Assembly: GCA_913020715.1 (NCBI GenBank) | Contig: CAJVZH010000007.1 | Coordinates: 13,021 to 77,020, forward strand | DNA length: 64,000 nt | Source: an uncultured Gammaproteobacteria bacterium | GTDB taxonomy: Bacteria > Pseudomonadota > Gammaproteobacteria > PS1 > Pseudothioglobaceae | Direction: 5' to 3' | Shown: positions 1 to 64,000 of the stretch, in pieces | How positions within the stretch are numbered: the stretch's first letter is position 1 | How the letters are laid out: every line of letters begins with the position of its first letter | Position numbers and translations under genes: made by a program | Notes under the pieces: model-generated | What the model saw: only the letters and a program-made list of their open reading frames with translations | Databases searched by the model: none | What the model was told of the DNA's origin: nothing

Positions 1-517
1 TGCTTGGATCGTAGCTGAGATTAATTGCCGTTGTTTTGTTTAGCCAATAATTGCCGCTCAATCCGAAATTGGCGCCGCTGACCGAAAGTGGAATCACAAG
101 CATTGCCATTAGTGAGCTATTGTCGTTGACATAATTGGAAAAGCCAAGACTAATACTTCCTTCTTTGACGGTTGTTACGGTGCCGTTTACTGCTTTAAGG
201 CTTATTTTAGAGGTTCGATAACCAACAACTAGATCAGAGCTATTTGTAAGCGACCAGTAGTAACCTAGGCCCATTCGTGAAACGCTTGCGTCTTGAGAGT
301 CTAAATCCGTTGAAAATTGGCCGCTAATAATAAAATTATTAAAAGTTCCAGAACCGCCTAGTCCAAGGTACATGCCACTTCCAGCGGTATTAACATTGGC
401 TACACCAAGGCCACTTTCAAGATAATTGTAACTCCTTTCAGATTGGGTAGATGGGCTTGCAGCAATCGATAAAGTTGTTGTTAATAATAGAGTTATTAGT
501 ACTGTTCTTTTAATCAT
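1..517 (-). CDS. Secreted outer-membrane beta-barrel-like protein (3' end runs off the window)
   Basis: Hand translation from ATG at 517 after SD GAGG: MIKRTVLITLLLTTTLSIAA (signal peptide), then alternating Gly/aromatic beta-strand patterns (YLESGLGV, RMGLGYYW, FGLSGNYW). Open to the window edge. Confidence 0.65.
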   Translation of the reverse strand, partial: MIKRTVLITLLLTTTLSIAASPSTQSERSYNYLESGLGVANVNTAGSGMYLGLGGSGTFNNFIISGQFSTDLDSQDASVSRMGLGYYWSLTNSSDLVVGYRTSKISLKAVNGTVTTVKEGSISLGFSNYVNDNSSLMAMLVIPLSVSGANFGLSGNYWLNKTTAINLSYDPS

Positions 518-677
518 AAACACCTCTTTTTGCCTGACTGACGATGCCAGTATACATAAAAAGGTTTCAAAATAGATCTTAAATAGCAATTAATGGTTCA
601 AAATAGTATTAAATAAATAGATTAAAAAGATCTATAGTTTGATATATAATCAAATTTCGTTGTTAGAAAGAGTGAAG

Positions 678-746
678 ATGAAAAGCGAAACAAAAATGTT
701 GATTGGGCTTGTAATAATAGTTGGAATTGTTTGGGTGTGGATTTAA
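678..746 (+). CDS. Candidate 22-aa single-pass membrane microprotein
   Basis: MKSETKMLIGLVIIVGIVWVWI*. Charged N-terminus plus a hydrophobic run; TATAAT at 645-650 and a purine-rich stretch upstream. Below the ORF-track cutoff. Confidence 0.45.
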   Translation: MKSETKMLIGLVIIVGIVWVWI

Positions 747-764
747 GAACCGCTCAACTAAAGA

Positions 765-2198
765 TTATTCCCAGCCGCTAATTACTTTAACCTCTAGAAA
801 CTCTTCAAGACCTAAAACACCGCCTTCACGGCCGATACCCGAGTGCTTGTAACCACCAAAAGGGGCATCCATCCCAAGATCGGCACCATTAATTTCAACC
901 ATTCCAGAGCGTAATCGTTTAGAAACACGCTTGGCTTTGTCGATATCTTGTGTTTGTATGTAGTTGGTTAAGCCAAAGCAAGTGTCGTTAGCAATCGAAA
1001 TTGCCTCTTCTTCGTTCTCGAATGGAATCATCGATAGTACCGGCCCAAAGATTTCCGTTTGAGCGATGGTCATTTGATTATTAACATCTGAGAAAATGGT
1101 GGGTTTGACAAAGTAACCTGTTTCAAAGCCGTCTGGCTTACCGACACCACCCGCGCTTAATGTTGCCTTTTCATCAACGCCTTGTTGAATAAGGTGTTGA
1201 ATTTTATCAAATTGCAGTTGAGAAATAACAGGCCCCATATGACTCCCTTGTTTTGTGGGAAGGTCAACCGATGTTTGTGCAGCAACAACCTGAGCTTTGG
1301 CCACGGATTGTTCGTAAACAGAGCGCTCAACCAGCATTCGTGTGGGTGCATTGCAAGATTGACCGGTATTGCTAAAACAATGCTTTACGCCACGTTCAAC
1401 GGCATTATCGTCGGCATCAGCAAAAATAATATTGGCCCCTTTGCCGCCCAACTCTAGGCCGATTCTCTTGAAATCATCGGCCGCATTATGCGAAATTAGT
1501 GCACCTGCTCTTGTGGATCCCGTGAAGGAGACCATGTTAACATCAGGATGGCAGCTCAGTTGAGATCCCACACCTGCTCCGTCACCATTGACAAGGTTAA
1601 AAACGCCTTTTGGCAAGCCCGCTTCATTAATCATTTCGGCAAAAACCATGGACGAGAGCGGCGCTATTTCAGAGGGTTTTAGCACCATTGTGCAGCCAGT
1701 AGCAATCGCAGGGATGACTTTTAAAGTAACTTGATTAATGGGCCAATTCCATGGTGTGATTAATGCGCAAACACCTTTTGGCTCATAAACGAGACGATTG
1801 TCTGGTGCGTGATCGCCCAAGGGTTTCTCAAATTCAAACGTTTTGAGTTTTTTAATAAAAGTCTTGATGTGCCCAGCGCCAGAACCGGTTTGTGCGGTGC
1901 TTGCAAAGTCGATTGGCGCACCCATTTCTAGGGAGATTGCTTCAGCCATATCGGACCATCGACGTTTGTAGACGCTGTAAAGCGCCTCTAGAACTTCAAT
2001 TCTATCTTCTTTTGAAGACACCCCCCAAGTTGTTAACGCGTTTTTAGCGGCATTGACTGCAAGGTTGGTATCGGCTTCTGAGCCCAGTGAAATGGTTGCG
2101 CAAACACTTTCATCTGCTGGATTGATAACGTCAAAGTTGTTGGTGCGGCTAGGCTTGACCCAGGTGCCATTGATATAGAATTGCGTTTGATTTAGCAT
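765..2198 (-). CDS. NAD-dependent aldehyde dehydrogenase
   Basis: ITPWNWP, FTGST, LELGGK, GQSCNAP catalytic Cys and EIFGPV motifs. Confidence 0.95.
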   Translation of the reverse strand: MLNQTQFYINGTWVKPSRTNNFDVINPADESVCATISLGSEADTNLAVNAAKNALTTWGVSSKEDRIEVLEALYSVYKRRWSDMAEAISLEMGAPIDFASTAQTGSGAGHIKTFIKKLKTFEFEKPLGDHAPDNRLVYEPKGVCALITPWNWPINQVTLKVIPAIATGCTMVLKPSEIAPLSSMVFAEMINEAGLPKGVFNLVNGDGAGVGSQLSCHPDVNMVSFTGSTRAGALISHNAADDFKRIGLELGGKGANIIFADADDNAVERGVKHCFSNTGQSCNAPTRMLVERSVYEQSVAKAQVVAAQTSVDLPTKQGSHMGPVISQLQFDKIQHLIQQGVDEKATLSAGGVGKPDGFETGYFVKPTIFSDVNNQMTIAQTEIFGPVLSMIPFENEEEAISIANDTCFGLTNYIQTQDIDKAKRVSKRLRSGMVEINGADLGMDAPFGGYKHSGIGREGGVLGLEEFLEVKVISGWE

Positions 2199-2232
2199 AA
2201 CTCCCCCGAGTAATCAAAAAAGGGGAATTATG

Positions 2233-3408
2233 CTATACGTTTGCTAAGCGGTCAACTGCTAATTTAATGTTGTCCATGCTCGTGGCAAAAGAAAAGCGTG
2301 CATAGCCTGGAGCGCCAAATGCTGAGCCTGGAACAAGGGCGATATTCAGCTCTTCCAGGCAATAAGTTGCAAATTCCACGTCATCGGCTAGACCAAGGCG
2401 CTCAATTAGGCCCTGCACTCTAGGGAATGAATAGAAGGCGCCACCGGATTCAGGGCATTCGATACCGTCGATGGCATTTAGGCCTGCAACAATATAGTCG
2501 TAGCGAGTTTTAAAGGTTTTAACCATTTCCTCGATAAACGACTGATCGCCATTAAGCGCTTCAAGCGCTGCAGCTTGCGCGACTGAGCTTGGATTGGAGG
2601 TGGACTGGCCTTGGATTTTTTTCATTGATTTAATGACTTCCTCAGGGCCTGCTGCGTAACCAATTCGCCAACCCGTCATGGCGTAGGCTTTAGAGACTCC
2701 ATTGAGAATCATGGTGCGATCTTTCAATGCTGGACACGCCATAACAATATTAACAAAATCTTTATCACCCCAGCGAATGTGCTCGTATATATCATCGGTC
2801 AAAACAATAATTTGTGGATGATTGATTAAAACTGCAGCTAAGGCCTCGAGTTCTGATTTTGAGTAAACTGCACCCGTTGGATTTGAAGGGCTGGTGAGTA
2901 CCACCAATTTTGTTTTGGCATTAATTGCTGTTTCGAGTTGTCCTGGTGTTATTTTGAATCCTTGCTCAAGGCCGGTTTCGATGATCACTGGTGTAGCATC
3001 TGCAAGAATAACGATATCTGGATACGACACCCAATAAGGCGCTGGAATAACAACCTCCTGGCCTTCGTCCAGTATTGCTTGGCAAAGATTGTAAAAGACT
3101 TGCTTACCACCAGAAGAGACCATTACCTCATTTAGGGAGTATCTTAAGTTGTTCTCTCTTTCAAATTTCTCGCAAATGGCTTTTTTGAGTTGCGGCGTGC
3201 CATCAACAGCGGTGTAGCGAGTTTCGCCAGCCTTAATAGCATTAATGCCCGCCTCTTTAATGTTAAGCGGTGTATCGAAGTCCGGCTCACCCGTACCCAT
3301 TGGCACAATTGGAATACCTTTCGCCTTTAACTCATTGGCCTTTGCGGTGACGGCAAGGGTGGCGGACGGCTTAATTTTTTGGACTCGATTTGAAAGGATG
3401 CTTGACAT
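2233..3408 (-). CDS. aspC: Class I PLP-dependent (aspartate) aminotransferase
   Basis: GEPDFDTP, SPSNPTG, DDIYEH and SKAYAMTGWRIGY (PLP Lys) motifs. Confidence 0.9.
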   Translation of the reverse strand: MSSILSNRVQKIKPSATLAVTAKANELKAKGIPIVPMGTGEPDFDTPLNIKEAGINAIKAGETRYTAVDGTPQLKKAICEKFERENNLRYSLNEVMVSSGGKQVFYNLCQAILDEGQEVVIPAPYWVSYPDIVILADATPVIIETGLEQGFKITPGQLETAINAKTKLVVLTSPSNPTGAVYSKSELEALAAVLINHPQIIVLTDDIYEHIRWGDKDFVNIVMACPALKDRTMILNGVSKAYAMTGWRIGYAAGPEEVIKSMKKIQGQSTSNPSSVAQAAALEALNGDQSFIEEMVKTFKTRYDYIVAGLNAIDGIECPESGGAFYSFPRVQGLIERLGLADDVEFATYCLEELNIALVPGSAFGAPGYARFSFATSMDNIKLAVDRLANV

Positions 3409-3460
3409 TTACGGTGGCGGTGAATTAGTTTAAAATTAAGTGCTTATTTTAAAGAAAAAA

Positions 3461-5458
3461 GTGTCAAAAGTGGTTAGAAAATTTAAGTTGAAATCTGCCT
3501 TTTCTCCGAAAGGAGATCAACCTCAGGCGATTAAGGCTTTGCTTGATGGAATCACTGCAGGCGCTAAATACCAAACATTGTTGGGTGTAACGGGCTCGGG
3601 CAAAACTTTTACTCTGGCAAATGTCATTGAGAAGACACAAAAACCAAGCCTCATCATGGCGCCCAATAAAACCCTTGCGGCACAACTCTACAGTGAGATG
3701 AAGGAGTTTTTCCCGAATAATGCGGTGGAGTATTTTGTCTCTTACTATGACTACTATCAGCCTGAAGCTTATGTGCCAGCATCGGATACTTACATTGAAA
3801 AAGATGCCTCTATTAACGAGCAAATTGAGCAAATGCGTCTGTCGGCGACAAAGGCGCTACTAGAGAGACGAGACGTTATTATTATCGCCAGTGTTTCGGC
3901 AATTTATGGACTTGGCGATCCAGACAGTTATATGAAGATGCTGCTGCACCTGACTGTGGGCGAGGTGACCAAGCAAAGAGAGATTCTTTCGCGACTTTCA
4001 GAAATGCAATACAACCGCAACGATGTCACATTGACTCGAGGACATTTTCGTGTCAAGGGTGAAATTATTGATATTTTCCCTGCGGATTCAGAAGAGCGCG
4101 CGTTAAGGGTCGAGATGTTTGATGATGAGGTGGAGGCTTTATCGTGGTTTGACCCACTGACAGGTGAAAAGATTAAATCACTGCAGCGAATAACGATTTA
4201 TCCTAAAACGCATTATGTTACGCCAAAATCAAAAATACTCAGTGTGCTTGATGACATCAAGGCGGAGCTTGTTATTAGAAAAAAAGAATTGTTGGCACAA
4301 AACAAATTGGTTGAAGAGCAGCGCCTTTCGCAGCGTGTTGTTCTTGATGTGGAGATGATGCGAGAGCTGGGTTATTGCACCGGTATTGAAAATTACTCAC
4401 GCTATCTATCAGGAAGAAAATCGGGCGAGCCACCACCGACTTTGCTGGATTATTTACCAAAAGACGCACTGGTGATATTGGACGAGTCGCACGTGACCGT
4501 CAGTCAAATTGGCGGCATGTACAATGGCGACAGGTCGCGAAAAACCACGCTGGTTGATTTTGGTTTTCGCCTTCCTTCGGCGCTCGATAATCGCCCTTTA
4601 CGGTTTGACGAATTCTCCGAACGCGTTAATCAGTGTATTTTGGTTTCGGCGACGCCTGCGAATTATGAGCTGGAAGTCTCTAGCTTTATTGCGGAACAAG
4701 TGGTGAGACCCACAGGGCTTCTCGATCCGGGGATTGATGTACGTCCCGTTGATACTCAAGTGGACGACTTGCTTTCTGAAATTCATAAAAGGGTGGCGCT
4801 TAAAGAGCGCGTTTTAGTGACCACACTGACCAAGCGTATGTCTGAGCAACTGAGTGATTACTTACACGAGCATCAAGTCAAAGTGCGTTACTTGCACTCT
4901 GATATTGACACCGTTGAACGCGTTGAAATTATTCGTGATTTACGACTTGGAGTGTTTGATGTTTTGGTGGGAATTAATCTTCTGCGAGAGGGTTTGGATA
5001 TACCTGAAGTTTCGTTGGTGGCAATATTGGATGCCGATAAAGAAGGATTCCTTCGCTCTGAACGATCACTGATTCAAACCATGGGCAGGGCGGCAAGACA
5101 CGTTAATGGTGCGGTTATTCTTTACGCTGCTCGTATTACAAACTCGATGCAAAGGGCGATGGACGTAACCAGCAAAAGGCGCGAGAAACAAACGCTTTAC
5201 AATGAAAAGCATGGAATAATTCCCACGGGCGTTGTTAAGCCAATTATAAATATCTTGGATACAGATTTGTCTGCTGATGAAATTGATGAACAGCTAGAGT
5301 CTGAGATTATTGAAGTACACTTGTCCCCCGTGCAGTTGGCAAAAGAGTTAAAGCGTCTTGAAAAACAAATGTATCAGTACGCCCAAGACTTAAAGTTTGA
5401 AGAGGCGGCAGATGTGCGTAATCATATTAAACGATTAAAAGATGGACAATTTAAGTAA
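3461..5458 (+). CDS. uvrB: Excinuclease ABC subunit B (start uncertain: 3440/3461/3470)
   Basis: GVTGSGKT Walker [11 protein letters not shown] beta-hairpin, DESH, and C-terminal UVR domain (FEEAADVRN). Confidence 0.98.
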
Positions 5459-6104
5459 AGACAATACAAACCCCACGCTCAATATAACCGAGATTTTTTA
5501 CTCACTGCAGGGCGAGGCAAAAGATGTGGGCATTCCTACGGTCTTTATTCGTTTAACGGGTTGTCCACTTCGTTGCAATTATTGCGATACAGCTTACGCC
5601 TTTAAAGGTAACAACCCCTTAACAATTGATGATGTTTTGGCTGAGGTGCGTCAATACAATACTCGCTATGTTTGTGTGACTGGTGGCGAGCCACTGGCGC
5701 AGAAGAGCTGCCTAAAATTGCTAGATACTCTGGCTGAAGATGGTTACAAGATTTCTCTTGAGACCAGCGGTAGTATTGACGTTGCACCTGTAAATCCTCA
5801 AGTGTCTATTGTGATGGATCTTAAAACACCTTCGTCGACAGAGTGCCATCAAAATCGCTATGAAAATATCCCCCTTTTAGGGGTCAAAGATCAGTTGAAA
5901 TTTGTTATTGCAAATCGAGATGACTTTGATTGGTGCTGTGATGTTTTAGAAAACAACACAACACCAGCTGGCGTGCTGTTTTCGCCGGTTTATGAGTCTT
6001 TAAAGCCCGCTCAATTGGCTGATTGGATTCTGGCAAAGCAACTTAACGTGCGACTGCAAGTGCAGCTGCACAAAATTCTTTGGGGTGAGGAGCAGGGCAA
6101 GTAA
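5442..6104 (+). CDS. queE: 7-carboxy-7-deazaguanine synthase (radical SAM)
   Basis: [23 protein letters not shown] (CxxxCxxC), TGGEP and QLHKILW. Confidence 0.95.
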
Positions 6105-6118
6105 TATTTGTTTTGTGT

Positions 6119-7666
6119 TTAAGTCTTTTGTCCAGATTCGATTAACACCTGTGCTTTGTCAATAGCAACGTGATACTGAGGGTCTTCTAAGACGTTAACT
6201 TCCACCAAATCTTTGGCCGTGTTTAGAAGTAGCCCACACTCGCTACTCAGGTGCATAAGGTGCAGTTTCTTGCCAACCTTTTGGTAGCGTTCGGCCAGTT
6301 TGTCAATCGCTTGAATGGCCGAGTGATCCATCACTCGTGAACCTTGAAAGTCAATAAAGACCTCTTTGGGGTCATTACTTGGGGAGAAGATGGCGTGAAA
6401 ATGCTCAATCGAGCCAAAAAATAGCACGCCTTTTAGCTTGTAAATTTTAGCGCCATTGTTATCTATCTCATCAGTTGCATGAATTTTACTTGCTGAGTCC
6501 CAGGCAAACGACAGGGCGGACATAATAACGCCGGCGATTACTGCAAGCGCCAAGTTGTCCGTCAATACCGTGATCACTGCAACCGAAATACCAACAATAA
6601 TATCTGGTAATGGAATTTTGCCAAATAAGCGGAACGAGCCCCATTCAAAGGTGCCGATAACCACCATCATCATCACACCAATTAATACTGCAACTGGAAT
6701 CATTTCAATGTATTCAGAAAGAAAGAGGATAAAAAACAGTAGCACGATAGCGGCAACAATGCCTGAGAGTCGACCCCGACCGCCAGATTTGATATTAATC
6801 AAACTTTGACCGACCATGGCGCAACCACCCATACCACCAAAGAGGCCCGTTACAGTGTTGGCTACGCCTTGACCGACACATTCTTTGTTTGGTCGACCTG
6901 TTGTTTCCGTAAGATCGTCAATCAAATTAAGTGTTAGCAAGCTTTCAATCAAACCAACAAGCGCCATCACAATTGCGTAAGGAAAAACAATTTGCAACAT
7001 CTCTAAGTTAAACGGCACATTAGGCATGTGGAATGGCGGAAAGGCGCCACCTATTGAAGCAATATCGCCAACCGTTCGTGTGTCTAAATCCAGTAGTAAT
7101 ACAGCAATCGTGCCAACTACGATAGCCGCTAAAGTTGAGGGCACTGCGCGAGTTAATTTTGGTAGGTAATGAATAACAACCATGGTGATCGCTATTATGA
7201 TGAGCATGATAGTGAGTGGTGTGCCACTAATCCACTCGTCCGCCACTTTGAATTGCTTGATTTGTGCGAGGAAAATCACCATAGCCAATCCATTAACAAA
7301 ACCAAGGAAAACTGGGTGCGGCACCAAGCGAATGAATTTACCCATTTTTAGCAGCCCAAAGCCTATCTGAATCACACCCATCATCACCACTGCGGCAAAT
7401 AGGTACTCAACACCATGCTGGGCAACCAGTGTGCCAATGACCACGGCAATGGCACCTGTTGCGCCTGAGATCATGCCCGGTCTACCACCAATAATAGAGG
7501 TGACAATGCCAATAGTAAAGGCAGCATATAGGCCGACCAAGGGGTTGACGCCCGCTAATAGGGCGAAAGCGACCGCTTCAGGGACTAATGCTAGAGCAAC
7601 CGTTAGGCCAGACAAAATATCATTCTTTGCGTTGCTAGGAACGCGCTTGTGTATCAGTTTAAACAT
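6119..7666 (-). CDS. SulP-family inorganic anion transporter with STAS domain
   Basis: GLTVALALVPEAVAF, GGRPGMISGATGA and GGMGGCAM signatures; C-terminal STAS (LFFGS, DHSAI). Confidence 0.93.
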   Translation of the reverse strand: MFKLIHKRVPSNAKNDILSGLTVALALVPEAVAFALLAGVNPLVGLYAAFTIGIVTSIIGGRPGMISGATGAIAVVIGTLVAQHGVEYLFAAVVMMGVIQIGFGLLKMGKFIRLVPHPVFLGFVNGLAMVIFLAQIKQFKVADEWISGTPLTIMLIIIAITMVVIHYLPKLTRAVPSTLAAIVVGTIAVLLLDLDTRTVGDIASIGGAFPPFHMPNVPFNLEMLQIVFPYAIVMALVGLIESLLTLNLIDDLTETTGRPNKECVGQGVANTVTGLFGGMGGCAMVGQSLINIKSGGRGRLSGIVAAIVLLFFILFLSEYIEMIPVAVLIGVMMMVVIGTFEWGSFRLFGKIPLPDIIVGISVAVITVLTDNLALAVIAGVIMSALSFAWDSASKIHATDEIDNNGAKIYKLKGVLFFGSIEHFHAIFSPSNDPKEVFIDFQGSRVMDHSAIQAIDKLAERYQKVGKKLHLMHLSSECGLLLNTAKDLVEVNVLEDPQYHVAIDKAQVLIESGQKT

Positions 7667-7690
7667 GGTATTTGTGGGTTTAGATGCTGT

Positions 7691-8791
7691 TTAGTTTTTC
7701 GCAGCAGGGATAACAGGAGTTGATGATTTAACATCACAGTTTTGTGCTCTATGACGTAGTGCATGGTCCATTAGTGTTAAGGCTAGCATGGCTTCAGCAA
7801 TTGGCGTTGCGCGCACACCAACACACGGATCGTGACGACCCTTGGTAATAACTTCGTCTACCTCACCGTTAACATCAATGCTATCAACTGGCAAACGCAA
7901 ACTCGACGTTGGTTTGAGTGCAATAGAAACCAGTAGATCTTGACCTGAGCTAATACCGCCCAGCGTGCCACCTGCATTGTTTGAGGTAAAGCCCTTAGGT
8001 GTCAGGGCATCGCGATGCTCTGAGCCTTTTTGTGTTATGGCGTTAAAACCAGCGCCGATTTCAATGCCTTTGACAGCATTAATGCTCATCATCGCGTGGG
8101 CGACGTCAGCCTCTAGGCGATCAAAAATTGGCTCACCAAGACCAACAGGCATGCCACTGGCGACAACATTAATACGCGCACCTATAGAGTCACCGGATTT
8201 TCTCAAGGCGTCCATATAAGCTTCTAATTCGTTGATTTTGCTGGCATCAGGGCAAAAGAACGGGTTGTTGTGCACTTCGTTCCAGTCAAAATTTTCAATT
8301 GCAATCGGGCCTAGTTGCGCCATATAGCCACGAATCTCGATGCCGTAATTCTCTTGTAAGTACTTTTTGGCAATACCACCAGCAGCCACTCGCATTGCGG
8401 TTTCGCGGGCTGACGAGCGACCACCACCACGGTAGTCTCTTATTCCATACTTTTGTTGATAAGTGTAGTCTGCATGACCGGGACGAAAAGAGTTAGCAAT
8501 ATTGCCATAGTCTTTTGAGCGTTGATCGGTGTTTTGGATCAGAAGAGCAATGGGCGTGCCTGTGGTAACCCCTTCAAACGTGCCCGATAGAATTTTAACT
8601 TTATCCTCTTCGCGGCGCTGTGTTGTGTGGCGCGAAGTACCCGGCTTTCTTAGGTCTAAATCGCCTTGTAAGTCGACTTCGGTTAAGCTCATCCCTGGTG
8701 GGCAGCCGTCAACAATGCCAATTAAGGCTTCACCGTGGCTTTCGCCTGCAGTTGTCAGGGTGAGTAATTTTCCGATTGAATTGCCAGACAT
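7691..8791 (-). CDS. aroC: Chorismate synthase
   Basis: GESHG, RPGHAD, RSSARET and GRHDPCV motifs. Confidence 0.98.
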
Positions 8792-8861
8792 GGGCTCGAT
8801 TTAGCTAATGATAATGGCATAATATTATACCTGTGCCATATTTGTTGTTCTGTTGGTTTTT

Positions 8862-8938
8862 TGGTGCCCTTGGCGAGATTCGAACTCACGACTTCTCCCT
8901 TAGGAGGGGAGCGCTCTATCCAGCTGAGCTACAAAGGC
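8862..8938 (-). tRNA. tRNA-Arg(CCT)
   Basis: Reverse complement folds into a cloverleaf: acceptor GCCTTTG/CAAGGGC, anticodon arm CTCCC-CTCCTAA-GGGAG, TTCGAAT loop, encoded CCA. Confidence 0.97.
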
Positions 8939-8972
8939 AGAATGAGTATTATTGCCACTTCCGGGTGCGAAT

Positions 8973-9596
8973 TCAAGTGATTATTTGCCTAATAATGGAA
9001 TCGGCGTTGTTGTAGTCGATCTTAATGGTTGCCATGGAGCCACCACTGAGAAGTTTAAGCGAGGGAAATGAAGTCATACCTAGCGATTGTGACAGGGCTA
9101 TTTCCTTTGTTAGAGTCTGTTGTACGTCGGGCGAATTTAAATCTTCGGCAAATTGTTTGGCACCTAATCCCAGTTTTTCGGCAATGGTGATCAATACATT
9201 GTTGTTCGAAGGGTTTTTTGCCTCAAGATAATAAGCGTGTTGAATCGCTTCAATATAGAGCGTCTCCACGCGGGGTTGTTGTTTTCTCGCACAAATAACC
9301 GCTCGACAAGCTGGATAAGTTGAGCGTTTTGGCTCGCAAAGACGCCAAAAATCAAAATTGAACTTTGTGCCGGGAACGATTTGCTGAATTTTCTCCCAAT
9401 TAGTTTGAATGTAGTTTTGCGTCTCTAACCCCATGATTAAATCACTATCTGGTGCAAGACCACCAAGCAAATAACGACAATTAACTTTGCCCTCGATAGC
9501 AAATACTACTTTTTCCCAGGTTGGCTTAAAAGCCCAACACCATGAACACATTGGGTCGTGGCTGTAGTAAAGTGTTGGTAATGATGAGTTTGGCAC
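8973..9596 (-). CDS. DsbA-family (thioredoxin-fold) protein
   Basis: HDPMCSWCWAF CxxC, STYPACRA and GMTSFPSL. GTG at 9596 chosen as start; the ORF-track start at 9641 overlaps the divergent promoter. Confidence 0.85.
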   Translation of the reverse strand: MPNSSLPTLYYSHDPMCSWCWAFKPTWEKVVFAIEGKVNCRYLLGGLAPDSDLIMGLETQNYIQTNWEKIQQIVPGTKFNFDFWRLCEPKRSTYPACRAVICARKQQPRVETLYIEAIQHAYYLEAKNPSNNNVLITIAEKLGLGAKQFAEDLNSPDVQQTLTKEIALSQSLGMTSFPSLKLLSGGSMATIKIDYNNADSIIRQIIT

Positions 9597-9652
9597 TAAG
9601 GCAAGTGAGAGGTGTATAATTGATTGAATCAATGATAACACAGAGGGTAAAG

Positions 9653-10240
9653 ATGAAAAATAAATTAATTATTTCACTATTGTGTCTATTGGCATCTCAC
9701 TCGACATTTGCTGGCATCACTTTTGAGTTTGTCACTGAGGAGCCAGCCCCAGCTCCAGCTCCCGTAATGAATGGGTTTTTTGATAATGCGAGAGTCTTAT
9801 TGATAGAGAAAGTTTATTCGAACTACGTCATTCGTGAGTCTTCTCAAGAGTGCTATATAACTGAGTATCAGCAATCCTCTACTCCTAGTGGAGAGCTTTC
9901 AACCAACGCTTTTTTAAGTGGTGTGGTTGGTGGTATGATTGGCAACCAAGTGGGTGATGGAGACGGTCAGAAAGCGGCAACTTTGATTGGATTTTTGTTA
10001 GGCGTAAAAGCCGCTCAAGATCAAGAGGCCCAAGCCAGTGGCGCTACACTATATTCTAGAGAAATATGCGAGCAACGCTACCCGCAAAGTGCGGTTAGTG
10101 GCGCGATGTTTTATCGCATAACCTATGTTTACCAAGATCAACTTTTCTCATACATATCTAAAGCTAAACCTTATACAGACATCATCAAGGTTCGAGTCAA
10201 TGTCGCTCCGATTGACGATTACATCGTAGGCATTAATTAA
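9653..10240 (+). CDS. Secreted glycine-zipper domain protein
   Basis: Signal peptide MKNKLIISLLCLLASHSTFA; GVVGGMIGNQVGDGDGQKAATLIGFLLG glycine zipper; SD AGAGGG before ATG 9653. Confidence 0.75.
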   Translation: MKNKLIISLLCLLASHSTFAGITFEFVTEEPAPAPAPVMNGFFDNARVLLIEKVYSNYVIRESSQECYITEYQQSSTPSGELSTNAFLSGVVGGMIGNQVGDGDGQKAATLIGFLLGVKAAQDQEAQASGATLYSREICEQRYPQSAVSGAMFYRITYVYQDQLFSYISKAKPYTDIIKVRVNVAPIDDYIVGIN

Positions 10241-10249
10241 ACAGACAAT

Positions 10250-10278
10250 AAACTCCTGAGTGCGAGCTTAGGAGTTTT
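10250..10278 (+). terminator. Intrinsic terminator-like hairpin
   Basis: AAACTCCTGAG / CTTAGGAGTTT 11-bp stem ending in T residues, 10 nt after the stop codon. Confidence 0.7.
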
Positions 10279-10376
10279 CACTAACAAGCTCTTTTTCGGT
10301 ATAATTTCGCCATTAATTTAGTGGGTGTAACGTCGCCCATTTGTCACCACGTTATCAAATATTTTATTGAGGATTT

Positions 10377-11075
10377 ATGAAAGACATTAAACTTGAAGAT
10401 CGCCTTATTTTTGCTCTTGACGTTCCGGAAATTGACCAAGCAAAAGATTTGGTTGCCGAGCTTGATGACAGTGTTAATTTTTATAAAATTGGCATGGAGT
10501 TGTTAATGACGGGCCAATATTTTGATCTTCTTAATTGGCTCATTCAACAAGACAAAAAAGTATTTGTTGATTTGAAATTCTTCGATGTACCCGAAACAGT
10601 GGGTAGAACGATCGCTCGCCTCAGTGATTATGGCGCAACTTTTGCCACCATTCACGGCAACCAAGCGTTAATGGAAAAAGCAGCGCAAACCAAGGGTGAT
10701 TTGAAGGTTTTAGCCGTAACAGCATTAACAAGCCTTGACAGAGGCGATCTTGACGACTTGGGTTTTGAGTGCAATGTGCAAGATCTTGTAATTTCACGTG
10801 CTAAGCGTGCTTTTGAAGCGGGCTGTGATGGTGTGGTTTCTTCGGGTCTTGAAGTGCCTTTTTTACGAGAGTTTGTTGACAACAAGCTGATTGCAGTGAC
10901 ACCAGGCATTAGGCCGGTAGCTAACGATGACGACCAGAAGCGTGTTGTTGATGTTGCTACGGCCTTTAGAAGTGGTTCGGATTATATTGTTGTTGGTCGT
11001 CCAATTAAGAATGCAGAAAACCGGTACCAGGCAGCTAGCAATATCCAAAAAATCATTCGCTCAGTTTTCGACTAA
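10377..11075 (+). CDS. pyrF: Orotidine-5'-phosphate decarboxylase
   Basis: FALD, YKIG, DLKFFDVPET, TPGIR and VVGRPI motifs. Confidence 0.97.
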   Translation: MKDIKLEDRLIFALDVPEIDQAKDLVAELDDSVNFYKIGMELLMTGQYFDLLNWLIQQDKKVFVDLKFFDVPETVGRTIARLSDYGATFATIHGNQALMEKAAQTKGDLKVLAVTALTSLDRGDLDDLGFECNVQDLVISRAKRAFEAGCDGVVSSGLEVPFLREFVDNKLIAVTPGIRPVANDDDQKRVVDVATAFRSGSDYIVVGRPIKNAENRYQAASNIQKIIRSVFD

Positions 11076-11096
11076 GTATATAATATCCGCCTTTAT

Positions 11097-11173
11097 AGTC
11101 GCGTAGCTCAGTTGGTTAGAGCACTACCTTGACATGGTAGGGGTCGGTGATTCGAATTCACTCGCGACTACCA
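11097..11173 (+). tRNA. tRNA-Val(GAC)
   Basis: Acceptor AGTCGCG/CGCGACT, anticodon arm CTACC-TTGACAT-GGTAG, TTCGAAT loop, CCA. Confidence 0.97.
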
Positions 11174-11240
11174 CTATTTTTCACTAAGGCTTAGGTAGCT
11201 AAGGTATAGTTAAATACTATTCTGTTAACCTTTTTCCTCT

Positions 11241-12662
11241 ATGTCCACAACAACCTTAAATCCCGAACTTAAGTCGCAATTGAAAGATATTGTTGGTAAT
11301 GCTTTTGTTGATGACCCGGTCCAAATGGCCGCTTACGTATGTGATGCTCTTGGTCACTATGAGGCAATAGCATCAATGATATTAAAACCAAAAAATACAA
11401 ATGAAGTTTCCAAGATTGTAAGGCTGTGTTCAGAAAATAATATATCTTTTGTTCCTCAAGGGGGAAATACAGGGTTAGTGGCGGGAGCTATACCGGGGCC
11501 GGAAAAAGCCGAACTTATCATTTCACTTGAGCGAATGGACGCAATCCATGAAATTGACTCGATAAACTCTACTATGACTGTTGATGCGGGCTGTATTCTC
11601 GAAAATATTCAAAACTCTGCTGACGCAATTGATAGATTATTTCCTTTAAGTCTAGCGGCTGAAGGTAGCTGCCAAATTGGAGGAAATTTGGCAACAAATG
11701 CTGGTGGAACAGCCGTTCTTAAATACGGCAATGCCAGAGATTTGGTTCTTGGTTTAGAGGTGGTGTTGCCAAATGGAGAGGTGTGGGATGGCCTTAGAGC
11801 TTTACGTAAAGACAATGCTGGCTATGATCTTAAACAATTGTTTCTGGGAAGTGAGGGGACTTTGGGGGTGATTACTAGGGCTGTACTTAAGCTCTTTCCT
11901 AAGCCTCGGTCTGTATGTACAGCACTTGTTGCATTTCCAGATATTGAAGCGACAACCTTGCTTTTAAATCTATTGCGTGAAAAAACAGGAGACATGTTGA
12001 ATGCATTTGAGTATATGGATAAACATTGCTTTGATCTTCTTGACGAGCATTCTGATCTTTCCAATCCATTTTCTCAGTCATTTTCGCATTATGCTTTAAT
12101 AGAGTTGAGTAGTAGTCACGATAGTGACCTAAACGCAGTATTGGAAGGTGTGCTGGTAGAGGCATTTGATTCATCAATTGTTTTGGACGCCTTAATTGGT
12201 GCATCATTGACTCAAAAGCAATATTTTTGGAAGATGCGAGAAACTATACCAACTGCTTATAAAAAGCTGGGTTTTGGTGTTATATTTGATATCTCCGTGC
12301 CAGTTTCAAGCGTGCCTTTGTTTATTCACCAAGCGAATGAATTTATGAAAAATAATGCCCCAACAGCTCGCACATTGACTTTTGGTCATATAGGCGATGG
12401 CAATATTCATTATAGTGCCATGCAGCCTAAAGAGGGAGATGTGGCAGCCTTTAGGTCGTTGAAAAAAGATTTAACTGTGGGTATAAATAATCTTGCTATA
12501 AATTTGAATGGTAGTTTTACAGCGGAGCATGGCGTTGGATTTGCCAAAGTTGATGAACTGTTGCGCTATCGATCAGAGACAGAGGTTCGACTAATGAAGC
12601 AAATAAAGTCAACTCTTGATCCTCAAAATATTTGCAATCCAGGCAAGGTGGTTTCTTGGTAA
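11241..12662 (+). CDS. FAD-binding oxidoreductase, D-2-hydroxyacid dehydrogenase (D2HGDH/GlcD-like) family
   Basis: VPQGGNTGLVAG, AEGSCQIGGNLATNAGG, FGHIGDGNIH, TAEHGVG and LDPQNICNPGK. Confidence 0.9.
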   Translation: MSTTTLNPELKSQLKDIVGNAFVDDPVQMAAYVCDALGHYEAIASMILKPKNTNEVSKIVRLCSENNISFVPQGGNTGLVAGAIPGPEKAELIISLERMDAIHEIDSINSTMTVDAGCILENIQNSADAIDRLFPLSLAAEGSCQIGGNLATNAGGTAVLKYGNARDLVLGLEVVLPNGEVWDGLRALRKDNAGYDLKQLFLGSEGTLGVITRAVLKLFPKPRSVCTALVAFPDIEATTLLLNLLREKTGDMLNAFEYMDKHCFDLLDEHSDLSNPFSQSFSHYALIELSSSHDSDLNAVLEGVLVEAFDSSIVLDALIGASLTQKQYFWKMRETIPTAYKKLGFGVIFDISVPVSSVPLFIHQANEFMKNNAPTARTLTFGHIGDGNIHYSAMQPKEGDVAAFRSLKKDLTVGINNLAINLNGSFTAEHGVGFAKVDELLRYRSETEVRLMKQIKSTLDPQNICNPGKVVSW

Positions 12663-12858
12663 TTTGCCCAATATACGTGGCTTAATAAGCTGGCGTCCGC
12701 CAATTTTGAGATGCCACTCAGGGCTTATGAAAGATGCAAATTACACCAACTTAGGCTGCCTCAATGGAATATCTCAAGAGCCAGCCTGGGGCTGCAAATG
12801 GACACGCTAGAAACAACCCATTTAACTCATGAATTCTTCATAGGTCAGTAACCAGTAT

Positions 12859-13623
12859 CTAGTATTTACCACTCAATAACTCACCTGCTTCAGGAACATA
12901 AGTGCTCAAATTAAGTGATTTTAACATCTGCCAAGTAGTACAAATAGAGGAGCTAGTAACTGGTATTTGTAATATTTTTTCAACTTTGGCCACTGCGGCT
13001 AATGAAGGCATTTGCACACAAGCTGAGAGCACCAACACATCAATACCTTCCGTATCGACTTTTTTGAAGTGCTCAAGCAGGTTGTTTGGATCTTGCGCGG
13101 CAACCTCCAGATTATCTGGGATTTCAAGTGCAAGATAATCTTTTACTTTTATACCCTCTGATTCAATGTAGTCAACAACAAGTCTTGCCAAAGAGTCCAT
13201 ATAGGGACAAACAAAAGAAATGGTTTTGGCGCCCAGAGCGTGCAAGCCATCAATCAATGCGCCGGCACTGGTTACCACGGGCGCTGCCGCGTTATTTTCT
13301 TCAGTTATTTTTTGTAAGTTGAGCTGCGCATTTCGGTGGTAACCATTGCCCATTGACATAATGGCTACTAAGCAGGCATAGCCAAGAACGTCCATTCTGG
13401 CGTCAGACAGTTCGAGTGCGCAGCGGCCAGAATCAGCATCCATTGCTTGAAGCTCTTCTTTGGTTACATTTTTCATTCGCATACGACTTGAATGGAATGA
13501 AAAGCGCTCGGGTGAAATCCCTTCTCGGGCTCTAAGCATTGCTGGTATTTCGGTTTCCATTGTGACATTTGAGCTGGGCACAATTTGTCCAACTCTAATT
13601 AAGTTATTTTTCATTTTGCTCAT
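12859..13623 (-). CDS. maiA: Maleate cis-trans isomerase (Asp/Glu racemase fold)
   Basis: GQIVPSSNVTMETE, YACLVA and LSACVQMPS catalytic Cys pair, typical of MaiA/NicE. Confidence 0.85.
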   Translation of the reverse strand: MSKMKNNLIRVGQIVPSSNVTMETEIPAMLRAREGISPERFSFHSSRMRMKNVTKEELQAMDADSGRCALELSDARMDVLGYACLVAIMSMGNGYHRNAQLNLQKITEENNAAAPVVTSAGALIDGLHALGAKTISFVCPYMDSLARLVVDYIESEGIKVKDYLALEIPDNLEVAAQDPNNLLEHFKKVDTEGIDVLVLSACVQMPSLAAVAKVEKILQIPVTSSSICTTWQMLKSLNLSTYVPEAGELLSGKY

Positions 13624-14531
13624 CCTTTTATAACGGGGTTACGAATAGTGCCAATGCCCTCTATACCTGCCTCAATAATATCACCTGGCCACATCCATTC
13701 TTGTGGATCGCGCCCTGCGCCCACCCCTGATGGCGTTCCGGTGGCAATAATATCCCCTGGCTCTAAACGCATGCCGCTGCTAATATCTGCAATTAATTCA
13801 GGTATTTTAAAAAGCATAAATTTGGTATTAGAGTTTTGTTTCATCTCTCCGTTTTTCTTTAACCAAAGGTTAAGGTTGTGAGGATCTTTGACTTCATCAG
13901 CGGTGACGATGATCGGCCCCATTGGTGCGAAGCTATCCTGCCCTTTGGAAACAATCCATTGGCCCGCCCGCCTACAATCTCTTGCAGAAACATCGTTAAT
14001 AATTGTGTAACCAAAGACATGATTGAGTGCGTCTTCTTTAGGAATTGAGGATCCACCACTGCCGATAATGACTGCTAACTCAACCTCCCAATCGAGCTGT
14101 TGAGTAAGTGAGTTTCGATGCACAATCGGGCTATTCCAAGAAGTTACAGTTGTGGGTGGCTTTGTAAAAATAACCGGTTCTTGTGGAAGTTCTGCTGAGG
14201 TGTCGAGACTTCTGGCAGACTCAGCAACATGCTCAGTGTAGTTTAATCCAATGCCAAAAATATTCTTTTGCGGCCTGGGAATTGGCGCCAAAAAACGGGT
14301 ATCTGAAACCGCTGAAGTTGTACCTGCTGGCCAGTTGCCTTGATATTGCTTAATCAATTCCCCAAGTCGGGTTTTCGCCGAAATACCAGCATCGATAAAT
14401 GATTGCATGGTTGCCGGCAAATACTCGCCGGCTATTTCAGCCAAAAGATTAACATCGATAACTATATTGTCATCAATATATCCTAATCTGGCTTGTTCGT
14501 CTATTTTGATTCTGTATGTTGCGAGCTTCAT
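13620..14531 (-). CDS. Fumarylacetoacetate-hydrolase-family protein
   Basis: GIGLNYTEH, LDWEVEL, NDVSARD, SKGQDSF and PGDIIATGTPSGVG. Confidence 0.92.
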   Translation of the reverse strand: MKLATYRIKIDEQARLGYIDDNIVIDVNLLAEIAGEYLPATMQSFIDAGISAKTRLGELIKQYQGNWPAGTTSAVSDTRFLAPIPRPQKNIFGIGLNYTEHVAESARSLDTSAELPQEPVIFTKPPTTVTSWNSPIVHRNSLTQQLDWEVELAVIIGSGGSSIPKEDALNHVFGYTIINDVSARDCRRAGQWIVSKGQDSFAPMGPIIVTADEVKDPHNLNLWLKKNGEMKQNSNTKFMLFKIPELIADISSGMRLEPGDIIATGTPSGVGAGRDPQEWMWPGDIIEAGIEGIGTIRNPVIKG

Positions 14532-14555
14532 AGTTGGGTCCTATAAATATAAAAA

Positions 14556-15674
14556 TTAAATAACCTGTTGGTGTCCATTATTTTGTTGATAAGGTTCTTC
14601 GAGATAAAATCCAAGTTTATCCATCACGGGAAAATCATTAAAAGAAAATAAACAGGCGTCATCAGAAGATGAGCTGTTTTTGTGCTCGTGCCAATGCCAA
14701 GAAGGCACACAGAATATGTCTTTTTCTTTCCAGTGAAACTCCTTGCCGTTGATAATCGATGTGCCAGAACCTTTAGCCACATTGTAGATAACATTACCTG
14801 TATGTCGGTGCGCTTTAGTGTGTTCTGCGGGACGCAGCATTTGCATGGAGGCGCTCATGGTTTGCATAATATAGCCTCCGTCCTTGGGGTTACTGTATCG
14901 CATTATAATGCCGTCAAAAGGGCATCCATCAGAGGCCTTAGCGTAATTTTGAAGTCCTTCATATGTTTCATCCCAACCAAACCGCATCAGAGGTGAGTAG
15001 GGTTTAGCCCATTTGTCATTAGCCGGGATTAAACCAGGAGAGCCGTAAATTAATGGAGAGTCATTAGTGGTGTATTTTGGCGTTTGAAAAATATCTTTAT
15101 GCACTGCGTAGTAATTAGCCTCCAATGCATTGGTAAGTGGGATGTCTAAGCCATCCTGCCAAATGGACGTTTTTCCTTCGTCATTTACACCGTGATCATG
15201 CCATGTGCCATTGGGTGTAATCACAAAATCGCGTGCACCAAACTCAATCTTATGGCCGTCAACTACTGTATATGCGCCAGCGCCTTCCATAATAAATCTC
15301 AGAGCGGAAGCGGCGTGTTTGTGCGCTGAGGTTTTTTCTCCGGGTTTCATAATTTGAATGCCACTAAACAGCCAACCACAAGCGGCACTCACCTCAGTGC
15401 GTTTTGGATTTTTTAGGTAGACCACCCTCCTGCCTGCTTTTTCGGGTGAAACCAGCTCAGAAGCCTTAACGACATAGGGACGAATGTCTTCAAATTTCCA
15501 TAAAACAGGTATAGAGTGTGCTGTGGGCTCCCAGGGCTCGATGTCATTGGCAACAGTCCATAGTGCACCGGTGTTGAATTGATTCAACTCTTTATAGTAA
15601 GATTTAAGTTGATCATCATCAGTGACAATGGCGCGGCCAATTTGGTTGTCTCTACCATCCGTTCTATTGCTCAT
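14556..15674 (-). CDS. Bicupin ring-cleavage dioxygenase, gentisate 1,2-dioxygenase family
   Basis: SGIQIMKPGE-x3-AHKH-x3-ALRFIMEG and TPNGTWHDH (HxH...H Fe ligands); second cupin AHRH...WHWHEH. Confidence 0.88.
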   Translation of the reverse strand: MSNRTDGRDNQIGRAIVTDDDQLKSYYKELNQFNTGALWTVANDIEPWEPTAHSIPVLWKFEDIRPYVVKASELVSPEKAGRRVVYLKNPKRTEVSAACGWLFSGIQIMKPGEKTSAHKHAASALRFIMEGAGAYTVVDGHKIEFGARDFVITPNGTWHDHGVNDEGKTSIWQDGLDIPLTNALEANYYAVHKDIFQTPKYTTNDSPLIYGSPGLIPANDKWAKPYSPLMRFGWDETYEGLQNYAKASDGCPFDGIIMRYSNPKDGGYIMQTMSASMQMLRPAEHTKAHRHTGNVIYNVAKGSGTSIINGKEFHWKEKDIFCVPSWHWHEHKNSSSSDDACLFSFNDFPVMDKLGFYLEEPYQQNNGHQQVI

Positions 15675-15710
15675 AAATATGCCTCGTTGGTTCCAAAGGT
15701 GGTTTCTTCT

Positions 15711-17324
15711 TTATTTTTTTAGCGAAAATCGTTGGATTTTCCCTGTCGCCGTTTTAGGAATGGATTCACAAAACACTATGGATCGAGGGTACTTGTAAGG
15801 CGCAATCAACTCTTTAACATGATTTTGCAGAATCTCAATAGTTTTGTTATTTTTCGCTTGATCCGATACAAGCACAATATGCGCTTGGACAATGCTACCT
15901 CGATCTTCATCATCGACACCAATAACAGCGCATTCATCTACGAACGGATGTTGCAGAAGTGCCGCCTCAACATCGGGAGCAGCAATGTTGTACCCCGATG
16001 AAATAATCATGTCATCATTGCGTGCAACAAAATGAAATGCGCCTGATTTGTCCATGGTAAAGCAATCGCCAGTCATATTCCAGCCATTTTTTACATAAGT
16101 TGTTTGGCGCTTATCTGCCAAATATCTACAACCCGTTGGACCCTTAATCGCAAGTTTTCCAATTGTGTTCGGAGGCGCTTCATTTCCGTCTTCATCAAGA
16201 ATAATTGCTTTATAGCCTGCGACTGGTTTTCCAGTACAAGAGGCTTGGTGATTGTCGGTTCGATTTGAAATAAAAATATGGAGCAATTCAGTTGCTCCAA
16301 TGCCATCAACCAGTGGTTTGCCAGTGGTATCAATCCAATCCTGATAAATGGAGGCGGGCAAAGTTTCGCCAGCAGAAACGGCTACACGCAACGTGGATAG
16401 GTCAGCACCTTCTTTTATTGCTGATAACATCACTTTATAGGCAGTAGGAGCAGTAAAACAAATGGTGGCTTTATATTTCTCAATCATGTCTATCAGCCCC
16501 TCAGGGGATGCTTGTTCGATTAGTGTTGCAGTCGCGCCAAAACGCAGTGGAAAGACCGCCAGACCCCCTAAACCAAAAGTGAAGGCAAGTGGTGGTGAAC
16601 CAATAAAAACATCTTTAGGGGTAACTTGTAGCACTTCTTTAGCATAAGTGTCGGCGATAGTCAGTAGGTCGCGATGAAAATGCATTGTTGCCTTGGGTTC
16701 ACCAGTAGTGCCTGAAGTAAAGCCTAAAAGGGCAACATCGTCACTACTAGTTTGGACAGCATTAAAATTAACGGACTTCTCCAACGCTAACTCGTCCAGC
16801 TCGGCCTCGTGGTTTGAAGTGCCATCAAAGCCCACTATTTGTTTAAGAAACGGGCTGTCGTTCGCACAATCATTTAATTCGTCCAACAGTCGGGTATCGC
16901 AAAGGGCAAAGTGAATTTGTGCCTTGTTTACAATTTTGCTTAATTCTCCAGATCGGAGCATGGGCATTGTATTAACAACAACCGCACCGACTTTTGTCGC
17001 TGCTAACCAGCAAGCGACCATTGCGGGGTTATTTGCGGATCGAATTAATACACGATTCCCCGACTCAATCTTATACTCCTCCAACAGAACGTTTGCTAGT
17101 CGATTGCTCCAGTCTGTCAACTCCTTATAAGTTCTTCTTCGGCCATTTCCTATTAAGGCAGTGTGGTCTCCAAAGCCGCTCTCAACCATCGTATCGGTTA
17201 GTTCATGGGCAATATTTAGTTGATCAGGGTAGTTGAAATTTTCTAATAATAGCTCTGGCCATTCAGAGGCTGGCGGTAAATTATCCCTCGAAAAAGTGTC
17301 GGTGTGTTGCGTCGGATTTAGCAT
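15711..17324 (-). CDS. Anthranilate (2-aminobenzoate)-CoA ligase, benzoate-CoA ligase family
   Basis: FTSGTTGEPK, SPPLAFTFGLGG, DGIGATELLHIF and TATGKIQRF. N-terminus (HTDTFSRDNLPP...YPDQLN) resembles AbmG-type ligases. Confidence 0.85.
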   Translation of the reverse strand: MLNPTQHTDTFSRDNLPPASEWPELLLENFNYPDQLNIAHELTDTMVESGFGDHTALIGNGRRRTYKELTDWSNRLANVLLEEYKIESGNRVLIRSANNPAMVACWLAATKVGAVVVNTMPMLRSGELSKIVNKAQIHFALCDTRLLDELNDCANDSPFLKQIVGFDGTSNHEAELDELALEKSVNFNAVQTSSDDVALLGFTSGTTGEPKATMHFHRDLLTIADTYAKEVLQVTPKDVFIGSPPLAFTFGLGGLAVFPLRFGATATLIEQASPEGLIDMIEKYKATICFTAPTAYKVMLSAIKEGADLSTLRVAVSAGETLPASIYQDWIDTTGKPLVDGIGATELLHIFISNRTDNHQASCTGKPVAGYKAIILDEDGNEAPPNTIGKLAIKGPTGCRYLADKRQTTYVKNGWNMTGDCFTMDKSGAFHFVARNDDMIISSGYNIAAPDVEAALLQHPFVDECAVIGVDDEDRGSIVQAHIVLVSDQAKNNKTIEILQNHVKELIAPYKYPRSIVFCESIPKTATGKIQRFSLKK

Positions 17325-17325
17325 C

Positions 17326-17805
17326 TTACTCTCCTTTCACCACTTTTAATTTTTCTTGTTTATCTGATTTGTTTTTCAGCAGTTGTTGAGAAATTCCCTC
17401 TAAAGACTCACTTAAGTAAATCGTCTCATTCTCGGGCAAGTGCTCTAGTAACTCGTTAATCCATTCTTTGTGAGCATTTGCTTGACGAGAAAATTCAAGT
17501 CGTCCTTTTTCGCTCAGGGCAACTTTAAGAATTCGTCGATCACCTATAACCGAACTTCTATCAACTAAGCCTTCAGAGCATAGGCGGTCTACAATGCCGG
17601 TTACATTGCCATTTGAAACTCTCAGTGCTCCAGAAAGTTGACTCATTTTTAAGCCCTCTGGATTTTGACTAAGTGCGGCCATCACATCAAAGCGAGGCAG
17701 GGTTGTGTTAAAGTTTGTGGCAAAGCGCTCTCGCATCTCGGCCTCAATTAAACGGGATGTTTTTAGTAAACGCAACCACAGACGTATAGGGTTTTTTTTA
17801 TCCAT
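17326..17805 (-). CDS. MarR-family transcriptional regulator of the abm-type locus
   Basis: IRLWLRLLK, TLPRFDVMAAL, VSNGNVTGIVDRL and DRR wing. Confidence 0.92.
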   Translation of the reverse strand: MDKKNPIRLWLRLLKTSRLIEAEMRERFATNFNTTLPRFDVMAALSQNPEGLKMSQLSGALRVSNGNVTGIVDRLCSEGLVDRSSVIGDRRILKVALSEKGRLEFSRQANAHKEWINELLEHLPENETIYLSESLEGISQQLLKNKSDKQEKLKVVKGE

Positions 17806-17847
17806 AACAAGTATCCTTTTGATAAGTTTTTTTAATTTTACTAATAG

Positions 17848-20145
17848 TTAGGCCCTTAAAATCACATCCGTTTCTTTTTTAGATACGGCTCGAGCTTGTT
17901 TACTGCCTTCGAGATAGGGCAATGGCGCTTGTAGGCAGGCGTCTCCAATAGAAATTCCTTCATTAATAACCCAATAAGGATTAAGTAGTTGTGCCCTTCC
18001 AATACAAACCAGGTCCGCTCTACCTGCTAAAAGAATAGAGTTTGCATGATCAGCTTTATAAATGTTGCCTACAGCCATTGTCGGCACATGAGCCTCGTTT
18101 CTGATCATGTCTGAGAATGGAGTCTGATACATTCGACCATAAACGGGTTTACATTCATTGGAAGTTTCGCCAGATGAAACATTAATAATATCGGCGCCTG
18201 CTTTTTTGAACATTTTAGCCACTTGAAGTCCGTCTTTTGGTAAGAGGCCGGCTTCGCCCAGCCAATCATGAGCAGAGATTCGGACCGATATCGGCATGTT
18301 TTTGGTTAGAGCATTGCGTATTGCCTGAAAAACTGCCAAGGGGTAGCGCATACGATTTTCAAGACTTGCGCCATAGCGGTCTTTCCTTTGGTTGGAAATC
18401 GGGGAAATAAAAGAAGAAAGCAAATAACCATGGCCAGCTTGAAGTTCAATCATATCAAAACCAGCCGATTCTGCCATCAGCGCAGCCTTAACAAACCCCT
18501 GGCAGACTTCATCCATCTCACTCTCGCTAATTTCTTGCGGTATTGCGTTGTCACTCGACCAAGTAATTGCTGATGCTGACACCAAAGGCCAATTGCCGGA
18601 TTCTAACGGTAAGTTTGAATTTTCCCAACCAACTTGACTTGATCCGCGTCGACCAGCATGGCCTATTTGACAGCAAACTTTTGCATAAGTTTGTTGGTGT
18701 ATAAAATCCACTATCCTGCCCCATTCTTTTTCGTGATTTGGCTGATAAAGTCCGGCACAGTTTGGGGTAATACGGCCAGATTCACAAACAGCGACCATCT
18801 CAGTGCATATCAAGCCAGCACCGCCTTTGGCTCGTTCAGTATAATGAGTAAAATGCCAATCATTAACACAGCCGTTTTGGGCTTTAAAGGTAGCTATAGC
18901 AGGGAATACAATACGGTTTATTAAGGTTAAGTTGCCCAAAGTAAAGGGCGTAAACATAGGGGATCGAGTTGGTTGATTTGAGTCGACAGCCGATTGTTTT
19001 TGAAACCAGTTTTCAGCACTATTTAGCCAAAGTGGGTCGCGTAAACGCAGGTTTTCATGACTAATGCGTTGCGACCTAGTAAGTAGCGAATAACTAAATT
19101 GAATTGGCTCAAAATCAATATAGCGCTCTATATTTTCAAACCATTCAAGACTGTTTCTTGCTGCCGATTGCAATCTTAGCACCTCCACCCTTCTTTCTTC
19201 TTGGTAGCGTTTAAATGCGAGCCCCATTGAGGGTTCTGAATGTAGGTAGTCTGCCAGCGCGATAGCGCTATCAAATGCTAGGCGAGTGCCGGACCCTATG
19301 GAGAAGTGAGCAGTTGCTGCGGAGTCTCCAATAAGAACAACATTTTTGTAATACCATTTTTCACATACAATTCTTGGGAAGTTCATCCATACAGCCGAGC
19401 CCCTCAAGTGTTCTGCGTTTGACTCAAGCGCATGGCTGCCCAGGTGTTTTTTGAAGATTTCTTCACAGACCTTAACTGATTCTTCTTTTGACATGCTTTC
19501 AAAACCAGTAGCCTCCCATGTCTCCTGAGAGCACTCAACAATAAAAGTAGCGGTATTGTTGTCGAACTGATAAACATGGCCCCAAAACCATCCATGTTCA
19601 GTTTGCTCAAAAATAAAAGTAAAGGCGCCGTCAAATTCTTGCTTTGTGCCCAGCCAAATAAATTTGCAAAGCCTAGTGTCAATATTTGGCTTAAATCTGT
19701 CGTTGTATTCACCCCTTGGTTGTGAGTTGATGCCATCAGTAGCAACAACCAGATCGTATTGGTGACGGTAATCTTCAGCCGAGGCGAAGGTTTTCTCAAA
19801 TTGAAGGACAACGCCAAGCTCTCGTGCACGTTGTTGGAGTATTATTAGCAATTTTTTTCTCCCAATCCCCGCAAAACCGTGGCCACTTGAAACGATTCTA
19901 TTGCCTTTAATGGTCACGGCAAGATCGTCCCAATAAGAGAAGTTATCTCGAATTTGGTTTGCGCTTATTGAATCATTTTTTTGAAGATTTTCTAAGGCGT
20001 CATCCGAAAGTACGACGCCCCAGCCAAAAGTGTCATTTGCCTTGTTTCTTTCTATGACAGTTACCTCGTGCAAGGGATTTCTGAGCTTCATAGAAATGGC
20101 AAAATAGAGACCAGCAGGGCCGCCTCCAAGACACACAATACGCAT
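17848..20145 (-). CDS. abmA: Bifunctional anthraniloyl/salicylyl-CoA 5-monooxygenase with OYE-like oxidoreductase domain (AbmA/SdgC family)
   Basis: N-terminal GGGPAGLY, TFGWGVV, GDSAATAHFSIGSGT and YSLLTRSQRISHENLRLRD; C-terminal old-yellow-enzyme TIM barrel (GHGYLLSSFISP, SLENRMR). Confidence 0.88.
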   Translation of the reverse strand: MRIVCLGGGPAGLYFAISMKLRNPLHEVTVIERNKANDTFGWGVVLSDDALENLQKNDSISANQIRDNFSYWDDLAVTIKGNRIVSSGHGFAGIGRKKLLIILQQRARELGVVLQFEKTFASAEDYRHQYDLVVATDGINSQPRGEYNDRFKPNIDTRLCKFIWLGTKQEFDGAFTFIFEQTEHGWFWGHVYQFDNNTATFIVECSQETWEATGFESMSKEESVKVCEEIFKKHLGSHALESNAEHLRGSAVWMNFPRIVCEKWYYKNVVLIGDSAATAHFSIGSGTRLAFDSAIALADYLHSEPSMGLAFKRYQEERRVEVLRLQSAARNSLEWFENIERYIDFEPIQFSYSLLTRSQRISHENLRLRDPLWLNSAENWFQKQSAVDSNQPTRSPMFTPFTLGNLTLINRIVFPAIATFKAQNGCVNDWHFTHYTERAKGGAGLICTEMVAVCESGRITPNCAGLYQPNHEKEWGRIVDFIHQQTYAKVCCQIGHAGRRGSSQVGWENSNLPLESGNWPLVSASAITWSSDNAIPQEISESEMDEVCQGFVKAALMAESAGFDMIELQAGHGYLLSSFISPISNQRKDRYGASLENRMRYPLAVFQAIRNALTKNMPISVRISAHDWLGEAGLLPKDGLQVAKMFKKAGADIINVSSGETSNECKPVYGRMYQTPFSDMIRNEAHVPTMAVGNIYKADHANSILLAGRADLVCIGRAQLLNPYWVINEGISIGDACLQAPLPYLEGSKQARAVSKKETDVILRA

Positions 20146-20199
20146 AATTTCACACTATTTTTTAAATTCTAATAAAACAATTATACATAAATGACAAAT

Positions 20200-20219
20200 A
20201 TATTTTAAGTATAAAATAT
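20200..20219. promoter_or_regulatory. Palindromic operator candidate ATATTTTA-AGTA-TAAAATAT in the divergent promoter region
   Basis: Perfect 8-bp inverted repeat with a 4-nt spacer between abmA and the thioesterase; the same motif recurs at 34138-34157. Confidence 0.6.
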
Positions 20220-20318
20220 TAATTATAAAGGCCGGATCAACATGTGTATAATCCATTATAAGTTGCACATTGTTGGCTTAAGATAGGCACTTATTTATAT
20301 TTTTGGAATTAAGTTATT

Positions 20319-20726
20319 GTGGCATTCTCTGTTAATCAAAAAGTCCTTTTTAGGCACTGCGATCCTGCAGGAATCGTCTTTTATCCCAGGTATTATGAGA
20401 TGATGAACGATTGTGTGGAGGAGTTTTTTGATAAAACGCTTGGCTTTCCATTTAATGAACTACACGAGATTGGTGGTGTTCCGACGGCCAAGATCGAAAC
20501 CAAGTTTACCGCGCCGAGTCGGCAAGGCGATATATTGGAAATAGTGCTAAGATGCCTTAGGCTTGGGAATAGCAGCTTGAGCATACGAATAACTGCACGT
20601 TGCGGGGAAGAATTGCGATTTCAATCTGACTCAACGTTGGTGTTTATTGATAGAAGTGGCAAGCCTCAATCTTGGCATGCAAAAGTGGCACAGCTATTGG
20701 CGAAGTGTGTAAAGGAAGATTGTTAG
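20319..20726 (+). CDS. 4-hydroxybenzoyl-CoA-type (hotdog-fold) thioesterase
   Basis: FRHCDPAGIVFYPRYYEM with catalytic Asp; FTAPSRQGD. Confidence 0.9.
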   Translation: MAFSVNQKVLFRHCDPAGIVFYPRYYEMMNDCVEEFFDKTLGFPFNELHEIGGVPTAKIETKFTAPSRQGDILEIVLRCLRLGNSSLSIRITARCGEELRFQSDSTLVFIDRSGKPQSWHAKVAQLLAKCVKEDC

Positions 20727-20806
20727 GGTCTTTTGTTGAGCATCTACGCAAAAGTTAAGCGCGTGATTATTGCGCATTTTTTCATACTTTATTAAGGAGT
20801 TTGGAC

Positions 20807-21085
20807 ATGGTTTCTTCGATTGTGCTAATGAAAATTGAGAAAAACAAGGTGGGTGAGGTTGCTGAAAAGTTAACTGATATTCAGGGGGTCAGTGAAGTGT
20901 TTTCGGTCGCTGGGCGTTGCGATTTGGTGTGCATGGTTCGAGTGGCTGATAATGAGCAATTAGCTGAAGCTGTTACTGAAAGAGTTCTGAAGGTTGAAGG
21001 GGTGCTTGAAACAGAAACTATGATTGCGTTTCGTGTTTTTTCTAAGCACGATTTAGAGGGTATGTTTTCGGTAGGCCTTAACTAG
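20807..21085 (+). CDS. Stand-alone Lrp/AsnC ligand-binding-domain protein (no HTH)
   Basis: 92 aa after SD AAGGAG; EVFSVAGRCDLVCMVRV...VLKVEGVLETETMIAF matches the Lrp C-terminal RAM domain. Confidence 0.8.
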   Translation: MVSSIVLMKIEKNKVGEVAEKLTDIQGVSEVFSVAGRCDLVCMVRVADNEQLAEAVTERVLKVEGVLETETMIAFRVFSKHDLEGMFSVGLN

Positions 21086-21111
21086 TATTGGTATATTGAA
21101 AGAGTTAAATT

Positions 21112-22134
21112 ATGGATATTAATCTTCCTATCTTTAAGGCAGCGGCCGTTCAAGATTCTCCTGTATTTTTGAATGTTGATGCCACGATCGACAAAGTGTG
21201 TGCAATTATTGCAAAAGCAAGCGCTAACGGCGCCGACTTAGTGGCTTTTCCAGAAGTTTTTGTTTCGGGATACCCTTATTGGAATTGGATTATGAGCCCT
21301 ATTGATGGAGGCAAATGGTACGAAAAACTTTACCGTAATTCCATTGACGTACCCGGCCCCGCTGTAGAAAGAATATATCAAGCAGCCAAAGAGCATAATG
21401 TTGTTGTAGTTATCGGTGTTAACGAACGAGGCTCTCGTAGTTTGGGTGTTATTTACAATACAGTCTTGGTGATAAGTGAGCAAGGCGAACTTATTGGCAA
21501 GCATAGAAAATTAGTGCCCACTTGGGCTGAAAAGCTCACTTGGACAGGTGGAGATGGCTCCTCCTTAAATGTACATGATACAAAGGTAGGTCCTTTGGGC
21601 GTATTGGCTTGTGGTGAAAATACAAATACATTGGCTCGTTTTGCTCTCTTGGCGCAAGGTGAGTTGGTGCATGTTTCAAATTATATTGCCTTGCCGACTG
21701 CACCAAAAGACTACGATATGGCTAGAGCAATTGAAATTAGGACGGCCGCACATGCTTTTGAAGGGAAGGTTTTCAATATTACATCCTGTTCCACTATTTC
21801 TGAATACATGATCGAGCAGATGGAGCAAGATTGCCCAAATGCCCGCCAACTATTAACTCGAAGTCGAGGCTCTTGGACTGGCGTTATTGGGCCAGACGGT
21901 CAAGTCATTGGCGAGCCGCTGATTGACAAAGAGGGCATTGTTTACGCGGACATTAATCTTTCAAAATGCATACAACCTAAACAAATGCATGACATTGTTG
22001 GGCATTATAATCGTTTTGATATATTCGACTTTAAAGTTAATAAGTCCCCCCAGGAGGCGGTCTCTTTCACAACAAAAAACATCAGTGAAAAAAGTGGTGA
22101 AAACGAAGATACTGAAGATGATAGTAGCCTCTAA
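21112..22134 (+). CDS. Nitrilase / carbon-nitrogen hydrolase family protein
   Basis: Catalytic triad FPE, HRKLVPTWAEK and LACGENTN. Confidence 0.92.
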   Translation: MDINLPIFKAAAVQDSPVFLNVDATIDKVCAIIAKASANGADLVAFPEVFVSGYPYWNWIMSPIDGGKWYEKLYRNSIDVPGPAVERIYQAAKEHNVVVVIGVNERGSRSLGVIYNTVLVISEQGELIGKHRKLVPTWAEKLTWTGGDGSSLNVHDTKVGPLGVLACGENTNTLARFALLAQGELVHVSNYIALPTAPKDYDMARAIEIRTAAHAFEGKVFNITSCSTISEYMIEQMEQDCPNARQLLTRSRGSWTGVIGPDGQVIGEPLIDKEGIVYADINLSKCIQPKQMHDIVGHYNRFDIFDFKVNKSPQEAVSFTTKNISEKSGENEDTEDDSSL

Positions 22135-22167
22135 ACCTAAGACAATGTATTAACCAAGGAATCAGTT

Positions 22168-23364
22168 ATGTCTGCCGAATACATTTGCAAAAAAAACCAT
22201 TTTTATCTACCAGATGACTTGATTTATCTCGATGGAAATTCACTTGGCCCGATGCCTCTTAAGGCTTTGGAGTACATGCCAAGTGTAATGCAAAATCAGT
22301 GGGGCGAAAAGCTTATTGGCGGCTGGAATGATGCCGGCTGGTATGACCAGCCCATAAGGGTTGGAGATCGCATCGCTCGGTTAGTTGGCGCGGACACAGG
22401 CTACATTGTAACGGGTGAAACGCTTTCGATAAAGGTCTACCAAGCGCTGGCTGCAGCCTTAGATATTAATAGTGACAGGCGAGTTATTCTATCTGATAAC
22501 GGCAACTTCCCTACTGATTTATATATTGCTGAAGGACTTATTAAAACCCTTGATAAGGGCCATCAGCTCGCATGCCCTAATCCTGAAGAGGTTGAGGATA
22601 GTATTGATGACTCGGTTGCAGTATTGATGCTTACTGAAGTCGATTATAAAACCTCCAGAAGGCATGACATGAAGCGCTTGACTGAAAAAGCTAGAGAGCA
22701 TGGGGTGATAACAATTTGGGACCTGGCCCACTCAGCAGGAGCTATACCGATTGATTTACAAGGTTGTGACATTGATTTTGCTATAGGTTGTACCTATAAG
22801 TACCTAAATGGTGGCCCCGGTTCTCCCGCTTTTATATATGTTGCGAAGCGGCATTCCAATATAGCCACGCCTGCGCTTTCGGGGTGGATGGGCCATCAAG
22901 CGCCTTTTTCCTTTGAACAAAGCTATCGGGCGCATGAGGGAACAAGTCGCATGCGTGTGGGCACTCCGCCTGTGCTTGCTCTATCCGTGCTTGAAGCCGC
23001 TTTAGATGTGTTTGATGGTGTTGATATGCACACCCTCTATCAGCGATCAAGAGTACTGTCGGAATTGTTTATCAAGGAGGTTATGGGCTCCTGCCCAAGT
23101 CTAATCTTAGCCAGTCCAGAAAAATCTGAATTGCGGGGCTCTCATGTTTCGTTCTATTTCGAGCATGCATTTTCTGCCATTCAAGCTTTGATTGATTTGG
23201 GCGTGGTAGGTGACTTTAGGGCTCCAAATGTGATGAGGTTTGGCATAACGCCTCTATATTTAGAAGAGGCAGACATCTCCCTTGCTGCGCAAAAAATTGC
23301 AAGTGTTGTTAATCAGGGTTTATGGAAAAAACAAATTTATCAAAAAAAAGGGGCGGTAACGTGA
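22168..23364 (+). CDS. kynU: Kynureninase
   Basis: [30 protein letters not shown] (PLP Lys), LSGWMGH and GDFRAP. Confidence 0.95.
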
Positions 23365-24197
23365 GTGAGTACTACAATCCAAAGGCAGATGGCGCACAAA
23401 TGTCTTTTGACGGGCGAATGTCTTACGGTGATTATCTAAATCTTGAGTACATCTTAAATGCACAAAAACCGCTTTCTGGCGCGCATGACGAAATGTTGTT
23501 TATTATTCAGCATCAGACTTCAGAGCTATGGATGAAGCTATGTGTTCACGAGCTTCTTTCTGCTCGTTTAGCTCTGCAAAACGACAACTTGCCGGAATCA
23601 TTTAAAATGCTCACTCGTGTAGCTCGAATAATGGAGCAACTTAATAACGCCTGGGATGTGCTTCGAACAATGACACCAAGCGAGTACACACAGTTTAGAG
23701 ACGACTTGGGTCAAAGTTCAGGATTCCAATCGCACCAATATAGACAAATTGAATTTATCTTGGGAAATAGAAATCGGTCGCTATTAAAGCCGCATGAACA
23801 CCAACCGAGAATACATGAGTTGCTACTTGAGGAATTAGACACGCCCAGCTTGTATGATGAAGTGATATTCTTGCTTAGGCGTCAAGGCTTGGAGATTGAA
23901 GATTGCGCCCTAAAAAGAAATTCTGATCAGCCTTATGAAAGTAATGCAAGCGTATTAAATGCCTGGAGACAGGTATATTTAGACCCGGAAAAGTATTGGT
24001 CTTGTTATGAACTGGGTGAAAAATGTGTTGATGTAGAGGATTATTTTCGGCGATGGCGCTTTAATCATTTAACAACCGTTCAGCGTATTATAGGTTTTAA
24101 ACGTGGTACAGGGGGCACCAGTGGGGTGCACTATTTAAAACGCATGCTTGATGTTGAATTATTCCCAGAGCTTTGGGATGTAAGAACTGAGTTGTAG
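23361..24197 (+). CDS. kynA: Tryptophan 2,3-dioxygenase
   Basis: [31 protein letters not shown] and [17 protein letters not shown] start overlaps the kynU TGA. Confidence 0.96.
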
Positions 24198-24300
24198 GAT
24201 TACTAAGCAAGTTCAAGATATTATTGAAATACTCATAAATGCTTGTACAATGAAATGCGCATAACCACCTCAAAATAGGCGGTGGTGACACGCGTCTTGC

Positions 24301-25122
24301 TTACATGCGGCTAGCAAACAAAAGCTTGCACAGGGGGCTCTCAGCATTGCGAAGTCCATCAATCACATTAAAATGGTGTTTATTTTTATCGATATAAACC
24401 TTATGTGAGATGTCAAAACCTAGCCACATATCCTTAAGAAGTTGGCTTTGACGCAAAAACTCAGGGCGTTCATTTTCGCCCACCCAGCAAACATGCTCAA
24501 TTCCTTTTCGTGGGGATAGTAAAACAGGGCTATGGCTTTGAGCGGTTTCAAAATCAATATTTAATTCTTTGTTCATTTTAGTATGCATGAGGGGCCTAAG
24601 ATCGTAGACACCAGAAATTGACACACACCTCTTAATTTTTTGCTTTGTTGAGATGGATAGATGGGAGTCTGTGCATATTAATCGACTAACAAGAAAACCA
24701 CCCGCAGAGTGGCCAGCAAGATATATCGGCCCATCAATTTCACCAGCAACAACATCAAGAGCTATAGTCGTCTCATCTATTATTTGCGGAATATTTGTGC
24801 CGGGACACAGAGTGTAAGAAATGATAGCCACTGCATATCCACTCTCTAAGCCGCCTTTTGCAAGGTGAGACCAATAACTTTTATCAAAATCAAGCCAGTA
24901 ACCACCATGCACAAAAAACATCAACCCCTTTGGTTTGTCTTTAGGTAGAAAAAGATCGTATTTATTTCTTGTTTTATCGCCATACGGGACGTTAAGCATG
25001 GCTTTGTTGTTTATAGCAACCTCTTCTCTAAATGCCCTGGATTCGTTTTCCCAGCTAGTGATATAGTCGGTTGCCCCCTCTATATAGATAGCATTTGCGA
25101 ATTCATCATCCCAGTTTTTCAA
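24301..25122 (-). CDS. Alpha/beta-hydrolase, probable kynurenine formamidase (arylformamidase)
   Basis: FVHGGYW, GHSAGG nucleophile elbow, SGVYDL and KHHFNVI; adjacent to kynA/kynU. TTG start. Confidence 0.75.
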   Translation of the reverse strand: MKNWDDEFANAIYIEGATDYITSWENESRAFREEVAINNKAMLNVPYGDKTRNKYDLFLPKDKPKGLMFFVHGGYWLDFDKSYWSHLAKGGLESGYAVAIISYTLCPGTNIPQIIDETTIALDVVAGEIDGPIYLAGHSAGGFLVSRLICTDSHLSISTKQKIKRCVSISGVYDLRPLMHTKMNKELNIDFETAQSHSPVLLSPRKGIEHVCWVGENERPEFLRQSQLLKDMWLGFDISHKVYIDKNKHHFNVIDGLRNAESPLCKLLFASRM

Positions 25123-25440
25123 ATAACTTCCATTTTTGTTTGAATGTTAGTGTTGGATCGGCTAATCTATATTATATACAGTAAGCTCCAAGCAGATGAT
25201 CACAAGGTTGTTCCGTATTGTGCGTCTCTGGATTGCCCAGTTAAGCACTCAAAAAGGAGAAACACATGCAACACCAAATATCTAAGCTTAGCGATAAAGG
25301 CTGGACAAACCTCACAGCTAGTAGGGCGATCTCATGATAATCGTTGAAGAGCTTAGGCTCTGCCCAAACTGCAAACAAGGCTCTATTAGAGATGCGATAG
25401 TCTCATATAACTCATCAAGCTTTGACGGTGAAGACATAAA

Positions 25441-26349
25441 TTAGGCCAGCGCCCTCAGCTGCTCAATCAGTTGTTTCCTAGTATTGGTTGGAAAATTAGA
25501 CAAAGCTTGTTGTTCGCTATTTTTTGCAATTTGCAGTAGTTTGGCAACTTTTTTTCTTCCAGCTTCTGTTGCGCTTACAGTGTGCTCATCGTAGTCCAGC
25601 CAGCCTAGCGACTGTAAACTTTCAGCCGCCTCTCTTGCCTCACGCTGGCCACTTAAAATGCGAAAATGCAGACGTGACATATCGACCTGATCTTGATCAT
25701 ACAAGTTAGCCAATATGCGCCAACCTGTAACGCTAAGACCTGCCTCTTCCACAGCTAGGTACAGAACATCTGCAAGTTGCTTGCGAGCTGCCGATAAATG
25801 ATAAAGTAGTAAATCATCGACTGCACTACCCAAACTATCTAGGTCATCACTGACTTGTGGCGGCGGTGCTAGCGCTTCCGCAGTGGCATAACTGCCACCA
25901 GAGAATACCAGTCCACGTTTAGGGCTAGTTGTAAAAGATTGCACTTCAGCGACAATTATCGCATGATCGCCTCCTTCATAAACCGCCCAAGCGCTACATT
26001 GGAATTGGCAAATTGCCCCCCTAAGCATATGACAACCCCCTAGACCAAATTCACTATCAATGCCAGAGAATTTGTCATTGCCCTGCTGGGAAAATTTGTT
26101 CGATAATTGAACCTGATCGGCGCTAAGTACATTGATGCAAAAATGCTTGGCTTCGATAAATGCCTTGGCGCCATGTGCATCGTGAGCCACTGACCAAAGC
26201 ACCAAAGCTGGCTCCAAAGATACTGAATTAAAGCTACTTGCAGTCATGCCAATAGGCTCGCCGTCAGCGTCACAAGTGGTAATGACTGTTACCCCGGTGG
26301 CGAATGTGGCTAGCGCATTTCTAAATTGATTTGTATCAAAATCTAACAT
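25441..26349 (-). CDS. hpaC: Flavin reductase (HpaC-like) fused to a C-terminal MarR-like domain
   Basis: FRNALATFATGVTVIT, GMTASSFNSVSLEP and GGDHAI, followed by about 140 aa of winged-helix-like sequence (LSVTGWRILANL). Confidence 0.8.
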   Translation of the reverse strand: MLDFDTNQFRNALATFATGVTVITTCDADGEPIGMTASSFNSVSLEPALVLWSVAHDAHGAKAFIEAKHFCINVLSADQVQLSNKFSQQGNDKFSGIDSEFGLGGCHMLRGAICQFQCSAWAVYEGGDHAIIVAEVQSFTTSPKRGLVFSGGSYATAEALAPPPQVSDDLDSLGSAVDDLLLYHLSAARKQLADVLYLAVEEAGLSVTGWRILANLYDQDQVDMSRLHFRILSGQREAREAAESLQSLGWLDYDEHTVSATEAGRKKVAKLLQIAKNSEQQALSNFPTNTRKQLIEQLRALA

Positions 26350-26358
26350 CCTGCGCTC

Positions 26359-27795
26359 CTAGTCCAACATTGTCTCAACTTTAGCAATCATTTCGTCTTT
26401 TGGGTAAATGTCGAAATAACCTGCTGCCATTATCGCTGGCGGGCCAAAGAAGAAACGCTCGTAAAGACACTGACGACCAGCAAAACCAGAAACCGCTGCA
26501 TCATGCGCTAAGCGAAAAAGCGCAACTCGGTCTTTGGCATCTAGGTTGGCTACTTGAAAGTATTGCTCTACATCGTCAGCAATTGCATTGCTAAAATCAA
26601 GCTCACAAGGCGTGGCCATTAAAGAGCTGGAACCCAATAATTGCACCAATTCAAGCAAGCGAGGGTAGTTGCGTGGCATCGTATTGCGTGCAGTGTCCAA
26701 AGGTCTCCGCAAGGGTACAAAATTCCCCCACTTATCTTCATGTGCTTGGTTTTCACCTGCAAACAACATAGCACGCTGTGATTCTGCAATCCACATAGCT
26801 TCAGCAATCATGCCTTTGGTTCCCATATCTTTGTCGCGGTTAGTAGATTTTGCCATAGCACATAACAAGCCAACGAAAAATTCAGCTTTGGCGAGCTTAC
26901 CACACACAACTTGATGCATCATATGCACCACAGCATTTGTTTCAGCGAAAGAGACATTACACTGCAGGGGGTCTCTGTACATAAAAACTCTTTCCCAAGG
27001 CACAAGTACATTGTCAAAAACAACAACAGCGTCCATTTCCTCAAACCGAGAGGACAAAGGCGCATCAAAGTTAGATTTGCCATGATCGTAAGGATCGCGA
27101 CAAATCATTTTCAGACCTTTTGTTGCGATAGGAATAGCAAAAGCGAAGGCAAAAGGTATGTTATCTGGACTTGCTTTAAGAAGTGTTGAAGGAAAAACCT
27201 CAATCTCATCGGCAGTGGGACCAAGCGTGGCAAGAAGTCTTGCTCCCTTAACGATTATGCCTGTGTCCGTTTCTTTAACCACATGAAGAGCAACTTCATC
27301 GGTGAACTTGCCTTGCTTGGCCAGATCAAAGTTCTTTTGCGGGTTGACCAAAGTGTGGGTAAGAACCTTGTCACCCTTTCTAATTTCATTGTAGAAGTTA
27401 ACCATATTTTCTGAAAAATTGGTCTCACCTTTACCCAGAAAAGCATTGGCTGCAGCGAATGACATAACTGATGCATTCTTGTAGTCAGGTGTACGGCCAA
27501 ACATACCGGCAGACCAGCTTGCCCATTCGTAAAATGAAGCGCCGCGTCGTTGAACATCCTTCTCTGACTTAGGTATTAAAAACGATGTGGCACAACGGTC
27601 ACCATCTTCATCCAAGTAAGTTATTTTGTCTTGATATTTAAGGTTGTGCTGGCGATCTAAAAACTCACCCAAAGTGTGTGCACCACGACACACTGCCGGA
27701 TGCTTTGTGACGTCCTCAATGCGGTCGCCATTGATCCAAATATCACGATCATCGCGTAAGCCATCCAAATACTCTTTGCCGGTGCGTATACCCAT
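26359..27795 (-). CDS. hpaB: 4-hydroxyphenylacetate 3-monooxygenase, oxygenase component
   Basis: RTGKEYLDGL, GMFGRTPDY, HTLVNPQ, GARLLATL, RFEEMDAVVVFDNV and LYERFFFG. Confidence 0.9.
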   Translation of the reverse strand: MGIRTGKEYLDGLRDDRDIWINGDRIEDVTKHPAVCRGAHTLGEFLDRQHNLKYQDKITYLDEDGDRCATSFLIPKSEKDVQRRGASFYEWASWSAGMFGRTPDYKNASVMSFAAANAFLGKGETNFSENMVNFYNEIRKGDKVLTHTLVNPQKNFDLAKQGKFTDEVALHVVKETDTGIIVKGARLLATLGPTADEIEVFPSTLLKASPDNIPFAFAFAIPIATKGLKMICRDPYDHGKSNFDAPLSSRFEEMDAVVVFDNVLVPWERVFMYRDPLQCNVSFAETNAVVHMMHQVVCGKLAKAEFFVGLLCAMAKSTNRDKDMGTKGMIAEAMWIAESQRAMLFAGENQAHEDKWGNFVPLRRPLDTARNTMPRNYPRLLELVQLLGSSSLMATPCELDFSNAIADDVEQYFQVANLDAKDRVALFRLAHDAAVSGFAGRQCLYERFFFGPPAIMAAGYFDIYPKDEMIAKVETMLD

Positions 27796-27917
27796 AGTTT
27801 CCTCCTATAAATGAGTGTGAATCAGTCCTTTTCAATCTTGTAAAAAGCGAATTATTCGCGAAAATCCTTCAATATCCATATTAGCTTAAAGATACTTTTA
27901 ATACATAAAATACAAAA

Positions 27918-28367
27918 TTAATTGGGGTCATTAATTTTTTGCACCAGCTCTTCAAGTAACTCGTACAACAATTCCATCTTCCCATAACCAAATGTATCAG
28001 TAATGTGTAAATAAAGAGCCTCGCTCTCCGGTGCGATAAGTTGAAATAGCTTGTTACCCCGCTCCGTCAAGATGATGATAGAACGGCGGCGATCTTTGGT
28101 CGAAACGCTGCGCAACACAAGACCACGTTTAGACAAATTTTGCACGATCCGTGTAAGACTTGGCATTAGTAAAAAGCAATTTTTAGAGATTTCTGTCATC
28201 TCCAATCCATCGGATTCGTTTAGTACGCGTAATACTCTCCATTGTTGCGGAGACAAATCGTGCGCTCGTAAGTGAGGAACAAAGGTTTTCATGACTGATT
28301 CACGAGCTTTCAGCAGTGCCATTGGCAGTGAATGATCAAAGGCGCGGATGTTATTTGAGGACTTCAT
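27918..28367 (-). CDS. hpaR: Homoprotocatechuate operon repressor (MarR family)
   Basis: SLPMALLKARESVM, LSPQQWRVLRVL and LLMPSLTRI. ATG 28367 chosen; the longer ORF-track start lies inside the upstream gene. Confidence 0.9.
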   Translation of the reverse strand: MKSSNNIRAFDHSLPMALLKARESVMKTFVPHLRAHDLSPQQWRVLRVLNESDGLEMTEISKNCFLLMPSLTRIVQNLSKRGLVLRSVSTKDRRRSIIILTERGNKLFQLIAPESEALYLHITDTFGYGKMELLYELLEELVQKINDPN

Positions 28368-29208
28368 CTTTGACTTCGTTGCATAATACACCGACCCCCT
28401 CAACTTCCACTTCGACAACATCACCCGGCGCAAGAAATCTCGGTGGATCAAAGCGTGCACCAGCACCATTAGGTGTACCAGTTGCAATCACATCGCCTGG
28501 TTTAAGCTCAAAGAAAGTTGACAAATAGTGAATCTGATAAGCGATTGGAAACATCATATTGGCGGTCGTGTCGTCCTGGCGCAACTCGCCATTGACACGC
28601 GTCTTAATGCGCATGTTTTCATATTGCTCAGGACCGAATTCATCGGCGCTCACTAACCACGGACCTATCGATCCCGAATGCACAAAGTTTTTGCCTTGGG
28701 TGACATTAAATTTGGCGTGTCTAACCCAGTCACGCAGCGTCCCTTCATTCATAATACTCAAGCCCGCAATATGTTGGTAAGCCTCTTCCTGTGGAATTCT
28801 TCGACCCCTCTTGCCGATAACAACAACGATTTCGCCTTCATAATCGAGCTTGTGAGATTCAGGCGGTCGAATCAGTGGTGCTCCGTGAGCTGTCAGTGAA
28901 TCAGGTGTGCGCATAAAGACACTTGGATATTTTGGTGGCTCACTACCATCTTTGTACTCTTCATTACGATTGGCATAGTTAACGCCAATGCAAATAATCT
29001 TTTCAGGATTCGTAATGGGCGGAAGTAGCTTAACTTCTTGTAATTGCAACCGAGAATCGTAGTCATCAAGGTTTAGGCTAGATATTTTGTCATCTGAAAT
29101 GGCTTGCTTTAGACTTGTGCTAATCGCAGCCAGGTCAACGACAACATCATTGTCAAGCAGGGCACCCCAAGAATACTGTTGATTATTATTAAAACTGACT
29201 AAACGCAT
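28351..29208 (-). CDS. hpaG: FAH-family isomerase/decarboxylase of the hpa pathway (HpaG-like, single domain)
   Basis: KIICIGVNY, LDYEGE, NEGTLRDW, TQGKNF and PGDVIATGTP; co-transcribed with hpaR. Confidence 0.8.
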   Translation of the reverse strand: MRLVSFNNNQQYSWGALLDNDVVVDLAAISTSLKQAISDDKISSLNLDDYDSRLQLQEVKLLPPITNPEKIICIGVNYANRNEEYKDGSEPPKYPSVFMRTPDSLTAHGAPLIRPPESHKLDYEGEIVVVIGKRGRRIPQEEAYQHIAGLSIMNEGTLRDWVRHAKFNVTQGKNFVHSGSIGPWLVSADEFGPEQYENMRIKTRVNGELRQDDTTANMMFPIAYQIHYLSTFFELKPGDVIATGTPNGAGARFDPPRFLAPGDVVEVEVEGVGVLCNEVKDEVLK

Positions 29209-29228
29209 TAAACTTCCTTAATGATTAA

Positions 29229-29283
29229 CGGTGATAAATTGACATAAGCACCTGATTGCCGGTGATAAATTGACATAAGCACC
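29229..29283. repeat. Exact 24-bp direct repeat x2 (CGGTGATAAATTGACATAAGCACC), 31-bp period
   Basis: Copies at 29229-29252 and 29260-29283, read directly. Confidence 0.95.
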
Positions 29284-29302
29284 ATTATAATGAATATATT
29301 AC

Positions 29303-29332
29303 TTGACAAGATATTATTTAACATGTTAAATT
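29303..29332 (+). promoter_or_regulatory. Sigma70 promoter of the hpaE operon overlapped by a perfect 16-bp palindrome (HpaR operator candidate)
   Basis: TTGACA at 29303-29308; TG-n-TAAATT at 29324-29332; ATTTAACATGTTAAAT at 29316-29331. Confidence 0.65.
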
Positions 29333-29359
29333 ATAAGGCCTTATTAGTGGGCAATCAAA

Positions 29360-30877
29360 ATGTCAGACTTACAACAAAACATACAGCAAGCTAACACTTA
29401 TTTGCAGCGCTTCAAAGACAATACCACGGGGCACTATATTAATGGTGAGTGGACTTTGGGCACAAGTGGCAAAACCTTTGCAAACATCTCGCCCGCAGAC
29501 CAACAACCTCTCGGTGAGATTGCAGAAGGCGGTGAAGTTGAAGTGAATCGCGCTTGCGAAGCTGCACAAGACGCATTCGTCGAGTGGCGAGACATGGCAG
29601 GTGCTGAACGCAAGAACATTCTCAACCGTTTAGCAGACAAATTGGTTGAGCGCGCTGATGAAATTGCCTTAGTTGAAAGTACTGATTGTGGCCAAGCAAT
29701 ACGCTTTATGAAGCAGGCCGCAGTTCGTGGTGCTGCAAATTTTCGTTTTTTTGCTGACAAGGCTGTGGAGGCAAAAGATGGTCAAGCACTATACCAAAGT
29801 GAACACACTAATCTCACAGTACGCAGTCCTATTGGTCCCGTTGGAGTAATTACACCGTGGAATACACCGTTTATGTTATCTACTTGGAAAATTGCACCAG
29901 CACTTGCTGCAGGTTGTACCATTGTTCACAAACCGGCAGAATTTAGCCCATTATCAGCAGCAATTTTGGCCGAAGTGAGCGCAGAGGCTGGTTTGCCTGC
30001 AGGCGTCTGGAATATGGTTAATGGTTTTGGCGAGGTTGTTGGAAAACGCCTGAGTGAACACCCGGCTATTAAAGCTGTGGCTTTCGTTGGCGAAACTTCC
30101 ACTGGTTCACGCATCATGGAGCAGGGTGCAGCGACATTAAAACGCATACATCTTGAGTTGGGTGGTAAGAACCCAGTTATTGTTTTCGATGATGCTAATT
30201 TTGAACGCGCGCTTGATGCGGTTGTCTTTATGATCTATAGCCTTAACGGTCAACGTTGTACTTCTAGCAGTCGTCTTTTGTTGCAAAGTGGCATCCGTGA
30301 ACGCTTTCTTGAGGCCCTAAAAAAGCGGGTCGAAAACCTAACAGTCGGCCATCCACTTGACCCGAATACCGAAGTCGGCCCACTTGTGCATACCGAGCAT
30401 TTCGACAAAGTATTAAGCTATATGGAGACTGCAAGATCTGAGGGCGCGATCATTGCAGTCGGCGGACAACGCTGCGAAGAGCTGGGTGTTGGTAATTATG
30501 TACAACCCACACTATTTACCGAGGCTAACAATCAAATGAAAGTTGCCCGTGAAGAAATCTTTGGGCCAGTACTTACAGAGATAGAGTTCGACACAGAAGA
30601 AAAGGCAATCCAAATTGCTAATGATACCGACTACGGTTTGGCGGCTTATGCATGGACCTCTGATCAAGCTCGATCCATGCGTTTAGCACACAAAATCGAA
30701 ACCGGTATGCTATGGATTAATTCTGAGAATAACCGAAACCTACCTTCACCTTTTGGCGGCGTGAAGAGCAGTGGCATTGGTCGCGATGGGGGTGACTACA
30801 GTTTTGAATTTTACATGGAAACAAAAAATGTTTGCTTTGCTCATGGCACCCACCGTGTACCAAAGTTGGGGGCTTAA
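29360..30877 (+). CDS. hpaE: 5-carboxymethyl-2-hydroxymuconate semialdehyde dehydrogenase
   Basis: AANFRFFAD, ITPWNTPFMLSTWKIAPALA, YSLNGQRCTSSSR and FGGVKSSGIGRDGG. Confidence 0.93.
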   Translation: MSDLQQNIQQANTYLQRFKDNTTGHYINGEWTLGTSGKTFANISPADQQPLGEIAEGGEVEVNRACEAAQDAFVEWRDMAGAERKNILNRLADKLVERADEIALVESTDCGQAIRFMKQAAVRGAANFRFFADKAVEAKDGQALYQSEHTNLTVRSPIGPVGVITPWNTPFMLSTWKIAPALAAGCTIVHKPAEFSPLSAAILAEVSAEAGLPAGVWNMVNGFGEVVGKRLSEHPAIKAVAFVGETSTGSRIMEQGAATLKRIHLELGGKNPVIVFDDANFERALDAVVFMIYSLNGQRCTSSSRLLLQSGIRERFLEALKKRVENLTVGHPLDPNTEVGPLVHTEHFDKVLSYMETARSEGAIIAVGGQRCEELGVGNYVQPTLFTEANNQMKVAREEIFGPVLTEIEFDTEEKAIQIANDTDYGLAAYAWTSDQARSMRLAHKIETGMLWINSENNRNLPSPFGGVKSSGIGRDGGDYSFEFYMETKNVCFAHGTHRVPKLGA

Positions 30878-30880
30878 TAG

Positions 30881-31195
30881 ATGAGCTTGTATCAGACGCA
30901 AAAATTGCTCTACATGCTTAATAAAAACCCAAAGTTGCAAGTGACTTTTCTTGCAGATCAAGACTCGGTCCTAAAGGACTACAAACTAAGCGACGAAGAG
31001 ATTGACGCGTTAAAAAAACCCGATATAGGCTTGCTGTATGTGCTTGGTGTTAATGGTCAAATCTTGATGCACTATGCAGCTATATGTGGCTTCGCATGGC
31101 CCGAATACATTCAAGCGATGCGAGACGGGCTCGAAGAGCACGGCAATGTGCGAAATGGTCTTTACGTTACTACCGACGGTAAGGGGGCGATATGA
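30881..31195 (+). CDS. LigA-like small (alpha) subunit of an extradiol dioxygenase
   Basis: MSLYQTQKLLYMLN...DYKLSDEEIDAL...LLYVLGVNGQILM pattern; overlaps the LigB-like gene via ATGA. Confidence 0.75.
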   Translation: MSLYQTQKLLYMLNKNPKLQVTFLADQDSVLKDYKLSDEEIDALKKPDIGLLYVLGVNGQILMHYAAICGFAWPEYIQAMRDGLEEHGNVRNGLYVTTDGKGAI

Positions 31196-32016
31196 GTTTA
31201 GTTTTTGCTGGAGTTTGTAGCCACGCACCAGGTATTACTGGGCGTAAACACATGGCAGATCCAGATGATAGAGAAAGCTTTTACAATGCTTTTGACGAAA
31301 TGCGAGAAGAACTTGAGGTCACTAAGCCAGATGCTCTAATCGTGGTGGCAGCCGAGCACTTTGCTAACTTTTTTATGAACAATATGCCGGCGTATTGCAT
31401 TGGTATGGGCGATGAATACGAGGGTCCAATCGAAGATCCAGAGTGGCTAGGAATCGCAAGAACTAACGTACCAGGAAACCCTGAATTGTCAAAACGTATT
31501 ATTCAGCGTGTTTTGCAGGATGTCGATGTCGCCTACTCACAAGAGTGGAAATTTGACCACGGTATTAGCGTACCGTTACACTTTCTTACTCCGCGCTATG
31601 ACCTGGATATTATTCCGGTCAATATTAACTGCCAAGGCCCGCCGCTGACACCATTGCATCGTGCTTGGGCTTTTGGAGAGGCGCTTAGAAAAGCTTGTGA
31701 TGAGGCGCCAGAGCGCATCGCTATCATCGGGACTGGCGGCATTTCACACTGGCCAGCAACACCCGATTCTGGAAAAATTAACGAAGATTGGGACCGAAAG
31801 TTTCTACGTCAATGGAGTGCTTGTGACAAAGAAGCGCTGCTTGGTTATGGCGACGAGGAAACGTGGCGCGATGGCGGTCAAGGTGGCTTTGAAATCCGCA
31901 CCTTTATAGCAATCTCCGCAGCGACTTCTGGTCGCACTGCAAAGGTACACTATTATCGCCCGATTCCTATTTTTGCCGTCGGTTGCACCATTGGTATCGT
32001 TGACTTGGAGGATTAA
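31192..32016 (+). CDS. LigB-family (class III) extradiol dioxygenase catalytic subunit, in the hpaD position
   Basis: SHAP, AEHFANFF, DHG, GGISHW and GGFEIRTF: Fe ligands His/His/Glu and catalytic His are retained. Confidence 0.88.
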   Translation: MSLVFAGVCSHAPGITGRKHMADPDDRESFYNAFDEMREELEVTKPDALIVVAAEHFANFFMNNMPAYCIGMGDEYEGPIEDPEWLGIARTNVPGNPELSKRIIQRVLQDVDVAYSQEWKFDHGISVPLHFLTPRYDLDIIPVNINCQGPPLTPLHRAWAFGEALRKACDEAPERIAIIGTGGISHWPATPDSGKINEDWDRKFLRQWSACDKEALLGYGDEETWRDGGQGGFEIRTFIAISAATSGRTAKVHYYRPIPIFAVGCTIGIVDLED

Positions 32017-32019
32017 AGA

Positions 32020-32400
32020 ATGGCGCACTTTGTTTTAGAATACTCAAGCAATATAGATTCAGAAAGTTTGAATTTGCAAGGTCTATTTGAAAAACTGCAC
32101 CAAAGTGCTGTTAATTGTGGCTTATTTCCACTAAAAGGCATTCGTAGTCGCGCTTACAGGGCTGAAGATTACCGCATGGCTGATGGCAATCCACAGCATG
32201 TCTTTGTGCATTTATCAGTGCTGGTTGGTACTGGGCGTAGCTTGCAAGAGAAGGAGTCAGCTGCCAAAGGTTTTTTCACTGTTTTCGAGGAACATTTTGC
32301 ACAGAGTTTTGAGCGGGGTAGTGTCGCTATGTCTTTCGAGATGCGTGAGCTTGAGCCCACTCTTAAGTATAACAAGAACAACATCCAAGATTATCTATGA
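32020..32400 (+). CDS. hpaF: 5-carboxymethyl-2-hydroxymuconate delta-isomerase
   Basis: MAHFVLEYSSN, GLFPLKGIRSRA, GRS and SFEMREL...KNNI. Confidence 0.9.
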   Translation: MAHFVLEYSSNIDSESLNLQGLFEKLHQSAVNCGLFPLKGIRSRAYRAEDYRMADGNPQHVFVHLSVLVGTGRSLQEKESAAKGFFTVFEEHFAQSFERGSVAMSFEMRELEPTLKYNKNNIQDYL

Positions 32401-33212
32401 AAACATTGACCGACGCCCAGATTTACTCAGCTGCTAAGGCGCTCTATGATGCAGAGCAGCAAGTGATTCAGACTGAGGCCTTTACTCAAACTTGTCCGAA
32501 TATGACGATGGATGATGCCTATGCAATCCAATCGAGTTGGGTTGAACTGAAAAAAGCTGCGGGTGACCCGCTAATAGGCTACAAAATTGGGCTGACATCA
32601 AAAGTTATGCAACGCGCGATGAAAATTGATATGCCGGACTACGGCGTGTTGTTGCAATCTATGCACTTTGAAGATGGTAGTAATATTCCAGTCAATCGAT
32701 TTACTGACCCCAGAATTGAAGTCGAATTAGCGTTTGTTTTAAAAGACCGCTTGTTCGGTGAAGATCTGACTATTGAGGATGTTTTGGCTGCAACTGACTA
32801 CGTCACTCCGGCCTTGGAATTAATATCTGCAAGAAGCTATCGAGTCCATCCGAAAAGTGGCTATACTCGAACAATTTTTGACACGATTGCTGATAATGCA
32901 GCGAATGCGGGCATTATTACGGGCGGCCAAAAAGTTAAGCCTAATGAGGTTGATTTGCGATGGTGTGGCGCCTTACTTAAAAAGAATTCCGAAATCGAAG
33001 AAACCGGTTTAGCTGCAGCTGTTTTGAATCATCCTGCCAATGGCGTTTGCTGGATTGCAAAACGCTTTGCAAAACATGATGTTGCACTTGAGCCTGGACA
33101 AATTCTTTTGGCGGGTTCATTTACCGCACCTATCCGGGTAGGCGAAGGCGACCATATTCATGCAGATTTTGGCAAACTTGGCAGCATTCACTGCCAATTT
33201 ACTGAGGAGTAG
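32397..33212 (+). CDS. hpaH: 2-oxo-hept-4-ene-1,7-dioate hydratase
   Basis: DDAYAIQ, GYKIGLTS, PRIEVELAF, DTIADNAANAG and LAGSFT. Confidence 0.92.
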   Translation: MKTLTDAQIYSAAKALYDAEQQVIQTEAFTQTCPNMTMDDAYAIQSSWVELKKAAGDPLIGYKIGLTSKVMQRAMKIDMPDYGVLLQSMHFEDGSNIPVNRFTDPRIEVELAFVLKDRLFGEDLTIEDVLAATDYVTPALELISARSYRVHPKSGYTRTIFDTIADNAANAGIITGGQKVKPNEVDLRWCGALLKKNSEIEETGLAAAVLNHPANGVCWIAKRFAKHDVALEPGQILLAGSFTAPIRVGEGDHIHADFGKLGSIHCQFTEE

Positions 33213-33215
33213 TTA

Positions 33216-34022
33216 GTGAAGATACCAAGAAATAACTTTAAGCACTCACTTGCCAAAGGAGAGCAGCAGTACGGTTGCTGGCTTGGTCTTTGCAGTGCAT
33301 TATCAGCAGAACTTTGTGCTAACACTGGCTATGACTGGATGTTAATCGATGGCGAGCACGCGCCTAACGACTTACAGACAATTCTGTCACAGTTGCAAGC
33401 AATTGAGTCGACACCAGCCCAAGCTGTCGTTCGCCTGCCAGATGGCAATCCAACTTTGATCAAGCAGTACTTAGATATCGGTGTTCAAAATTTACTCATA
33501 CCAATGGTTGAAAGTGCCGACCAAGCCCGTGAACTAGTGCGTGCAGTGTGCTATCCACCTAAAGGTATTCGCGGTGTTGGTACGGCCCTTGCGCGAGCCG
33601 CCCGCTGGAATTTGGTTGACAACTATTTTGCCGAAATTAATAATGAGTTTTGTTTGATTGTTCAGATCGAATCCGTTCAAGGGCTAAAAAATCTTGATGC
33701 GATTCTAGAAGTTGATGGTATCGATGCGATTTTTATCGGACCTGCAGATCTAGCAGCTAGCCTTGGTCATCTTGGCAATCCAGCACACTCACAGGTAAAA
33801 CAAGCTATTTACCACGCCTTTTCGAAGATTAAAGCTGCAGGCAAGCCCGCTGGATCTCTTGCTACAACCCAAGTAGTGGCAAAGGATTATGAAGCTAATG
33901 GCGCCCAATTTATCGCACTATCGGTTGACACACTGTTATTGGTTCACGCGGCCAAGAACTGTTTGAGTCATTTCAAGGGTGAAGAAGGCTCGGACGATAA
34001 CAGCAGTGACGGAGCCTATTAA
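33216..34022 (+). CDS. hpaI: 4-hydroxy-2-oxoheptanedioate aldolase
   Basis: YDWMLIDGEHAPND, PPKGIRGVG, QIES and FIGPADLAAS. Confidence 0.92.
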   Translation: MKIPRNNFKHSLAKGEQQYGCWLGLCSALSAELCANTGYDWMLIDGEHAPNDLQTILSQLQAIESTPAQAVVRLPDGNPTLIKQYLDIGVQNLLIPMVESADQARELVRAVCYPPKGIRGVGTALARAARWNLVDNYFAEINNEFCLIVQIESVQGLKNLDAILEVDGIDAIFIGPADLAASLGHLGNPAHSQVKQAIYHAFSKIKAAGKPAGSLATTQVVAKDYEANGAQFIALSVDTLLLVHAAKNCLSHFKGEEGSDDNSSDGAY

Positions 34023-34107
34023 ACCCAAAACCCTGTAGATGAAAAAAACCTGGTGATATCTTTCTCTACTCCTCCTGTGAGGCAATTAGTCATTCTCAAT
34101 GCAACTT

Positions 34108-34168
34108 CTATTTTAATCTTAAAATATTAATATATAAATATTTTAATCTTAAAATATTAATATGTTAA
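34108..34168. repeat. 25-bp direct repeat x2 (30-bp period) built from palindromic boxes upstream of dctP
   Basis: TATTTTAATCTTAAAATATTAATAT at 34109-34133 and 34139-34163; each contains (A)TATTTTA-ATCT-TAAAATAT. Confidence 0.9.
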
Positions 34169-34294
34169 ACGATTTTATGTACAATGAAATAGCTATGGAA
34201 TATATTTCGTGCCAAATTGACGTATAAATATACGTTGTTAGTATTAAATTTATTCTGTGGTTTTTATAAATAAAATAAAATAAAAGGAGAACAT

Positions 34295-35323
34295 ATGGTT
34301 ATTAAAAAACTACTTGCAGGTGGCGCTTTGGTGATATCTGGCGCACTGTTATCTGGTGTTTCTGTCGCAGCTGAAACCCTATTAATGTCATCTTGGTTGC
34401 CGCCCGGGCACCCAGTGGTGGCTGATATTATTAAGCCATGGATCAAGGCCGTAGAAGATGAAAGTAATGGTGAGCTTATTATTCGTCTTTTGCCTAAAGC
34501 CCTTGGCGCGCCCCCAGCTCATTACGACCTTGCTAAAGACGGCGTAGCTGATGTCACATATGGTGTGCATGGTTATCAACCTGGCCGCTTTAAACTCACT
34601 GCAGCCACAGAATTGCCATTCTTAGGTAACAGTGCAGAAGTCGTATCAGTTGCATACTGGCGCATATACAAGAAGCATTTAGAGTCTGTTAACGAGCATG
34701 AAGGTACAGTGCTATTAGGTTTGATGTCCCATGGACCAGGTGTAATTCATAACAACGTACGAGCCATTAACAATGTCGCCGATATGCAGGGCTTAAAGTT
34801 CCGCGTTGGTGGTGGTGTTGCAGGTAATGCCGCTAAGGCGTTAGGTGTAACGGCTATGTTGGCTTCAGCCACTAAGAACTATGAAATGTTGTCTAGCGGC
34901 GTTGCCGACGGCACTTTCTTGCCTACTGAGTCTATTAAGTCGTTTAAGTTAACTAAGTTGTTAAACCATGCCACTAAGGTGCCGGGTGGTTTGTACAACA
35001 CTAGTTTCTTCTTAACTATGAATCCAGCTAAGTTCAGCGGCTTAAGTGCTTCTAACCAGGCTGCGTTAATGCGTGCTTCTGGCGAAAACTTTGCCCGCAT
35101 TGCAGGTCAAGGTTGGGATAAACATGATGCTCTAGGCCAAGCGGCCATGGATGCTGCAGGTATTGCCACTGTAACTGCCGATGCTAGTTTCGTAGCCGAA
35201 ATCAAAGCTGCAACAGGCCACTTGGAATCCGATTGGGTTGCTACGGCTAATGGCTTAGGTGTTGATGGTGCTGCTGTTATGGCAGACCTTCGTGCAGAAA
35301 TTGCTAAAGTAGCTGCTGAGTAA
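34295..35323 (+). CDS. dctP: TRAP transporter substrate-binding protein
   Basis: Signal peptide; SSWLPPGHP, GLKFRVGGG and VPGGLYNTSFF; aromatic-acid-type DctP inferred from context. Confidence 0.9.
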   Translation: MVIKKLLAGGALVISGALLSGVSVAAETLLMSSWLPPGHPVVADIIKPWIKAVEDESNGELIIRLLPKALGAPPAHYDLAKDGVADVTYGVHGYQPGRFKLTAATELPFLGNSAEVVSVAYWRIYKKHLESVNEHEGTVLLGLMSHGPGVIHNNVRAINNVADMQGLKFRVGGGVAGNAAKALGVTAMLASATKNYEMLSSGVADGTFLPTESIKSFKLTKLLNHATKVPGGLYNTSFFLTMNPAKFSGLSASNQAALMRASGENFARIAGQGWDKHDALGQAAMDAAGIATVTADASFVAEIKAATGHLESDWVATANGLGVDGAAVMADLRAEIAKVAAE

Positions 35324-35339
35324 TGTCTCTCAGTAAGAC

Positions 35340-35370
35340 AGGGGGCCGGGTACTTGTATCCGGCCCTTTT
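35340..35370 (+). terminator. GC-rich hairpin with T4 tail between dctP and dctQ
   Basis: GGGCCGGGTA / TATCCGGCCC followed by TTTT. Confidence 0.7.
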
Positions 35371-35853
35371 ATGCAGTTTATACTGCAGCGTATATTGAGT
35401 GGTCTAGCGGCCGCTCTTTTGTTTTTTTTAATGTTGCTAACTTTGGTTGACGTGGTGAGCCGATACATCTTTAATGCGCCAATTAATGGAAGTTTTGAAA
35501 TTACCGAGCTGTTATTGGCGGCGATCATATTTTCGGCTTTGCCGTTAGTATCTGCCAAAGATGACCATATTACGGTGGACCTAATTGACGCCTTTGTGCC
35601 GCGCTTCATTGCCTGGTTAAGGGATGTTGCAATTGCCCTTGCAAGCTTTGTTATGCTGGCTGGTATTAGCTACAGAGTATGGCATAAAGCCTTAGAATCA
35701 GTGCATTATGGTGACCAAACAGCAATGCTGTATTTACCCACTGCACCGGTATTTTTTTATATTAGCATAGCCGTAGGCTTGAGTAGTGTCATTGCCTTAT
35801 TATTGGCTTGTCAATATGCTCGCGCTGGCTTAGCCTCATCTAATCAATCATAA
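35371..35853 (+). CDS. dctQ: TRAP transporter small permease
   Basis: Four TM segments; DVVSRYIFNAPINGSFEITE and DHITVDL. ATG 35371 chosen as start. Confidence 0.9.
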   Translation: MQFILQRILSGLAAALLFFLMLLTLVDVVSRYIFNAPINGSFEITELLLAAIIFSALPLVSAKDDHITVDLIDAFVPRFIAWLRDVAIALASFVMLAGISYRVWHKALESVHYGDQTAMLYLPTAPVFFYISIAVGLSSVIALLLACQYARAGLASSNQS

Positions 35854-35858
35854 CCACT

Positions 35859-37193
35859 ATGTATGAATCTTTAATTGCCTTCGCCGCCATGCTTACCTTG
35901 GTTGTTATGATACGAATGCCCATTGCCTTTGCTATGGGTTTGGTGGGTTTTATTGGTTTTGGTTTAATGACCAGTTTTTCTGGTTCGTTAGCCATGGTCA
36001 GTATTATCACCTACGACACAGGCCTCAATTATGGCTTATCCGTGGTGCCGCTGTTTATTCTTATGGGTAACTTTGTTAACCGCGCAGGCTTGTCAGACGA
36101 GCTATATACCGCTGCGAATGCATTTTTAGGTCATCGTCGTGGTGGCTTGGCTATGGCCACAGTGGTGGCTTGTGGTGGTTTTAGTGCCGTTTGTGGGTCA
36201 AGTTTAGCGACTGCTGCAACCATGTCTAAGGTGGCCATGCCGCCGATGAAAAAGTACGGCTATGATGAAGGTCTAGCCGCAGGCTCAATTGCCGCTGGCG
36301 GCACCTTGGGGATTTTGATTCCCCCTAGTGTGATTCTAATTATTTTTGGCATCATGACCGAAAGTGATATAGGCTTATTGTTTATTGCGGGTATTTTGCC
36401 TGGCTTGTTGGGAGTAATTTTATATCTAGTGGCAGTGCTGGTTACGGTCACTTTAAAGCCCGAAAAAGGCCCGCGTGGCGAACGCTTTAGCTGGCCTCAA
36501 CGTTTACAAGCCCTGTGGGGTGTGTTGGGCGTTTTATCTTTGTTCTTGTTGGTTATTGGTGGTATTTATAGTGGTATTTTTACCCCGACAGAAGCGGCTG
36601 GTATTGGCGCTTCAGGTGCCTTCTTTATTGCGTTAGTACGTCGCCGTTTAACCTGGCACTCTTTGTTCGATACTTTAATCGAAAGTTCCCGTACCACAGC
36701 GATGCTTTTTGTCATCCTTATTGGCGCAGAAATTTTCTCTAATTATGTCAATATTGCTGGTTTACCCGAACTATTGTCTGGTTGGGTAGTGTCCTTCGAC
36801 TTATCGGCTATTGCCGTCATTATCCTCATTATGTTGGTGTACGTGTTATTGGGCACGGTGCTAGAGAGCTTGTCCATGATCATGCTTACGGTGCCTGTGT
36901 TTTATCCTTTAGTTTTGGGTTTAGACTTGGGCGCCTACTCTGCCTCATTGATGGACCCAGAAATGACCCTCATTTGGTTTGGTATTATTGTTGTTGTGAT
37001 AACCGAAATTAGCCTTATCACCCCCCCAGTAGGTCTTAATGTGTTTGTCTTAAAGAGCATGTTGGACGACGTTAAATTAAGTACTATATTCCGTGGTGTA
37101 ACGCCTTTTTGGGTGGTCGATATCATACGCCTGATGGCCTTAATTATGTTGCCTGGGCTGGTGTTATGGCTACCCAAATTGATGGCCAATTAG
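35859..37193 (+). CDS. dctM: TRAP transporter large permease
   Basis: VPLFILMG, GSSLATAATM, GTLGILIPPS, FTPTEAA and ITPPVGLNVF. Confidence 0.95.
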   Translation: MYESLIAFAAMLTLVVMIRMPIAFAMGLVGFIGFGLMTSFSGSLAMVSIITYDTGLNYGLSVVPLFILMGNFVNRAGLSDELYTAANAFLGHRRGGLAMATVVACGGFSAVCGSSLATAATMSKVAMPPMKKYGYDEGLAAGSIAAGGTLGILIPPSVILIIFGIMTESDIGLLFIAGILPGLLGVILYLVAVLVTVTLKPEKGPRGERFSWPQRLQALWGVLGVLSLFLLVIGGIYSGIFTPTEAAGIGASGAFFIALVRRRLTWHSLFDTLIESSRTTAMLFVILIGAEIFSNYVNIAGLPELLSGWVVSFDLSAIAVIILIMLVYVLLGTVLESLSMIMLTVPVFYPLVLGLDLGAYSASLMDPEMTLIWFGIIVVVITEISLITPPVGLNVFVLKSMLDDVKLSTIFRGVTPFWVVDIIRLMALIMLPGLVLWLPKLMAN

Positions 37194-37379
37194 GTCCACC
37201 TAAGATCATGTCTAAGCCAAATCACTAGAAACAGTTTAGTTAGCATCCGCATATATAGAGAACTAGAATGAGCTATAATTATTGAGTGAGCAAACCTCCC
37301 CTAAATAACTCCTGCAATGAACTTATCATGGTGATATTGTCTGCTATTTTTTATGTTGTTTATAGTTTAGTGAGTTAAT

Positions 37380-37794
37380 TCCAACAGCCTATAAAAAATT
37401 GGGACTTGGGGTTATTTTCGATATTTCTGTACCAGTTTCAAGCGTGCCCTCTTTCATTAATAAGGCTATAGAATTTATTAATAAAATAACACCCGATGCC
37501 TTGACATTGGTTTTTGGTCATACAGGTGATGGCAATATTCATTATTGCGTTATGCAGCCTCAAGAGGGTGGCCTAGCAAAGTTTAAGTCATTGAAAAGCG
37601 CTCTAACACCGAGTGTAAATGATCTTGCTATTAGTTTTAATGATGGCTTTACAGCTGAGCATGGGGTTGCTCTGGCTAAAGCAGATGAGTTATTGCGTTA
37701 TCGAGCAGAGACAGAGATTAAAGTGATGCGACAGATAAAAATGACTCTTGACCCTCAAGGGATTTGCAATCCGGGAAAGGTTTTCTCTAAGTAG
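37380..37794 (+). pseudogene. 3' remnant of an FAD-linked oxidase, paralog of 11241-12662
   Basis: IPTAYKKLG...NPGKV aligns with the last ~135 aa of the 11241 gene (hand count about 90/133 identical). No FAD-binding N-terminus; in-frame stop upstream. Confidence 0.85.
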
Positions 37795-37847
37795 TGTATT
37801 CAAGAATTAGCTGGAAATATGCGATATTTGGTATACAATCGCCCTCC

Positions 37848-38876
37848 ATGAGAATAATTATTTCAGTATTTTTTTCGTTTCTTGCGAGTCTATCGACGTA
37901 CGCAGACTCTTCTTTGTACGAGAGGGGCAAGGCGTATTTTTATGGCGATGGTGTCGAGCAAAACTATTCCAAGGCATTACTGGCTTTTGAACAGGCCACT
38001 AAAAATAATGATCTTGATGCCATGACGGCACTCGGCGTTATGTATATTGAAGGTGTTGGTGTTGATCAAGACGATACGAGGGGTATTGAGTACCTCGCTA
38101 AAGCTGCAGATGAGGCACACCCAAAAGCGCAATATTATTTGGGTGCGATGTATTATTTGGGCATTGGTGTTGAGCGCGATCTAACAAAAGCTTTTGGCCT
38201 CATTCGCCTTTCGGCATTACAAAATTATTTGGATGCCCAGCACAATCTAGCTGAAATGTATGAGAAGGGCGAAGGTACTGAGAAAAATCCAGAAGAGGCT
38301 AAAAAATGGTACAACGACGCGGCAAAATCTGGAAATGAATCCGGTCAATATGTGCTTGGTTTTGAGTATCTTGAGCAGGGTGATTTTAAAAATGCCTTTA
38401 AGTGGTTTGAGCGCTCGGCCGAACAAGGCCACGTCGAGTCCCAGTATCAATTGGGCTTGCTTTATGAATACGGCAAAGGCGTGCAAAAAGGCTATGATAA
38501 TTCGGTGCAGTGGTACAAGCTTGCTGCCGCCTATGACCATATTGAAGCGGTTTATCGTTTGGGCTTGTTGTATGAGACCGGTTTGGGCCTCTCTCAAAAC
38601 TATGCTAAAGCCATGGAGTACTATCTCAGAGCGCTTGAGATGGGCCACTTAGATTCCTATGCTAAGCTGGCTAATTTGTACGAGTATGGCAAGGGCATCA
38701 CTCTTAGTAAAAGCAAAGCTTATGACTACTATATAGCTGCCGCACGAAAGGGGCATATTGGTTCACAGTTCAAAGTGGCGACCATGTATAAACAAGGCGT
38801 TGGCACCGAGAAAGATATAGAGAAGAGTGAATATTGGCTCGAGCAAATCGAGTTGAGGCGTCAACCGGCCCAGTAG
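37848..38876 (+). CDS. Secreted Sel1-repeat (TPR-like) protein
   Basis: Signal peptide MRIIISVFFSFLASLSTYA; repeated AQxxLGxxYxxGxGVxxDxxKAxxWYxxAA units. Confidence 0.92.
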   Translation: MRIIISVFFSFLASLSTYADSSLYERGKAYFYGDGVEQNYSKALLAFEQATKNNDLDAMTALGVMYIEGVGVDQDDTRGIEYLAKAADEAHPKAQYYLGAMYYLGIGVERDLTKAFGLIRLSALQNYLDAQHNLAEMYEKGEGTEKNPEEAKKWYNDAAKSGNESGQYVLGFEYLEQGDFKNAFKWFERSAEQGHVESQYQLGLLYEYGKGVQKGYDNSVQWYKLAAAYDHIEAVYRLGLLYETGLGLSQNYAKAMEYYLRALEMGHLDSYAKLANLYEYGKGITLSKSKAYDYYIAAARKGHIGSQFKVATMYKQGVGTEKDIEKSEYWLEQIELRRQPAQ

Positions 38877-39384
38877 TTTGCCTCCACTCATACTTCTGAA
38901 CTTTATCTGTAGCCGAAAAACTGCTTGTTTTTACAGTGCTTATCGCACATCATTCACCCGCATAACCTCGCTTTTTGGCTCCTTTTATAATTTTATTATG
39001 AGTTGATCAGGTTCATTGGTGATCTTGCTAATGTGGTTGATATTGTGCAGCAATCCAGATTGCTGTTGAGCTACTCAGAATAGCTCTATTAATGATTCAT
39101 TGTGACTTGTTAATGCGTTGTCATAGAAGGTATTTGAATTTAATAGTGTTGATATTGGTTGTTTATGGATAAGTTTAGTGTATTTTTTCTTCTTAAATTT
39201 AAGGATAATTGCAAAAAAACGTTATATTAAGTGACATTAGTTGCAGTTTTATCTTACATTCTTCTGCTATTTATTAAGCATTTTCTTTAGTTAATTTTAT
39301 AAAACGTTGCTGTGTGGGCGTTGAATTATATTCATTTAGTTTTTCGCTTAAATCACATAAATTTCTTTATAGTAAATTTTTAGT

Positions 39385-39412
39385 TTGACATTGCCAAATA
39401 TTTGGGTAAATT
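39385..39412 (+). promoter_or_regulatory. Sigma70-like promoter upstream of the ABC substrate-binding gene
   Basis: TTGACA at 39385-39390, 16-nt spacer, TAAATT at 39407-39412. Confidence 0.45.
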
Positions 39413-39612
39413 TGTAATCAGAGAGGCACTACCTAAATAGCTAATTTTTTTTGGCTGTTGTGAGCCGTGTTTTTCTGAACTTATTTTTATACTTGGGTTT
39501 AGTTCGTTCTTTTTACTGTCGATCGATTTGTTCTACTAAGAAGAAATGACTTTGCCATTAAAGATTTGATAAGTTGAGTATATATACTTTAAACTAAAAG
39601 GAGAGTAATATA

Positions 39613-40878
39613 ATGTACAAGAAAAGTAAAATTTCTGCAGCGATTTTAGCTTCTGCAGCAATGTTTTCGATGGGTGCTGCGCAAGCAGGCGACACCGTTA
39701 ACGTTGGTTTCTTAGGCGCCTTATCAGGCCCTGATGCTGGTTGGGGCCTTCCGGGTCTTACTGGTAACCAAATGTTTATTGATGAGCAGAATGCTTTGGG
39801 CGGACTTTTGGTCTGTGGTGAGCGTTACCCGCTAAAAATGATAACGTTTGATGACGAAGCAACTGGTTCTAAAGCCCTACAAGGCGCTCAAGAATTAGTG
39901 TTTGAGCATGATGTTAAGTTCATTAGTGCGATTGGTGGTAACCCTGCTAATGCGACACACCCGTTCTTAACGGAAGCAAAGGTTATTTACGCAAGTTTGA
40001 TTTCTACTGATATCAGACCGGACCGTCCTTACCTGATTGCAGGTGGTGACGTAACACCTCGTATTGACATGTTAAGACCTGGTTATCATAAGCGTAAGGA
40101 TCCTTCTCTATCTCGTTGGGCTGTGCTTTCACAGGACGACGCACTTGGTGTGTCTTCTCAGGCTTGGGAAGTAGGTTCTGCACTTGCTGAAGGTTGGGAC
40201 GTTGTTTATGATGAGCACTACTCACTAGAAACTGTTGACTTTGCTCCTGTTGTAACAGCGGTATTGGCAACTAACCCTGATGTTGTAAGTCTGAACTTGT
40301 CATACCCTGATTTCGTTGTTAGTATTATTGAGCAGTTATACGTTCAAGGCTACACAGGTGAAATCTCTGGTAACTACCTAGACTCTGAGTCAATTTTGAC
40401 TAAGGTTCCAGCGTCATTCATCGAAGGCCAAGTGGACAGCTTCCCGTTAATGGATGATCCTCATTGGGGCTTTGGCTCTAACCAGGCAAATTTCGCTGCT
40501 AACTGGACTGCTAGATTCGGACCGGGCGGCCCTGAAGATAAGAAGCGTGCTATGAACGGTATTGACTGGGATCACGTGATCATGCTTGAAGTGTGGGCTA
40601 AGGGTGTTCAGCACGCTTGTTCATTCGAAGCTGACGACGTAATGGCCTCACTTCACTCAATGGGTGAAATGGAGACATTGCTAGGTTCTGGTGCATTCGC
40701 AGGTGCTGATATGTTCGGTATCAACAACATGATTGCAACTCCAGTGCCAATTAACGAAAGCCGTAATGGTGTTAAGCGTGTACAAGAAGTAGTTGACTTT
40801 GCTGCGTGGTTCGCACCACATTCAGAGGAAATTATTGCTCACGTTCGTTCTAAAGGCTTAATGTACGACCAGCAATAA
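39613..40878 (+). CDS. ABC transporter substrate-binding protein, LivK/type-1 periplasmic-binding fold
   Basis: Signal peptide; VGFLGALSGPDAGWG, INxxGGL and FDDE; followed by LivH/M/G/F homologs. Confidence 0.88.
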   Translation: MYKKSKISAAILASAAMFSMGAAQAGDTVNVGFLGALSGPDAGWGLPGLTGNQMFIDEQNALGGLLVCGERYPLKMITFDDEATGSKALQGAQELVFEHDVKFISAIGGNPANATHPFLTEAKVIYASLISTDIRPDRPYLIAGGDVTPRIDMLRPGYHKRKDPSLSRWAVLSQDDALGVSSQAWEVGSALAEGWDVVYDEHYSLETVDFAPVVTAVLATNPDVVSLNLSYPDFVVSIIEQLYVQGYTGEISGNYLDSESILTKVPASFIEGQVDSFPLMDDPHWGFGSNQANFAANWTARFGPGGPEDKKRAMNGIDWDHVIMLEVWAKGVQHACSFEADDVMASLHSMGEMETLLGSGAFAGADMFGINNMIATPVPINESRNGVKRVQEVVDFAAWFAPHSEEIIAHVRSKGLMYDQQ

Positions 40879-41099
40879 AGTAACAAGCTAATAGAGCCCC
40901 TCGGCTTTATTGGTGTGGGTGTCGGCGGTGAACACACCGTCGGCGTTCCACAAAATGCGCCCTAGGGTGCGATGTGTGTAAAAATAACAACAACTGTTTC
41001 TTCTTTTTTACCACGTAAAGCGTTATTGATACACGGGGGTTATATGATGTATCCATTGCGCAAGCTAGACAAAAAGTAAAACGGTCGGGTTTTACTTTG

Positions 41100-41140
41100 G
41101 CGGAGTGGGGGAGTTAGTTGCCCCCAACCGCTTTTTTTTT
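41100..41140 (+). terminator. Intrinsic terminator between the binding-protein gene and the permease genes
   Basis: GCGG..TGGGGG / CCCCCA..CCGC stem followed by nine T residues. Confidence 0.75.
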
Positions 41141-41281
41141 GAAAGTCGATTTATTGCAAATTAAGTCGGGTTTCAAAAGAAAAGGCAAAAGATAAAGAAA
41201 GAAAAAGTGCAAAGAAAAGTAATAATATAAAAAGCAACAGTAAAACATATTTTTAATTAATAAGAGACAGAGGACAACAAT

Positions 41282-42151
41282 ATGGGATTAGACATACTTC
41301 CACAAACGATTGGCAATGCCTTAGTGCTTGGCTCCATCTATGCAATGGTGGCAGTGGGCCTTGCTATTGCGTTTGGCGTCATGCAAATGGCCAACTTTTC
41401 ACACGGCGAGTTATTTATGGTGGGCGCCTATTGCGTTTATGTTTTGTACACTCTTTTCGGTTGGCCTTTTGAGTTGGCAGTGATTGCTTCTTTTCCTATT
41501 GTTGCATTGATTGGCGTTATTTATGAACGGCTGATATTCAGGCCCACGAGGGGTAATGTGCTCGCCGGTTTTATGGCGACAGCTGGTGCTGGTTTTATTC
41601 TGCAAGTGCTTATCAGTGAGTGGTATGGTGTCGGACTACCAAAGTCTGTGCAGGTGCCGTATCCGGGCGGCTCTGACTTTTTAATGACGGCTATCAGTTG
41701 GCAGAGGCTGGCGATTATTCCTGTGACCATTGCGATGGTTTTTGGTTTGTGGTATTTCTTAACAAAAGTTAAAGATGGCAAGGCATTGAGAGCTTGTGCT
41801 CAAGATCCGGAGGCCTCTGTTTTGCAAGGCATTAAGCTGAACAAAATGACAGCCTTAGCAATGGCAATATCTGGCGGCTTTGCCGGTGTTGGTGGTGCGC
41901 TTATGGCGCCGATTGTATCGGTTAACCCTTACATGGGGCATGACTACGCAATTATTGCCTTTATTGTGGTGATTGTGGGCGGTATGTCGAGTATCCCGGG
42001 CGCGGTTTTGGCTGCTTTTATTCTCGGCTTTATCCACACTTTTGTTTCCACCTTCGCTGACTCAGTGTATGGAATGATGATTGGCGTATTATTTATGGCA
42101 ATCGTACTTATTGTTAAACCAACAGGATTATTAGGTAATGTTAAAGTCTAA
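41282..42151 (+). CDS. livH: Branched-chain-type ABC permease (LivH-like)
   Basis: GSIYAMVAVGLAIAFGVMQMANFSHGE, GKALRACAQD and VIVGGMSSIPG. Confidence 0.88.
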   Translation: MGLDILPQTIGNALVLGSIYAMVAVGLAIAFGVMQMANFSHGELFMVGAYCVYVLYTLFGWPFELAVIASFPIVALIGVIYERLIFRPTRGNVLAGFMATAGAGFILQVLISEWYGVGLPKSVQVPYPGGSDFLMTAISWQRLAIIPVTIAMVFGLWYFLTKVKDGKALRACAQDPEASVLQGIKLNKMTALAMAISGGFAGVGGALMAPIVSVNPYMGHDYAIIAFIVVIVGGMSSIPGAVLAAFILGFIHTFVSTFADSVYGMMIGVLFMAIVLIVKPTGLLGNVKV

Positions 42152-43160
42152 CTCTATGTTTATTAAACGCTGGTGGCCCGCGGCCACTATTATTATTGTT
42201 TTTGCCTTCGCACCTCAATTATTTGAAACTTTTTGGGGGAGAATGGGGATGTACAAACTGGTGTTGTTGCAAGTTTTTTTGGCCAATGTTGTATTGGCGC
42301 AAAGTTATCGCTTAATGACCACTACCGGTGATTGGACTCTGTGCCACTATATTTTGATGGGCATGGGTGCTTATACCACGGCAATTCTAGCTAAATTTTA
42401 TGGCGTACCATTTTATTTAACCATTCCAGTGGCGGCAATTTGTACGGTTGCTGTGAGTTTCTTGATAGCATTGCCGCTTTCAAGGACGATTGGATTTGCC
42501 TTCTTTATCGGCTCTTTTGCGCTAGGCGAGTTTGTTCGTTACATATGGGAAAAATTGCACTTCCCATTTGGAGGCTCTCGTGGACTTAGCAATATCCCAA
42601 GGCCTGAGTTAGGACAATCAGGTGACTGGTACTTTGTTGACTTTAGTAGTCGTATGGATATTAGTAATTTGTACTATGGAACATTAATTTTGGCAGTATT
42701 TGCCTTGGTTTTGCTTTATCGCCTTGATACCTCAAGATTTGGTAACGCCTGGAAGTCAATTTACTCAGATAGTGAATTGTGTGAGAGTATTGGTATTAAT
42801 GTCACCAGATATCGTATTCTAATTTTTTGTGTTGCGGGCTTCTTTGCCAGCCTTGCTGGCTCACTTCTGGCGTACCAATGGGGAGCGATCGATCCCGATA
42901 ACTTCGGCATGATTGAAATGGTCTATCTTATTATTTGGGTGGTCGTAGGGGGTGTAAAGACCTACTGGGGTCCACTAATTGGCGTAGCCTCAATGTCTTT
43001 AGTATTTGAATTAACTCGTCCATTTGATGAATTTCGCCCACTGATATTTGGTGTAATTCTTATTTCGTCCTTGGTATTTATGCCGGGCGGTCTAGAGGTG
43101 CTAATACCGCGTACAACGCGATTCTTCAAAAACTTAGTTGGCACAAAGGAGGTAAGCTAA
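42138..43160 (+). CDS. livM: Branched-chain-type ABC permease (LivM-like)
   Basis: GMGAYTTAIL, GGSRGLSNIPRP, SRFGNAW and VVVGGVKTYWGP. Confidence 0.85.
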   Translation: MLKSNSMFIKRWWPAATIIIVFAFAPQLFETFWGRMGMYKLVLLQVFLANVVLAQSYRLMTTTGDWTLCHYILMGMGAYTTAILAKFYGVPFYLTIPVAAICTVAVSFLIALPLSRTIGFAFFIGSFALGEFVRYIWEKLHFPFGGSRGLSNIPRPELGQSGDWYFVDFSSRMDISNLYYGTLILAVFALVLLYRLDTSRFGNAWKSIYSDSELCESIGINVTRYRILIFCVAGFFASLAGSLLAYQWGAIDPDNFGMIEMVYLIIWVVVGGVKTYWGPLIGVASMSLVFELTRPFDEFRPLIFGVILISSLVFMPGGLEVLIPRTTRFFKNLVGTKEVS

Positions 43161-43161
43161 G

Positions 43162-43929
43162 ATGTCATTTCTTTCAGTAAAAAAATTATCCAAACACTTT
43201 GGCGGCTTAATTGCCAACAATGAGATTGATTTAGAGGTTGAAAAGGGCGAAATTCGCGGAATCATTGGCCCCAATGGCGCGGGTAAAACAACTTTTTTCA
43301 ATGTTATTAGTGGCTTCTATCAGCCAACTTCGGGCTCCGTTACGTTTAAAGGGCAAAACATTTCTGGTAAGCATTCTAGTGAGATTTCGAAGCTTGGCGT
43401 TGTGCGCACCTTTCAACGTGCAGCCTTGTTTCCAGATTTTACTGTACTTGAGAACGTCGTGATTGCTCGACATCTTAGGGCAAATAATTCGCTGGTAAGT
43501 GCTATTTTTGGTAATCAAAAAAAGGCTGAAGAGGCAAATGTTAAGCGCTCGGCTGAAATTATTGAATTTCTAGGTCTGGGTGATGAAATTGAATCTTTGG
43601 CATCGAATTTGTCCCACGGCCATCAGCGCCAATTGGGTGTTGCAATGGCGCTCGCTACAGAGCCAGAATTACTAATGCTGGACGAGCCTGTTGCAGGCAT
43701 GAACTCTGGTGAAAAAGCGGTAATGGTTGGAATGGTAAAAAAGATTCGTGACGAGTGGGGTGTGACCGTTCTCTTAGTGGAGCATGATATGAGGACAGTA
43801 ATGAATCTTTGTGACAGGATAACCGTGATTGATTTTGGCGAGAAGCTCGCCGAAGGAACGCCGGATGAAATTAAAAATAACGATAAGGTAATTGAAGCCT
43901 ATCTAGGAGCTGATGACAGTGTTGCTTGA
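43162..43929 (+). CDS. livG: ABC ATP-binding protein (LivG-like)
   Basis: GPNGAGKTT, LSHGHQR, LMLDEPVAG and VIEAYLG. Confidence 0.92.
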   Translation: MSFLSVKKLSKHFGGLIANNEIDLEVEKGEIRGIIGPNGAGKTTFFNVISGFYQPTSGSVTFKGQNISGKHSSEISKLGVVRTFQRAALFPDFTVLENVVIARHLRANNSLVSAIFGNQKKAEEANVKRSAEIIEFLGLGDEIESLASNLSHGHQRQLGVAMALATEPELLMLDEPVAGMNSGEKAVMVGMVKKIRDEWGVTVLLVEHDMRTVMNLCDRITVIDFGEKLAEGTPDEIKNNDKVIEAYLGADDSVA

Positions 43930-44629
43930 ACTTAAAAATACTGCCGTACATTATGGCAAGGTAGAGGCTACTCGAGATATTTCGATTAAAGTCCCCGAGG
44001 GTGAAATTATTACACTAATTGGCGCTAATGGTGCCGGTAAGAGTACTACCCTTAGAATGATTTCTGGCTTGGTAAGGCCCTCGCAGGGTGAGGTGCTTTT
44101 CGAGGGAGAGTCCATTGCTCATTTAGACCCTGAAGACATTACTGACTTGGGAATTGCCCACGTGCCTGAAGGCCGTCATGTGTTTCCACAAATGACCGTT
44201 TTAGAGAATCTAGAAATGGGCGCTTATCTGGTCAAAAGCAAGCAAGAAATGAAGAATAACCTAGAATCGGTTTTTGAGCATTTCCCTCGCTTAAAAGAGA
44301 GAGTGAAGCAGTTTGCTGGCACCATGAGTGGTGGTGAACAACAGATGGTTGCTATGGCTAGAGGCTTGATGTCTAGCCCAAGACTGATTTTGATGGATGA
44401 GCCTTCGTTGGGCTTATCGCCGATTATGCAGCAAGAAATTGCTGTCATTATTAAGGAAATTCACGCCCAAGGGCGCACCATTATTTTGGTTGAGCAAAAC
44501 GCTCGCTTAGCACTTTCTTTAGCACAATATGGTTACGTACTGGAAACAGGCGAAATAGCACTTGAAGGCGATGCTAAAAAGTTGCGAGATGATGAAGGCG
44601 TGCAGCGTACGTATTTAGGAATGGATTAG
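43913..44629 (+). CDS. livF: ABC ATP-binding protein (LivF-like)
   Basis: GANGAGKST, VPEGRHVF, MSGGEQQM, DEPSLGL and VEQN. Confidence 0.93.
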   Translation: MTVLLELKNTAVHYGKVEATRDISIKVPEGEIITLIGANGAGKSTTLRMISGLVRPSQGEVLFEGESIAHLDPEDITDLGIAHVPEGRHVFPQMTVLENLEMGAYLVKSKQEMKNNLESVFEHFPRLKERVKQFAGTMSGGEQQMVAMARGLMSSPRLILMDEPSLGLSPIMQQEIAVIIKEIHAQGRTIILVEQNARLALSLAQYGYVLETGEIALEGDAKKLRDDEGVQRTYLGMD

Positions 44630-44747
44630 ATTTTATTTTAATTATTACCCCTTGTTTTCATACTTTGAGTTAAGTTGAAGGTCATACTGGATTCGCTATT
44701 GCAAAGGGCGTTATAATACGCTCTGTGTATAACGACATTCCTTTGTG

Positions 44748-45941
44748 ATGGACTATGATATCGTCATTATTGGCGGTGGCCCTGTGGGTCTGAGCTTTGC
44801 CTGCTCGATGATAAAATCAAAACTAAAAGTGCTTTTGGTGGAAAAAGCACCATTGAGTGCTGTCGCCAATCCACAGGCGGATGGGCGAGAAATTGCGCTA
44901 ACTCATCAATCTCGTAAAGTGCTCACTGAATTGGGTGTTTGGTCGCTTATCAACCAAGACGAGGTGAGCCCGTTAAAAGAGGCCAAAGTCTTTGATGGCG
45001 ATTCGCCATCGTTGTTAAGTTTTAACACCAACAAATCAGCCATTGACGCACTGGGCTATCTTGTGCCCAATCAACTTATTAGAAAAGCACTTTTTGAGCG
45101 CGCGGCACACGCTGATAATATTGACATTATCAATGAGATCAGTGTGGAAGATGCTAGTACAAGTATTGACAAAGCAATAATTGAACTTTCAGACGGTCGT
45201 AAAATTGAAGCCAAATTAATCGTTGCTGCGGATAGTCGATTTTCAGCGATTCGTCGCAAGATGGGCATCCCTTCATTAATGAGGGATTTTTCCAAGGTGA
45301 TGATTACCGCGCGTATGGCCCACGAAAAACCACACAATCACGTTGCTCTAGAGTGTTTTAATTACGGCCACACTTTGGCGTTGTTGCCAATGAATGGCGA
45401 TATTTCATCGGTGGTTTTAACTGTCCCAGCTAATAAGGCGACTGAGATGTTGAATCTTAGCGAAGACGATTTTAACGCGCTTGCGGCCAAAGGTTTTAAT
45501 AATAAATTGGGTGCGATGAAGCAAGTTGGTGAGCGTCATTCTTATCCGCTAGTTGGTGTTCATGCGCAACGTTTTAAAGCCAATCGTTTTGCTCTTATTG
45601 GTGATGCTGCTGTGGGTATGCATCCGGTGACAGCCCACGGCTTTAATTTGGGTTTGAGAGGGCAGAATATACTCGCTGAAAGTGTTTATGAGGCCTTGGA
45701 CAAAGGTGGCGATATTGGCGCAAGCACTGTGCTTACACGCTTTGAGAAAAAACAAATTAATTTAACTCGACTGATGTTTTTTGGCACCAACGGTATTGTT
45801 GCCCTATTTACTAACGATGACGCGATAGCTAAACAAGTGAGGCGATTTGTACTCAAGTTTGCCGATAAATTTCCACCAGTTAAAGCCTTGATTACGCAGC
45901 ATTTGACTGAGTCGAAAAAAAGCAATTTATTACCTTTTTAA
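44748..45941 (+). CDS. ubiM: Ubiquinone-biosynthesis flavin hydroxylase, UbiM type
   Basis: [24 protein letters not shown] and [18 protein letters not shown]. Confidence 0.85.
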
Positions 45942-45952
45942 ATGTAAATATT

Positions 45953-46591
45953 ATGACCGGTGATTTAACCCATCTAAGGCGTGAGTTTCGTCAAAGTGGC
46001 CTACGTAGAGATGAGCTCGATGAAAGCCCTATCGTGCAATTTTCTCAGTGGTTTTCGCAAGCTAAAGAAGCTGGTGTGGTCGAGCCAAGTGCGATGAGTT
46101 TGGCAACGGCGGATGATGATGATATCGGTGTCCGTACAGTGCTTTTAAAGTTTTTTGATGAAAAAGGCTTTGTCTTTTTTACCAATTATGAGTCCACAAA
46201 ATCGCAGCAGTTGGGTAAGCGAGCGCAAGCGGCCTTATTGTTTCCTTGGCTTGCGTTGGAGCGACAAGTGAAAATTATGGGTAAAGTGGAAAGAATATCA
46301 ACCTTGGAGTCCATTAAGTATTTTGCCTCTAGACCGAAAGAGTCACAGCTAGGCGCATGGGCCTCTCAACAATCTTCCAGTATTTCTTCAAGAGGCTTAC
46401 TGCTCAGTCAATTTGAGTCAATGAAGAATAAGTTTGCCAAAGGAGAGGTGCCGTTACCAGATTTTTGGGGTGGTTATCGTGTCATACCCGAGACAATTGA
46501 GTTTTGGCAAGGCAGAGAAAATCGCCTTCATGATCGTCTTATCTATAAAAGAGAAGACGGCGAATGGGTTGTTAGCCGATTGTCGCCCTGA
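45953..46591 (+). CDS. pdxH: Pyridoxamine 5'-phosphate oxidase
   Basis: [25 protein letters not shown] and [13 protein letters not shown]. Confidence 0.96.
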
Positions 46592-47384
46592 GTGACGAAA
46601 GAACTTCATCGGTTTTAGGCATCACGCCACGCCAGAAATAATACGCTTCTGCTGCTTGCTCAACAAGCATCCCCAAACCATCACTAATGCCGCTGGCACC
46701 GCTTTGTTCGGCCCAATTCATAAAAGGTGTTTGTTGACCGTACATTAGGTCGTAACAAAAAGCGCCTTCCGCAACGCCTGGCAATATTGCTGGCATTTCG
46801 CCCGATAAAGAGGCGCTGGTTGCGTTAATGACAATGTCAACCGGTTTGGCTTTGATTTGATCCATGCCAAAACCGCAAACTTTGCCGTATTTAGCAAAAT
46901 CCATAGCCAACTTTTCAGCTTTGGTCTTTGTTCTGTTGGCAAGTAATATTCTGACGGGTTTATGCTTAAGTAGAGGTAATAGAATACCCTGGGTAGCACC
47001 ACCGGCACCAAGTATAAGAATATCTTTGCCTTCTAGCGATAGGCCTAAGTTATTGCAGAGATCGTTAACAAGACCCTTGCCGTCCGTATTTTCACCGTAG
47101 AGCTCGCCATTTTCAATTTTAATGGTATTAACAGCGCCCGCTGTTTCGGCATTAAGAGTAAGGTGATTGGCGAGATTAAAAGCCTCAATTTTGAATGGTA
47201 CGGTTATATTAAAGCCTTGACCACCTGAAGAAATAAAATCAAGCACTCTCTCTTTGAATCCGTATTTTTCTGCAAGGATTTTTGTGTAACCGATGTCACA
47301 CCCAGTTTGCTGGGCAAACTGGGTGTGAATCGCTGGTGATAAGCTGTGTTCAATTGGGTTACCAAAGACAGCGTAGTTGTCCAT
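46572..47384 (-). CDS. aroE: Shikimate dehydrogenase
   Basis: [27 protein letters not shown] and [11 protein letters not shown]. Confidence 0.96.
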
Positions 47385-49546
47385 TATTGTGTTGTGTTGC
47401 TTGTTTGCTCAACCGGCTTGATGGTGGATTTTTCAGCGGGCTTGCTAGCTTGTTTCTCAACGGGCTTAGAGGTGACATTTTCGACAGGCTTTGTAACCGC
47501 TTTCTCGACTGGCTTACTGGTCGTTTTTTGCGACACCTTTGAGGCTTGACTCTCAACTGGTTTAGTAACTGTTTTTTCTACTGGTCTACTAGATTGTTTC
47601 AAAACTGGTTTGTTGGCCTGAGTATCGATCGGCTTATTTTGTTGATCTTCAAGCGGTTTTTTGTTTTGATTTTGAGTAGGTTTGTTGTTTTGCCTTGTGG
47701 TTGTTTTTTGCTGAGAATTACGACTTCTATTTTGATTGTCAGATTTTCCTTGAGCATTCTCTTTGCTTTGGGTACTGCGACCTTGAGCTTGACCTTGATT
47801 GCGATTGCGATTTTGATTGCGATTGCGATTTTGATTGCGATTGCGATTTTGATTGCTCTTGCGATTCTGTTGTCTTCCTTGTGTCTTCTTTTCTTCAGTT
47901 TTTTCTTTCGAGCCAAATAATTTAGCAAAAAACGAAATCTTCTTCTCGGGTTTTTTGGTTGTCGGATGGTTCGTTGTAATGACTGCTTTAGCTGGCTTTT
48001 CCACTAAGCCTAAGTCGAGAGAATCTTGTGGCTTTGAAATGCCCTGATAGCTCTTGTGTTGCGATCTTGTTACACCTTTTTGCTTGGTAATGTTGAACGC
48101 AGGGAAGTGCAGATACTGATTTGGCAGTAGCGTAATTCTAACGCCGTGCTTCGCTTCCATATCCAATATAAATTGTCTTTTTTCGTTCAGTATGTAAGTG
48201 ATCACTTCGACGGTTGACTGTACAGTAAATCCACCTGTTTGTTTGCCGCTGTTGCAAGTGTCTTCAAGCTGTCTGATGATCGTCAACGCCAGTGTTGGTA
48301 TTGTTGGTGTATGGCCACTACCATTACATTGCGAACAAGTTCTACTAATAGACTCATTGACGGAGCTTTCTAAGCGCTGGCGTGAGAGTTCTAGTAATCC
48401 AAATCTTGAGATGTTGCCGATTTGAACACGTGCACGATCATTGGCTGTAGCTTTTTCCATTGCTTTTTCAATCGCCTGTCTGTGCTCTGCGCTGGACATA
48501 TCAATGAAATCAATCACAATCAAGCCACCAATATCACGAAGCTGAATTTGAGCAGCAATTTCAGCCGCTGCATGGAGGTTTGTTTTGTAGGCGGTGTCTT
48601 CAATATTAGCACCCTTGGTTGCCCTTGCTGAGTTAATATCGATTGCAGTTAACGCCTCGGTGGGGTCAAAGACAATCGTTGCTCCCGACTTTAGAGAAAC
48701 TTCTCGAGTAAATACACTTTTAACTTGCGATTCAATACTCATGTGAGCAAACAATGTGTGCTCTGAAGAGTCGAATAGCTTAATTCGGTCAAGGTAGTGT
48801 GGCATGACAAAGCCAACAAACTCTCTAACGCTTTGATAGGTCTCTAGGTCATCAACAATAACGCTGTCTGTATCTTCTCTAAGATAGTCACGGATAGCCC
48901 TAATAGTGATATCGCTTTCTTGATAGATAAGGAAAGGATCGGACTGTTTCTTGGTGGCCGTTCTGATGGAGCGCCATAACTGAGTAAGGTGATTTACTTC
49001 CCATTGAAGTTCTTCCAGGCATTTGCCCGCACCTTCAGTTCTAATGATTAGTCCAGAGTGTTTGGCTAGCTGTATTTGAGGCATAATTTCTTTCAACGCC
49101 TGACGATCCGTGTTGCTAACCTGGCGAGAAATACCGGAGCTTTTTGGATTGTTTGGCGTCAAAATCATATAAGCACCAGCAAGGTTGATGTACGTACTTA
49201 AAGCCGCACCTTTGTTGCCGCGCTCTTCTTTTTCGACTTGAACAATAATCTCTTGACCTTCTTTAAGAACGTCGCTGATAGTGAGTTTATCGCCTTTTGG
49301 TGTGACACCGCTTGCGAAGAATTCTGAAACCTCTTTGAACGGCAAAAAGCCATGCTTTTCTTTGCCGTAATCTATAAACGCAGCCTCGAGAGATTGCTCT
49401 ACTCGAGAGATTTTTGCTTTATAGATATTACCTTTTGTTTTTTGATTGAGGCTGGTTTCAATGTTGAGATCAGTAAGCTTTTGATTTCTTACGATTGCAA
49501 CTCGGATCTCCTCTTTGTGTGTTGCATTGATGAGAATGTGATTCAT
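47384..49546 (-). CDS. rne: Ribonuclease E (short, repeat-rich C-terminal domain)
   Basis: KGNIYK, AAFIDYG, RGNKGAAL, AIDINSAR, IGGLIVIDFIDM and CSQCNGSG Zn-link; membrane helix ISFFAKLFG. Confidence 0.95.
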   Translation of the reverse strand: MNHILINATHKEEIRVAIVRNQKLTDLNIETSLNQKTKGNIYKAKISRVEQSLEAAFIDYGKEKHGFLPFKEVSEFFASGVTPKGDKLTISDVLKEGQEIIVQVEKEERGNKGAALSTYINLAGAYMILTPNNPKSSGISRQVSNTDRQALKEIMPQIQLAKHSGLIIRTEGAGKCLEELQWEVNHLTQLWRSIRTATKKQSDPFLIYQESDITIRAIRDYLREDTDSVIVDDLETYQSVREFVGFVMPHYLDRIKLFDSSEHTLFAHMSIESQVKSVFTREVSLKSGATIVFDPTEALTAIDINSARATKGANIEDTAYKTNLHAAAEIAAQIQLRDIGGLIVIDFIDMSSAEHRQAIEKAMEKATANDRARVQIGNISRFGLLELSRQRLESSVNESISRTCSQCNGSGHTPTIPTLALTIIRQLEDTCNSGKQTGGFTVQSTVEVITYILNEKRQFILDMEAKHGVRITLLPNQYLHFPAFNITKQKGVTRSQHKSYQGISKPQDSLDLGLVEKPAKAVITTNHPTTKKPEKKISFFAKLFGSKEKTEEKKTQGRQQNRKSNQNRNRNQNRNRNQNRNRNQGQAQGRSTQSKENAQGKSDNQNRSRNSQQKTTTRQNNKPTQNQNKKPLEDQQNKPIDTQANKPVLKQSSRPVEKTVTKPVESQASKVSQKTTSKPVEKAVTKPVENVTSKPVEKQASKPAEKSTIKPVEQTSNTTQ
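47396..47659 (-). repeat. Eleven imperfect octapeptide repeats (consensus KPVExxxx) at the RNase E C-terminus
   Basis: KPLEDQQN KPIDTQAN KPVLKQSS RPVEKTVT KPVESQAS KVSQKTTS KPVEKAVT KPVENVTS KPVEKQAS KPAEKSTI KPVEQTSN. Confidence 0.9.
47795..47856 (-). repeat. Perfect 18-bp tandem repeat x3 plus a partial copy, encoding (NRNRNQ)n in RNase E
   Basis: TTGATTGCGATTGCGATT at 47795, 47813 and 47831; partial copy at 47849. Confidence 0.95.
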
Positions 49547-49803
49547 GGTAAAGTCCTATAATATCAGGACTATCGAGCACGTACAAAGGCTCAATACGGG
49601 AGTATTGAATGGAAATAAAAGTGTGATTAATGTAAGTCATCAACTACTAAAAACTGTTCTGTATGTGGCGTCAAATAGCCCAAAAAATATACCCCTTGAT
49701 TGGTTTTGATTATTGTTATCAAGGTGTATCTAAAAAATTCTTGTGGGTCGAATTCAAATGTTCGACAGCTAAATTATACCATAATTCACAATAACAACTC
49801 ACT

Positions 49804-50523
49804 TTACTGATGTAAAGAGCGACCACCATCAATGTTGATTACTTCACCCGTGATGTAATTGGCGTTAGCAAGAAACAGTACGGCTTCAGCTATGTCTGCA
49901 GGTGACCCTTGTCTTTTAAGGGCGATGCGTTCGAGCATGATTTGTTTTTTATGGAGATCAAGTTCCGCTTTTTGTTCTGGCCAAAGTATAGAGCCTGGAG
50001 AAATACCACACACTCGTACGTCCGGTGCAAGCTCTTTGGCCAATGTTTTGGTGAGTGTTTTAATGGCTGTTTTTGAGATGTTGTAGATCGCGTAATTCTT
50101 TAATGGGCGCTCGGCATGAATGTCAACAATATTAATAATACATCCTTGGGTTCCTTTAAGTTTATTACTTAGTCCCTTAGAGAGTATAAAAGGCGCTCTG
50201 ACATTAATATTCATGATGTTGTCCCAGTCATTCGTAGTGCAGTTCTCAAGTGGTGTGGGGTAGAAAACTGAGGCATTGTTCACGAGCAAATCAATGTTTT
50301 CAACCGATTCTATAAGCTGATTTATTTCATTAATAGAGGCCAAGTTTGCATGAATTCTTTGCGCAGAGCTCTGACGTGTTTTGTTAAATTTTTCACAAAG
50401 AGTCTTTGCTTCTTGTTCGGATTCGTTGTAATGAATAATGACATTGAATTGGTTGTCGTGAAGTGTTTTTGCAATTTCGGCACCAATGCGTTGAGCGCCG
50501 CCAGTGATTAATGCTGTTTTCAT
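49804..50523 (-). CDS. folM: Pteridine reductase (FolM/PTR1-like SDR)
   Basis: LITGGAQRIG, IHYN, LVNNASVF, INIVDIH, YNISK and GISPGSILWP. Confidence 0.85.
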   Translation of the reverse strand: MKTALITGGAQRIGAEIAKTLHDNQFNVIIHYNESEQEAKTLCEKFNKTRQSSAQRIHANLASINEINQLIESVENIDLLVNNASVFYPTPLENCTTNDWDNIMNINVRAPFILSKGLSNKLKGTQGCIINIVDIHAERPLKNYAIYNISKTAIKTLTKTLAKELAPDVRVCGISPGSILWPEQKAELDLHKKQIMLERIALKRQGSPADIAEAVLFLANANYITGEVINIDGGRSLHQ

Positions 50524-50611
50524 TGTTTATGTAAATCCTTAAGGCACCACTGCATCAATTCTATTTTTTTTTCAATAAAACGGATTCTGGTGCGTATAAA
50601 ATATTTTTCTT

Positions 50612-51706
50612 ATGACACTTAAAGATATTATAGCGCAATCCATTCGTGATAATAATGGCACCATTGGTTTTGATGCTTTTATGGATTTGGCACTTTACAC
50701 TCCTGCGCTTGGCTATTATCGTCGGGGTGGGGTTATTTTTGGCGAGCAAGGAGATTTTATTACCGCGCCGGAAACCTCCGACTTGTTTGGCTATTGCTTA
50801 GCAAAACAGTGTGCGCCCGTTATTAACAGTGGCGGTAATATTCTTGAATTTGGTGCTGGTACAGGCATTCTTGCCGCACAAATACTTTTTGAGCTTGCTA
50901 GACTTGATTCGCTTCCTCAGAAATACTACATTCTTGAACTTAGTGGTCAGTTGCAACAAAAACAAAAAAAAACGATCTCACGAGTGTTGCCAGAGCTTGT
51001 TGGCCGTGTTCAGTGGATAAGTGAGCTGCCTAGTGATTTTTCCGGTGCGGTTATTGCTAATGAGGTGTTAGACGCGATGCCGGCCAAAAGAGTGCGTTAT
51101 CGTAAGGGCGTTTTTTTTGAGTTAGCTGTGGCGATTGAACAGGATTCGTTCCAATGGCGAGCCCAAGATAAGCCGTTTAACAGTCCTTTAACACCATTGC
51201 CAAGTGTTTGTACTGAAGGGTACACAACGGAGGTTAATCAACAAGCGCTGGCCTGGGTTGATTCACTTTACCAGACAATGAAGGACGGCCTTGTGTTGTT
51301 GATTGATTATGGAATGGCCCGCAGCGAGTACCATCACGAGCAGCGTAGTGAGGGCACGCTTAGGTGTTATTACCAACACAAGCCTAATGACGACCCATTC
51401 GAGAATATTGGTCAGCAAGATATTACTACTTCAGTCAACTTTTCTGATGTTGCGGAGCAAGCTTTAGAGAGTGGGTTCACAATTGCTGGTTATTGCACTC
51501 AAGCAATGTTCTTGATTTCACTAGGAATTGATCAGTACCTCTTAGATGAAAAAGATTTGGACAGGCGTAGCATTTTGGCTCAACAAGTTAAGCAGCTGGT
51601 TTTACCTAACGCAATGGGCGAAAGTTTTAAAGTGTTGGCGTTGACAAAAAAACAATCAGTAAAATTGGACGGGTTTAAAGAACAAAACTTAGTCAATAAG
51701 CTGTAA
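50612..51706 (+). CDS. SAM-dependent methyltransferase, MidA/NDUFAF7 family
   Basis: FMDLALY..LGYY, GDFITAPE, LEFGAGTG, ANEVLDAMP, IDYG and QDITTSVNF. Confidence 0.9.
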   Translation: MTLKDIIAQSIRDNNGTIGFDAFMDLALYTPALGYYRRGGVIFGEQGDFITAPETSDLFGYCLAKQCAPVINSGGNILEFGAGTGILAAQILFELARLDSLPQKYYILELSGQLQQKQKKTISRVLPELVGRVQWISELPSDFSGAVIANEVLDAMPAKRVRYRKGVFFELAVAIEQDSFQWRAQDKPFNSPLTPLPSVCTEGYTTEVNQQALAWVDSLYQTMKDGLVLLIDYGMARSEYHHEQRSEGTLRCYYQHKPNDDPFENIGQQDITTSVNFSDVAEQALESGFTIAGYCTQAMFLISLGIDQYLLDEKDLDRRSILAQQVKQLVLPNAMGESFKVLALTKKQSVKLDGFKEQNLVNKL

Positions 51707-51712
51707 TTATAA

Positions 51713-52507
51713 ATGGATATTTTTCAAACTACCGTTCTTGCTCTTATTCAGGGTCTTACTGAATTTTTGCCAATTTCATCTTCTGCGCACTTGCTTTTCC
51801 CGTCGAAGTTTTTCAATTGGCCAGATCAAGGGCTTGCATTTGATGTTGTCCTGCACTTGGGCACACTCAGTGCCATTGTTTATTATTACCGCTGCAGTTT
51901 GCGCTCAATGTCGAATGATTTTTGGCGCTCTTTTAAAATAAGACAATTAACCGCAGATGCTAAATTGGCCTGGGGCGTCCTACTTGGCACCATCCCTGTT
52001 GGCCTTGCAGGTTTGCTGTTTAAAGATTTTATTGAGCTAAACCTTAGATCAATTGAAGTGGTGGCATACGCAACCATTATCTTTGGCTTATTGCTGGGCT
52101 TTTCCGACTGGATTCACCGAAAAAAAGACAAATTTAGAGAAGTAATTAGTTGGTCGGATGTTGTTATTATTGGCGCCTTTCAAGTCATCGCCTTGGTGCC
52201 GGGCACCTCGAGATCCGGTATTACTATTACCGCGGCACTGCTGTTAGGTTTGTCGTATAAGCTGTCGTTGAAGTTCGCCTTTTTGCTTTCGATTCCCGTT
52301 ATTATTTTATCAACCCTGTTGATGACGCTAGATTTGGCTGCAAGCGCTAACACCATTGACTGGTTTAGTTTATTATTGGGTTTTGTGATTTCTGCCATTG
52401 CCGCTTACGCAACCATTTCGATGTTTATTCGTTTGGTCGATAGGATGGGGATGTTGCCATTTGTACTTTATAGATTATTATTAGGAGGTTTGTTATTTCT
52501 GCTTTAG
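51713..52507 (+). CDS. uppP: Undecaprenyl-diphosphate phosphatase
   Basis: QGLTEFLPISSSAH, HLGT, ALVPGTSRSG and FAFLLSIP. Confidence 0.97.
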   Translation: MDIFQTTVLALIQGLTEFLPISSSAHLLFPSKFFNWPDQGLAFDVVLHLGTLSAIVYYYRCSLRSMSNDFWRSFKIRQLTADAKLAWGVLLGTIPVGLAGLLFKDFIELNLRSIEVVAYATIIFGLLLGFSDWIHRKKDKFREVISWSDVVIIGAFQVIALVPGTSRSGITITAALLLGLSYKLSLKFAFLLSIPVIILSTLLMTLDLAASANTIDWFSLLLGFVISAIAAYATISMFIRLVDRMGMLPFVLYRLLLGGLLFLL

Positions 52508-55011
52508 ATCGACAAGAGATTTTTCGCCAGGACTATACGCCGAGTGCGTATCTTATTGAAAAAACCGAGCTCAGTTTTGATTTGGGACATGATGGTACGA
52601 CCGTCTCTTCGCGCATTGTTTTTTACCAAAACCCCGGTGCCAAAAATAAGACTACTGAGCTGTTTTTGGATGGCGTTTCACTGGAGCTTCTCTGTGTCAG
52701 TATTGATGGTGGTGCTGCAGATTACGAGCTGAAGGAGGACGGCCTTTTGTTGTCTAATCTGCCTGAACGCTTTGTTTTAGAAATTGACAATCGTATTCAC
52801 CCAGAGACCAACACCAGTCTTAACGGCCTTTATCAATCCAGTGGTAATTTCTGTACACAATGTGAAGCAGAGGGTTTTAGACAAATTACTTATTATTTAG
52901 ATAGGCCCGATGTGCTCAGCGTTTTTACTACGCGAATCACTGCCAATCGCAAGGAATATCCAGTACTCCTTAGTAACGGTAACCTGGTGGAGGAGTCCGA
53001 GGTGCACGCGTTATGGCACGATCCTGCGCCAAAGCCGTGTTATCTTTTTGCCCTAGTTGCAGGAAAGCTTGATTATTTGCAAGACTCCTATACAACCACG
53101 CAGGGGCGCGAGGTGGACTTAAGGATCTACGTTGAACCACACAATATGCACAAAACCAAATTCGCAATGGCCTCCTTGATCAATGCATTTAAGTGGGATG
53201 AGCGTCGCTTTGGTTTGTCCTATGATTTGAGTATATACATGATTGTTGCGGTTGATGATTTTAATATGGGGGCAATGGAAAACAAGGGCCTTAATATTTT
53301 CAATTCAGCTTGCGTATTGGCAAATGAAGAGACCACTACCGACAAGGACTTTATCAATATTGAATCCATCATTGGTCATGAGTATTTTCACAATTGGACG
53401 GGCAATCGAGTCACTTGTCGAGACTGGTTCCAACTCAGCTTGAAAGAAGGGTTGACGGTTTTTAGAGATCAAGAATTTACCTCCGATCTTCGTTCAAGAT
53501 CCATTCAAAGAATCGCCGATGTGGTTGCGCTCAAGACGTATCAATTTGCCGAAGATTCTGGCCCTATGGCGCATCCAGTGCGTCCCGAGTCCTATATTGA
53601 GATGAATAACTTCTACACTGCAACGGTTTATAACAAAGGCGCTGAAGTCATTCGCATGATTCACACCATTCTCGGTGAGGCTGGCTTTCAAAAAGGCATG
53701 AGCCTTTATTTCGAGCGACACGATGGCGATGCAGTTACTATTGATGATTTTGTTGCTAGTATGGCGGACGCTAATGAGTACGATTTTGACCACTTCTTGC
53801 AGTGGTATTCGCGTGCCGGCACGCCAGAAGTTGAAATAGTTGAAGAGTATGACGCACAGACGAAAATATATCGAGCGACTTTTATCCAAAACAATCAAGA
53901 GAGTGCGCTGTGTATTCCTAATGCTTTTGGTTTGTTGGACGATCAGGGTAATGAGTTGACATCCGATGTTGTTATGATTGATGAACTGCAGAAAACGCTA
54001 GAATTTAGTGACATCAACACCAAGCCTATTGCTTCATGGTTTAGAGGGTTCTCGGCACCTATCCGAGCCCATTCGAATGCCGCATTTGATGAGAAATTAT
54101 TCCTTTTTGTCAACGATTCTGACGCCTTTAATCGCTGGGATAATGCACAACAGTTATGGCTTGACTGTATTTTGTTGGCCGACCATGATAAGCAAGAAAA
54201 GCTCTTTAGCGCGCTTGCAGAACTGCTTGAAAGTGAAAGTGATTATGCTTTGCTTTCAGAAATGTTGAGCTTGCCAAGCGAAAACATATTGCATCAAAGC
54301 GTTCCTACAATTGATGTTGGTGAGCTGCATAGTAAGCGAGAAAACATCATTCAGGGGTTGCTCGGATTTTTAAAGCCGCTATTGCTTAGTACTTATCAAA
54401 AGCTAAACGACAGCGCTGCATTTCAACTTTCACCAGAATCCGTAGGCAAAAGGGCGTTAAAGAATTTATGTTTATCTTATCTTGTGCAAGGCGGGGAATT
54501 TGAGTTGGCTTTTGAGCAATTCAATCGCGCCAATTGCATGAGTGATAAACTCTGTGCATTTCAAGCACTCCTGTTGAGGGAGAATCCATATCGAGAAGAA
54601 GTAATCGAGAGTTTTTATTTTCAATATTGTGACGACGTGCAGGTAATGGATAAGTGGTTTGCCGTTCAAAGCCTGTCACCAATAACAACTGCTGTGCGAT
54701 TGAAGGCACTAATGAGGCATCCGCTTTTTGCGCTCACAAATCCCAATCGAGTGCGCTCAGTACTCAGTGCTTTTAGCCAAAACCATGTCCAGTTTCACAC
54801 CAATGAGGGTTACCAACTAATGGCCGACAGTGTTATTGAGTTGGACCGTATAAATCCGCAGATTGCTGCTAGATTGGTGAGTTCATTTAATCACTGGCGA
54901 CGCTATAGCCTGAATTATTCTAAGTTGCAGCGAAGCCAACTTGAGGGCATTTGTTCGTTGGAGGACTTGTCGAGCGATGTTTATGAAATTGTCAATAAAG
55001 CCTTGGCGTAG
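52495..55011 (+). CDS. pepN: Aminopeptidase N (probable non-canonical ATT start at 52495; first canonical in-frame start is TTG 52582)
   Basis: CTQCEAEGFR, GAMENKGLNIFN, HEYFHNWTGN, LKEGLT, NNFYTATVYNKG and NPNRVRS. The upstream in-frame segment reads EIFRQDYTPSAYLIEKTELSFDL, which is PepN-like. Confidence 0.93.
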   Translation: MSALDRQEIFRQDYTPSAYLIEKTELSFDLGHDGTTVSSRIVFYQNPGAKNKTTELFLDGVSLELLCVSIDGGAADYELKEDGLLLSNLPERFVLEIDNRIHPETNTSLNGLYQSSGNFCTQCEAEGFRQITYYLDRPDVLSVFTTRITANRKEYPVLLSNGNLVEESEVHALWHDPAPKPCYLFALVAGKLDYLQDSYTTTQGREVDLRIYVEPHNMHKTKFAMASLINAFKWDERRFGLSYDLSIYMIVAVDDFNMGAMENKGLNIFNSACVLANEETTTDKDFINIESIIGHEYFHNWTGNRVTCRDWFQLSLKEGLTVFRDQEFTSDLRSRSIQRIADVVALKTYQFAEDSGPMAHPVRPESYIEMNNFYTATVYNKGAEVIRMIHTILGEAGFQKGMSLYFERHDGDAVTIDDFVASMADANEYDFDHFLQWYSRAGTPEVEIVEEYDAQTKIYRATFIQNNQESALCIPNAFGLLDDQGNELTSDVVMIDELQKTLEFSDINTKPIASWFRGFSAPIRAHSNAAFDEKLFLFVNDSDAFNRWDNAQQLWLDCILLADHDKQEKLFSALAELLESESDYALLSEMLSLPSENILHQSVPTIDVGELHSKRENIIQGLLGFLKPLLLSTYQKLNDSAAFQLSPESVGKRALKNLCLSYLVQGGEFELAFEQFNRANCMSDKLCAFQALLLRENPYREEVIESFYFQYCDDVQVMDKWFAVQSLSPITTAVRLKALMRHPLFALTNPNRVRSVLSAFSQNHVQFHTNEGYQLMADSVIELDRINPQIAARLVSSFNHWRRYSLNYSKLQRSQLEGICSLEDLSSDVYEIVNKALA

Positions 55012-55016
55012 ACTGA

Positions 55017-55484
55017 ATGTCTGAGAGAGCCCATGCCTTGGCAAAATTGCTAATCGATGGCAACTTGACAATATCGGTTGCGGAATCGTGTACTGGCGGT
55101 GCTTTGGCAAGCGCTCTAACCAGTGTTTCAGGTGCATCCAGTTACTTTGATCGTGGCTATATTGCATACAGAAATGAGGCCAAAGTCGCCATGTTGAAGG
55201 TTGATTCTCAAATCATCAGTACCCAGGGCGCTGTCAGCGAGGACGTCGCAATTGCCATGGTTAAAGGGGTTGTTAGTCAATCAGGATCGGATGTTGCTGT
55301 GGCAATTACGGGTATTGCAGGCCCTACAGGCGGCACAATAGAAAAACCAATCGGCACTGTTTGTTTTGGTTTTTCCGTAAGGGGTAATTTGTCGACAAGT
55401 ACGCAATCTTTTCAAGGTGGTCGAGAGGAGATTGTTAATCAAAGCGTTGGCTTTGCCTTAAATCATCTTATTTCGTCGCTATGA
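55017..55484 (+). CDS. cinA: CinA/PncC-family (NMN deamidase) protein
   Basis: SVAESCTGG, GASSYF, GAVSEDVA, AITGIAGPTGG and GTVCF. Confidence 0.9.
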   Translation: MSERAHALAKLLIDGNLTISVAESCTGGALASALTSVSGASSYFDRGYIAYRNEAKVAMLKVDSQIISTQGAVSEDVAIAMVKGVVSQSGSDVAVAITGIAGPTGGTIEKPIGTVCFGFSVRGNLSTSTQSFQGGREEIVNQSVGFALNHLISSL

Positions 55485-56437
55485 TTCCTGCACACACAGT
55501 TTCGGTTGCGCCAATGATGGATTGGACAGATAGGCATTGTCGCTATTTTTATCGACTGCTGAGCACGAGGGTGCAGCTTTACACTGAAATGATTACCGCC
55601 AAAGCCATCCTTAATGGTGACAAACATCGTCTGCTTGACTATAACGCAGCCGAACATCCATTGGTGCTGCAACTGGGCGGTAGTGATGCGATTGAGATGT
55701 CGGAGTGTGCTGATATTGCACAAAAGTGGGGTTACGACGGCGTTAACATTAATGTGGGCTGTCCATCGGAGCGTGTTCTTTCGGGCAGTTTTGGTGCTTG
55801 TTTGATGAAAGAGCCGGTCTTGGTTGGTGCCTGTGTTGAAAAGATGATGGAGGAGTGTAATATTCCAGTGACGGTCAAGTGTCGAATTGGTGTTGATGAG
55901 ATGGAGAGTTATGCTCAGTTAAGTGATTTTATCAAGCGTATTGCCGACAGTGGTTGTCAGCAATTTATTGTTCACGCAAGAAAGGCGTGGTTGCAAGGCT
56001 TGAGTCCGAAGGAAAACCGCACAATTCCACCCCTAAATTATCCTTGGGTTTACCAGTTAAAACAAGATTTTCCAGCGCTCACTATTTGCATCAATGGCGG
56101 TGTTCAAAATGTCATGGAAGTTGAGCAACATTTGTCCCAAGTTGATGGTGTGATGTTGGGTAGGGTGGCCTATCAACAACCGTATTTATTGTCGGAAATT
56201 GACCATCAATTCTATAGCGAAAATAAATCAATAATAATTCGTGAGAATGTCTTAATTAAGTACATGAAATACATCCAAAATGAATGTGAAAAAGGCGTGC
56301 CGATAAGGTCGATGACAAGACATATTTTGGGCCTATATCACGGCGAAAAAAACGCCAAATTATTTCGTCGTTTACTTAGCGGAAAGACGGTTGAATTGAG
56401 CCACCTAGACGAATGGTTAAATATTGCTAAAAATTAG
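55481..56437 (+). CDS. dusA: tRNA-dihydrouridine synthase A
   Basis: VAPMMDWTDRHCR, QLGGS, NINVGCPSERV, VHARKAWLQGLSPKENR and GVMLGR. Confidence 0.95.
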   Translation: MIPAHTVSVAPMMDWTDRHCRYFYRLLSTRVQLYTEMITAKAILNGDKHRLLDYNAAEHPLVLQLGGSDAIEMSECADIAQKWGYDGVNINVGCPSERVLSGSFGACLMKEPVLVGACVEKMMEECNIPVTVKCRIGVDEMESYAQLSDFIKRIADSGCQQFIVHARKAWLQGLSPKENRTIPPLNYPWVYQLKQDFPALTICINGGVQNVMEVEQHLSQVDGVMLGRVAYQQPYLLSEIDHQFYSENKSIIIRENVLIKYMKYIQNECEKGVPIRSMTRHILGLYHGEKNAKLFRRLLSGKTVELSHLDEWLNIAKN

Positions 56438-56514
56438 TACAATAGGGTTCTATGAGATACAAGGACTAAGGTAAAATCCGTTAAAAACTCACTCATTCAT
56501 CTCAAAATTAAACC

Positions 56515-57735
56515 ATGTCCGGCGGAAACGATTTTATTGCAAGTATTGATATTGGTACAGACAAAATCGCCGTCTTGGTAGCCGAAAAAGAAGATGATGT
56601 TTTGCGCCTAATTGGTCACGGTATTGGCCCCTCTGCAGGGGTTAGAAAAGGCCATGTTTCTGCCATAGATTCTCTTTCACGCGCCATCTCAAAAACACTT
56701 GAAAAAGCCAACAAAAGTTTTAATGGTGAAATCGCCTTAGTGCGTGCAAATTTGTCTGACACACACCTCACTTGCTTCGATCGAAATGGACGCATCCCTA
56801 TCAATCAAATTGTGGCAAAAGAGGATGTTGACAAGGTGTTAGAGTCGGCACGAGCTATTACCACACCAACCAACAAAGAAGTGCTCCATGTGATCAATAA
56901 AAAGTTCACTTTAAATGAGACTCAAGTGATTGATAATCCCGTTGAAATGGAGGCCACTGTTTTAGAGTCTGAAGTGCACATTGTTACCGTTTCAAGCTCG
57001 AGCATGCGCAATATTGAAAACAGCCTTAAACAGAGTGATCTCAGTGTGGATAGTATTGTGCTGGATTCAATTGCAAGTTCGCAAGCCTTGCTGACACAAG
57101 AAGAGAAAGATGCCGGCGTTTGCTTGCTTGATTTTGGTGCGGGTGTGACCAATTTCTCAGTGTTTCGGCAGGGTGGTATTGTTTATAGTGGCGTTATTCC
57201 TGTTGGCGGTAATGACATTACCCAAGAAGTAGCATTTGCTTTTGACACCTCTTTTGAAGAGGCGCAGAGATTAAAAGAGCGATACGGTTGTGCTAAAGCT
57301 TCGATTATTAGAGGCGAACATCTTGTTGAATTTGTCCAAGCAACCAATAAGGAGCCACACCAGCTTTCTAATTTAACGCTGTCTGAGGTTGTTGAAGAGG
57401 CTTATGTGGATATTTTGTCTTTGGTTAAAAACGACTTAAAGCATCGAAGTTTGGAAAGCAGTATTAAAGCCGGATTTGTCCTGTGCGGTGGGGGTGCTGA
57501 AGTGGAGGGTTGTGAGGATTTGGTTAGGGGTTTTTTCTCGAGGCGAGTGAAAAAAGGCGTGGTACAGCGCTCGACGGTTTCGGGTTTGGAGTCGATTGTA
57601 GGCGATTATCGCTATAGCGGGGCTATTGGCCTCTTGTTGCATAAAGAAGATGTAGGGCAGCAGACGCTCGTAAAAGCAAAAGGCGAAGTTGGCATTATGG
57701 GTAAAATGAAAAATATATTGGTTGGCGAATTCTAG
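56515..57735 (+). CDS. ftsA: Cell division protein FtsA
   Basis: IDIGTDKI, GVRKG, EVHIVT, LLDFGAG, PVGGNDIT, AQRLKERYG, VLCGGGA and a C-terminal amphipathic tail. Confidence 0.92.
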   Translation: MSGGNDFIASIDIGTDKIAVLVAEKEDDVLRLIGHGIGPSAGVRKGHVSAIDSLSRAISKTLEKANKSFNGEIALVRANLSDTHLTCFDRNGRIPINQIVAKEDVDKVLESARAITTPTNKEVLHVINKKFTLNETQVIDNPVEMEATVLESEVHIVTVSSSSMRNIENSLKQSDLSVDSIVLDSIASSQALLTQEEKDAGVCLLDFGAGVTNFSVFRQGGIVYSGVIPVGGNDITQEVAFAFDTSFEEAQRLKERYGCAKASIIRGEHLVEFVQATNKEPHQLSNLTLSEVVEEAYVDILSLVKNDLKHRSLESSIKAGFVLCGGGAEVEGCEDLVRGFFSRRVKKGVVQRSTVSGLESIVGDYRYSGAIGLLLHKEDVGQQTLVKAKGEVGIMGKMKNILVGEF

Positions 57736-57738
57736 GTT

Positions 57739-58650
57739 ATGGTTAAGCAAAGAACGATTAAAAAAACAGTCAGGGCGCGCGGCGTCGGTATTCATAGCGG
57801 CAATATGGTTAATTTAACTCTGATTCCAGCGGACGTGAATCATGGCGTGGTTTTCAAAAGAATGGATGCAGGCGGTAAACAAGTGCATGCTCACAGTGCT
57901 TTTGTTAATGAGGTGGTTTTATCAACAGGCCTTGAAAATCAAGGCGTAAAAATTTCAACTGTTGAGCATTTAATGTCTGCGCTGTCGGCCTTAGGAATTG
58001 ATAATGTTTTAGTGGAATTGGACTCCTTTGAGGTGCCAATTATGGACGGCTCGTCAGCGCCATTTATTTTTTTAGTGCAATCAGCAGGCATTGAAGAGCA
58101 AGAGGAGCCTAAGCGTTTTATTGTTATTAAAGATACAGTCAGAGTTGAAAATGGTCAATCGTGGGCGCAAGTGGAGCCGCACAATGGTTTTAAAGTAACT
58201 CTAGAAATTGATTTTGAGCACAAGAGAGTCAAGGAAAGCGGTCAGAAATTGTCCATTGATTTTGCTGAGCAATCTTATCTAAAAGAGATATCTAGAGCAC
58301 GCACTTTTGGCTATTTGAAAGACGTAGAGATGATGCAAAAACAAAATCTTGCCTTGGGCGCAAGTGTTGACAACGCTATCGCTCTAACCGATGATGATAT
58401 TCTCAACGAAGACGGCATGCGCTATCACAATGAGTTTGTTAAGCATAAAATTCTAGATATTGTCGGCGACTTATTCCTTTTGGGTAGTAATCTTATTGGT
58501 CATTACGAAGGTTACAAGACAGGACATATGTTAAATGACCAATTGCTTTCAGCCATTCTGTCCCAACCTGGGGCGTACAGCGTTGAAACTTTTGATCAGC
58601 TATCATCGCCTATTAGTTATTACTCCGAGGACTGGCAAAACGACCTTTAA
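57739..58650 (+). CDS. lpxC: UDP-3-O-acyl-N-acetylglucosamine deacetylase
   Basis: [38 protein letters not shown] and HKILD. Confidence 0.97.
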
Positions 58651-58817
58651 ATTAACGAGTTTATGTCTTTTGTTTTTCCGCGTTTTATGTTGCCAGTTTT
58701 TGGTGCAAAAACAACCGTAATTCAGTCGTTTTCATTAAGCAAAAAGGCTAGTAACGAATGGCTTTAAGCACCGAGTCTTTGGGTATAATCAGAAAGTTTT
58801 AATTATTGATACCAACC

Positions 58818-60551
58818 ATGAAATTAAATGGTGCGCAAATACTGATTAATAGCCTAGAGAGTGAGGGTGTAGAGTACGTCTTCGGATACCCTGGTGGCGC
58901 GGTCTTGCATATTTACGATGCTCTTGAAACGCAAGATGTGGTCAAGCATATTTTAGTGAGACACGAACAAGGCGCAACTCACGCGGCAGATGGCTACGCC
59001 AGAACAAGTGGTAAGCCAGGTGTTGTCTTAGTAACTTCTGGTCCTGGTATTACTAATGCTGTAACCGGTATTGCAACAGCGCATATGGATTCTATCCCTA
59101 TGGTTGTTATTTCTGGCCAAGTGCCTTCGCCATTGATTGGCGGTGATGCCTTCCAAGAAGTTGATGCTGTCGGCATTACACGTTCTTGTGTGAAGCACAA
59201 TTTCCTAGTTAAAGACATTAGAGACATTGCAGATACAGTGAAACGAGCATTTCACATTGCGACTACTGGTCGTCCTGGGCCTGTGTTAATCGATATCCCT
59301 AAGGATATTACCATTGCGCAGATGGCGCCTGAGGTTTACCCTGAGGCGGTTGATATTCGCTCTTACAAGCCAACCATGAAGGCCAGCAATCGCCAAATCA
59401 AAAAAGCGGCACAATTGATTGCAAAATCAAAGCGACCAATCCTATATTCAGGGGGTGGTAGTGTTATTGGTAATGCCTCTAAAGAATTAAGAGAATTTAC
59501 ACGGCTATTAAACTTTCCGATTACGCAGACATTGATGGGCTTAGGTGCTTATCCAGGCACCGATGAATTGTCTGTTGGTATGTTGGGTATGCACGGTAAC
59601 TATGAGGCCAACATGGCTATGCATGGCTCAGACTGTGTTGTTGCCATTGGTGCGAGATTTGATGACCGAATCACAGGTAATCTTGAAAAATTCTGTCCGA
59701 CGGCAAAAATTATTCATATCGATATTGATCCATCATCTATTTCAAAGAATGTTGTTGCCGACGTCCCGATTGTTGGGCAAGTTGGGCAAGTGCTTTGTGC
59801 ATTAATAGATGAGCTGAAAGACGCTCAATTGGCTGATATTTCTCAATGGTGGGCGCAAATAAACGATTGGCGCAGTGTTGATTCGCTTGCTTACAAGAGA
59901 GCGGAGGGCGTCATCAAGCCGCAAACGGTTATTGAGGCTTTGTACGAGGTTACTAAAGGCGAGGCTATCGTAACGTCAGATGTGGGACAACACCAAATGT
60001 GGGCGGCGCAATATTACCAATTTGACGAACCTCGTCGCTGGATTAATTCGGGTGGCTTGGGCACAATGGGCTTTGGTTTACCAGCAGCAATGGGTGCAAA
60101 ATTGGCCGACCCAGATAGGGATGTTGCCTGCATTACTGGCGAGGGCAGTATTCAAATGATGCTGCAAGAGCTCTCGACAATGTTGCAATACGGTACGCCA
60201 GTTAAAATCGTTTGCCTAAATAATGGCTACTTGGGCATGGTTCGACAATGGCAAGAGTTTTTCTATGAAAAGCGTTATGCGATGTCTTATATGGATGCAT
60301 TACCTGATTTTGTTAAATTAACAGAGAGCTATGGCCATGTTGGTATTCGTGTTGAGAAAGAGGCGGATCTTAAGCCAGCTTTAATTGAAGCTTTTGCGCA
60401 AAAAGATAAAACTGTTTTCCTTGATATTCTTACCGATCCAACGGAAAATGTTTTTCCAATGATTCCAGCCGGTGGCGGCCATTCCGACATGCTATTGGCA
60501 GGGCGCGACGACATGGTATCAAAAAATGAAACAGACTTTAACGCGGTGTAG
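58818..60551 (+). CDS. ilvI: Acetolactate synthase large subunit
   Basis: FGYPGGAVL, RHEQGATHAADGYAR, GMLGMHG, SDVGQHQMW and GEGSIQM. Confidence 0.96.
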   Translation: MKLNGAQILINSLESEGVEYVFGYPGGAVLHIYDALETQDVVKHILVRHEQGATHAADGYARTSGKPGVVLVTSGPGITNAVTGIATAHMDSIPMVVISGQVPSPLIGGDAFQEVDAVGITRSCVKHNFLVKDIRDIADTVKRAFHIATTGRPGPVLIDIPKDITIAQMAPEVYPEAVDIRSYKPTMKASNRQIKKAAQLIAKSKRPILYSGGGSVIGNASKELREFTRLLNFPITQTLMGLGAYPGTDELSVGMLGMHGNYEANMAMHGSDCVVAIGARFDDRITGNLEKFCPTAKIIHIDIDPSSISKNVVADVPIVGQVGQVLCALIDELKDAQLADISQWWAQINDWRSVDSLAYKRAEGVIKPQTVIEALYEVTKGEAIVTSDVGQHQMWAAQYYQFDEPRRWINSGGLGTMGFGLPAAMGAKLADPDRDVACITGEGSIQMMLQELSTMLQYGTPVKIVCLNNGYLGMVRQWQEFFYEKRYAMSYMDALPDFVKLTESYGHVGIRVEKEADLKPALIEAFAQKDKTVFLDILTDPTENVFPMIPAGGGHSDMLLAGRDDMVSKNETDFNAV

Positions 60552-60553
60552 TT

Positions 60554-61039
60554 ATGAGACATATTATTTCAGTACTTTTAGAAAATGAAGCAGGCGCACT
60601 CTCTAGGGTGTCAGGGCTTTTTTCAGCACGAGGTTTCAATATTGAATCACTAACGGTTGCACAAACCAATGACCCTGGCTTGTCTCGCATGACGATTGTT
60701 AGCTTGGGCAGTGACCGAGTTATTGAACAAATTGTCAAGCAATTAAACAAATTGATTGACGTTGTCAAGGTGATTGATTTAACGGACCAAGATCACGTCG
60801 AGCGTGAGTTGATGCTTGTTAAAGTGTGTGTGAATAAAAAAGATGAGCTTGAAGTTAAGCAGTTGGTAGATATTTTTTCTTGCAAGATTGTAGATGTAAG
60901 CGATAGAACTTACACCATCGAGATTGCAGGTAAAACACGAAAACTTAACGCATTCTTAAATGCGCTTGATTTCGCAATAGTAATGGAGGTTTCTAGAACG
61001 GGTGTGACAGGAATTTCTCGAGGCAGAACAGTAATTTAA
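60554..61039 (+). CDS. ilvH: Acetolactate synthase small subunit
   Basis: LLENEAGALSRV..FSARGFNIESL, QLNKLIDV and ERELMLVKV. Confidence 0.96.
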   Translation: MRHIISVLLENEAGALSRVSGLFSARGFNIESLTVAQTNDPGLSRMTIVSLGSDRVIEQIVKQLNKLIDVVKVIDLTDQDHVERELMLVKVCVNKKDELEVKQLVDIFSCKIVDVSDRTYTIEIAGKTRKLNAFLNALDFAIVMEVSRTGVTGISRGRTVI

Positions 61040-62056
<1,017 letters not shown>

Positions 62057-62089
62057 TCTAATAATTAAAAACCGCTTATAATCTAGCGT

Positions 62090-62860
62090 ATGGAAAATAA
62101 CAAGGCTCAAGCCAAAAGAGGTGTTTATTTGCTGCCCAGCATTCTCACCACTTTCGGCTTGTTCTGCGGTTTTTATGCCGTTATAGCCTCCATTAAGGGG
62201 GATTTTGAAATTGCTGCAATGGCAATTTTCTTCGCCATGCTGTGGGATGCTCTAGACGGTCGGGTGGCTCGCATGACCAATACTCAAAGTGCTTTTGGTG
62301 CCGAGTACGATTCGATGGCCGATTTGATCTCGTTCGGTGTTGCTCCTGCTATTTTAGTGTATCAATGGGCTCTGTCGGGTATGGGTAAGATTGGCTGGAT
62401 GGCAGCTTTTGTTTATGCTGCTTGTGCCGCTCTTCGTTTGGCGCGCTTTAACACCCAGGTTGGTACGGCTGACAAGCGCTACTTTCAAGGTTTGCCGTCA
62501 CCTGCAGCTGCAGCCGTGTTGGCCGGCATGATAGGATTGTACGAATGGTTGCCTGGACAAGGCTACGAGCTTGGACTTAGCGGTACAAGTGAAAATGCTA
62601 TTGGCTGGATGATTGCGGTAGCATGCGGAATACTAATGGTCAGCAATGTTCGCTATCATAGCTTTAAAGAAGTGGATTTCAAGCGCAGAACGTCATTCAG
62701 GCTTGTGCTGATGGCGGCATTAATTATTCTTGTCATTGCTTACGAGCCACCTGTGGTTCTTTTTGCATTTTTCTTTCTTTATATGTTGTCTGGCCCCGTT
62801 CTTACTGTATTTGGCTTGCAATTAAAACGCCGCCAGAAAAAACGAAACAAGTCCCTTTAA
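62090..62860 (+). CDS. pssA: CDP-diacylglycerol--serine O-phosphatidyltransferase
   Basis: DALDGRVARMTNTQSAFGAEYDSMADLISFG, ALRLARFN and FQGLPSP. Confidence 0.93.
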   Translation: MENNKAQAKRGVYLLPSILTTFGLFCGFYAVIASIKGDFEIAAMAIFFAMLWDALDGRVARMTNTQSAFGAEYDSMADLISFGVAPAILVYQWALSGMGKIGWMAAFVYAACAALRLARFNTQVGTADKRYFQGLPSPAAAAVLAGMIGLYEWLPGQGYELGLSGTSENAIGWMIAVACGILMVSNVRYHSFKEVDFKRRTSFRLVLMAALIILVIAYEPPVVLFAFFFLYMLSGPVLTVFGLQLKRRQKKRNKSL

Positions 62861-62881
62861 GTTGCTTTATAATTCTGCTTT

Positions 62882-62956
62882 ATGGGAATAAATCACACTT
62901 TATTTACATTTCTTTCATTGGGCAGCCTCTTAGCGTTGTTACGATTACTGCCGTAA
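62882..62956 (+). CDS. Candidate leucine-sensing leader peptide upstream of leuA
   Basis: MGINHTLFTFLSLGSLLALLRLLP*: 9 of 24 codons are Leu, including 6 of the last 9. TATAAT lies 8 nt before the ATG; overlapping alternative hairpins follow. Confidence 0.6.
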   Translation: MGINHTLFTFLSLGSLLALLRLLP

Positions 62957-63035
62957 GGCAATAATATTCTGCATAGACGAAAGTCTACCAATCTAAAAAC
63001 TAAGCAACAAACCAAACAACGACAAGGAAAAGATA

Positions 63036-64000
63036 ATGTCCGAAAAACTAATAATATTTGATACAACACTTCGCGATGGCGAACAGTCTCCTGGCGCTTC
63101 AATGACTAAGGACGAGAAAGTCCGTATTGCGAAAATATTGGAAAAAATGCGTGTTGATGTCATCGAGGCCGGTTTTGCCATTGCCTCTCCGGGTGATTTT
63201 GATGCAGTAAAAGCGGTTGCCGAAGTAGTACAGGACTCTACCGTTTGCTCATTAGCTAGAGCGCTCGATAAAGATATTGACCGCGCGGGTGAGGCGATAA
63301 AGAATGCCAATTCCGGAAGAATTCACACTTTCATTGCAACGTCAGATATTCACATGCAGATGAAGTTGAAAATGACGCCAGACGAGGTTGTGGCGCAAGC
63401 GGTTCATTCAGTAAAGCGGGCAACTAAATACACAAACAATATTGAGTTTAGTCCAGAAGACGCAGGACGCTCAGACATTGATTTTTTGTGTCGTATTATT
63501 GAATCTGCAATTGATGCAGGTGCAACAACGATCAATATTCCAGACACCGTGGGTTATAACATTCCACACCAGTTTGGTGAGACGATGCGGCAATTAATTG
63601 AACGTATTCCCAATTCTGATAAAGCGATTTTCTCAGCGCACTGCCACAACGACTTGGGCTTGGCTGTATCAAACTCACTTTCAGCAGCGTTAAACGGCGC
63701 CAGGCAAATTGAGTGCACTATTAATGGTTTGGGTGAGCGCGCAGGAAACACTTCATTAGAAGAGGTGGTTATGGCGATTCGTACAAGACAAGATGTTTTC
63801 AATTTTGATACCAATATTAACGCGGAACATATTCTTGCAGCATCAAGATTGGTTTCGTCTATCACCGGTTTTGTTGTTCAGCCAAACAAGGCGATTGTTG
63901 GTGCCAATGCTTTTGCTCATGAGGCAGGAATTCACCAAGATGGTGTATTAAAACACCGTGAAACTTACGAAATTATGAGCGCTGAAGATGTCGGCTGGAA
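63036..64000 (+). CDS. leuA: 2-isopropylmalate synthase (runs off the window)
   Basis: Hand translation: [66 protein letters not shown] and HEAGIHQDG. Confidence 0.97.

Follow-up and report, generated by a model that had tools for sequence, protein, structure and literature searches.

A predicted route from tryptophan to fumarate through CoA-dependent 5-hydroxylation of anthranilate in a marine bacterium of very small genome size

What might kynurenine-pathway genes do beside a ring-cleaving dioxygenase, a nitrilase homologue and a maleate isomerase in a marine bacterium whose genome is very small (1.55 Mb, 94.7% complete)? The 64-kb stretch of DNA analysed here (the window) carries these genes in two divergent operons. 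Judged from its sequence, the locus probably encodes a self-contained pathway that turns tryptophan into fumarate, pyruvate and ammonia. We put the probability at about 0.75 that this route comprises anthranilate, CoA-dependent 5-hydroxylation and a gentisate-type cleavage module, with the nitrogen released by the nitrilase homologue; that the nitrogen leaves only after ring cleavage is an even bet. No paper describing the route was found in the searchable literature, in keeping with the earlier suggestion that the combination may be unpublished.

Gene content, predicted route and regulation

All twelve genes named in a preliminary description of this DNA were ORFs with exactly the coordinates listed below, and their families were matched. 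The pathway interpretation given there was, taken as a whole, partly supported. The features are as follows.

12859–13623, minus: maleate cis-trans isomerase (maleate to fumarate); Asp/Glu-racemase fold, 336.6 bits to 4FQ7
13620–14531, minus: FAH-family acylpyruvate hydrolase; PF01557, 234.7 bits; predicted pyruvate release from the ring-cleavage product
14556–15674, minus: gentisate-type bicupin ring-cleaving dioxygenase; 597.6 bits to GDOsp 3BU7; predicted substrate 5-hydroxyanthranilate or gentisate
15711–17324, minus: aryl-CoA ligase, probably anthranilate-CoA ligase; benz_CoA_lig (benzoate-CoA-ligase family), 358 bits
17326–17805, minus: MarR-family regulator; PF01047
17848–20145, minus: fused FAD monooxygenase/OYE-like protein (AbmA/SdgC family); NF006101, 1148.6 bits
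20146–20318, no strand: divergent intergenic region, 173 bp, with the palindrome ATATTTTAAGTATAAAATAT at 20200–20219, a probable MarR operator
20319–20726, plus: hotdog (4HBT) acyl-CoA thioesterase; PF03061/PF13279
20801–21085, plus: stand-alone Lrp/AsnC ligand-binding domain protein; PF01037, 54.8 bits; ligand domain only
21112–22134, plus: nitrilase-branch CN-hydrolase; 218 bits to Nit6803 3WUY; predicted ammonia-releasing step
22168–23364, plus: kynureninase KynU; TIGR01814, 254 bits (cut-off 246)
23322–24197, plus: tryptophan 2,3-dioxygenase KynA; TIGR03036, 420 bits (cut-off 391)
24301–25122, minus: alpha/beta-fold hydrolase, candidate N-formylkynurenine formamidase; NF058665, 339.5 bits; convergent on kynA
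34108–34157, no strand: two more palindrome copies, at 34108–34127 (one mismatch) and 34138–34157 (exact), 5′ of the TRAP transporter
34295–37193, plus: TRAP transporter DctP, DctQ and DctM; TRAP_S1 and dctM family matches; predicted to belong to the same regulon

In the route that we infer, in which all substrates and products as well as the sequence of the final steps are predicted from the genes, KynA, the alpha/beta hydrolase and KynU would convert tryptophan to anthranilate, which the ligase would activate to anthraniloyl-CoA. The fused flavoenzyme would hydroxylate C5 and, with ring reduction lost, would yield aromatic 5-hydroxyanthraniloyl-CoA, from which the thioesterase would release free 5-hydroxyanthranilate. 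The gentisate-type cupin would break the C1–C2 bond while the nitrogen remains in place, and the FAH enzyme would detach pyruvate. A C4 amide (maleamate) or nitrile (cis-3-cyanoacrylate) would then be converted by the nitrilase-family enzyme to maleate and ammonia; because the enzyme is a nitrilase-branch protein, nitrile and amide are equally possible as intermediates. The isomerase would finally turn maleate into fumarate.

The isomerase kept both catalytic-Cys motifs (YACLVAIMSMG and SACVQMPSL) when compared with the maleate isomerase of Pseudomonas putida S16 (4FQ7). The FAH enzyme best matched 2,4-diketo-acid hydrolases and decarboxylases, and it reached only 103 bits against maleylpyruvate hydrolase 6JVV. 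Genes 45–51% identical to the alpha/beta hydrolase flanked the hydroxylase in two related loci (L014 and L015). Copies of the Lrp/AsnC-domain protein with 80–82% identity lay between the thioesterase and the nitrilase in four others (L099 and L104–L106), and none was seen in the Flavobacterium clusters. The thioesterase was 47–63% identical to its counterparts in related clusters of both kinds; it is no marker of the ring-cleavage route, because beta-oxidation-type clusters also carry one.

The preliminary description had placed a shared promoter region at 20146–20318. The 173-bp divergent gap is real and would hold the promoters of both operons; consensus promoter matches in it were no commoner than in shuffled sequence. 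The 20-bp palindrome had three sites in the whole 1.55-Mb genome against none for the control pattern, and its chance expectation was 0.13 per window. In L015, L016, L017, L021, L099 and L104 a similar palindrome occurred up to about 100 bp 5′ of the hydroxylase gene, and a MarR gene was kept beside the hydroxylase in L013–L017, L021, L039, L099 and L104. Because this MarR-type palindrome is common to them, the TRAP transporter is tied to both operons and probably belongs to their regulon, all of which the MarR protein would govern.

Substrate, gene neighbourhoods and hydroxylase lineages

The proposal that anthranilate is the likely substrate was strengthened by the ligase and hydroxylase, which were 61–71% identical to those of clusters carrying kynU/kynA and RidA genes. 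The ligase was 68–71% identical to those of the Abm-type clusters L013–L016 and L039. Among the 62%-identical Abm-type clusters, L015 had kynU and kynA and L039 had kynA; in the window, both genes form part of the divergent operon. Further links to anthranilate were a TDO-like gene adjoining the four-gene module in L109 and Rieske, cyclase and ligase genes adjoining cupin-FAH in L107. The 94.7%-complete genome yielded no cyclase-type KynB and, in a search without a positive control, no 3-hydroxyanthranilate dioxygenase.

The neighbourhoods of 39 hydroxylase loci were surveyed. Most of them (about two dozen) had genes for enoyl-CoA hydratase, RidA or both, and cupin, FAH, isomerase and nitrilase genes were absent from all of these. 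In nine of the 39 the thioesterase-nitrilase-cupin-FAH-isomerase set was present in whole or in part (only partly in L025 and L028), and hydratase and RidA were absent; the preliminary description had suggested a search for this kind of arrangement. In locus L121 a His-type hydroxylase and beta-oxidation genes lay next to a more distant cupin-FAH-nitrilase set. Two Rhodobacteraceae loci had the nitrilase-cupin-FAH-isomerase module but no CoA-dependent hydroxylase.

In a sample of the genus Flavobacterium, nitrilase and hydroxylase were both present in 95 of 201 genomes and both absent from 98, a count that overstates independence because genomes of one genus are related. The two genes shared a contig in 84 of the 95 genomes, with a median spacing of 4.7 kb, and no kyn genes were found near these clusters. 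Nitrilase, cupin, FAH hydrolase and maleate isomerase are conserved together as a module, and in this sample the linkage of the module to the CoA-dependent hydroxylase is tight. The same gene set occurs in about half of the Flavobacterium species sampled and also in other marine bacteria.

The hydroxylase of the window matched NF006101 ("salicylyl-CoA 5-hydroxylase/oxidoreductase") at 1148.6 bits (cut-off 1078). Its OYE motif was ELQAGHGYL, where 28 of 28 relatives linked to beta-oxidation had ELH-x-A-HGYL. The first His was replaced by Gln in both ring-cleavage lineages, the window clade and the Bacteroidota lineage, while the second His and the Tyr were kept in the window enzyme. That enzyme differed at 13 of 88 invariant OYE-domain columns and at only 1 of 44 monooxygenase-domain columns; across both lineages the losses were 10–17 of 88 and 0–3 of 44, against 0–5 invariant residues in leave-one-out controls. 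The window clade was nested within the beta-oxidation lineage of the hydroxylase tree (support 100/98), though its neighbours are ring-cleavage genes, and the Bacteroidota/Spirochaetota ring-cleavage clade was separate (support 100/100). Therefore, at least two switches to ring-cleavage neighbours are required. None of 40 searched relatives of the host had the fused hydroxylase.

The altered reductase half, with its His-to-Gln change, fits an aromatic 5-hydroxy product and, at the level of sequence, supports the earlier suggestion that this AbmA-type enzyme forms one, with the caveat that Gln for His in the OYE motif need not abolish OYE activity. The Azoarcus enzyme forms 5-hydroxyanthraniloyl-CoA when reduction is limiting (PMC3534580).

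The nitrilase homologue and the fate of the nitrogen

The Glu-Lys-Cys triad of the nitrilase aligned with that of Nit6803 (3WUY), and its motif LACGENTNT was identical in all 120 best orthologues. The enzyme was kept in the cluster at 59–81% identity in Gammaproteobacteria-like, Alphaproteobacteria, Bacteroidota and Spirochaetota loci. It adjoined the cupin in 11 of 13 distinct related clusters with a CGENTN-type orthologue and shared its cluster in the other two; in the window it likewise shares the cupin's cluster but does not adjoin it. In the CGENTN-type clusters of Flavobacterium and Rhodobacteraceae it came before the cupin, and in the window it stands with the thioesterase, an order that fits action ahead of ring cleavage. 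A second nitrilase lineage, with the canonical CWENYMP motif, adjoined a sister cupin-FAH clade, which fits native nitrilase-family chemistry on the cleavage product. A search of the 94.7%-complete genome gave no isochorismatase-family (NicF-type) amidase, in keeping with the idea that the nitrilase takes its place.

The cupin, 67% identical to GDOsp (3BU7), kept all three Fe-binding His and every conserved residue of the GDO pocket. Its scores did not reach the NCBIfam equivalog cut-offs, with 297 vs 442 for gentisate 1,2-dioxygenase and 267 vs 650 for MabB. GDOsp of Silicibacter (Ruegeria) pomeroyi is reportedly a gentisate 1,2-dioxygenase, and a 93%-identical relative of it (L108) lay within the nitrilase-cupin-FAH-isomerase module. 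No cupin column at the known active-site positions and no charged position of the FAH enzyme separated clusters with nitrilase from those without.

Deamination to gentisate before cleavage is a serious rival, because the cupin is GDO-like and the GDOsp relative belongs to the same module; we regard it as possible rather than probable. Here 5-hydroxyanthranilate or its CoA ester would give gentisate and ammonia, through the nitrilase-family enzyme or through autoxidation to a quinone imine and re-reduction. The rest would be a gentisate pathway, with an ordinary gentisate 1,2-dioxygenase, a maleylpyruvate hydrolase of the FAH family and an isomerase acting on maleate. The intact pocket, the gene order and the lack of a distinguishing FAH or cupin signature all suit this reading, and direct hydrolysis of maleylpyruvate to maleate is reportedly carried out by HbzF of Pseudomonas alcaligenes. 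However, we know of no nitrilase-superfamily enzyme that deaminates an arylamine, the para-hydroxyl disfavours nucleophilic substitution at C2, and the cupin is under the gentisate 1,2-dioxygenase cut-off. Amide or nitrile chemistry would also account more easily for the linkage of both the CGENTN and the CWENYMP lineage to the cupin clade. If the nitrogen did leave early, the locus would provide the genetic basis of an older proposal, anthranilate to 5-hydroxyanthranilate to gentisate, for which reviews cite Cain (1968) and Claus and Kutzner (1983).

It is improbable that two unrelated systems merely lie side by side, namely an sdg-like CoA-dependent conversion of salicylate to gentisate, in which maleylpyruvate would be hydrolysed directly, and a kynurenine operon for anthranilate recycling, with the nitrilase acting on an unrelated nitrile. 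The NCBIfam name of the hydroxylase family would agree with this, as would the Flavobacterium clusters without kyn genes, and ligase, hydroxylase, thioesterase and cupin equal the sdg parts list of Streptomyces WA46. Nevertheless, a nitrogen-free pathway gives no role to a nitrilase conserved across phyla, the window's ligase and hydroxylase have their closest counterparts in RidA and kyn clusters, and the single intergenic region common to the two operons holds a conserved palindrome. It is highly improbable that the flavoenzyme is still a classical 2-aminobenzoyl-CoA monooxygenase/reductase whose reduced CoA ester is processed elsewhere, the cupin module serving a side product only. Its nested position and retained second His and Tyr are compatible with this, and L121 demonstrates that beta-oxidation genes and a cupin-FAH-nitrilase set can share one locus. 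However, His changed to Gln twice independently, each time with the same neighbour swap, 13 of the 88 invariant OYE-domain residues were changed, and homologues of the cluster-type enoyl-CoA hydratase, acyl-CoA dehydrogenase and RidA were absent from the 64-kb window.

Comparison with known systems

The Abm pathway of Azoarcus evansii uses 2-aminobenzoate-CoA ligase together with a 2-aminobenzoyl-CoA monooxygenase/reductase, followed by beta-oxidation-like steps. The window shares its aryl-CoA ligase and fused FAD-monooxygenase/OYE enzyme. Abm-type clusters of Rhodobacteraceae and Thalassospira, with ligase and hydroxylase 61–71% identical to the window copies, also carry MarR and usually a thioesterase, and two of them have kyn genes. 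In contrast to the Azoarcus pathway, the window has the modified OYE domain described above and, instead of hydratase, dehydrogenase and RidA genes, those for cupin dioxygenase, FAH hydrolase, nitrilase and maleate isomerase downstream.

The sdgABCD genes of Streptomyces sp. WA46 are said to encode a CoA-dependent pathway from salicylate to gentisate, and they resemble the window in ligase, aryl-CoA 5-hydroxylation, thioesterase and gentisate-type 1,2-dioxygenase. The context in the window points to anthranilate instead of salicylate, and adds a conserved nitrilase-family enzyme, a maleate isomerase and attached kynurenine-pathway genes. For GDOsp, which has the same conserved active-site residues as the window cupin, gentisate is, as far as we found, the only substrate characterised; its genomic module and physiological substrate have apparently not been discussed.

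Pseudomonas alcaligenes NCIMB 9867 reportedly has a gentisate pathway with direct maleylpyruvate hydrolysis by HbzF. There too an FAH-family hydrolase follows a gentisate-type dioxygenase without maleylpyruvate isomerase, giving a cis-C4 acid and pyruvate; the window FAH enzyme is distant from the solved maleylpyruvate hydrolase (103 bits), and its cluster adds the nitrilase and the maleate isomerase. The lower nicotinate/nicotine pathway (NicF/Ami, NicE/Iso) likewise ends with maleate to fumarate (336 bits between the window isomerase and P. putida S16 Iso), and maleamate would also be common to both if the preliminary description is right. The window differs in having a nitrilase-branch enzyme where the isochorismatase-family amidase would be, and the ring predicted to be cleaved is that of a benzoate rather than a dihydroxypyridine.

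Gene Content of the Predicted Anthranilate Locus

All twelve open reading frames were found at the coordinates assigned to them in the preliminary description, and their family assignments hold. Its observation was confirmed, and its interpretation, a route from tryptophan to fumarate, was supported in part. The features of the locus are as follows.

Features of the locus, in window order
12859-13623, minus strand: maleate isomerase
13620-14531, minus strand: FAH-family hydrolase
14556-15674, minus strand: cupin dioxygenase, a bicupin of the gentisate type
Next, minus strand: ligase of the benzoate-CoA-ligase family
Next, minus strand: MarR regulator
17848-20145, minus strand: hydroxylase, a fused FAD monooxygenase/old-yellow-enzyme (OYE) protein
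20146-20318: spacer between the two divergent operons
Next, plus strand: hotdog thioesterase
Next, plus strand: Lrp/AsnC ligand domain, 94 residues
21112-22134, plus strand: nitrilase
Next, plus strand: kynU
Next, plus strand: kynA
24301-25122, minus strand: alpha/beta hydrolase

The hydroxylase (765 residues) scored 1148.6 bits against NF006101 (cut-off 1078), with residues 1-759 covered. Its designation as AbmA-type, after the 2-aminobenzoyl-CoA route of Azoarcus evansii, therefore stands at the level of family, but the reductase motif and the adjacent beta-oxidation and RidA genes of the Abm type are absent. The maleate isomerase was borne out by 336.6 bits to 4FQ7 of Pseudomonas putida S16, with both catalytic-cysteine motifs kept; it scored 198 bits against 2XEC and has the Asp/Glu-racemase fold with two catalytic cysteines. 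KynA (420 bits, cut-off 391) and KynU (254 bits, cut-off 246) were likewise verified. The kynU and kynA frames overlap by 43 bases (23322-23364), and kynA may in fact begin further downstream. The cyclase-type KynB was not found in the bacterium's own genome (94.7% complete), and the alpha/beta hydrolase gene convergent on kynA is a candidate for the formamidase of the kynurenine pathway. Anthranilate is the predicted substrate of the ligase, on the basis of the nearby kyn genes and of the ligases in kyn/RidA-linked clusters, to which it is 68-71% identical. The divergent promoter region described earlier corresponds to a real spacer of 173 bp; however, promoter consensus matches in it were no commoner than in shuffled sequence, so we infer rather than observe promoters there.

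Two Neighborhoods and the Altered Reductase Domain

When one genome per species was scanned, 39 loci proved to hold a hydroxylase relative spanning most or all of its length; these were queried with the window proteins and the proteins of two reference loci. About two dozen of them showed the Abm-type layout, with enoyl-CoA hydratase and/or RidA, and several also carried an acyl-CoA dehydrogenase; one from Thalassospira (L015) combined this layout with kynU, kynA, an alpha/beta hydrolase, MarR and a thioesterase. The ring-cleavage layout (thioesterase, nitrilase, cupin, FAH hydrolase and isomerase, whole or partial) was found in nine loci, which belonged to Flavobacterium, one Chitinophagales metagenomic genome (MAG) and one Spirochaetota MAG, with a partial set in L025 and L028. 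Hydratase and RidA were absent from all nine, and no locus within the 39 held both gene groups. In the 64-kb window, no homologues of enoyl-CoA hydratase, acyl-CoA dehydrogenase or RidA were found at E <= 1e-5. The window hydroxylase, ligase, MarR and thioesterase belonged to the Abm-type lineage (61-71% identity for hydroxylase and ligase), and the downstream genes were of the ring-cleavage kind (59-67% identity).

Outside the 39-locus set, the Rhodobacteraceae locus L121 (G231:C12:6700-26600) carried a beta-oxidation set beside a more distant cupin-FAH-nitrilase set. The former comprised a His-type hydroxylase, ligase, hydratase, acyl-CoA dehydrogenase, RidA and thioesterase; the latter comprised cupin, FAH hydrolase, a canonical nitrilase and a flavin reductase. 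This locus ruled out a rule that the two layouts never mix, and their separation is therefore strong, not absolute. L121 may represent an intermediate stage between both layouts.

The two kinds of neighborhood were accompanied by different reductase halves of the hydroxylase. All 28 beta-oxidation-linked sequences had the OYE motif EL-H-x-A-H-G-Y-L; the window enzyme and its two closest metagenomic relatives had ELQAGHGYL, and most Bacteroidota-type sequences had ELQAHHG(F/Y)L. The H-x-x-H-G-Y motif of the Abm type, the basis of the reductase half-reaction, was thus missing from the window enzyme. The 28 sequences share 88 invariant columns in the OYE domain and 44 in the monooxygenase domain. 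The window enzyme departs from them at 13 and 1, respectively, and the Bacteroidota-type enzymes at 10-17 and 0-3; leave-one-out controls differed at 0-5 of about 90. In the maximum-likelihood tree, the window clade was nested in the beta-oxidation lineage (100/98) and the Bacteroidota-type clade stood separately (100/100). Therefore, the change of neighbors and the His to Gln replacement arose at least two times. The window cluster represents a second, independent emergence of the ring-cleavage layout in the Abm lineage, with the kynurenine genes directly attached.

The Azoarcus enzyme has been reported to release aromatic 5-hydroxyanthraniloyl-CoA under limited reduction (PMC3534580). Both ring-cleavage lineages would have turned this former side reaction into the main reaction, and the thioesterase, which the older layout already had, would have become a pathway enzyme. 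The same rewiring occurred twice: each time the reductase motif was lost and the downstream genes were exchanged.

Metagenomic contigs with 74-83% identical proteins kept hydroxylase-MarR-ligase-cupin, with FAH hydrolase and isomerase where the contig extended that far, as well as the divergent thioesterase-AsnC domain-nitrilase part. The place of kynU/kynA was taken in these relatives either by an ABC transporter or by a set of three, namely a dienelactone-hydrolase-like protein, a flavin monooxygenase and a short-chain dehydrogenase. In L099, a close relative of the window locus, these three (the monooxygenase being flavin-containing) occupied 5454-8997 and may form an indole-to-anthranilate feeder module. 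The nitrilase-cupin-FAH-isomerase set also stood alone in Rhodobacteraceae, in one case adjoining MarR and a tryptophan-dioxygenase-like gene, and in another Rhodobacteraceae locus cupin-FAH adjoined Rieske oxygenase, cyclase and CoA-ligase genes, which resemble parts of the auxin and isatin degradation loci that end in anthranilate. Thus, the cupin module recurs beside different anthranilate-producing modules. Among the Flavobacterium carriers, four of five genomes searched encoded a kynureninase (29-31% identity) at another site, away from the cluster.

In the Flavobacterium clusters an extra flavin reductase gene (9358-9963 in L032) lay upstream of the hydroxylase, and two of these clusters, L032 and L048, encoded a glutamate-synthase-like FMN protein of 527 residues (13909-15492 in L032) between ligase and thioesterase; the window held neither of these.

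Nitrilase, Dioxygenase and the Proposed Release of Nitrogen

The closest solved relatives of the nitrilase were nitrilases and cyanide dihydratases (180-218 bits), and amidases scored 30-43 bits. The Glu-Lys-Cys triad residues were aligned, as in branch 1 of the CN-hydrolase superfamily. In place of the canonical C-W-E motif the enzyme has LACGENTNT, which was invariant in the best 120 orthologues, and it scored 252 bits against the Nit6803 equivalog TIGR04048, below the cut-off of 502. Its linkage to the hydroxylase was assessed in 201 genomes of the genus holding Flavobacterium soli: both genes were present in 95, only the nitrilase in 6, only the hydroxylase in 2 and neither in 98. The two lay on one contig in 84 of the 95 carriers, at a median distance of 4.7 kb. 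Because the sampled genomes are related, the 95 of 201 indicate tight linkage and not as many independent events. In a family-wide Flavobacteriaceae sample the nitrilase occurred in 2 of 251 genomes, and the module therefore characterizes a single genus rather than the family.

The cupin scored 297.5 bits against TIGR02272 (gentisate 1,2-dioxygenase; cut-off 442.1) and 266.6 bits against the MabB 5-aminosalicylate dioxygenase model (cut-off 650), below the cut-off in both cases. Alignment to 2PHD and 2D40 showed that the three iron-binding histidines and all listed conserved residues of the gentisate-dioxygenase pocket were kept (Leu38, Arg83, Gln108, Ala125, Arg127, His162, Trp172, Asp174 and Leu176 in SDO numbering; PMC11264262). 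It was 67% identical to GDOsp, the crystallized dioxygenase of Silicibacter pomeroyi (3BU7), which the literature treats as a gentisate 1,2-dioxygenase and reports as active on gentisate. In L108 (G122:C98:1-3836), a cupin 93% identical to GDOsp was flanked by a nitrilase of the CGENTN lineage, FAH hydrolase and maleate isomerase. Thus, judging from gene neighborhood, GDOsp very probably belongs to the same nitrilase-cupin-FAH-isomerase system.

Three versions of nitrogen release fit these genes: ring cleavage yields an amide (maleamoylpyruvate or maleamate), as the preliminary description had it; ring cleavage yields a nitrile; or 5-hydroxyanthranilate is deaminated to gentisate before cleavage. 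We favor release after ring cleavage, at a probability of roughly 0.5, which agrees with the reactions that the nitrilase superfamily is known to catalyze. Release after cleavage is also favored by the canonical (CWENYMP) nitrilases, a second lineage that adjoins the sister cupin clade, and by the genome's own content: no isochorismatase-family protein (PF00857) of the NicF amidase type was found in the 94.7%-complete genome, in a search whose control matched 11 of 14 genomes. Deamination to gentisate before cleavage is the less likely but still a serious rival, supported by the gentisate activity reported for GDOsp, the position of the nitrilase before the cupin in the gene order and older physiological reports of anthranilate conversion to gentisate. 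It is also consistent with the lack of a specificity signature: between clusters with and without the nitrilase, the FAH enzyme differed at one uncharged column and the cupin at one column outside the known active site, and the cupin pocket residues were identical. Other readings take the remaining weight.

The nitrile version is improbable. C1-C2 cleavage of 5-hydroxyanthranilate would give cis-3-cyanoacryloylpyruvate, a cyclic imidate intermediate collapsing by elimination instead of hydrolysis to nitrile and water, and the CGENTN type as well as the canonical type beside the sister cupins would both be real nitrilases acting on cis-3-cyanoacrylate. To our knowledge, no aromatic ring cleavage yielding a nitrile has been known before. 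If true, this would be the first, and it would provide a widespread physiological role for bacterial nitrilases.

The sister cupins (57-60% identity) were found in the Rhodobacteraceae loci L110, L113 and L114, followed by FAH hydrolase, the canonical nitrilase and flavin reductase, at about 11.5-12.5 kb in L110 and L113 and 8.1-8.9 kb in L114. No maleate isomerase was present in the stretch examined of these three.

Host Genome, Regulation and Relation to Known Routes

The host genome is 1.55 Mb in size and 94.7% complete, and the best match of the window nitrilase, at 98% identity, was a protein named Candidatus Thioglobus sp. A Bacillus-like origin, first suggested by a G+C content of 43%, was rejected in view of this match. 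A full-length hydroxylase was missing from all 40 relatives searched, and the locus therefore behaves as an island. A search for 3-hydroxyanthranilate dioxygenase, run without a positive control, found none in the 94.7%-complete genome. A GlcD-like FAD oxidase gene (11241-12662) stands at the opening of the island, and a 131-residue fragment (37399-37794) matching the C-terminal part of the GlcD family (glcD model positions 296-413) directly follows the TRAP genes. The two bracket the kyn/abm/hpa/TRAP block, tRNA-Val (11097-11173) adjoins the left end, and all three may mark borders of an acquired island. A homoprotocatechuate (4-hydroxyphenylacetate) degradation cluster (25441-34022) separates the anthranilate locus from the TRAP transporter and includes HpaB, a 302-residue reductase, HpaR, an HpaG-like FAH protein and HpaI.

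The palindrome ATATTTTA-N4-TAAAATAT occurred at three sites genome-wide: a single copy lies in the divergent spacer, and a pair lies upstream of the TRAP transporter, at a distance of 14 kb. The reversed pattern, used as a control, had no match. In four high-G+C alphaproteobacterial loci and the two metagenomic relatives, a similar palindrome precedes the hydroxylase gene by at most about 100 bp. This distribution supports the palindrome as a putative MarR operator and the TRAP transporter as a member of the same regulon. Near related clusters, only distant TRAP homologues were found, beside sister-clade modules; such genes lie near the sister cupin cluster of L110.

The preliminary description had put the pathway forward as a candidate undescribed one, and no paper combining these elements was found in the full-text literature, with subscription journals mostly outside the coverage. 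A 2015 review describes four aerobic anthranilate routes, none of which is the window route. The anthraniloyl-CoA monooxygenase/reductase route of tryptophan degradation was omitted from a 2022 pathway-annotation paper "due to a lack of knowledge" (PMC9007349), so that the steps after anthraniloyl-CoA hydroxylation are an acknowledged gap, and the reviews consulted leave the enzymes of the older route from anthranilate to gentisate unnamed. Together with its relatives, the window locus supplies a complete set of genes that can be tested, and a large, uniform nitrilase subfamily would gain a physiological role. Carriers of the module include about half of the genomes in one Flavobacterium genus sample, a streamlined marine gammaproteobacterium and roseobacters, among them the organism that supplied the crystallized enzyme; being this common, the module would bear on marine and soil turnover of nitrogen derived from tryptophan, indole and auxin. 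Compared with the known routes, the window system is a new combination of known enzyme families, and it is widespread, with culturable carriers.

What the first reader, a model, noticed from the sequence alone, without database searches (positions are those of the whole stretch)
14556..15674. Gentisate-family bicupin as a possible 5-hydroxyanthranilate 1,2-dioxygenase
Seen: both cupin halves keep HxH...H motifs (AHKH..WHDH; AHRH..WHEH). No maleylpyruvate isomerase (GST or mycothiol type) is nearby; maleate isomerase and a nitrilase-family enzyme are. Established: this family includes gentisate, salicylate and 5-aminosalicylate 1,2-dioxygenases. Inference: this member may cleave an ortho-amino, para-hydroxy ring to give an amide.
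Basis: partly seen in the sequence, partly recalled or inferred. Interest (0 to 1): 0.6.

Follow-up and report, generated by a model that had tools for sequence, protein, structure and literature searches.

The report
Two-iron gentisate-type dioxygenase, anthranilate pathway
This gene encodes a ring-opening enzyme of a distinct, widespread branch of the gentisate dioxygenase family. Its conserved neighbours suggest it opens a tryptophan-derived ring (5-hydroxyanthranilate) with the nitrogen still attached, a reaction nobody has yet shown.

Summary

It is not a canonical gentisate dioxygenase. It scores 297 bits against a cut-off of 442 for TIGR02272, and is at most 39% identical to gtdA enzymes. 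It belongs to a separate clade whose crystallised member is GDOsp of Ruegeria pomeroyi (3BU7, 67% identity), named a gentisate dioxygenase from an in vitro assay.

- In five bacterial classes this clade sits beside a nitrilase-branch hydrolase, a 303-aa acylpyruvate hydrolase and a maleate isomerase. This includes GDOsp itself.
- The isomerase never occurs without the nitrilase (21/6/0/35 loci).
- Here the module is joined to tryptophan 2,3-dioxygenase, kynureninase, an aryl-CoA ligase, an AbmA/SdgC-type 5-hydroxylase and a thioesterase.

My best reading (about 0.45) is tryptophan, then anthranilate, then 5-hydroxyanthranilate, then ring cleavage to an amide, then maleate, then fumarate. The main rival (about 0.27) removes the nitrogen first and cleaves true gentisate. 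Sequence cannot decide between them.

No paper I could search describes the pathway. This scan has noted the same module before, in Flavobacterium genomes.

The parts
14556..15674 (-). GDOsp-type bicupin ring-cleaving dioxygenase (372 aa). It has a His triad in both cupin halves. This is the finding itself.
13620..14531 (-). 303-aa FAH-family acylpyruvate hydrolase. Its stop overlaps the start of the isomerase gene by 4 nt.
   Evidence: Pfam FAA_hydrolase 235 bits. Best NCBIfam match is 2,4-diketo-acid hydrolases. In the PDB, 8SKY scores 218 bits and maleylpyruvate hydrolase 6JVV 103 bits. It lies next to the dioxygenase in 45 of 59 long loci.
12859..13623 (-). Maleate cis-trans isomerase (Asp/Glu racemase fold)
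   Evidence: 336 bits to 4FQ7, the Pseudomonas putida S16 maleate isomerase. Both cysteine motifs are aligned.
15711..17324 (-). Aryl-CoA ligase of the benzoate/2-aminobenzoate-CoA ligase type
   Evidence: AMP-binding domains. TIGR02262 benz_CoA_lig scores 358 bits against a cut-off of 375.
17326..17805 (-). MarR-family regulator
17848..20145 (-). 765-aa two-domain flavoprotein. It is a 2-aminobenzoyl-CoA / salicylyl-CoA 5-hydroxylase fused to an old-yellow-enzyme domain.
   Evidence: NF006101 scores 1148.6 bits, above its cut-off of 1078. The OYE domain reads IATF where 8PUN has MCQY, and ELQAGHGY where it has ELHGAHGY.
20146..20318 (.). Divergent promoter region with a perfect 8+8 palindrome at 20200-20219
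   Evidence: RNA-library contigs of two studies begin at 20277, which is only a weak hint.
20319..20726 (+). 4HBT (hotdog) acyl-CoA thioesterase
   Evidence: A homologue is present in 22 of 59 long loci.
20801..21085 (+). 94-aa stand-alone Lrp/AsnC ligand-binding domain protein
   Evidence: It is conserved in the 83% relative.
21112..22134 (+). Nitrilase-branch CN hydrolase (340 aa). It keeps the E-K-C triad but has a CGENTN nucleophile motif in place of CWE.
   Evidence: Orthologues of 58-68% identity lie next to the dioxygenase in 29 of 59 long loci.
22168..23364 (+). Kynureninase
   Evidence: TIGR01814 scores 254 bits, above its cut-off of 246.
23322..24197 (+). Tryptophan 2,3-dioxygenase. 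It overlaps the kynureninase gene by 43 nt.
   Evidence: TIGR03036 scores 420 bits, above its cut-off of 391.
24301..25122 (-). Alpha/beta hydrolase, the likely N-formylkynurenine formamidase
   Evidence: No cyclase-type KynB was found in the 94.7%-complete genome. The gene is conserved in the relative.

Best explanation
The gene encodes a non-haem Fe(II) bicupin dioxygenase of the GDOsp (3BU7) subfamily. I propose that its physiological substrate here is 5-hydroxyanthranilate (2-amino-5-hydroxybenzoate). The proposed route has these steps. (1) Tryptophan is converted to anthranilate by tryptophan 2,3-dioxygenase, an alpha/beta-hydrolase formamidase and kynureninase. (2) The ligase makes anthraniloyl-CoA. 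(3) The AbmA/SdgC-type flavoprotein hydroxylates C5. (4) The hotdog thioesterase releases 5-hydroxyanthranilate. (5) The bicupin binds it through the carboxylate and the C2 substituent at the N-terminal His118/His120/His159 iron and cleaves the C1-C2 bond. Because C2 carries NH2, the product is the primary amide maleamoylpyruvate rather than maleylpyruvate. (6) The 303-aa FAH enzyme releases pyruvate. (7) The nitrilase-branch hydrolase frees ammonia to give maleate. The order of steps 6 and 7 is open. (8) The isomerase makes fumarate. Shown: gene identities, family placement, conserved residues, conserved gene linkage, and presence of the cluster in marine RNA libraries. Inferred: the substrate, the amide product and the order of the steps.
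For: (1) The protein is not a canonical GDO. TIGR02272 scores 297.5 against a cut-off of 442.1. Identity to gtdA enzymes is at most 39%, against at least 55% within the subfamily. A long, fully supported branch separates the two groups.
(2) Canonical gtdA genes sit with a short FAH, a GST maiA and 3-hydroxybenzoate 6-hydroxylase. One Pusillimonas locus holds both systems side by side, so they are not redundant.
(3) The nitrilase orthologue lies next to the dioxygenase in 29 of 59 long loci. These come from Alpha-, Beta- and Gammaproteobacteria, Bacteroidota and Acidimicrobiales, include GDOsp itself, and show three different gene orders. A further subfamily gene met in a separate even sample of 200 other genomes of the phylum (L103; not among the 80 loci) also has a CN hydrolase just upstream, though the other one from that sample (L095) showed none within its 1.5-kb flanks.
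(4) All 15 loci with the 5-hydroxylase also have a CN hydrolase. Four loci carry a second, paralogous nitrilase-branch lineage.
(5) The maleate isomerase occurs only together with the nitrilase. Counts are 21 with both, 6 with nitrilase only, 0 with isomerase only and 35 with neither. This is expected if the nitrilase makes the maleate.
(6) The thioesterase and nitrilase lie in one gene string with kynureninase and tryptophan dioxygenase. The same string is kept in an 83% relative. A Bradyrhizobiaceae MAG has TDO-nitrilase-dioxygenase-FAH.
(7) No beta-oxidation genes of the Azoarcus Abm route are present. The OYE domain has altered active-site residues.
(8) The subfamily has an invariant Glu46 where the salicylate dioxygenase has the active-site lid residue Met46 and canonical GDOs have Val or Ile. 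W101, G156, V163 and Q173 are also subfamily-specific.
(9) No paper I could search describes a 5-hydroxyanthranilate ring-cleaving enzyme or its product.
Against: The nearest characterised enzyme, GDOsp, was published as a gentisate 1,2-dioxygenase on an in vitro assay (title and citation seen; the paper is not held). Arg82, Gln107, Arg126, His161 and Asp174 match the gentisate-binding residues of the salicylate dioxygenase, so gentisate is a plausible substrate. No residue distinguishes nitrilase-linked from nitrilase-free members, and Glu46 is invariant in both. This suggests one common substrate across the clade, including loci with no nitrogen-removing gene nearby. Bradyrhizobium and Paracoccaceae variants carry RidA plus an acyl-CoA dehydrogenase, which would suit deamination and re-aromatisation to gentisyl-CoA before cleavage. 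Older physiology reports anthranilate going to 5-hydroxyanthranilate and then gentisate (Cain 1968, cited). The nitrilase belongs to the true nitrilase branch, not to a known amidase branch. I know of no precedent for a dioxygenase that forms a primary amide from an exocyclic aromatic amine. The test on phylogenetically independent pairs is underpowered.
Confidence: 0.45

Rival explanations
1. Nitrogen is removed first, and the enzyme is a true gentisate 1,2-dioxygenase of a glutathione-independent pathway. The amino group would be lost before ring cleavage, for example by the nitrilase-type enzyme acting on the vinylogous-amide C2 of an aminated CoA ester or of the de-aromatised hydroxylase product. 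Gentisate is then cleaved to maleylpyruvate, hydrolysed directly to maleate plus pyruvate, and isomerised to fumarate.
For: GDOsp (67% identity) was assayed as a GDO (citation seen). Gentisate-binding residues are kept. The pocket is identical in nitrilase-linked and nitrilase-free members. RidA plus acyl-CoA dehydrogenase variants exist. Anthranilate-to-gentisate routes are known physiologically, but the enzymes are unreported. Direct maleylpyruvate hydrolases of 303 aa exist (6JVV).
Against: Hydrolytic deamination of an electron-rich aromatic amine would be unprecedented for the nitrilase superfamily. This is my own chemical reasoning. If every member made maleate from maleylpyruvate, the isomerase should also accompany nitrilase-free loci, yet it is found in 0 of 35 of them. 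In most loci the nitrilase lies inside the lower module, and in Ralstonia between the FAH and isomerase genes, not with the hydroxylase.
Confidence: 0.27
2. The cluster is a CoA-dependent salicylate-to-gentisate pathway (Sdg/Ceh type). The flavoprotein would be a salicylyl-CoA 5-hydroxylase, the bicupin a gentisate dioxygenase, and the nitrilase and kynurenine genes merely neighbours.
For: The NCBIfam name of the best-scoring model is salicylyl-CoA 5-hydroxylase/oxidoreductase. A Massilia sdgC homologue was reported as induced by salicylate. The ligase-hydroxylase-thioesterase-dioxygenase logic is the same.
Against: The nitrilase and thioesterase lie in one gene string with kynureninase and tryptophan dioxygenase, and this is conserved in a relative. 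The nitrilase is part of the module in five classes. The ligase is of the benzoate/2-aminobenzoate type.
Confidence: 0.08
3. Ring cleavage gives a nitrile. The Fe-bound alpha-hydroperoxy-imine intermediate would fragment to cis-3-cyanoacryloylpyruvate plus water instead of an amide. The FAH enzyme would release cis-3-cyanoacrylate, and a real nitrilase reaction would then give maleate and ammonia.
For: Two different lineages of the true nitrilase branch were recruited to the module, one with CGENTN and one with CWENYM. Both match the Nit6803 nitrilase family. No amidase-branch enzyme is seen. A nitrile and an amide are at the same oxidation level, so the O2 stoichiometry is unchanged (my own reasoning).
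Against: I know of no precedent. The Trp-to-Gly change next to the nucleophile could equally reflect a shift to amide hydrolysis. No data bear on the product.
Confidence: 0.1

Closest known systems
GDOsp, gentisate 1,2-dioxygenase of Silicibacter (Ruegeria) pomeroyi DSS-3 (PDB 3BU7; AAV97252)
   Same: Same subfamily: 597 bits by phmmer and 67% identity by tblastn. Same length, and the His triad is present in both cupin domains. The same lower module surrounds it: CN hydrolase, dioxygenase, 303-aa FAH and Asp/Glu-racemase-type isomerase.
   Different: The upstream genes differ. R. pomeroyi has an indolepyruvate-oxidoreductase-like IorAB pair, an aldehyde dehydrogenase and an aminotransferase. 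The window instead has the CoA ligase, the 5-hydroxylase and the kynurenine genes. GDOsp was assayed with gentisate. To my knowledge 5-hydroxyanthranilate was not tested.
Canonical gentisate 1,2-dioxygenases (gtdA/NagI; TIGR02272; E. coli O157 2D40)
   Same: Bicupin fold, N-terminal 3-His iron site, and the Arg/Gln/Arg/His/Asp substrate-binding residues.
   Different: Identity is at most 39% and the score is below the family cut-off. The canonical enzymes lack the C-terminal His triad and have Val or Ile rather than Glu at position 46. Their partners are a short FAH, a GST isomerase and 3-hydroxybenzoate 6-hydroxylase.
Azoarcus evansii Abm pathway (2-aminobenzoate-CoA ligase plus 2-aminobenzoyl-CoA monooxygenase/reductase)
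   Same: A ligase and a two-domain hydroxylase/OYE flavoprotein acting on anthranilate-derived CoA esters.
   Different: There are no beta-oxidation genes. A thioesterase and a ring-cleavage module follow instead, and the OYE site residues are changed.
CoA-dependent salicylate-to-gentisate pathways (Streptomyces sp. WA46 sdgABCD; Rhizobium sp. X9; Bacillus halodurans BH1999 gentisyl-CoA thioesterase). These are recalled from memory and were only named.
   Same: The same logic: activate as a CoA ester, hydroxylate at C5, hydrolyse the thioester, cleave with a GDO-family enzyme.
   Different: Those pathways have no nitrilase, no maleate isomerase and no kynurenine genes, and their substrate carries OH rather than NH2 at C2.
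Nicotinate/nicotine lower pathway (NicF maleamate amidase, NicE/Iso maleate isomerase)
   Same: The proposed exit is the same: maleamate to maleate to fumarate. The isomerase scores 336 bits against the P. putida S16 enzyme.
   Different: The amidase slot is filled by a nitrilase-branch enzyme, not an isochorismatase-type NicF. The amide would arise from an exocyclic amine, not from a pyridine ring.

Membership tests
Gentisate 1,2-dioxygenase, canonical (NCBIfam TIGR02272 equivalog, EC 1.13.11.4) | Whole-protein score above the curated cut-off (442.1 bits) | tested here: not met
   297.5 bits
Gentisate 1,2-dioxygenase, canonical (NCBIfam TIGR02272 equivalog, EC 1.13.11.4) | Bicupin with an N-terminal 3-His Fe(II) site | tested here: met
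   Two Cupin_2 domains. H118, H120 and H159 align with H119, H121 and H160 of the salicylate dioxygenase.
Gentisate 1,2-dioxygenase, canonical (NCBIfam TIGR02272 equivalog, EC 1.13.11.4) | Substrate-binding residues: Arg83, Gln108, Arg127 and His162 for the carboxylate and 2-OH; Asp174 and Tyr/Trp104 for the 5-OH (SDO numbering) | tested here: inconclusive
   R82, Q107, R126, H161 and D174 are kept. Position 104 is Phe here, and Tyr in 47 of the 66 subfamily rows counted.
Gentisate 1,2-dioxygenase, canonical (NCBIfam TIGR02272 equivalog, EC 1.13.11.4) | Operon partners: a thiol-dependent maleylpyruvate isomerase and a short fumarylpyruvate hydrolase | tested here: not met
   None within the cluster. 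The canonical pattern is seen. The only maiA in the genome lies beside fahA.
Gentisate 1,2-dioxygenase, canonical (NCBIfam TIGR02272 equivalog, EC 1.13.11.4) | Catalytic activity on gentisate | not testable with these tools
   This is known only for the homologue GDOsp, from a paper I could not read.
GDOsp-type two-metal bicupin subfamily | Falls in the clade that holds 3BU7, apart from canonical GDOs | tested here: met
   597 bits to 3BU7. Identity is 55-83% within the clade and at most 39% outside it. The split has SH-aLRT support of 100.
GDOsp-type two-metal bicupin subfamily | Second HxH...H metal site in the C-terminal cupin | tested here: met
   H289, H291, H329 and H331 are present. They are invariant in the subfamily and largely absent from canonical GDOs (1 of 13 has His at 329).
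5-Aminosalicylate 1,2-dioxygenase MabB (NF049978) | Score above the cut-off (650 bits) | tested here: not met
   266.6 bits
Salicylate 1,2-dioxygenase (Pseudaminobacter salicylatoxidans, 2PHD) | Close sequence kinship | tested here: not met
   162 bits, more distant than the E. coli GDO at 231 bits
Azoarcus-type Abm anthranilate pathway | The ligase and monooxygenase/reductase are followed by beta-oxidation-type genes | tested here: not met
   The ligase and flavoprotein are present. No enoyl-CoA hydratase, SDR or acyl-CoA dehydrogenase was found among the main ORFs scanned between 3440 and 34022; small and nested ORFs were not scanned.
Proposed 5-hydroxyanthranilate 1,2-dioxygenase (no described family) | O2-dependent cleavage of 2-amino-5-hydroxybenzoate to an amide | not testable with these tools
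   The only support is context.

The most novel reading that the evidence does not exclude
The dioxygenase opens 5-hydroxyanthranilate between C1 and C2 by fragmentation of an alpha-hydroperoxy-imine. The ring carbon that bears the nitrogen would then leave as a nitrile (cis-3-cyanoacryloylpyruvate), not an amide. The conserved enzyme of the true nitrilase branch would then carry out a genuine nitrilase reaction on cis-3-cyanoacrylate to give maleate. This would be a nitrile-forming aromatic ring cleavage. It would also make the crystallised 'gentisate dioxygenase' GDOsp a misassigned enzyme.
Probability: 0.1. Interest if true: 0.9.

Novelty: new variant of a known kind. Interest (0 to 1): 0.62.

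Why it matters
If the reading is right, three things follow.
- It adds a new ring-cleavage reaction: a C-C cut next to an exocyclic aromatic amine that gives a primary amide or a nitrile.
- It adds a fifth aerobic route for anthranilate. That would fill the long-open gap of how anthranilate enters a gentisate-like pathway, whose enzymes were stated as unreported in 2018.
- It would change the physiological assignment of a solved structure (3BU7).

The clade is large. The genome scan stopped at its 600-match limit, and 589 of those matches were confirmed. The scan found the clade in Roseobacter-group bacteria, rhizobia, Ralstonia solanacearum, Achromobacter, Flavobacterium and, here, a streamlined 1.55-Mb marine genome. 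The closest named relative of this genome's UvrB is labelled Candidatus Thioglobus.

The cluster occurs almost unchanged in marine metagenomes of more than ten studies, and in contigs of four marine RNA libraries. It may therefore matter for how tryptophan-derived carbon and nitrogen are recycled in the ocean. The test is cheap, because 2-amino-5-hydroxybenzoate can be bought and GDOsp already expresses and crystallises.

Tried and rejected
- The first genome scan with the single protein found nothing. The scan with alignment A1 worked.
- The GDOsp paper could not be read by DOI or PMC id, so I have no kinetic numbers. A paper that overlays 3BU7 actually used the Corynebacterium enzyme.
- Searches for 5-hydroxyanthraniloyl-CoA, maleamoylpyruvate, SPOA locus tags and Cupriavidus indole clusters gave nothing that bears on the enzyme. 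The Cupriavidus taiwanensis plasmid locus is cut by IS elements.
- I looked for residues that separate nitrilase-linked from nitrilase-free subfamily members and found none.
- The independent-pairs test of nitrilase against isomerase has only 5 supported pairs. It reaches p of about 0.25 and is underpowered, so I use only the raw counts, with that caveat.
- Phe103 first looked like a subfamily hallmark at the 5-OH-binding position. Most members have Tyr there, so I dropped it.
- The nitrilase as kynurenine formamidase: rejected, because it travels with the dioxygenase in loci that have no kynurenine genes.
- Cleavage of the reduced, non-aromatic Abm product to succinylpyruvate: rejected, because a maleate isomerase would then be pointless.
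- RNA-library contigs cover the cluster, but contigs cannot prove transcription, strand or level. I use them only as presence in RNA libraries.
- I did not fold the protein or run complex prediction. A 67%-identical crystal structure exists, and the tools give no coordinates or docking.
Full report
**The observation**

window:14556-15674 on the minus strand is an intact 372-aa ORF with two Cupin_2 domains. In an alignment of 26 relatives, all eight histidines are invariant. The C-terminal histidines are kept in at least 95% of 85 subfamily members. In 13 canonical gentisate dioxygenases they are replaced: mostly Y at 289, S/T/A at 291 and V in 11 of 13 at 329. The motif is therefore a real, selected feature. 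The neighbourhood claim is also right. A maleate isomerase lies at 12859-13623 (336 bits to the Pseudomonas putida S16 enzyme 4FQ7). A nitrilase-branch CN hydrolase lies at 21112-22134. No GST-type or mycothiol-type isomerase is in the cluster. The only GST-zeta maiA of the genome is on another contig, beside a true fumarylacetoacetase, and so belongs to the homogentisate pathway.

**What the protein is**

- It scores 297.5 bits on the gentisate 1,2-dioxygenase equivalog TIGR02272 (cut-off 442.1). It scores 266.6 on the 5-aminosalicylate dioxygenase model (cut-off 650).
- Against solved structures the best match by far is 3BU7, 'GDOsp' of Silicibacter pomeroyi (597 bits). The E. coli O157 GDO scores 231 bits and the salicylate dioxygenase 162.
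- In annotated plasmids the relatives fall into two bands. One is 55-67% identical, named 'cupin domain-containing protein' by NCBI, and includes R. pomeroyi at 67%. The other is at most 39% identical and named gtdA.
- A maximum-likelihood tree of 87 sequences splits the two groups by a long branch with full support.
- The window's own genome has no other member of the family.

So the protein does group with one characterised 'gentisate dioxygenase', but that enzyme is itself the odd one out. It is known for carrying iron in both cupin domains. I know this from the 2008 paper, whose title and citation I saw but whose text is not held.

**The surroundings in the window**

- Minus-strand operon: a 765-aa flavoprotein matching the salicylyl-CoA 5-hydroxylase / 2-aminobenzoyl-CoA monooxygenase-reductase model above its cut-off (1148.6 against 1078), then MarR, a benzoate-type aryl-CoA ligase, the bicupin, a 303-aa FAH-family hydrolase and the maleate isomerase. 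The last two genes overlap by 4 nt.
- Divergent plus-strand operon: a hotdog thioesterase, a 94-aa Lrp/AsnC ligand-binding domain protein, the nitrilase-branch hydrolase, kynureninase and tryptophan 2,3-dioxygenase. The last two are above their equivalog cut-offs and overlap by 43 nt.
- An alpha/beta hydrolase converges on the plus operon. No cyclase-type KynB was found in the 94.7%-complete genome, so this hydrolase is the likely formamidase.
- A 4-hydroxyphenylacetate cluster follows.
- No beta-oxidation genes of the Azoarcus Abm route are present.
- The OYE domain of the flavoprotein reads IATF where 8PUN has MCQY, and ELQAGHGY where it has ELHGAHGY. This would fit release of an aromatic product rather than a reduced one, but that is inference.

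**Comparative genomics**

A scan of one genome per species stopped at its 600-match limit, and 589 of the matches were confirmed as relatives. I kept 80 loci.

- Among the 59 loci of at least 15 kb, the 303-aa FAH is adjacent in 45. An orthologue of the window's nitrilase (58-68% identity) is present in 29, nearly always directly beside the dioxygenase. A thioesterase homologue is present in 22, the isomerase in 19 and the 5-hydroxylase in 12.
- Three layouts recur:
  - 5-hydroxylase, ligase, thioesterase, nitrilase, dioxygenase, FAH, isomerase. Seen in Flavobacterium, Cytophagaceae and Vibrio penaeicida; the window has the same gene set split over two operons.
  - MarR, thioesterase and IorBA on one strand; aldehyde dehydrogenase, aminotransferase, nitrilase, dioxygenase, FAH, isomerase and Tct transporter on the other. 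Seen in Rhodobacterales and Hoeflea.
  - IorAB, thioesterase, 5-hydroxylase, dioxygenase, FAH, nitrilase, with or without the isomerase. Seen in Alcaligenaceae and Ralstonia solanacearum.
- The crystallised GDOsp itself lies in the second layout.
- On the tree, nitrilase adjacency is scattered over the whole subfamily, including the basal rows. Nitrilase-free groups are nested within it.
- All 15 loci with the 5-hydroxylase also have a CN hydrolase. In four loci this is a second, paralogous lineage that also belongs to the Nit6803 nitrilase family.
- The orthologues carry CGENTN at the nucleophile instead of the CWE of true nitrilases.
- The isomerase never appears without the nitrilase. Among 62 loci with enough flank, the counts are 21 with both, 6 with nitrilase only, 0 with isomerase only and 35 with neither. 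A test on phylogenetically independent pairs has only 5 supported pairs and is underpowered.
- Canonical gtdA genes sit with a short FAH, GST maiA and 3-hydroxybenzoate 6-hydroxylase. One Pusillimonas locus carries both systems within 21 kb.
- An 83%-identical relative from marine metagenomes keeps the window's whole two-operon layout, including nitrilase-kynureninase-TDO and the alpha/beta hydrolase. It adds a Liv-type ABC transporter.
- A Bradyrhizobiaceae MAG has TDO-nitrilase-dioxygenase-FAH.

**The active site**

Using the residue list given for the salicylate dioxygenase in PMC10306065 and the alignment:

- The window protein keeps the iron ligands H118, H120 and H159.
- It keeps the carboxylate and hydroxyl binders R82, Q107, R126 and H161, and the 5-OH binder D174.
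- The second 5-OH binder (Trp104 in the salicylate enzyme, Tyr in GDOs) is Phe here, but Tyr in most subfamily members.
- Subfamily-invariant residues that differ from all 13 canonical enzymes include Glu46, Trp101, Gly156, Val163 and Gln173. Glu46 stands where the salicylate enzyme has Met46, which that paper names as part of the active site contributed by the neighbouring subunit. Canonical GDOs have Val or Ile there.
- A buried carboxylate at that place could partner an amino group. However, it is equally invariant in members with no nitrilase nearby, and no column separates the two sets.

Sequence therefore shows a re-shaped pocket but does not name the substrate.

**Most likely mechanism**

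Tryptophan would be taken to anthranilate by the kynurenine enzymes, activated to the CoA ester, hydroxylated at C5 and released as 5-hydroxyanthranilate. The bicupin would cleave it between C1 and C2. With NH2 on C2, the product is maleamoylpyruvate. The FAH enzyme and the nitrilase-type hydrolase, in either order, would give pyruvate, ammonia and maleate, and the isomerase would give fumarate.

Three observations favour this over the alternatives:
- the nitrilase lies inside the lower module;
- the isomerase is coupled to the nitrilase, as expected if the nitrilase makes the maleate;
- ordinary C-N hydrolysis of an aliphatic amide fits the nitrilase superfamily far better than deamination of an electron-rich aromatic amine. 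This last point is my own chemical reasoning.

I put this reading at about 0.45.

**Rivals**

(a) Nitrogen removed first, true gentisate cleaved (about 0.27).
- For: the gentisate assay of GDOsp; the retained gentisate-binding residues; the identical pocket in nitrilase-free loci; variants with RidA directly upstream of the dioxygenase plus a cyclohexanecarboxyl-CoA-dehydrogenase-like enzyme; and old physiological reports of anthranilate going to 5-hydroxyanthranilate and then gentisate.
- Against: the chemistry it demands of a nitrilase, and the absence of the isomerase from all 35 nitrilase-free loci.

(b) A salicylate pathway of the Sdg type with unrelated neighbours (about 0.08). The conserved operon linkage to the kynurenine genes argues against it.

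(c) A nitrile-forming cleavage (about 0.10). It would explain why two lineages of the true nitrilase branch, rather than an amidase, were recruited. I know of no precedent for it.

**Literature and earlier notes**

Full-text searches found no paper on a 5-hydroxyanthranilate ring-cleaving dioxygenase, 5-hydroxyanthraniloyl-CoA thioesterase or maleamoylpyruvate. A 2018 review states that the enzymes of the anthranilate-to-gentisate route are unreported. In Arthrobacter sp. Rue61a, hydroxyanthraniloyl-CoA was detected in anthranilate-grown cells. Subscription journals are mostly outside the library, so prior description cannot be excluded.

Earlier notes of this scan describe the same four-gene module in Flavobacterium genomes and reach a similar reading. 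They are not independent evidence. Two notes on this window gave me leads that I checked. The CGENTN motif is confirmed. The altered OYE residues are partly confirmed.

**Host and ecology**

The genome is 1.55 Mb in 26 contigs and 94.7% complete. Its UvrB is 97% identical to one from a MAG labelled Candidatus Thioglobus. The cluster is held almost unchanged (91-94% of sampled words) in marine, seawater and sediment metagenomes of more than ten studies. Contigs of four marine RNA libraries, at least 95% identical and nearly all at least 99%, lie on the cluster; those of X14 and X15 have depth in every bin, those of X16 and X17 are patchy. This shows presence in RNA libraries, not proven transcription.

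**Verdict**

In kind, this is a new variant of a known enzyme family, in a pathway I could not find described.

Noticed in passing
window:17848-18990 (C-terminal OYE domain of the 765-aa flavoprotein): Against YqjM-type OYE structures, the conserved MCQY and ELHGAHGY motifs read IATF and ELQAGHGY. The reductase half may be re-tuned or disabled.
   Followed up: partly
window:21112-22134: The nitrilase-branch hydrolase and at least 24 of its dioxygenase-linked orthologues carry CGENTN at the catalytic cysteine instead of CWE; my pattern missed the motif in 8 others, which I did not re-check. A paralogous lineage in four loci keeps CWENYM.
   Followed up: yes
L034:8280-9943 and L078; L070: The Bradyrhizobium loci (L034, L078) have an acyl-CoA dehydrogenase (cyclohexanecarboxyl-CoA-dehydrogenase-like) and a RidA protein directly upstream of the dioxygenase, in place of the nitrilase. 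The Paracoccaceae locus L070 carries homologues of both 7.6-9.6 kb away and also a paralogous CN hydrolase next to the FAH gene. This may be an alternative way of removing the nitrogen.
   Followed up: partly
L069 (Pusillimonas sp. UBA3987): One 21-kb stretch carries two systems. One is a subfamily dioxygenase with FAH, nitrilase and maleate isomerase. The other is a canonical gtdA with short FAH, GST maiA and 3-hydroxybenzoate 6-hydroxylase.
   Followed up: no
L081 (R. pomeroyi megaplasmid), L082 (R. solanacearum), L033, L058: An indolepyruvate-oxidoreductase-like IorAB pair replaces or accompanies the CoA ligase in many loci. It could make the aryl-CoA ester from a 2-oxo acid such as isatinate, but this is untested.
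   Followed up: no
L115:9462-11408: In one metagenome contig of the 83% relative, kynureninase and tryptophan 2,3-dioxygenase are called as a single 648-aa product. In the window the two genes overlap by 43 nt.
   Followed up: no
window:20146-20318: A perfect 8+8 palindrome (ATATTTTA, 4 nt, TAAAATAT) lies at 20200-20219 in the divergent promoter. RNA-library contigs from two studies both begin at 20277, 42 nt before the thioesterase start.
   Followed up: partly
window:25441-34022: A complete 4-hydroxyphenylacetate / homoprotocatechuate cluster lies directly beside the tryptophan cluster in a 1.55-Mb genome. It comprises HpaB and its reductase, HpaR, HpaG-like, HpaE, a LigB-type dioxygenase, HpaF, HpaH and HpaI.
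   Followed up: no
window:11241-12662 and L033:~14595: A 473-aa FAD-linked oxidase lies just beyond the maleate isomerase in the window. It has a 46%-identical homologue in the same relative place in Glaciimonas soli.
   Followed up: no
L079: A contig filed under a Bifidobacterium breve MAG carries a Flavobacterium-type copy of the whole operon and nests among Flavobacterium sequences in the tree. This is probably a binning error.
   Followed up: no

What the first reader, a model, noticed from the sequence alone, without database searches (positions are those of the whole stretch)
17848..18920. Reductase (old-yellow-enzyme) domain of AbmA looks degenerate while the monooxygenase domain is intact
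Seen: the C-terminal domain reads NRIVFPAIATF, ELQAGHGYL (Gln codon at 18439-18441) and IGRAQL. Established for the OYE/YqjM family: H-x-x-H-G-Y supplies two substrate-binding His and the proton-donor Tyr, and an N-terminal (S)PM motif and an AR-P motif contribute to FMN binding. As I recall them, AbmA homologs read SPMAQY, ELH(A/C)AHGY and LARPHL. Inference: loss of the first His and of PM/RP would disable the reduction step. The hydroxylated intermediate would then rearomatise to 5-hydroxyanthraniloyl-CoA, which is the product the adjacent ring-cleavage genes would need.
Basis: partly seen in the sequence, partly recalled or inferred. Interest (0 to 1): 0.72.

Follow-up and report, generated by a model that had tools for sequence, protein, structure and literature searches.

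The report
AbmA-type hydroxylase with re-tuned reductase domain
A two-domain enzyme that normally hydroxylates and then de-aromatises anthraniloyl-CoA has here changed key reductase-site residues, as at least three other bacterial lineages did independently, each time when the follow-up genes were swapped for a ring-cleavage module.

Summary
Gene 17848-20145(-) encodes a 765-aa AbmA-family protein. Its OYE domain reads NRIVFPAIATF, ELQAGHGYL (CAA, 18439-18441) and IGRAQL. About 200 canonical homologues read SPMAQY, ELH(A/C)AHGY and (A/G)RPHL.

All 80 canonical genome loci keep SPM and HxxH. 70 of them have SDR, enoyl-CoA hydratase or acyl-CoA dehydrogenase neighbours, and none has a cupin.

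H569Q arose four separate times: in this Ca. Thioglobus clade, in Burkholderiaceae, in Streptomyces/Nocardiopsis (SdgC-like), and in a metagenomic clade. A single origin is rejected (p-AU 4e-66). Wherever the context could be read, a nitrilase-family gene and a GDO-type bicupin sit beside the gene; FAH and a maleate-isomerase-like gene are also there in three of the four lineages, and the fourth lineage's loci end inside the cupin gene.

"Degenerate" is too strong. Residues that align with OYE FMN contacts are kept. Within the Streptomyces clade the domain is as constrained as in canonical enzymes. dN/dS in this clade is about 0.07 or lower.

Best reading: a hydroxylase-only, SdgC-like derivative of AbmA that releases aromatic 5-hydroxyanthraniloyl-CoA into a thioesterase/ring-cleavage route fed by the adjacent tryptophan-to-anthranilate genes. 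Activity is untested.

The parts
17848..20145 (-). Complete gene for the 765-aa AbmA-family two-domain flavoprotein (P0001)
   Evidence: ORF and translation. NCBIfam NF006101 scores 1148.6 bits against a cut-off of 1078. Pfam PF00724 covers residues 397-726.
18991..20145 (-). N-terminal FAD monooxygenase domain (residues 1-385), conserved
   Evidence: 74% mean identity to 118 canonical homologues. Only 5 of 217 near-invariant columns are changed. It matches VioD-type structures. It nests inside the canonical marine AbmA clade.
17911..18957 (-). C-terminal OYE-type (Oxidored_FMN) domain (residues 397-745), fast-evolved on the stem branch but still constrained
   Evidence: 60% mean identity to canonical homologues, with 30 of 178 near-invariant columns changed. 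The stem branch is 0.38 against 0.15 for the N-domain. dN is 0.206 with saturated dS against L007.
18883..18918 (-). NRIVFPAIATFK loop. Canonical enzymes read NR[IV]VVSPMAQYK. Changes: V414F, S415P, P416A, M417I, Q419T, Y420F
   Evidence: It aligns with the SPMC-x-Y loop of YqjM-class OYE structures.
18646..18648 (-). R500 in GHAGRR. Canonical enzymes have GHAGRK. The K-to-R change recurs in 3 of the 4 Q-type lineages
18421..18450 (-). IELQAGHGYL. H569Q (CAA at 18439-18441) and A571G are changed. H572 and the proton-donor Y574 are retained
   Evidence: H569 is 25/25 and 30/30 conserved in the canonical sets and is Q in all four cupin-linked lineages.
17974..18003 (-). IGRAQLLNPY. Canonical enzymes read [LV][AG]RPHL. 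R717 is kept; P718A and H719Q are changed
   Evidence: The same RAQ occurs in the Streptomyces clade.
17326..17805 (-). MarR-family regulator, inherited from the canonical abm cluster
   Evidence: Pfam. 38-63% identical to the MarR genes of canonical clusters.
15711..17324 (-). Aryl-CoA ligase (probable anthranilate-CoA ligase)
   Evidence: Pfam and NCBIfam benzoate-CoA ligase family. 65-71% identical to the ligases of the closest, mostly marine, canonical abm clusters.
14556..15674 (-). GDO-family bicupin dioxygenase of the GDOsp (PDB 3BU7) subtype
   Evidence: TIGR02272 scores 297 bits, below its cut-off of 442. The 3BU7 match scores 597 bits and the R. pomeroyi gene is 67% identical.
13620..14531 (-). 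FAH-family hydrolase (predicted acylpyruvate hydrolase)
   Evidence: Pfam PF01557. It is conserved in the module in Streptomyces, Burkholderiaceae and roseobacters.
12859..13623 (-). Asp/Glu-racemase-superfamily protein, probable maleate cis-trans isomerase
   Evidence: Pfam Amdase. The Burkholderia SFA1 orthologue is annotated maiA.
20319..20726 (+). 4HBT-fold thioesterase (predicted 5-hydroxyanthraniloyl-CoA thioesterase)
   Evidence: Pfam 4HBT. It is 58% identical to the thioesterase of the canonical Sediminimonas cluster and is fused to the ligase in S. venezuelae.
21112..22134 (+). Nitrilase-superfamily C-N hydrolase (predicted amide or nitrile hydrolysis after ring cleavage)
   Evidence: Pfam CN_hydrolase. 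It is 65% identical to the S. venezuelae orthologue. One sits beside a GDOsp-type cupin in 12 of 13 contexts read; the C. taiwanensis locus lists none.
22168..24197 (+). Kynureninase (22168-23364) and tryptophan 2,3-dioxygenase (23322-24197), which supply anthranilate
   Evidence: TIGR01814 is above its cut-off, and Pfam Trp_dioxygenase hits.
24301..25122 (-). Alpha/beta-hydrolase (probable arylformamidase)
   Evidence: NCBIfam. An Abhydrolase_3 gene also flanks the Streptomyces and Nocardiopsis clusters.

Best explanation
P0001 descends from a canonical marine 2-aminobenzoyl-CoA monooxygenase/reductase (AbmA). Its FAD monooxygenase domain still hydroxylates anthraniloyl-CoA at C5. Its OYE-type domain has been re-tuned at the enone-activating site (H569Q, A571G, K500R, M417I, then S415P, P416A, Y420F and P718A/H719Q). 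The predicted result is that the dienone intermediate is no longer hydrogenated and re-aromatises to 5-hydroxyanthraniloyl-CoA. The enzyme would then work like Streptomyces SdgC (an acyl-CoA 5-hydroxylase with an aromatic product) rather than like AbmA.

The 4HBT thioesterase would free 5-hydroxyanthranilate. The GDOsp-type bicupin would open the ring. FAH, the nitrilase-family enzyme and the maleate isomerase would carry the product to pyruvate, ammonia and fumarate. Anthranilate comes from the adjacent TDO, formamidase and kynureninase genes.

The OYE domain is kept under selection, so it probably still binds flavin and has a structural or auxiliary role.

Shown here: the sequence changes, their parallel recurrence, the gene-context switch, and the purifying selection. 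Inferred: loss of hydrogenation, the identity of the product, and the order of the lower-pathway steps.
For: - **Motifs:** the changed motifs are present in the window and absent from about 200 canonical homologues.
- **No domain swap:** the window clade nests inside the canonical marine AbmA clade in both the N-domain tree and the C-domain tree. The C-domain stem is 2.5 times longer than the N-domain stem.
- **Four independent origins:** H569Q arose four times on a tree built without the convergent columns. A single Q clade is rejected, with a log-likelihood difference of 634 and p-AU 4e-66.
- **Parallel change is confined to the OYE domain:** 12 of 129 conserved C-domain columns changed in two or more lineages, against 0 of 82 N-domain columns.
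- **Gene context follows the residue:**
  - 70 of 80 canonical loci have SDR, ECH or ACAD neighbours, and none has cupin, FAH, Mai or nitrilase.
  - Every Q-type locus read has the cupin next door: the window and L007-L010; S. venezuelae, S. gobiensis and Nocardiopsis; L096 and L101; R. solanacearum, Burkholderia SFA1 and C. taiwanensis; and G445. All but C. taiwanensis (no nitrilase listed) and L010 (contig too short) also show the nitrilase.
- **Independent genome sample:** in 401 sampled Pseudomonadota genomes the exact ELQAGHG[YF]L pattern hit only the window's own genome and G445. Both have the module.
- **No canonical lower pathway:** the window's genome lacks orthologues of those genes.
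- **The proton-donor Tyr is also lost elsewhere:** it is H or Q in Streptomyces and F in R. solanacearum and G445.
- **Biochemical precedent:** the canonical enzyme forms 5-hydroxyanthraniloyl-CoA when NADH is limiting (PMC3534580).
- **Purifying selection:** the C/N divergence ratio is 1.12 in the Streptomyces Q clade and 1.21 in the canonical clade. In this clade dN is 0.21 with saturated dS.
Against: - No activity data exist for this protein or for any Q-type proteobacterial member.
- Gln can still hydrogen-bond a carbonyl, and H572 and Y574 are retained here, so residual ene-reductase activity is possible.
- That the Streptomyces clade contains the characterised SdgC of strain WA46 rests on NCBI names and my recollection. 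The paper could not be read.
- The closest characterised relative of the cupin (GDOsp, 3BU7) is assayed on gentisate, not 5-hydroxyanthranilate.
- Four origins are few events, and the paired test is underpowered.
- Strong conservation of the altered domain means that simple inactivation does not fully explain it.
Confidence: 0.7

Rival explanations
1. The altered OYE domain has gained a new catalytic role rather than lost one. It could guide tautomerisation, or hydrolyse the 2-imino tautomer so that gentisyl-CoA and then gentisate become the ring-cleavage substrate. This would match the anthranilate to 5-hydroxyanthranilate to gentisate route that Cain proposed in 1968.
For: Four lineages converged on the same residues (Q569; G571 and R500 in three of four), which is not what random knock-outs would give. 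The altered domain is as constrained as the canonical one. GDOsp, the nearest characterised cupin, turns over gentisate. The gentisate route for anthranilate has been described without any genes assigned (PMC4539516).
Against: There is no precedent for such chemistry in OYE domains. A nitrilase-family gene accompanies the cupin in 12 of 13 contexts read, which suggests nitrogen survives ring cleavage. Re-aromatisation needs no catalyst.
Confidence: 0.12
2. The reductase domain is still a working ene-reductase, with H569Q tolerated. The enzyme makes the canonical non-aromatic product, and the neighbouring cupin, FAH and isomerase genes serve another substrate.
For: H572, Y574, Q493, R622 and R717 are retained. 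The full-length gene is under purifying selection. It scores above the NF006101 cut-off.
Against: The genome has no orthologues of the SDR, ECH or ACAD genes that would process that product. The hydroxylase, ligase, cupin, FAH and isomerase genes lie head to tail on one strand. The same residue changes recur exactly where the lower pathway was swapped. The proton-donor Tyr is lost in two sister Q lineages.
Confidence: 0.08
3. The domain is a neutrally decaying relic with no remaining function, which is 'degenerate' in the strict sense.
For: 17% of near-invariant OYE columns are changed against 2% in the N-domain. The SPM loop eroded further in the window lineage after it split from P0003. The close relative P0393 has R590H and R610H. 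A large Actinomycetota group has badly eroded, shortened C-domains.
Against: There are no stops, frameshifts or truncation. dN/dS is about 0.07 or lower. In the Streptomyces Q clade the C-domain is 82% conserved and the N-domain 84%. Residues aligned to FMN contacts are intact. The changes converge on specific residues.
Confidence: 0.05
4. The enzyme is hydroxylase-only, but its substrate is salicylyl-CoA, as for SdgC and CehH. The cluster would then be a salicylate-to-gentisate pathway that merely sits next to the kynurenine genes.
For: The NCBIfam name. The Streptomyces clade shares the signature and is named salicylyl-CoA 5-hydroxylase. The GDOsp-type cupin cleaves gentisate.
Against: The N-domain differs from canonical AbmA at only 5 of 217 conserved columns. 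The ligase is 65-71% identical to those of the closest abm clusters, which often carry TDO and kynureninase. The window's kynU and TDO are co-oriented with the thioesterase and nitrilase genes. The nitrilase-family gene has no role in a gentisate route.
Confidence: 0.1

Closest known systems
2-Aminobenzoyl-CoA monooxygenase/reductase AbmA (EC 1.14.13.40; Azoarcus evansii type)
   Same: It shares the two-domain architecture (FAD monooxygenase plus OYE domain). It is 65-68% identical to marine homologues from abm-type clusters and nests inside that clade in both domain trees. It has the same MarR, CoA ligase and thioesterase partners, and the same link to TDO and kynureninase.
   Different: The OYE substrate site is changed (H569Q, A571G, K500R, SPM to PAI, RPH to RAQ). 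There are no SDR, ECH, ACAD or RidA partners; a nitrilase, bicupin, FAH and maleate isomerase take their place. The predicted product is aromatic.
Salicylyl-CoA 5-hydroxylase SdgC (Streptomyces sp. WA46; EC 1.14.13.209) and the Streptomyces/Nocardiopsis clade so named by NCBI
   Same: It shares the Q-x-G-H-G and G-R-A-Q signatures and a proline in the SPM loop. The operon partners are the same: alpha/beta-hydrolase, ligase, 4HBT thioesterase, C-N hydrolase, bicupin, FAH and isomerase, with partner proteins 49-65% identical. From memory of Ishiyama et al. 2004, SdgC yields aromatic gentisyl-CoA.
   Different: It is only 42-44% identical and sits in a different part of the tree, so the shared residues are convergent. 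The window enzyme keeps Tyr574, which Streptomyces lost. The likely substrate is anthraniloyl-CoA rather than salicylyl-CoA. It is linked to kynurenine-pathway genes.
YqjM/XenA/TOYE-class old yellow enzymes (PDB 1Z41, 3L5L, 3HF3, 8PUN)
   Same: It has the PF00724 fold, with E-values of 1e-53 to 1e-79 against these structures. The Q-x-G-H-x-G-R, V-R-I-S, A-V-G and G-R motifs are conserved.
   Different: The first His of the substrate-binding pair is Gln. The S-P-M-C-x-Y loop reads P-A-I-A-T-F. The domain is fused to a monooxygenase.
GDOsp, gentisate 1,2-dioxygenase of Ruegeria (Silicibacter) pomeroyi (PDB 3BU7), and its four-gene module
   Same: The window's cupin is 67% identical. In R. pomeroyi the gene also sits in a C-N hydrolase, cupin, FAH and Asp/Glu-racemase row.
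   Different: In roseobacters the module sits beside an indolepyruvate-ferredoxin-oxidoreductase-type pair and a thioesterase, with no AbmA-like gene nearby. Only gentisate activity has been reported.

Membership tests
AbmA (2-aminobenzoyl-CoA monooxygenase/reductase) | Fused N-terminal FAD monooxygenase and C-terminal OYE domain, about 760-770 aa | tested here: met
   765 aa. NF006101 aligns over residues 1-759, and PF00724 over 397-726.
AbmA (2-aminobenzoyl-CoA monooxygenase/reductase) | Phylogenetic placement among AbmA genes from abm-type clusters | tested here: met
   It nests in the marine canonical clade with starred support in the N-domain, C-domain and full-length trees.
AbmA (2-aminobenzoyl-CoA monooxygenase/reductase) | OYE catalytic set H-x-x-H-G-Y with the SPM loop, needed for ring hydrogenation | tested here: not met
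   It reads Q569-A-G-H-G-Y and P-A-I, where about 200 canonical sequences have H and SPM.
AbmA (2-aminobenzoyl-CoA monooxygenase/reductase) | Clustered with beta-oxidation-type genes (SDR, enoyl-CoA hydratase, acyl-CoA dehydrogenase) that take the non-aromatic product | tested here: not met
   These genes are absent from the locus and have no orthologues in the genome. They are present at 70 of 80 canonical loci.
AbmA (2-aminobenzoyl-CoA monooxygenase/reductase) | [quoted passage not shown] | not testable with these tools
   This needs enzyme assays.
SdgC-type acyl-CoA 5-hydroxylase (aromatic product) | Gln in place of the first OYE His, with Q-x-G-H-G and R-A-Q | tested here: met
   ELQAGHGYL and GRAQL in the window match LELQYGHG[HQ]L and GRAQL in about 120 Streptomyces-clade proteins.
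SdgC-type acyl-CoA 5-hydroxylase (aromatic product) | Operon with CoA ligase, 4HBT thioesterase and a gentisate-type bicupin dioxygenase | tested here: met
   Window genes. The same set occurs in S. venezuelae, S. gobiensis and Nocardiopsis.
SdgC-type acyl-CoA 5-hydroxylase (aromatic product) | Common descent with the Streptomyces SdgC clade | tested here: not met
   A single Q-type clade is rejected (log-likelihood difference 634, p-AU 4e-66). Identity is 42-44%.
SdgC-type acyl-CoA 5-hydroxylase (aromatic product) | Substrate salicylyl-CoA and product gentisyl-CoA | not testable with these tools
   The context (kynU, TDO, an abm-type ligase, an AbmA-like N-domain) points to anthraniloyl-CoA instead.
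Old yellow enzyme family (PF00724) | TIM-barrel Oxidored_FMN domain with residues aligned to FMN contacts (Q493, R622, G716-R717) | tested here: met
   Pfam E-value 1e-60. The residues are conserved in alignment to PDB OYEs and across all lineages. FMN content itself was not tested.
Old yellow enzyme family (PF00724) | His/His or His/Asn pair that activates the enone, plus a Tyr proton donor | tested here: not met
   The first His is Gln. The second His and the Tyr are present.

The most novel reading that the evidence does not exclude
The H569Q, A571G, K500R and M417(I/T) set is a convergent molecular switch. It would turn a de-aromatising AbmA into an aromatic 5-hydroxylase while giving the conserved OYE domain a new role. 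It would also mark the so far gene-less 5-hydroxyanthranilate route of anthranilate and tryptophan catabolism. In that route a GDOsp-type bicupin would cleave 5-hydroxyanthranilate with the nitrogen retained, and FAH, a nitrilase-family hydrolase and maleate isomerase would finish the job. This would imply that the 'gentisate 1,2-dioxygenase' of PDB 3BU7 has a nitrogen-containing native substrate.
Probability: 0.3. Interest if true: 0.8.

Novelty: new variant of a known kind. Interest (0 to 1): 0.64.

Why it matters
Databases currently give one name to two functionally opposite enzymes. NCBI calls everything "bifunctional salicylyl-CoA 5-hydroxylase/oxidoreductase" and JGI calls everything "anthraniloyl-CoA monooxygenase".

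A single position (H or Q at 569), backed by three or four companion positions, appears to separate the ring-de-aromatising AbmA from the aromatic-product hydroxylases. It also predicts which lower pathway follows. That gives a cheap annotation rule and a clear mutagenesis experiment.

It is also a clean natural example of parallel evolution. At least four lineages made the same active-site edits when a pathway was rewired, and they kept the edited domain.

For marine biology, it shows that a streamlined 1.55-Mb Ca. Thioglobus-like genome carries a complete tryptophan-to-fumarate/pyruvate island. None of the 121 other species genomes searched in its family has this gene.

Tried and rejected
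- **Domain swap from a Streptomyces-like donor:** rejected, because both domain trees place the window clade in the same canonical marine clade.
- **Closer relatives for a clean dN/dS:** the metagenome scan found nothing above 52% identity. No other genome of the family has the gene. Cluster members at 96% identity are held only as proteins.
- **dN/dS against L007:** dS is saturated, so only an upper bound could be given.
- **Paired-contrast test of Q state against context:** underpowered, with 2 usable pairs.
- **Reading the primary papers:** those on SdgC (PMC368302), cehGHI (PMC10617420) and GDOsp (PMC2492823) are not held.
- **Full-text searches:** searches for a described anthranilate, maleate isomerase, nitrilase and gentisate pathway, and for remarks on an inactive SdgC reductase domain, found nothing relevant.
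- **Heavily eroded Actinomycetota group (P0127-like):** the one context read (L130) was uninformative.
- **Structure prediction:** not run, because the tool returns no coordinates and so could not place the changed residues.
Full report
**What is there.** The ORF at 17848-20145 on the minus strand encodes a 765-aa protein, P0001. It scores above the curated cut-off of NCBIfam NF006101, "bifunctional salicylyl-CoA 5-hydroxylase/oxidoreductase" (1148.6 against 1078 bits). It carries a C-terminal Oxidored_FMN (old yellow enzyme) domain at residues 397-726. Its N-terminal half matches VioD-type FAD monooxygenase structures.

- NRIVFPAIATFK at residues 410-421.
- IELQAGHGYL at residues 566-575.
- IGRAQLLNPY at residues 715-724.

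Gln569 is encoded by CAA at 18441-18439.

**Is it unusual?** Yes. Of the 120 best homologues (65-74% identical, mostly Rhodobacterales and other marine Alphaproteobacteria), 117 read NR[IV]VVSPMAQY[KR] and [IV]E[LM]HAAHGYL. Nearly all read [LVI][AG]RPHL. The only deviants are the query, its near-identical cluster representative, and its 74%-identical sister P0003, which reads NRIVFSPISTYK, LELQAGHGYL and IGRTHLLNPYW.

Eighty further loci from species genomes, 50-67% identical and almost all proteobacterial, all read SPM and HxxH and almost always RPH.

The divergence is specific to the OYE domain:
- P0001 differs from 118 canonical proteins at 5 of 217 near-invariant N-domain columns, and at 30 of 178 near-invariant OYE-domain columns.
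- Mean identity is 74% in the N-domain against 60% in the OYE domain. Canonical members show about 83% against 80%.

**Gene context.** In the window, the hydroxylase lies in a minus-strand run with MarR, an aryl-CoA ligase, a gentisate-family bicupin, an FAH-family hydrolase and a maleate-isomerase-like protein. A divergent plus-strand run carries a 4HBT thioesterase, a nitrilase-family hydrolase, kynureninase and tryptophan 2,3-dioxygenase. A convergent alpha/beta-hydrolase follows. P0003 sits in the same cluster, with an added ABC transporter.

Canonical homologues sit in a different arrangement: AbmA, SDR, MarR, enoyl-CoA hydratase, acyl-CoA dehydrogenase, (TDO), ligase, ABC transporter, thioesterase and RidA. 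Of the 80 canonical genome loci:
- 70 carry at least one of the pathway SDR, ECH or ACAD genes, and 65 carry at least two.
- None carries a homologue of the cupin, FAH, isomerase or nitrilase.
- Seven of the ten without any such neighbour are short contigs.

The window's own genome is 1.55 Mb and 94.7% complete. A 96%-identical cluster member is named Candidatus Thioglobus. The genome has no orthologue of the pathway SDR, ECH or ACAD; the best hits are 36, 32 and 35% identical, against 38-83% for the neighbours found at the 80 canonical loci. The gene is found in only this one of 122 species genomes of the family.

**The same edit elsewhere.** A search of 50%-identity representatives showed that OYE-domain erosion is common in this family. 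Three further groups share the Gln.

1. A large Streptomyces/Nocardiopsis clade that NCBI names salicylyl-CoA 5-hydroxylase.
   - It reads NRVVVPPTAL, LELQYGHG[HQ]L and VGRAQL.
   - Its operon is alpha/beta-hydrolase, ligase, 4HBT, hydroxylase, C-N hydrolase, bicupin, FAH, isomerase and PaaX.
   - These read SPT, LELQAGHG[YF]L and GHAGRR.
   - The full arrangement (R. solanacearum, SFA1, G445) is IOR-type oxidoreductase, 4HBT, hydroxylase, bicupin, FAH, nitrilase and isomerase. The C. taiwanensis locus lists only hydroxylase, cupin and FAH among transposases.
3. A metagenomic clade (L096, L101).
   - It reads VELQ[SA]HHGYL.
   - It has a ligase, thioesterase, C-N hydrolase and cupin nearby.

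**Independence of the four origins.** A full-length tree was built without the convergent columns. Each Q-type group sits next to a different HxxH sister:
- The window clade is inside the marine canonical clade (100*).
- The Burkholderiaceae group is beside Achromobacter (100*).
- L096/L101 are beside P0125 (97*).
- Streptomyces is beside P0143 (98*).

This requires four H-to-Q changes. Forcing all Q-type sequences into one clade costs 634 log-likelihood units (p-AU 4e-66).

Both single-domain trees place the window clade in the same canonical clade, so there was no domain swap.

Parallel change is confined to the OYE domain. Of 129 conserved C-domain columns, 12 changed in two or more Q lineages, three in three or more, and one (H569Q) in all four. 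Of 82 conserved N-domain columns, none changed in more than one lineage. The recurrent edits are H569Q (4 of 4), A571G (3 of 4, with H in the fourth), K500R (3 of 4) and M417I/T (3 of 4, variable within Streptomyces).

In an independent sample of 401 Pseudomonadota genomes, the exact ELQAGHG[YF]L pattern hit only the window's genome and G445. Both have the cupin module.

**Degenerate or re-tuned?** The domain is not decaying.
- It is full length in every lineage.
- It keeps the residues that align with FMN contacts of solved OYEs: Q493, H496, R499, R622, G693 and G716-R717.
- Here it also keeps the second His (H572) and the proton-donor Tyr (Y574).
- Within the Streptomyces Q clade, the OYE domain is 82.4% identical on average and the N-domain 84.2%, a divergence ratio of 1.12. 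The ratio in the canonical marine clade is 1.21.
- Between the window gene and L007, dN is 0.14 (N-domain) and 0.21 (C-domain) with saturated dS, so omega is about 0.07 or lower.

The excess change sits on the stem branch (0.38 against 0.15) and on the window's own branch (0.34 against 0.14). P0003 still has Ser-Pro and R-T-H. The order of events was therefore H569Q, A571G, K500R and M417I first, with S415P, P416A, Y420F and P718A/H719Q later in the window lineage.

The OYE structures aligned show other residues after the conserved Arg. The Arg itself is kept.

**Mechanism.** In YqjM-class OYEs (established knowledge, recalled from memory):
- The His pair binds and polarises the enone carbonyl.
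- FMN N5 delivers hydride to the beta carbon.
- The Tyr protonates the alpha carbon.
- The SPMC-x-Y loop lines the flavin and the substrate.

Changing the first His, and in other lineages also the Tyr (H or Q in Streptomyces, F in R. solanacearum and G445), should slow or stop hydrogenation of the dienone that the monooxygenase domain produces. The canonical enzyme is reported to release 5-hydroxyanthraniloyl-CoA when hydrogenation is starved of NADH (PMC3534580). An enzyme without hydrogenation should therefore give that aromatic product.

Several lines point to anthraniloyl-CoA as the substrate:
- The conserved N-domain.
- The ligase is 65-71% identical to the ligases of the closest abm clusters, which often carry TDO and kynureninase.
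- The adjacent kynurenine-pathway genes.

The thioesterase would free 5-hydroxyanthranilate for the bicupin.

**Lower pathway (outside the finding, but relevant to it).** The cupin is 67% identical to GDOsp of Ruegeria pomeroyi (PDB 3BU7), which has been assayed on gentisate. In R. pomeroyi, Sagittula, Aminobacter, Tistrella, R. solanacearum, Burkholderia SFA1, G445 and the actinomycetes, this cupin subtype travels with an FAH hydrolase and a C-N hydrolase, and usually an Asp/Glu-racemase-type isomerase. The C. taiwanensis locus shows only the FAH.

The near-constant C-N hydrolase suggests that nitrogen is still present after ring cleavage. One route would be C1-C2 cleavage of 5-hydroxyanthranilate to an amide-bearing acylpyruvate, followed by maleamate, maleate and fumarate. 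That is inference. A gentisate route, which Cain proposed in 1968 for Nocardia opaca (PMC4539516), is not excluded. From memory, the WA46 sdg cluster has nine ORFs and degrades salicylate. If it is this same operon, the pathway may accept both 2-hydroxy and 2-amino substrates.

**Verdict.** The inference that ring reduction is switched off is well supported by context and convergence, but it is biochemically untested. "Degenerate" should be replaced by "re-tuned and retained".

The enzyme works like SdgC but is not a member of the SdgC clade. It is an AbmA by descent that fails AbmA's catalytic and context criteria. I found no paper that describes this signature. They are not independent evidence.

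Noticed in passing
window 12779-25606 compared with L007 and L008: Mosaic divergence. The maleate isomerase and nitrilase genes are almost identical between the window and metagenomic locus L007 (dS 0.04-0.055; proteins 98% identical; kynU and TDO 96-97%). AbmA, FAH, cupin, ligase, MarR and thioesterase are 62-82% identical with saturated dS. L007 also carries an inserted ABC transporter, and its Mai end abuts sequence that lies at 25441-25606 in the window. This suggests allelic replacement or rearrangement inside the island.
   Followed up: partly
window 14556-15674; L133 (R. pomeroyi megaplasmid), L136, L138, L139: The structure deposited as 'gentisate 1,2-dioxygenase' GDOsp (PDB 3BU7) belongs to a widespread row of C-N hydrolase, bicupin, FAH and (usually) Asp/Glu racemase. 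The near-constant C-N hydrolase suggests the native substrate of this cupin subtype may contain nitrogen.
   Followed up: partly
L134 (R. solanacearum), L135 (Burkholderia SFA1), L142 (G445), L133, L136: In Burkholderiaceae and roseobacters, an indolepyruvate-ferredoxin-oxidoreductase-type alpha/beta pair takes the place of the AMP-forming CoA ligase next to the thioesterase and hydroxylase. The aryl-CoA could therefore be made from a 2-oxo acid, for example isatinate (2-aminophenylglyoxylate) from indole or isatin breakdown. A cyclase-family gene is nearby in SFA1 and Sagittula.
   Followed up: no
P0127-like proteins, L130: A large group of about 715-aa family members from uncultured Actinomycetota has a badly eroded OYE domain. 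The SPM loop is gone, the first His is N or D, and the C-terminal GR motif is lost. NCBI names them only 'FAD-dependent monooxygenase'. The one context read was uninformative.
   Followed up: partly
whole family (NF006101; JGI 'anthraniloyl-CoA monooxygenase'): Public annotation gives canonical (HxxH, beta-oxidation context) and Q-type (cupin context) enzymes the same name. The residue at position 569 would separate them.
   Followed up: yes
window 12859-25122, genome G000: The AbmA-type hydroxylase gene of the Trp/anthranilate island was found in only 1 of 122 species genomes of the family (0 of the 42 other genomes searched in the genus). The gene's nearest relatives are alphaproteobacterial. 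This fits horizontal acquisition by a streamlined 1.55-Mb genome.
   Followed up: partly
L094 7821-10019 (S. venezuelae): The CoA ligase and 4HBT thioesterase are fused into one 732-aa protein, joined by an Ala/Ser/Thr/Val-rich linker. They are separate genes in S. gobiensis and Nocardiopsis.
   Followed up: no
L096 4230-4835 and 9285-10865: The third Q-type lineage has a flavin reductase gene directly upstream of the hydroxylase. It also has a DUF4265 gene and a glutamate-synthase-domain FMN protein inside the cluster. Their roles are unknown.
   Followed up: no
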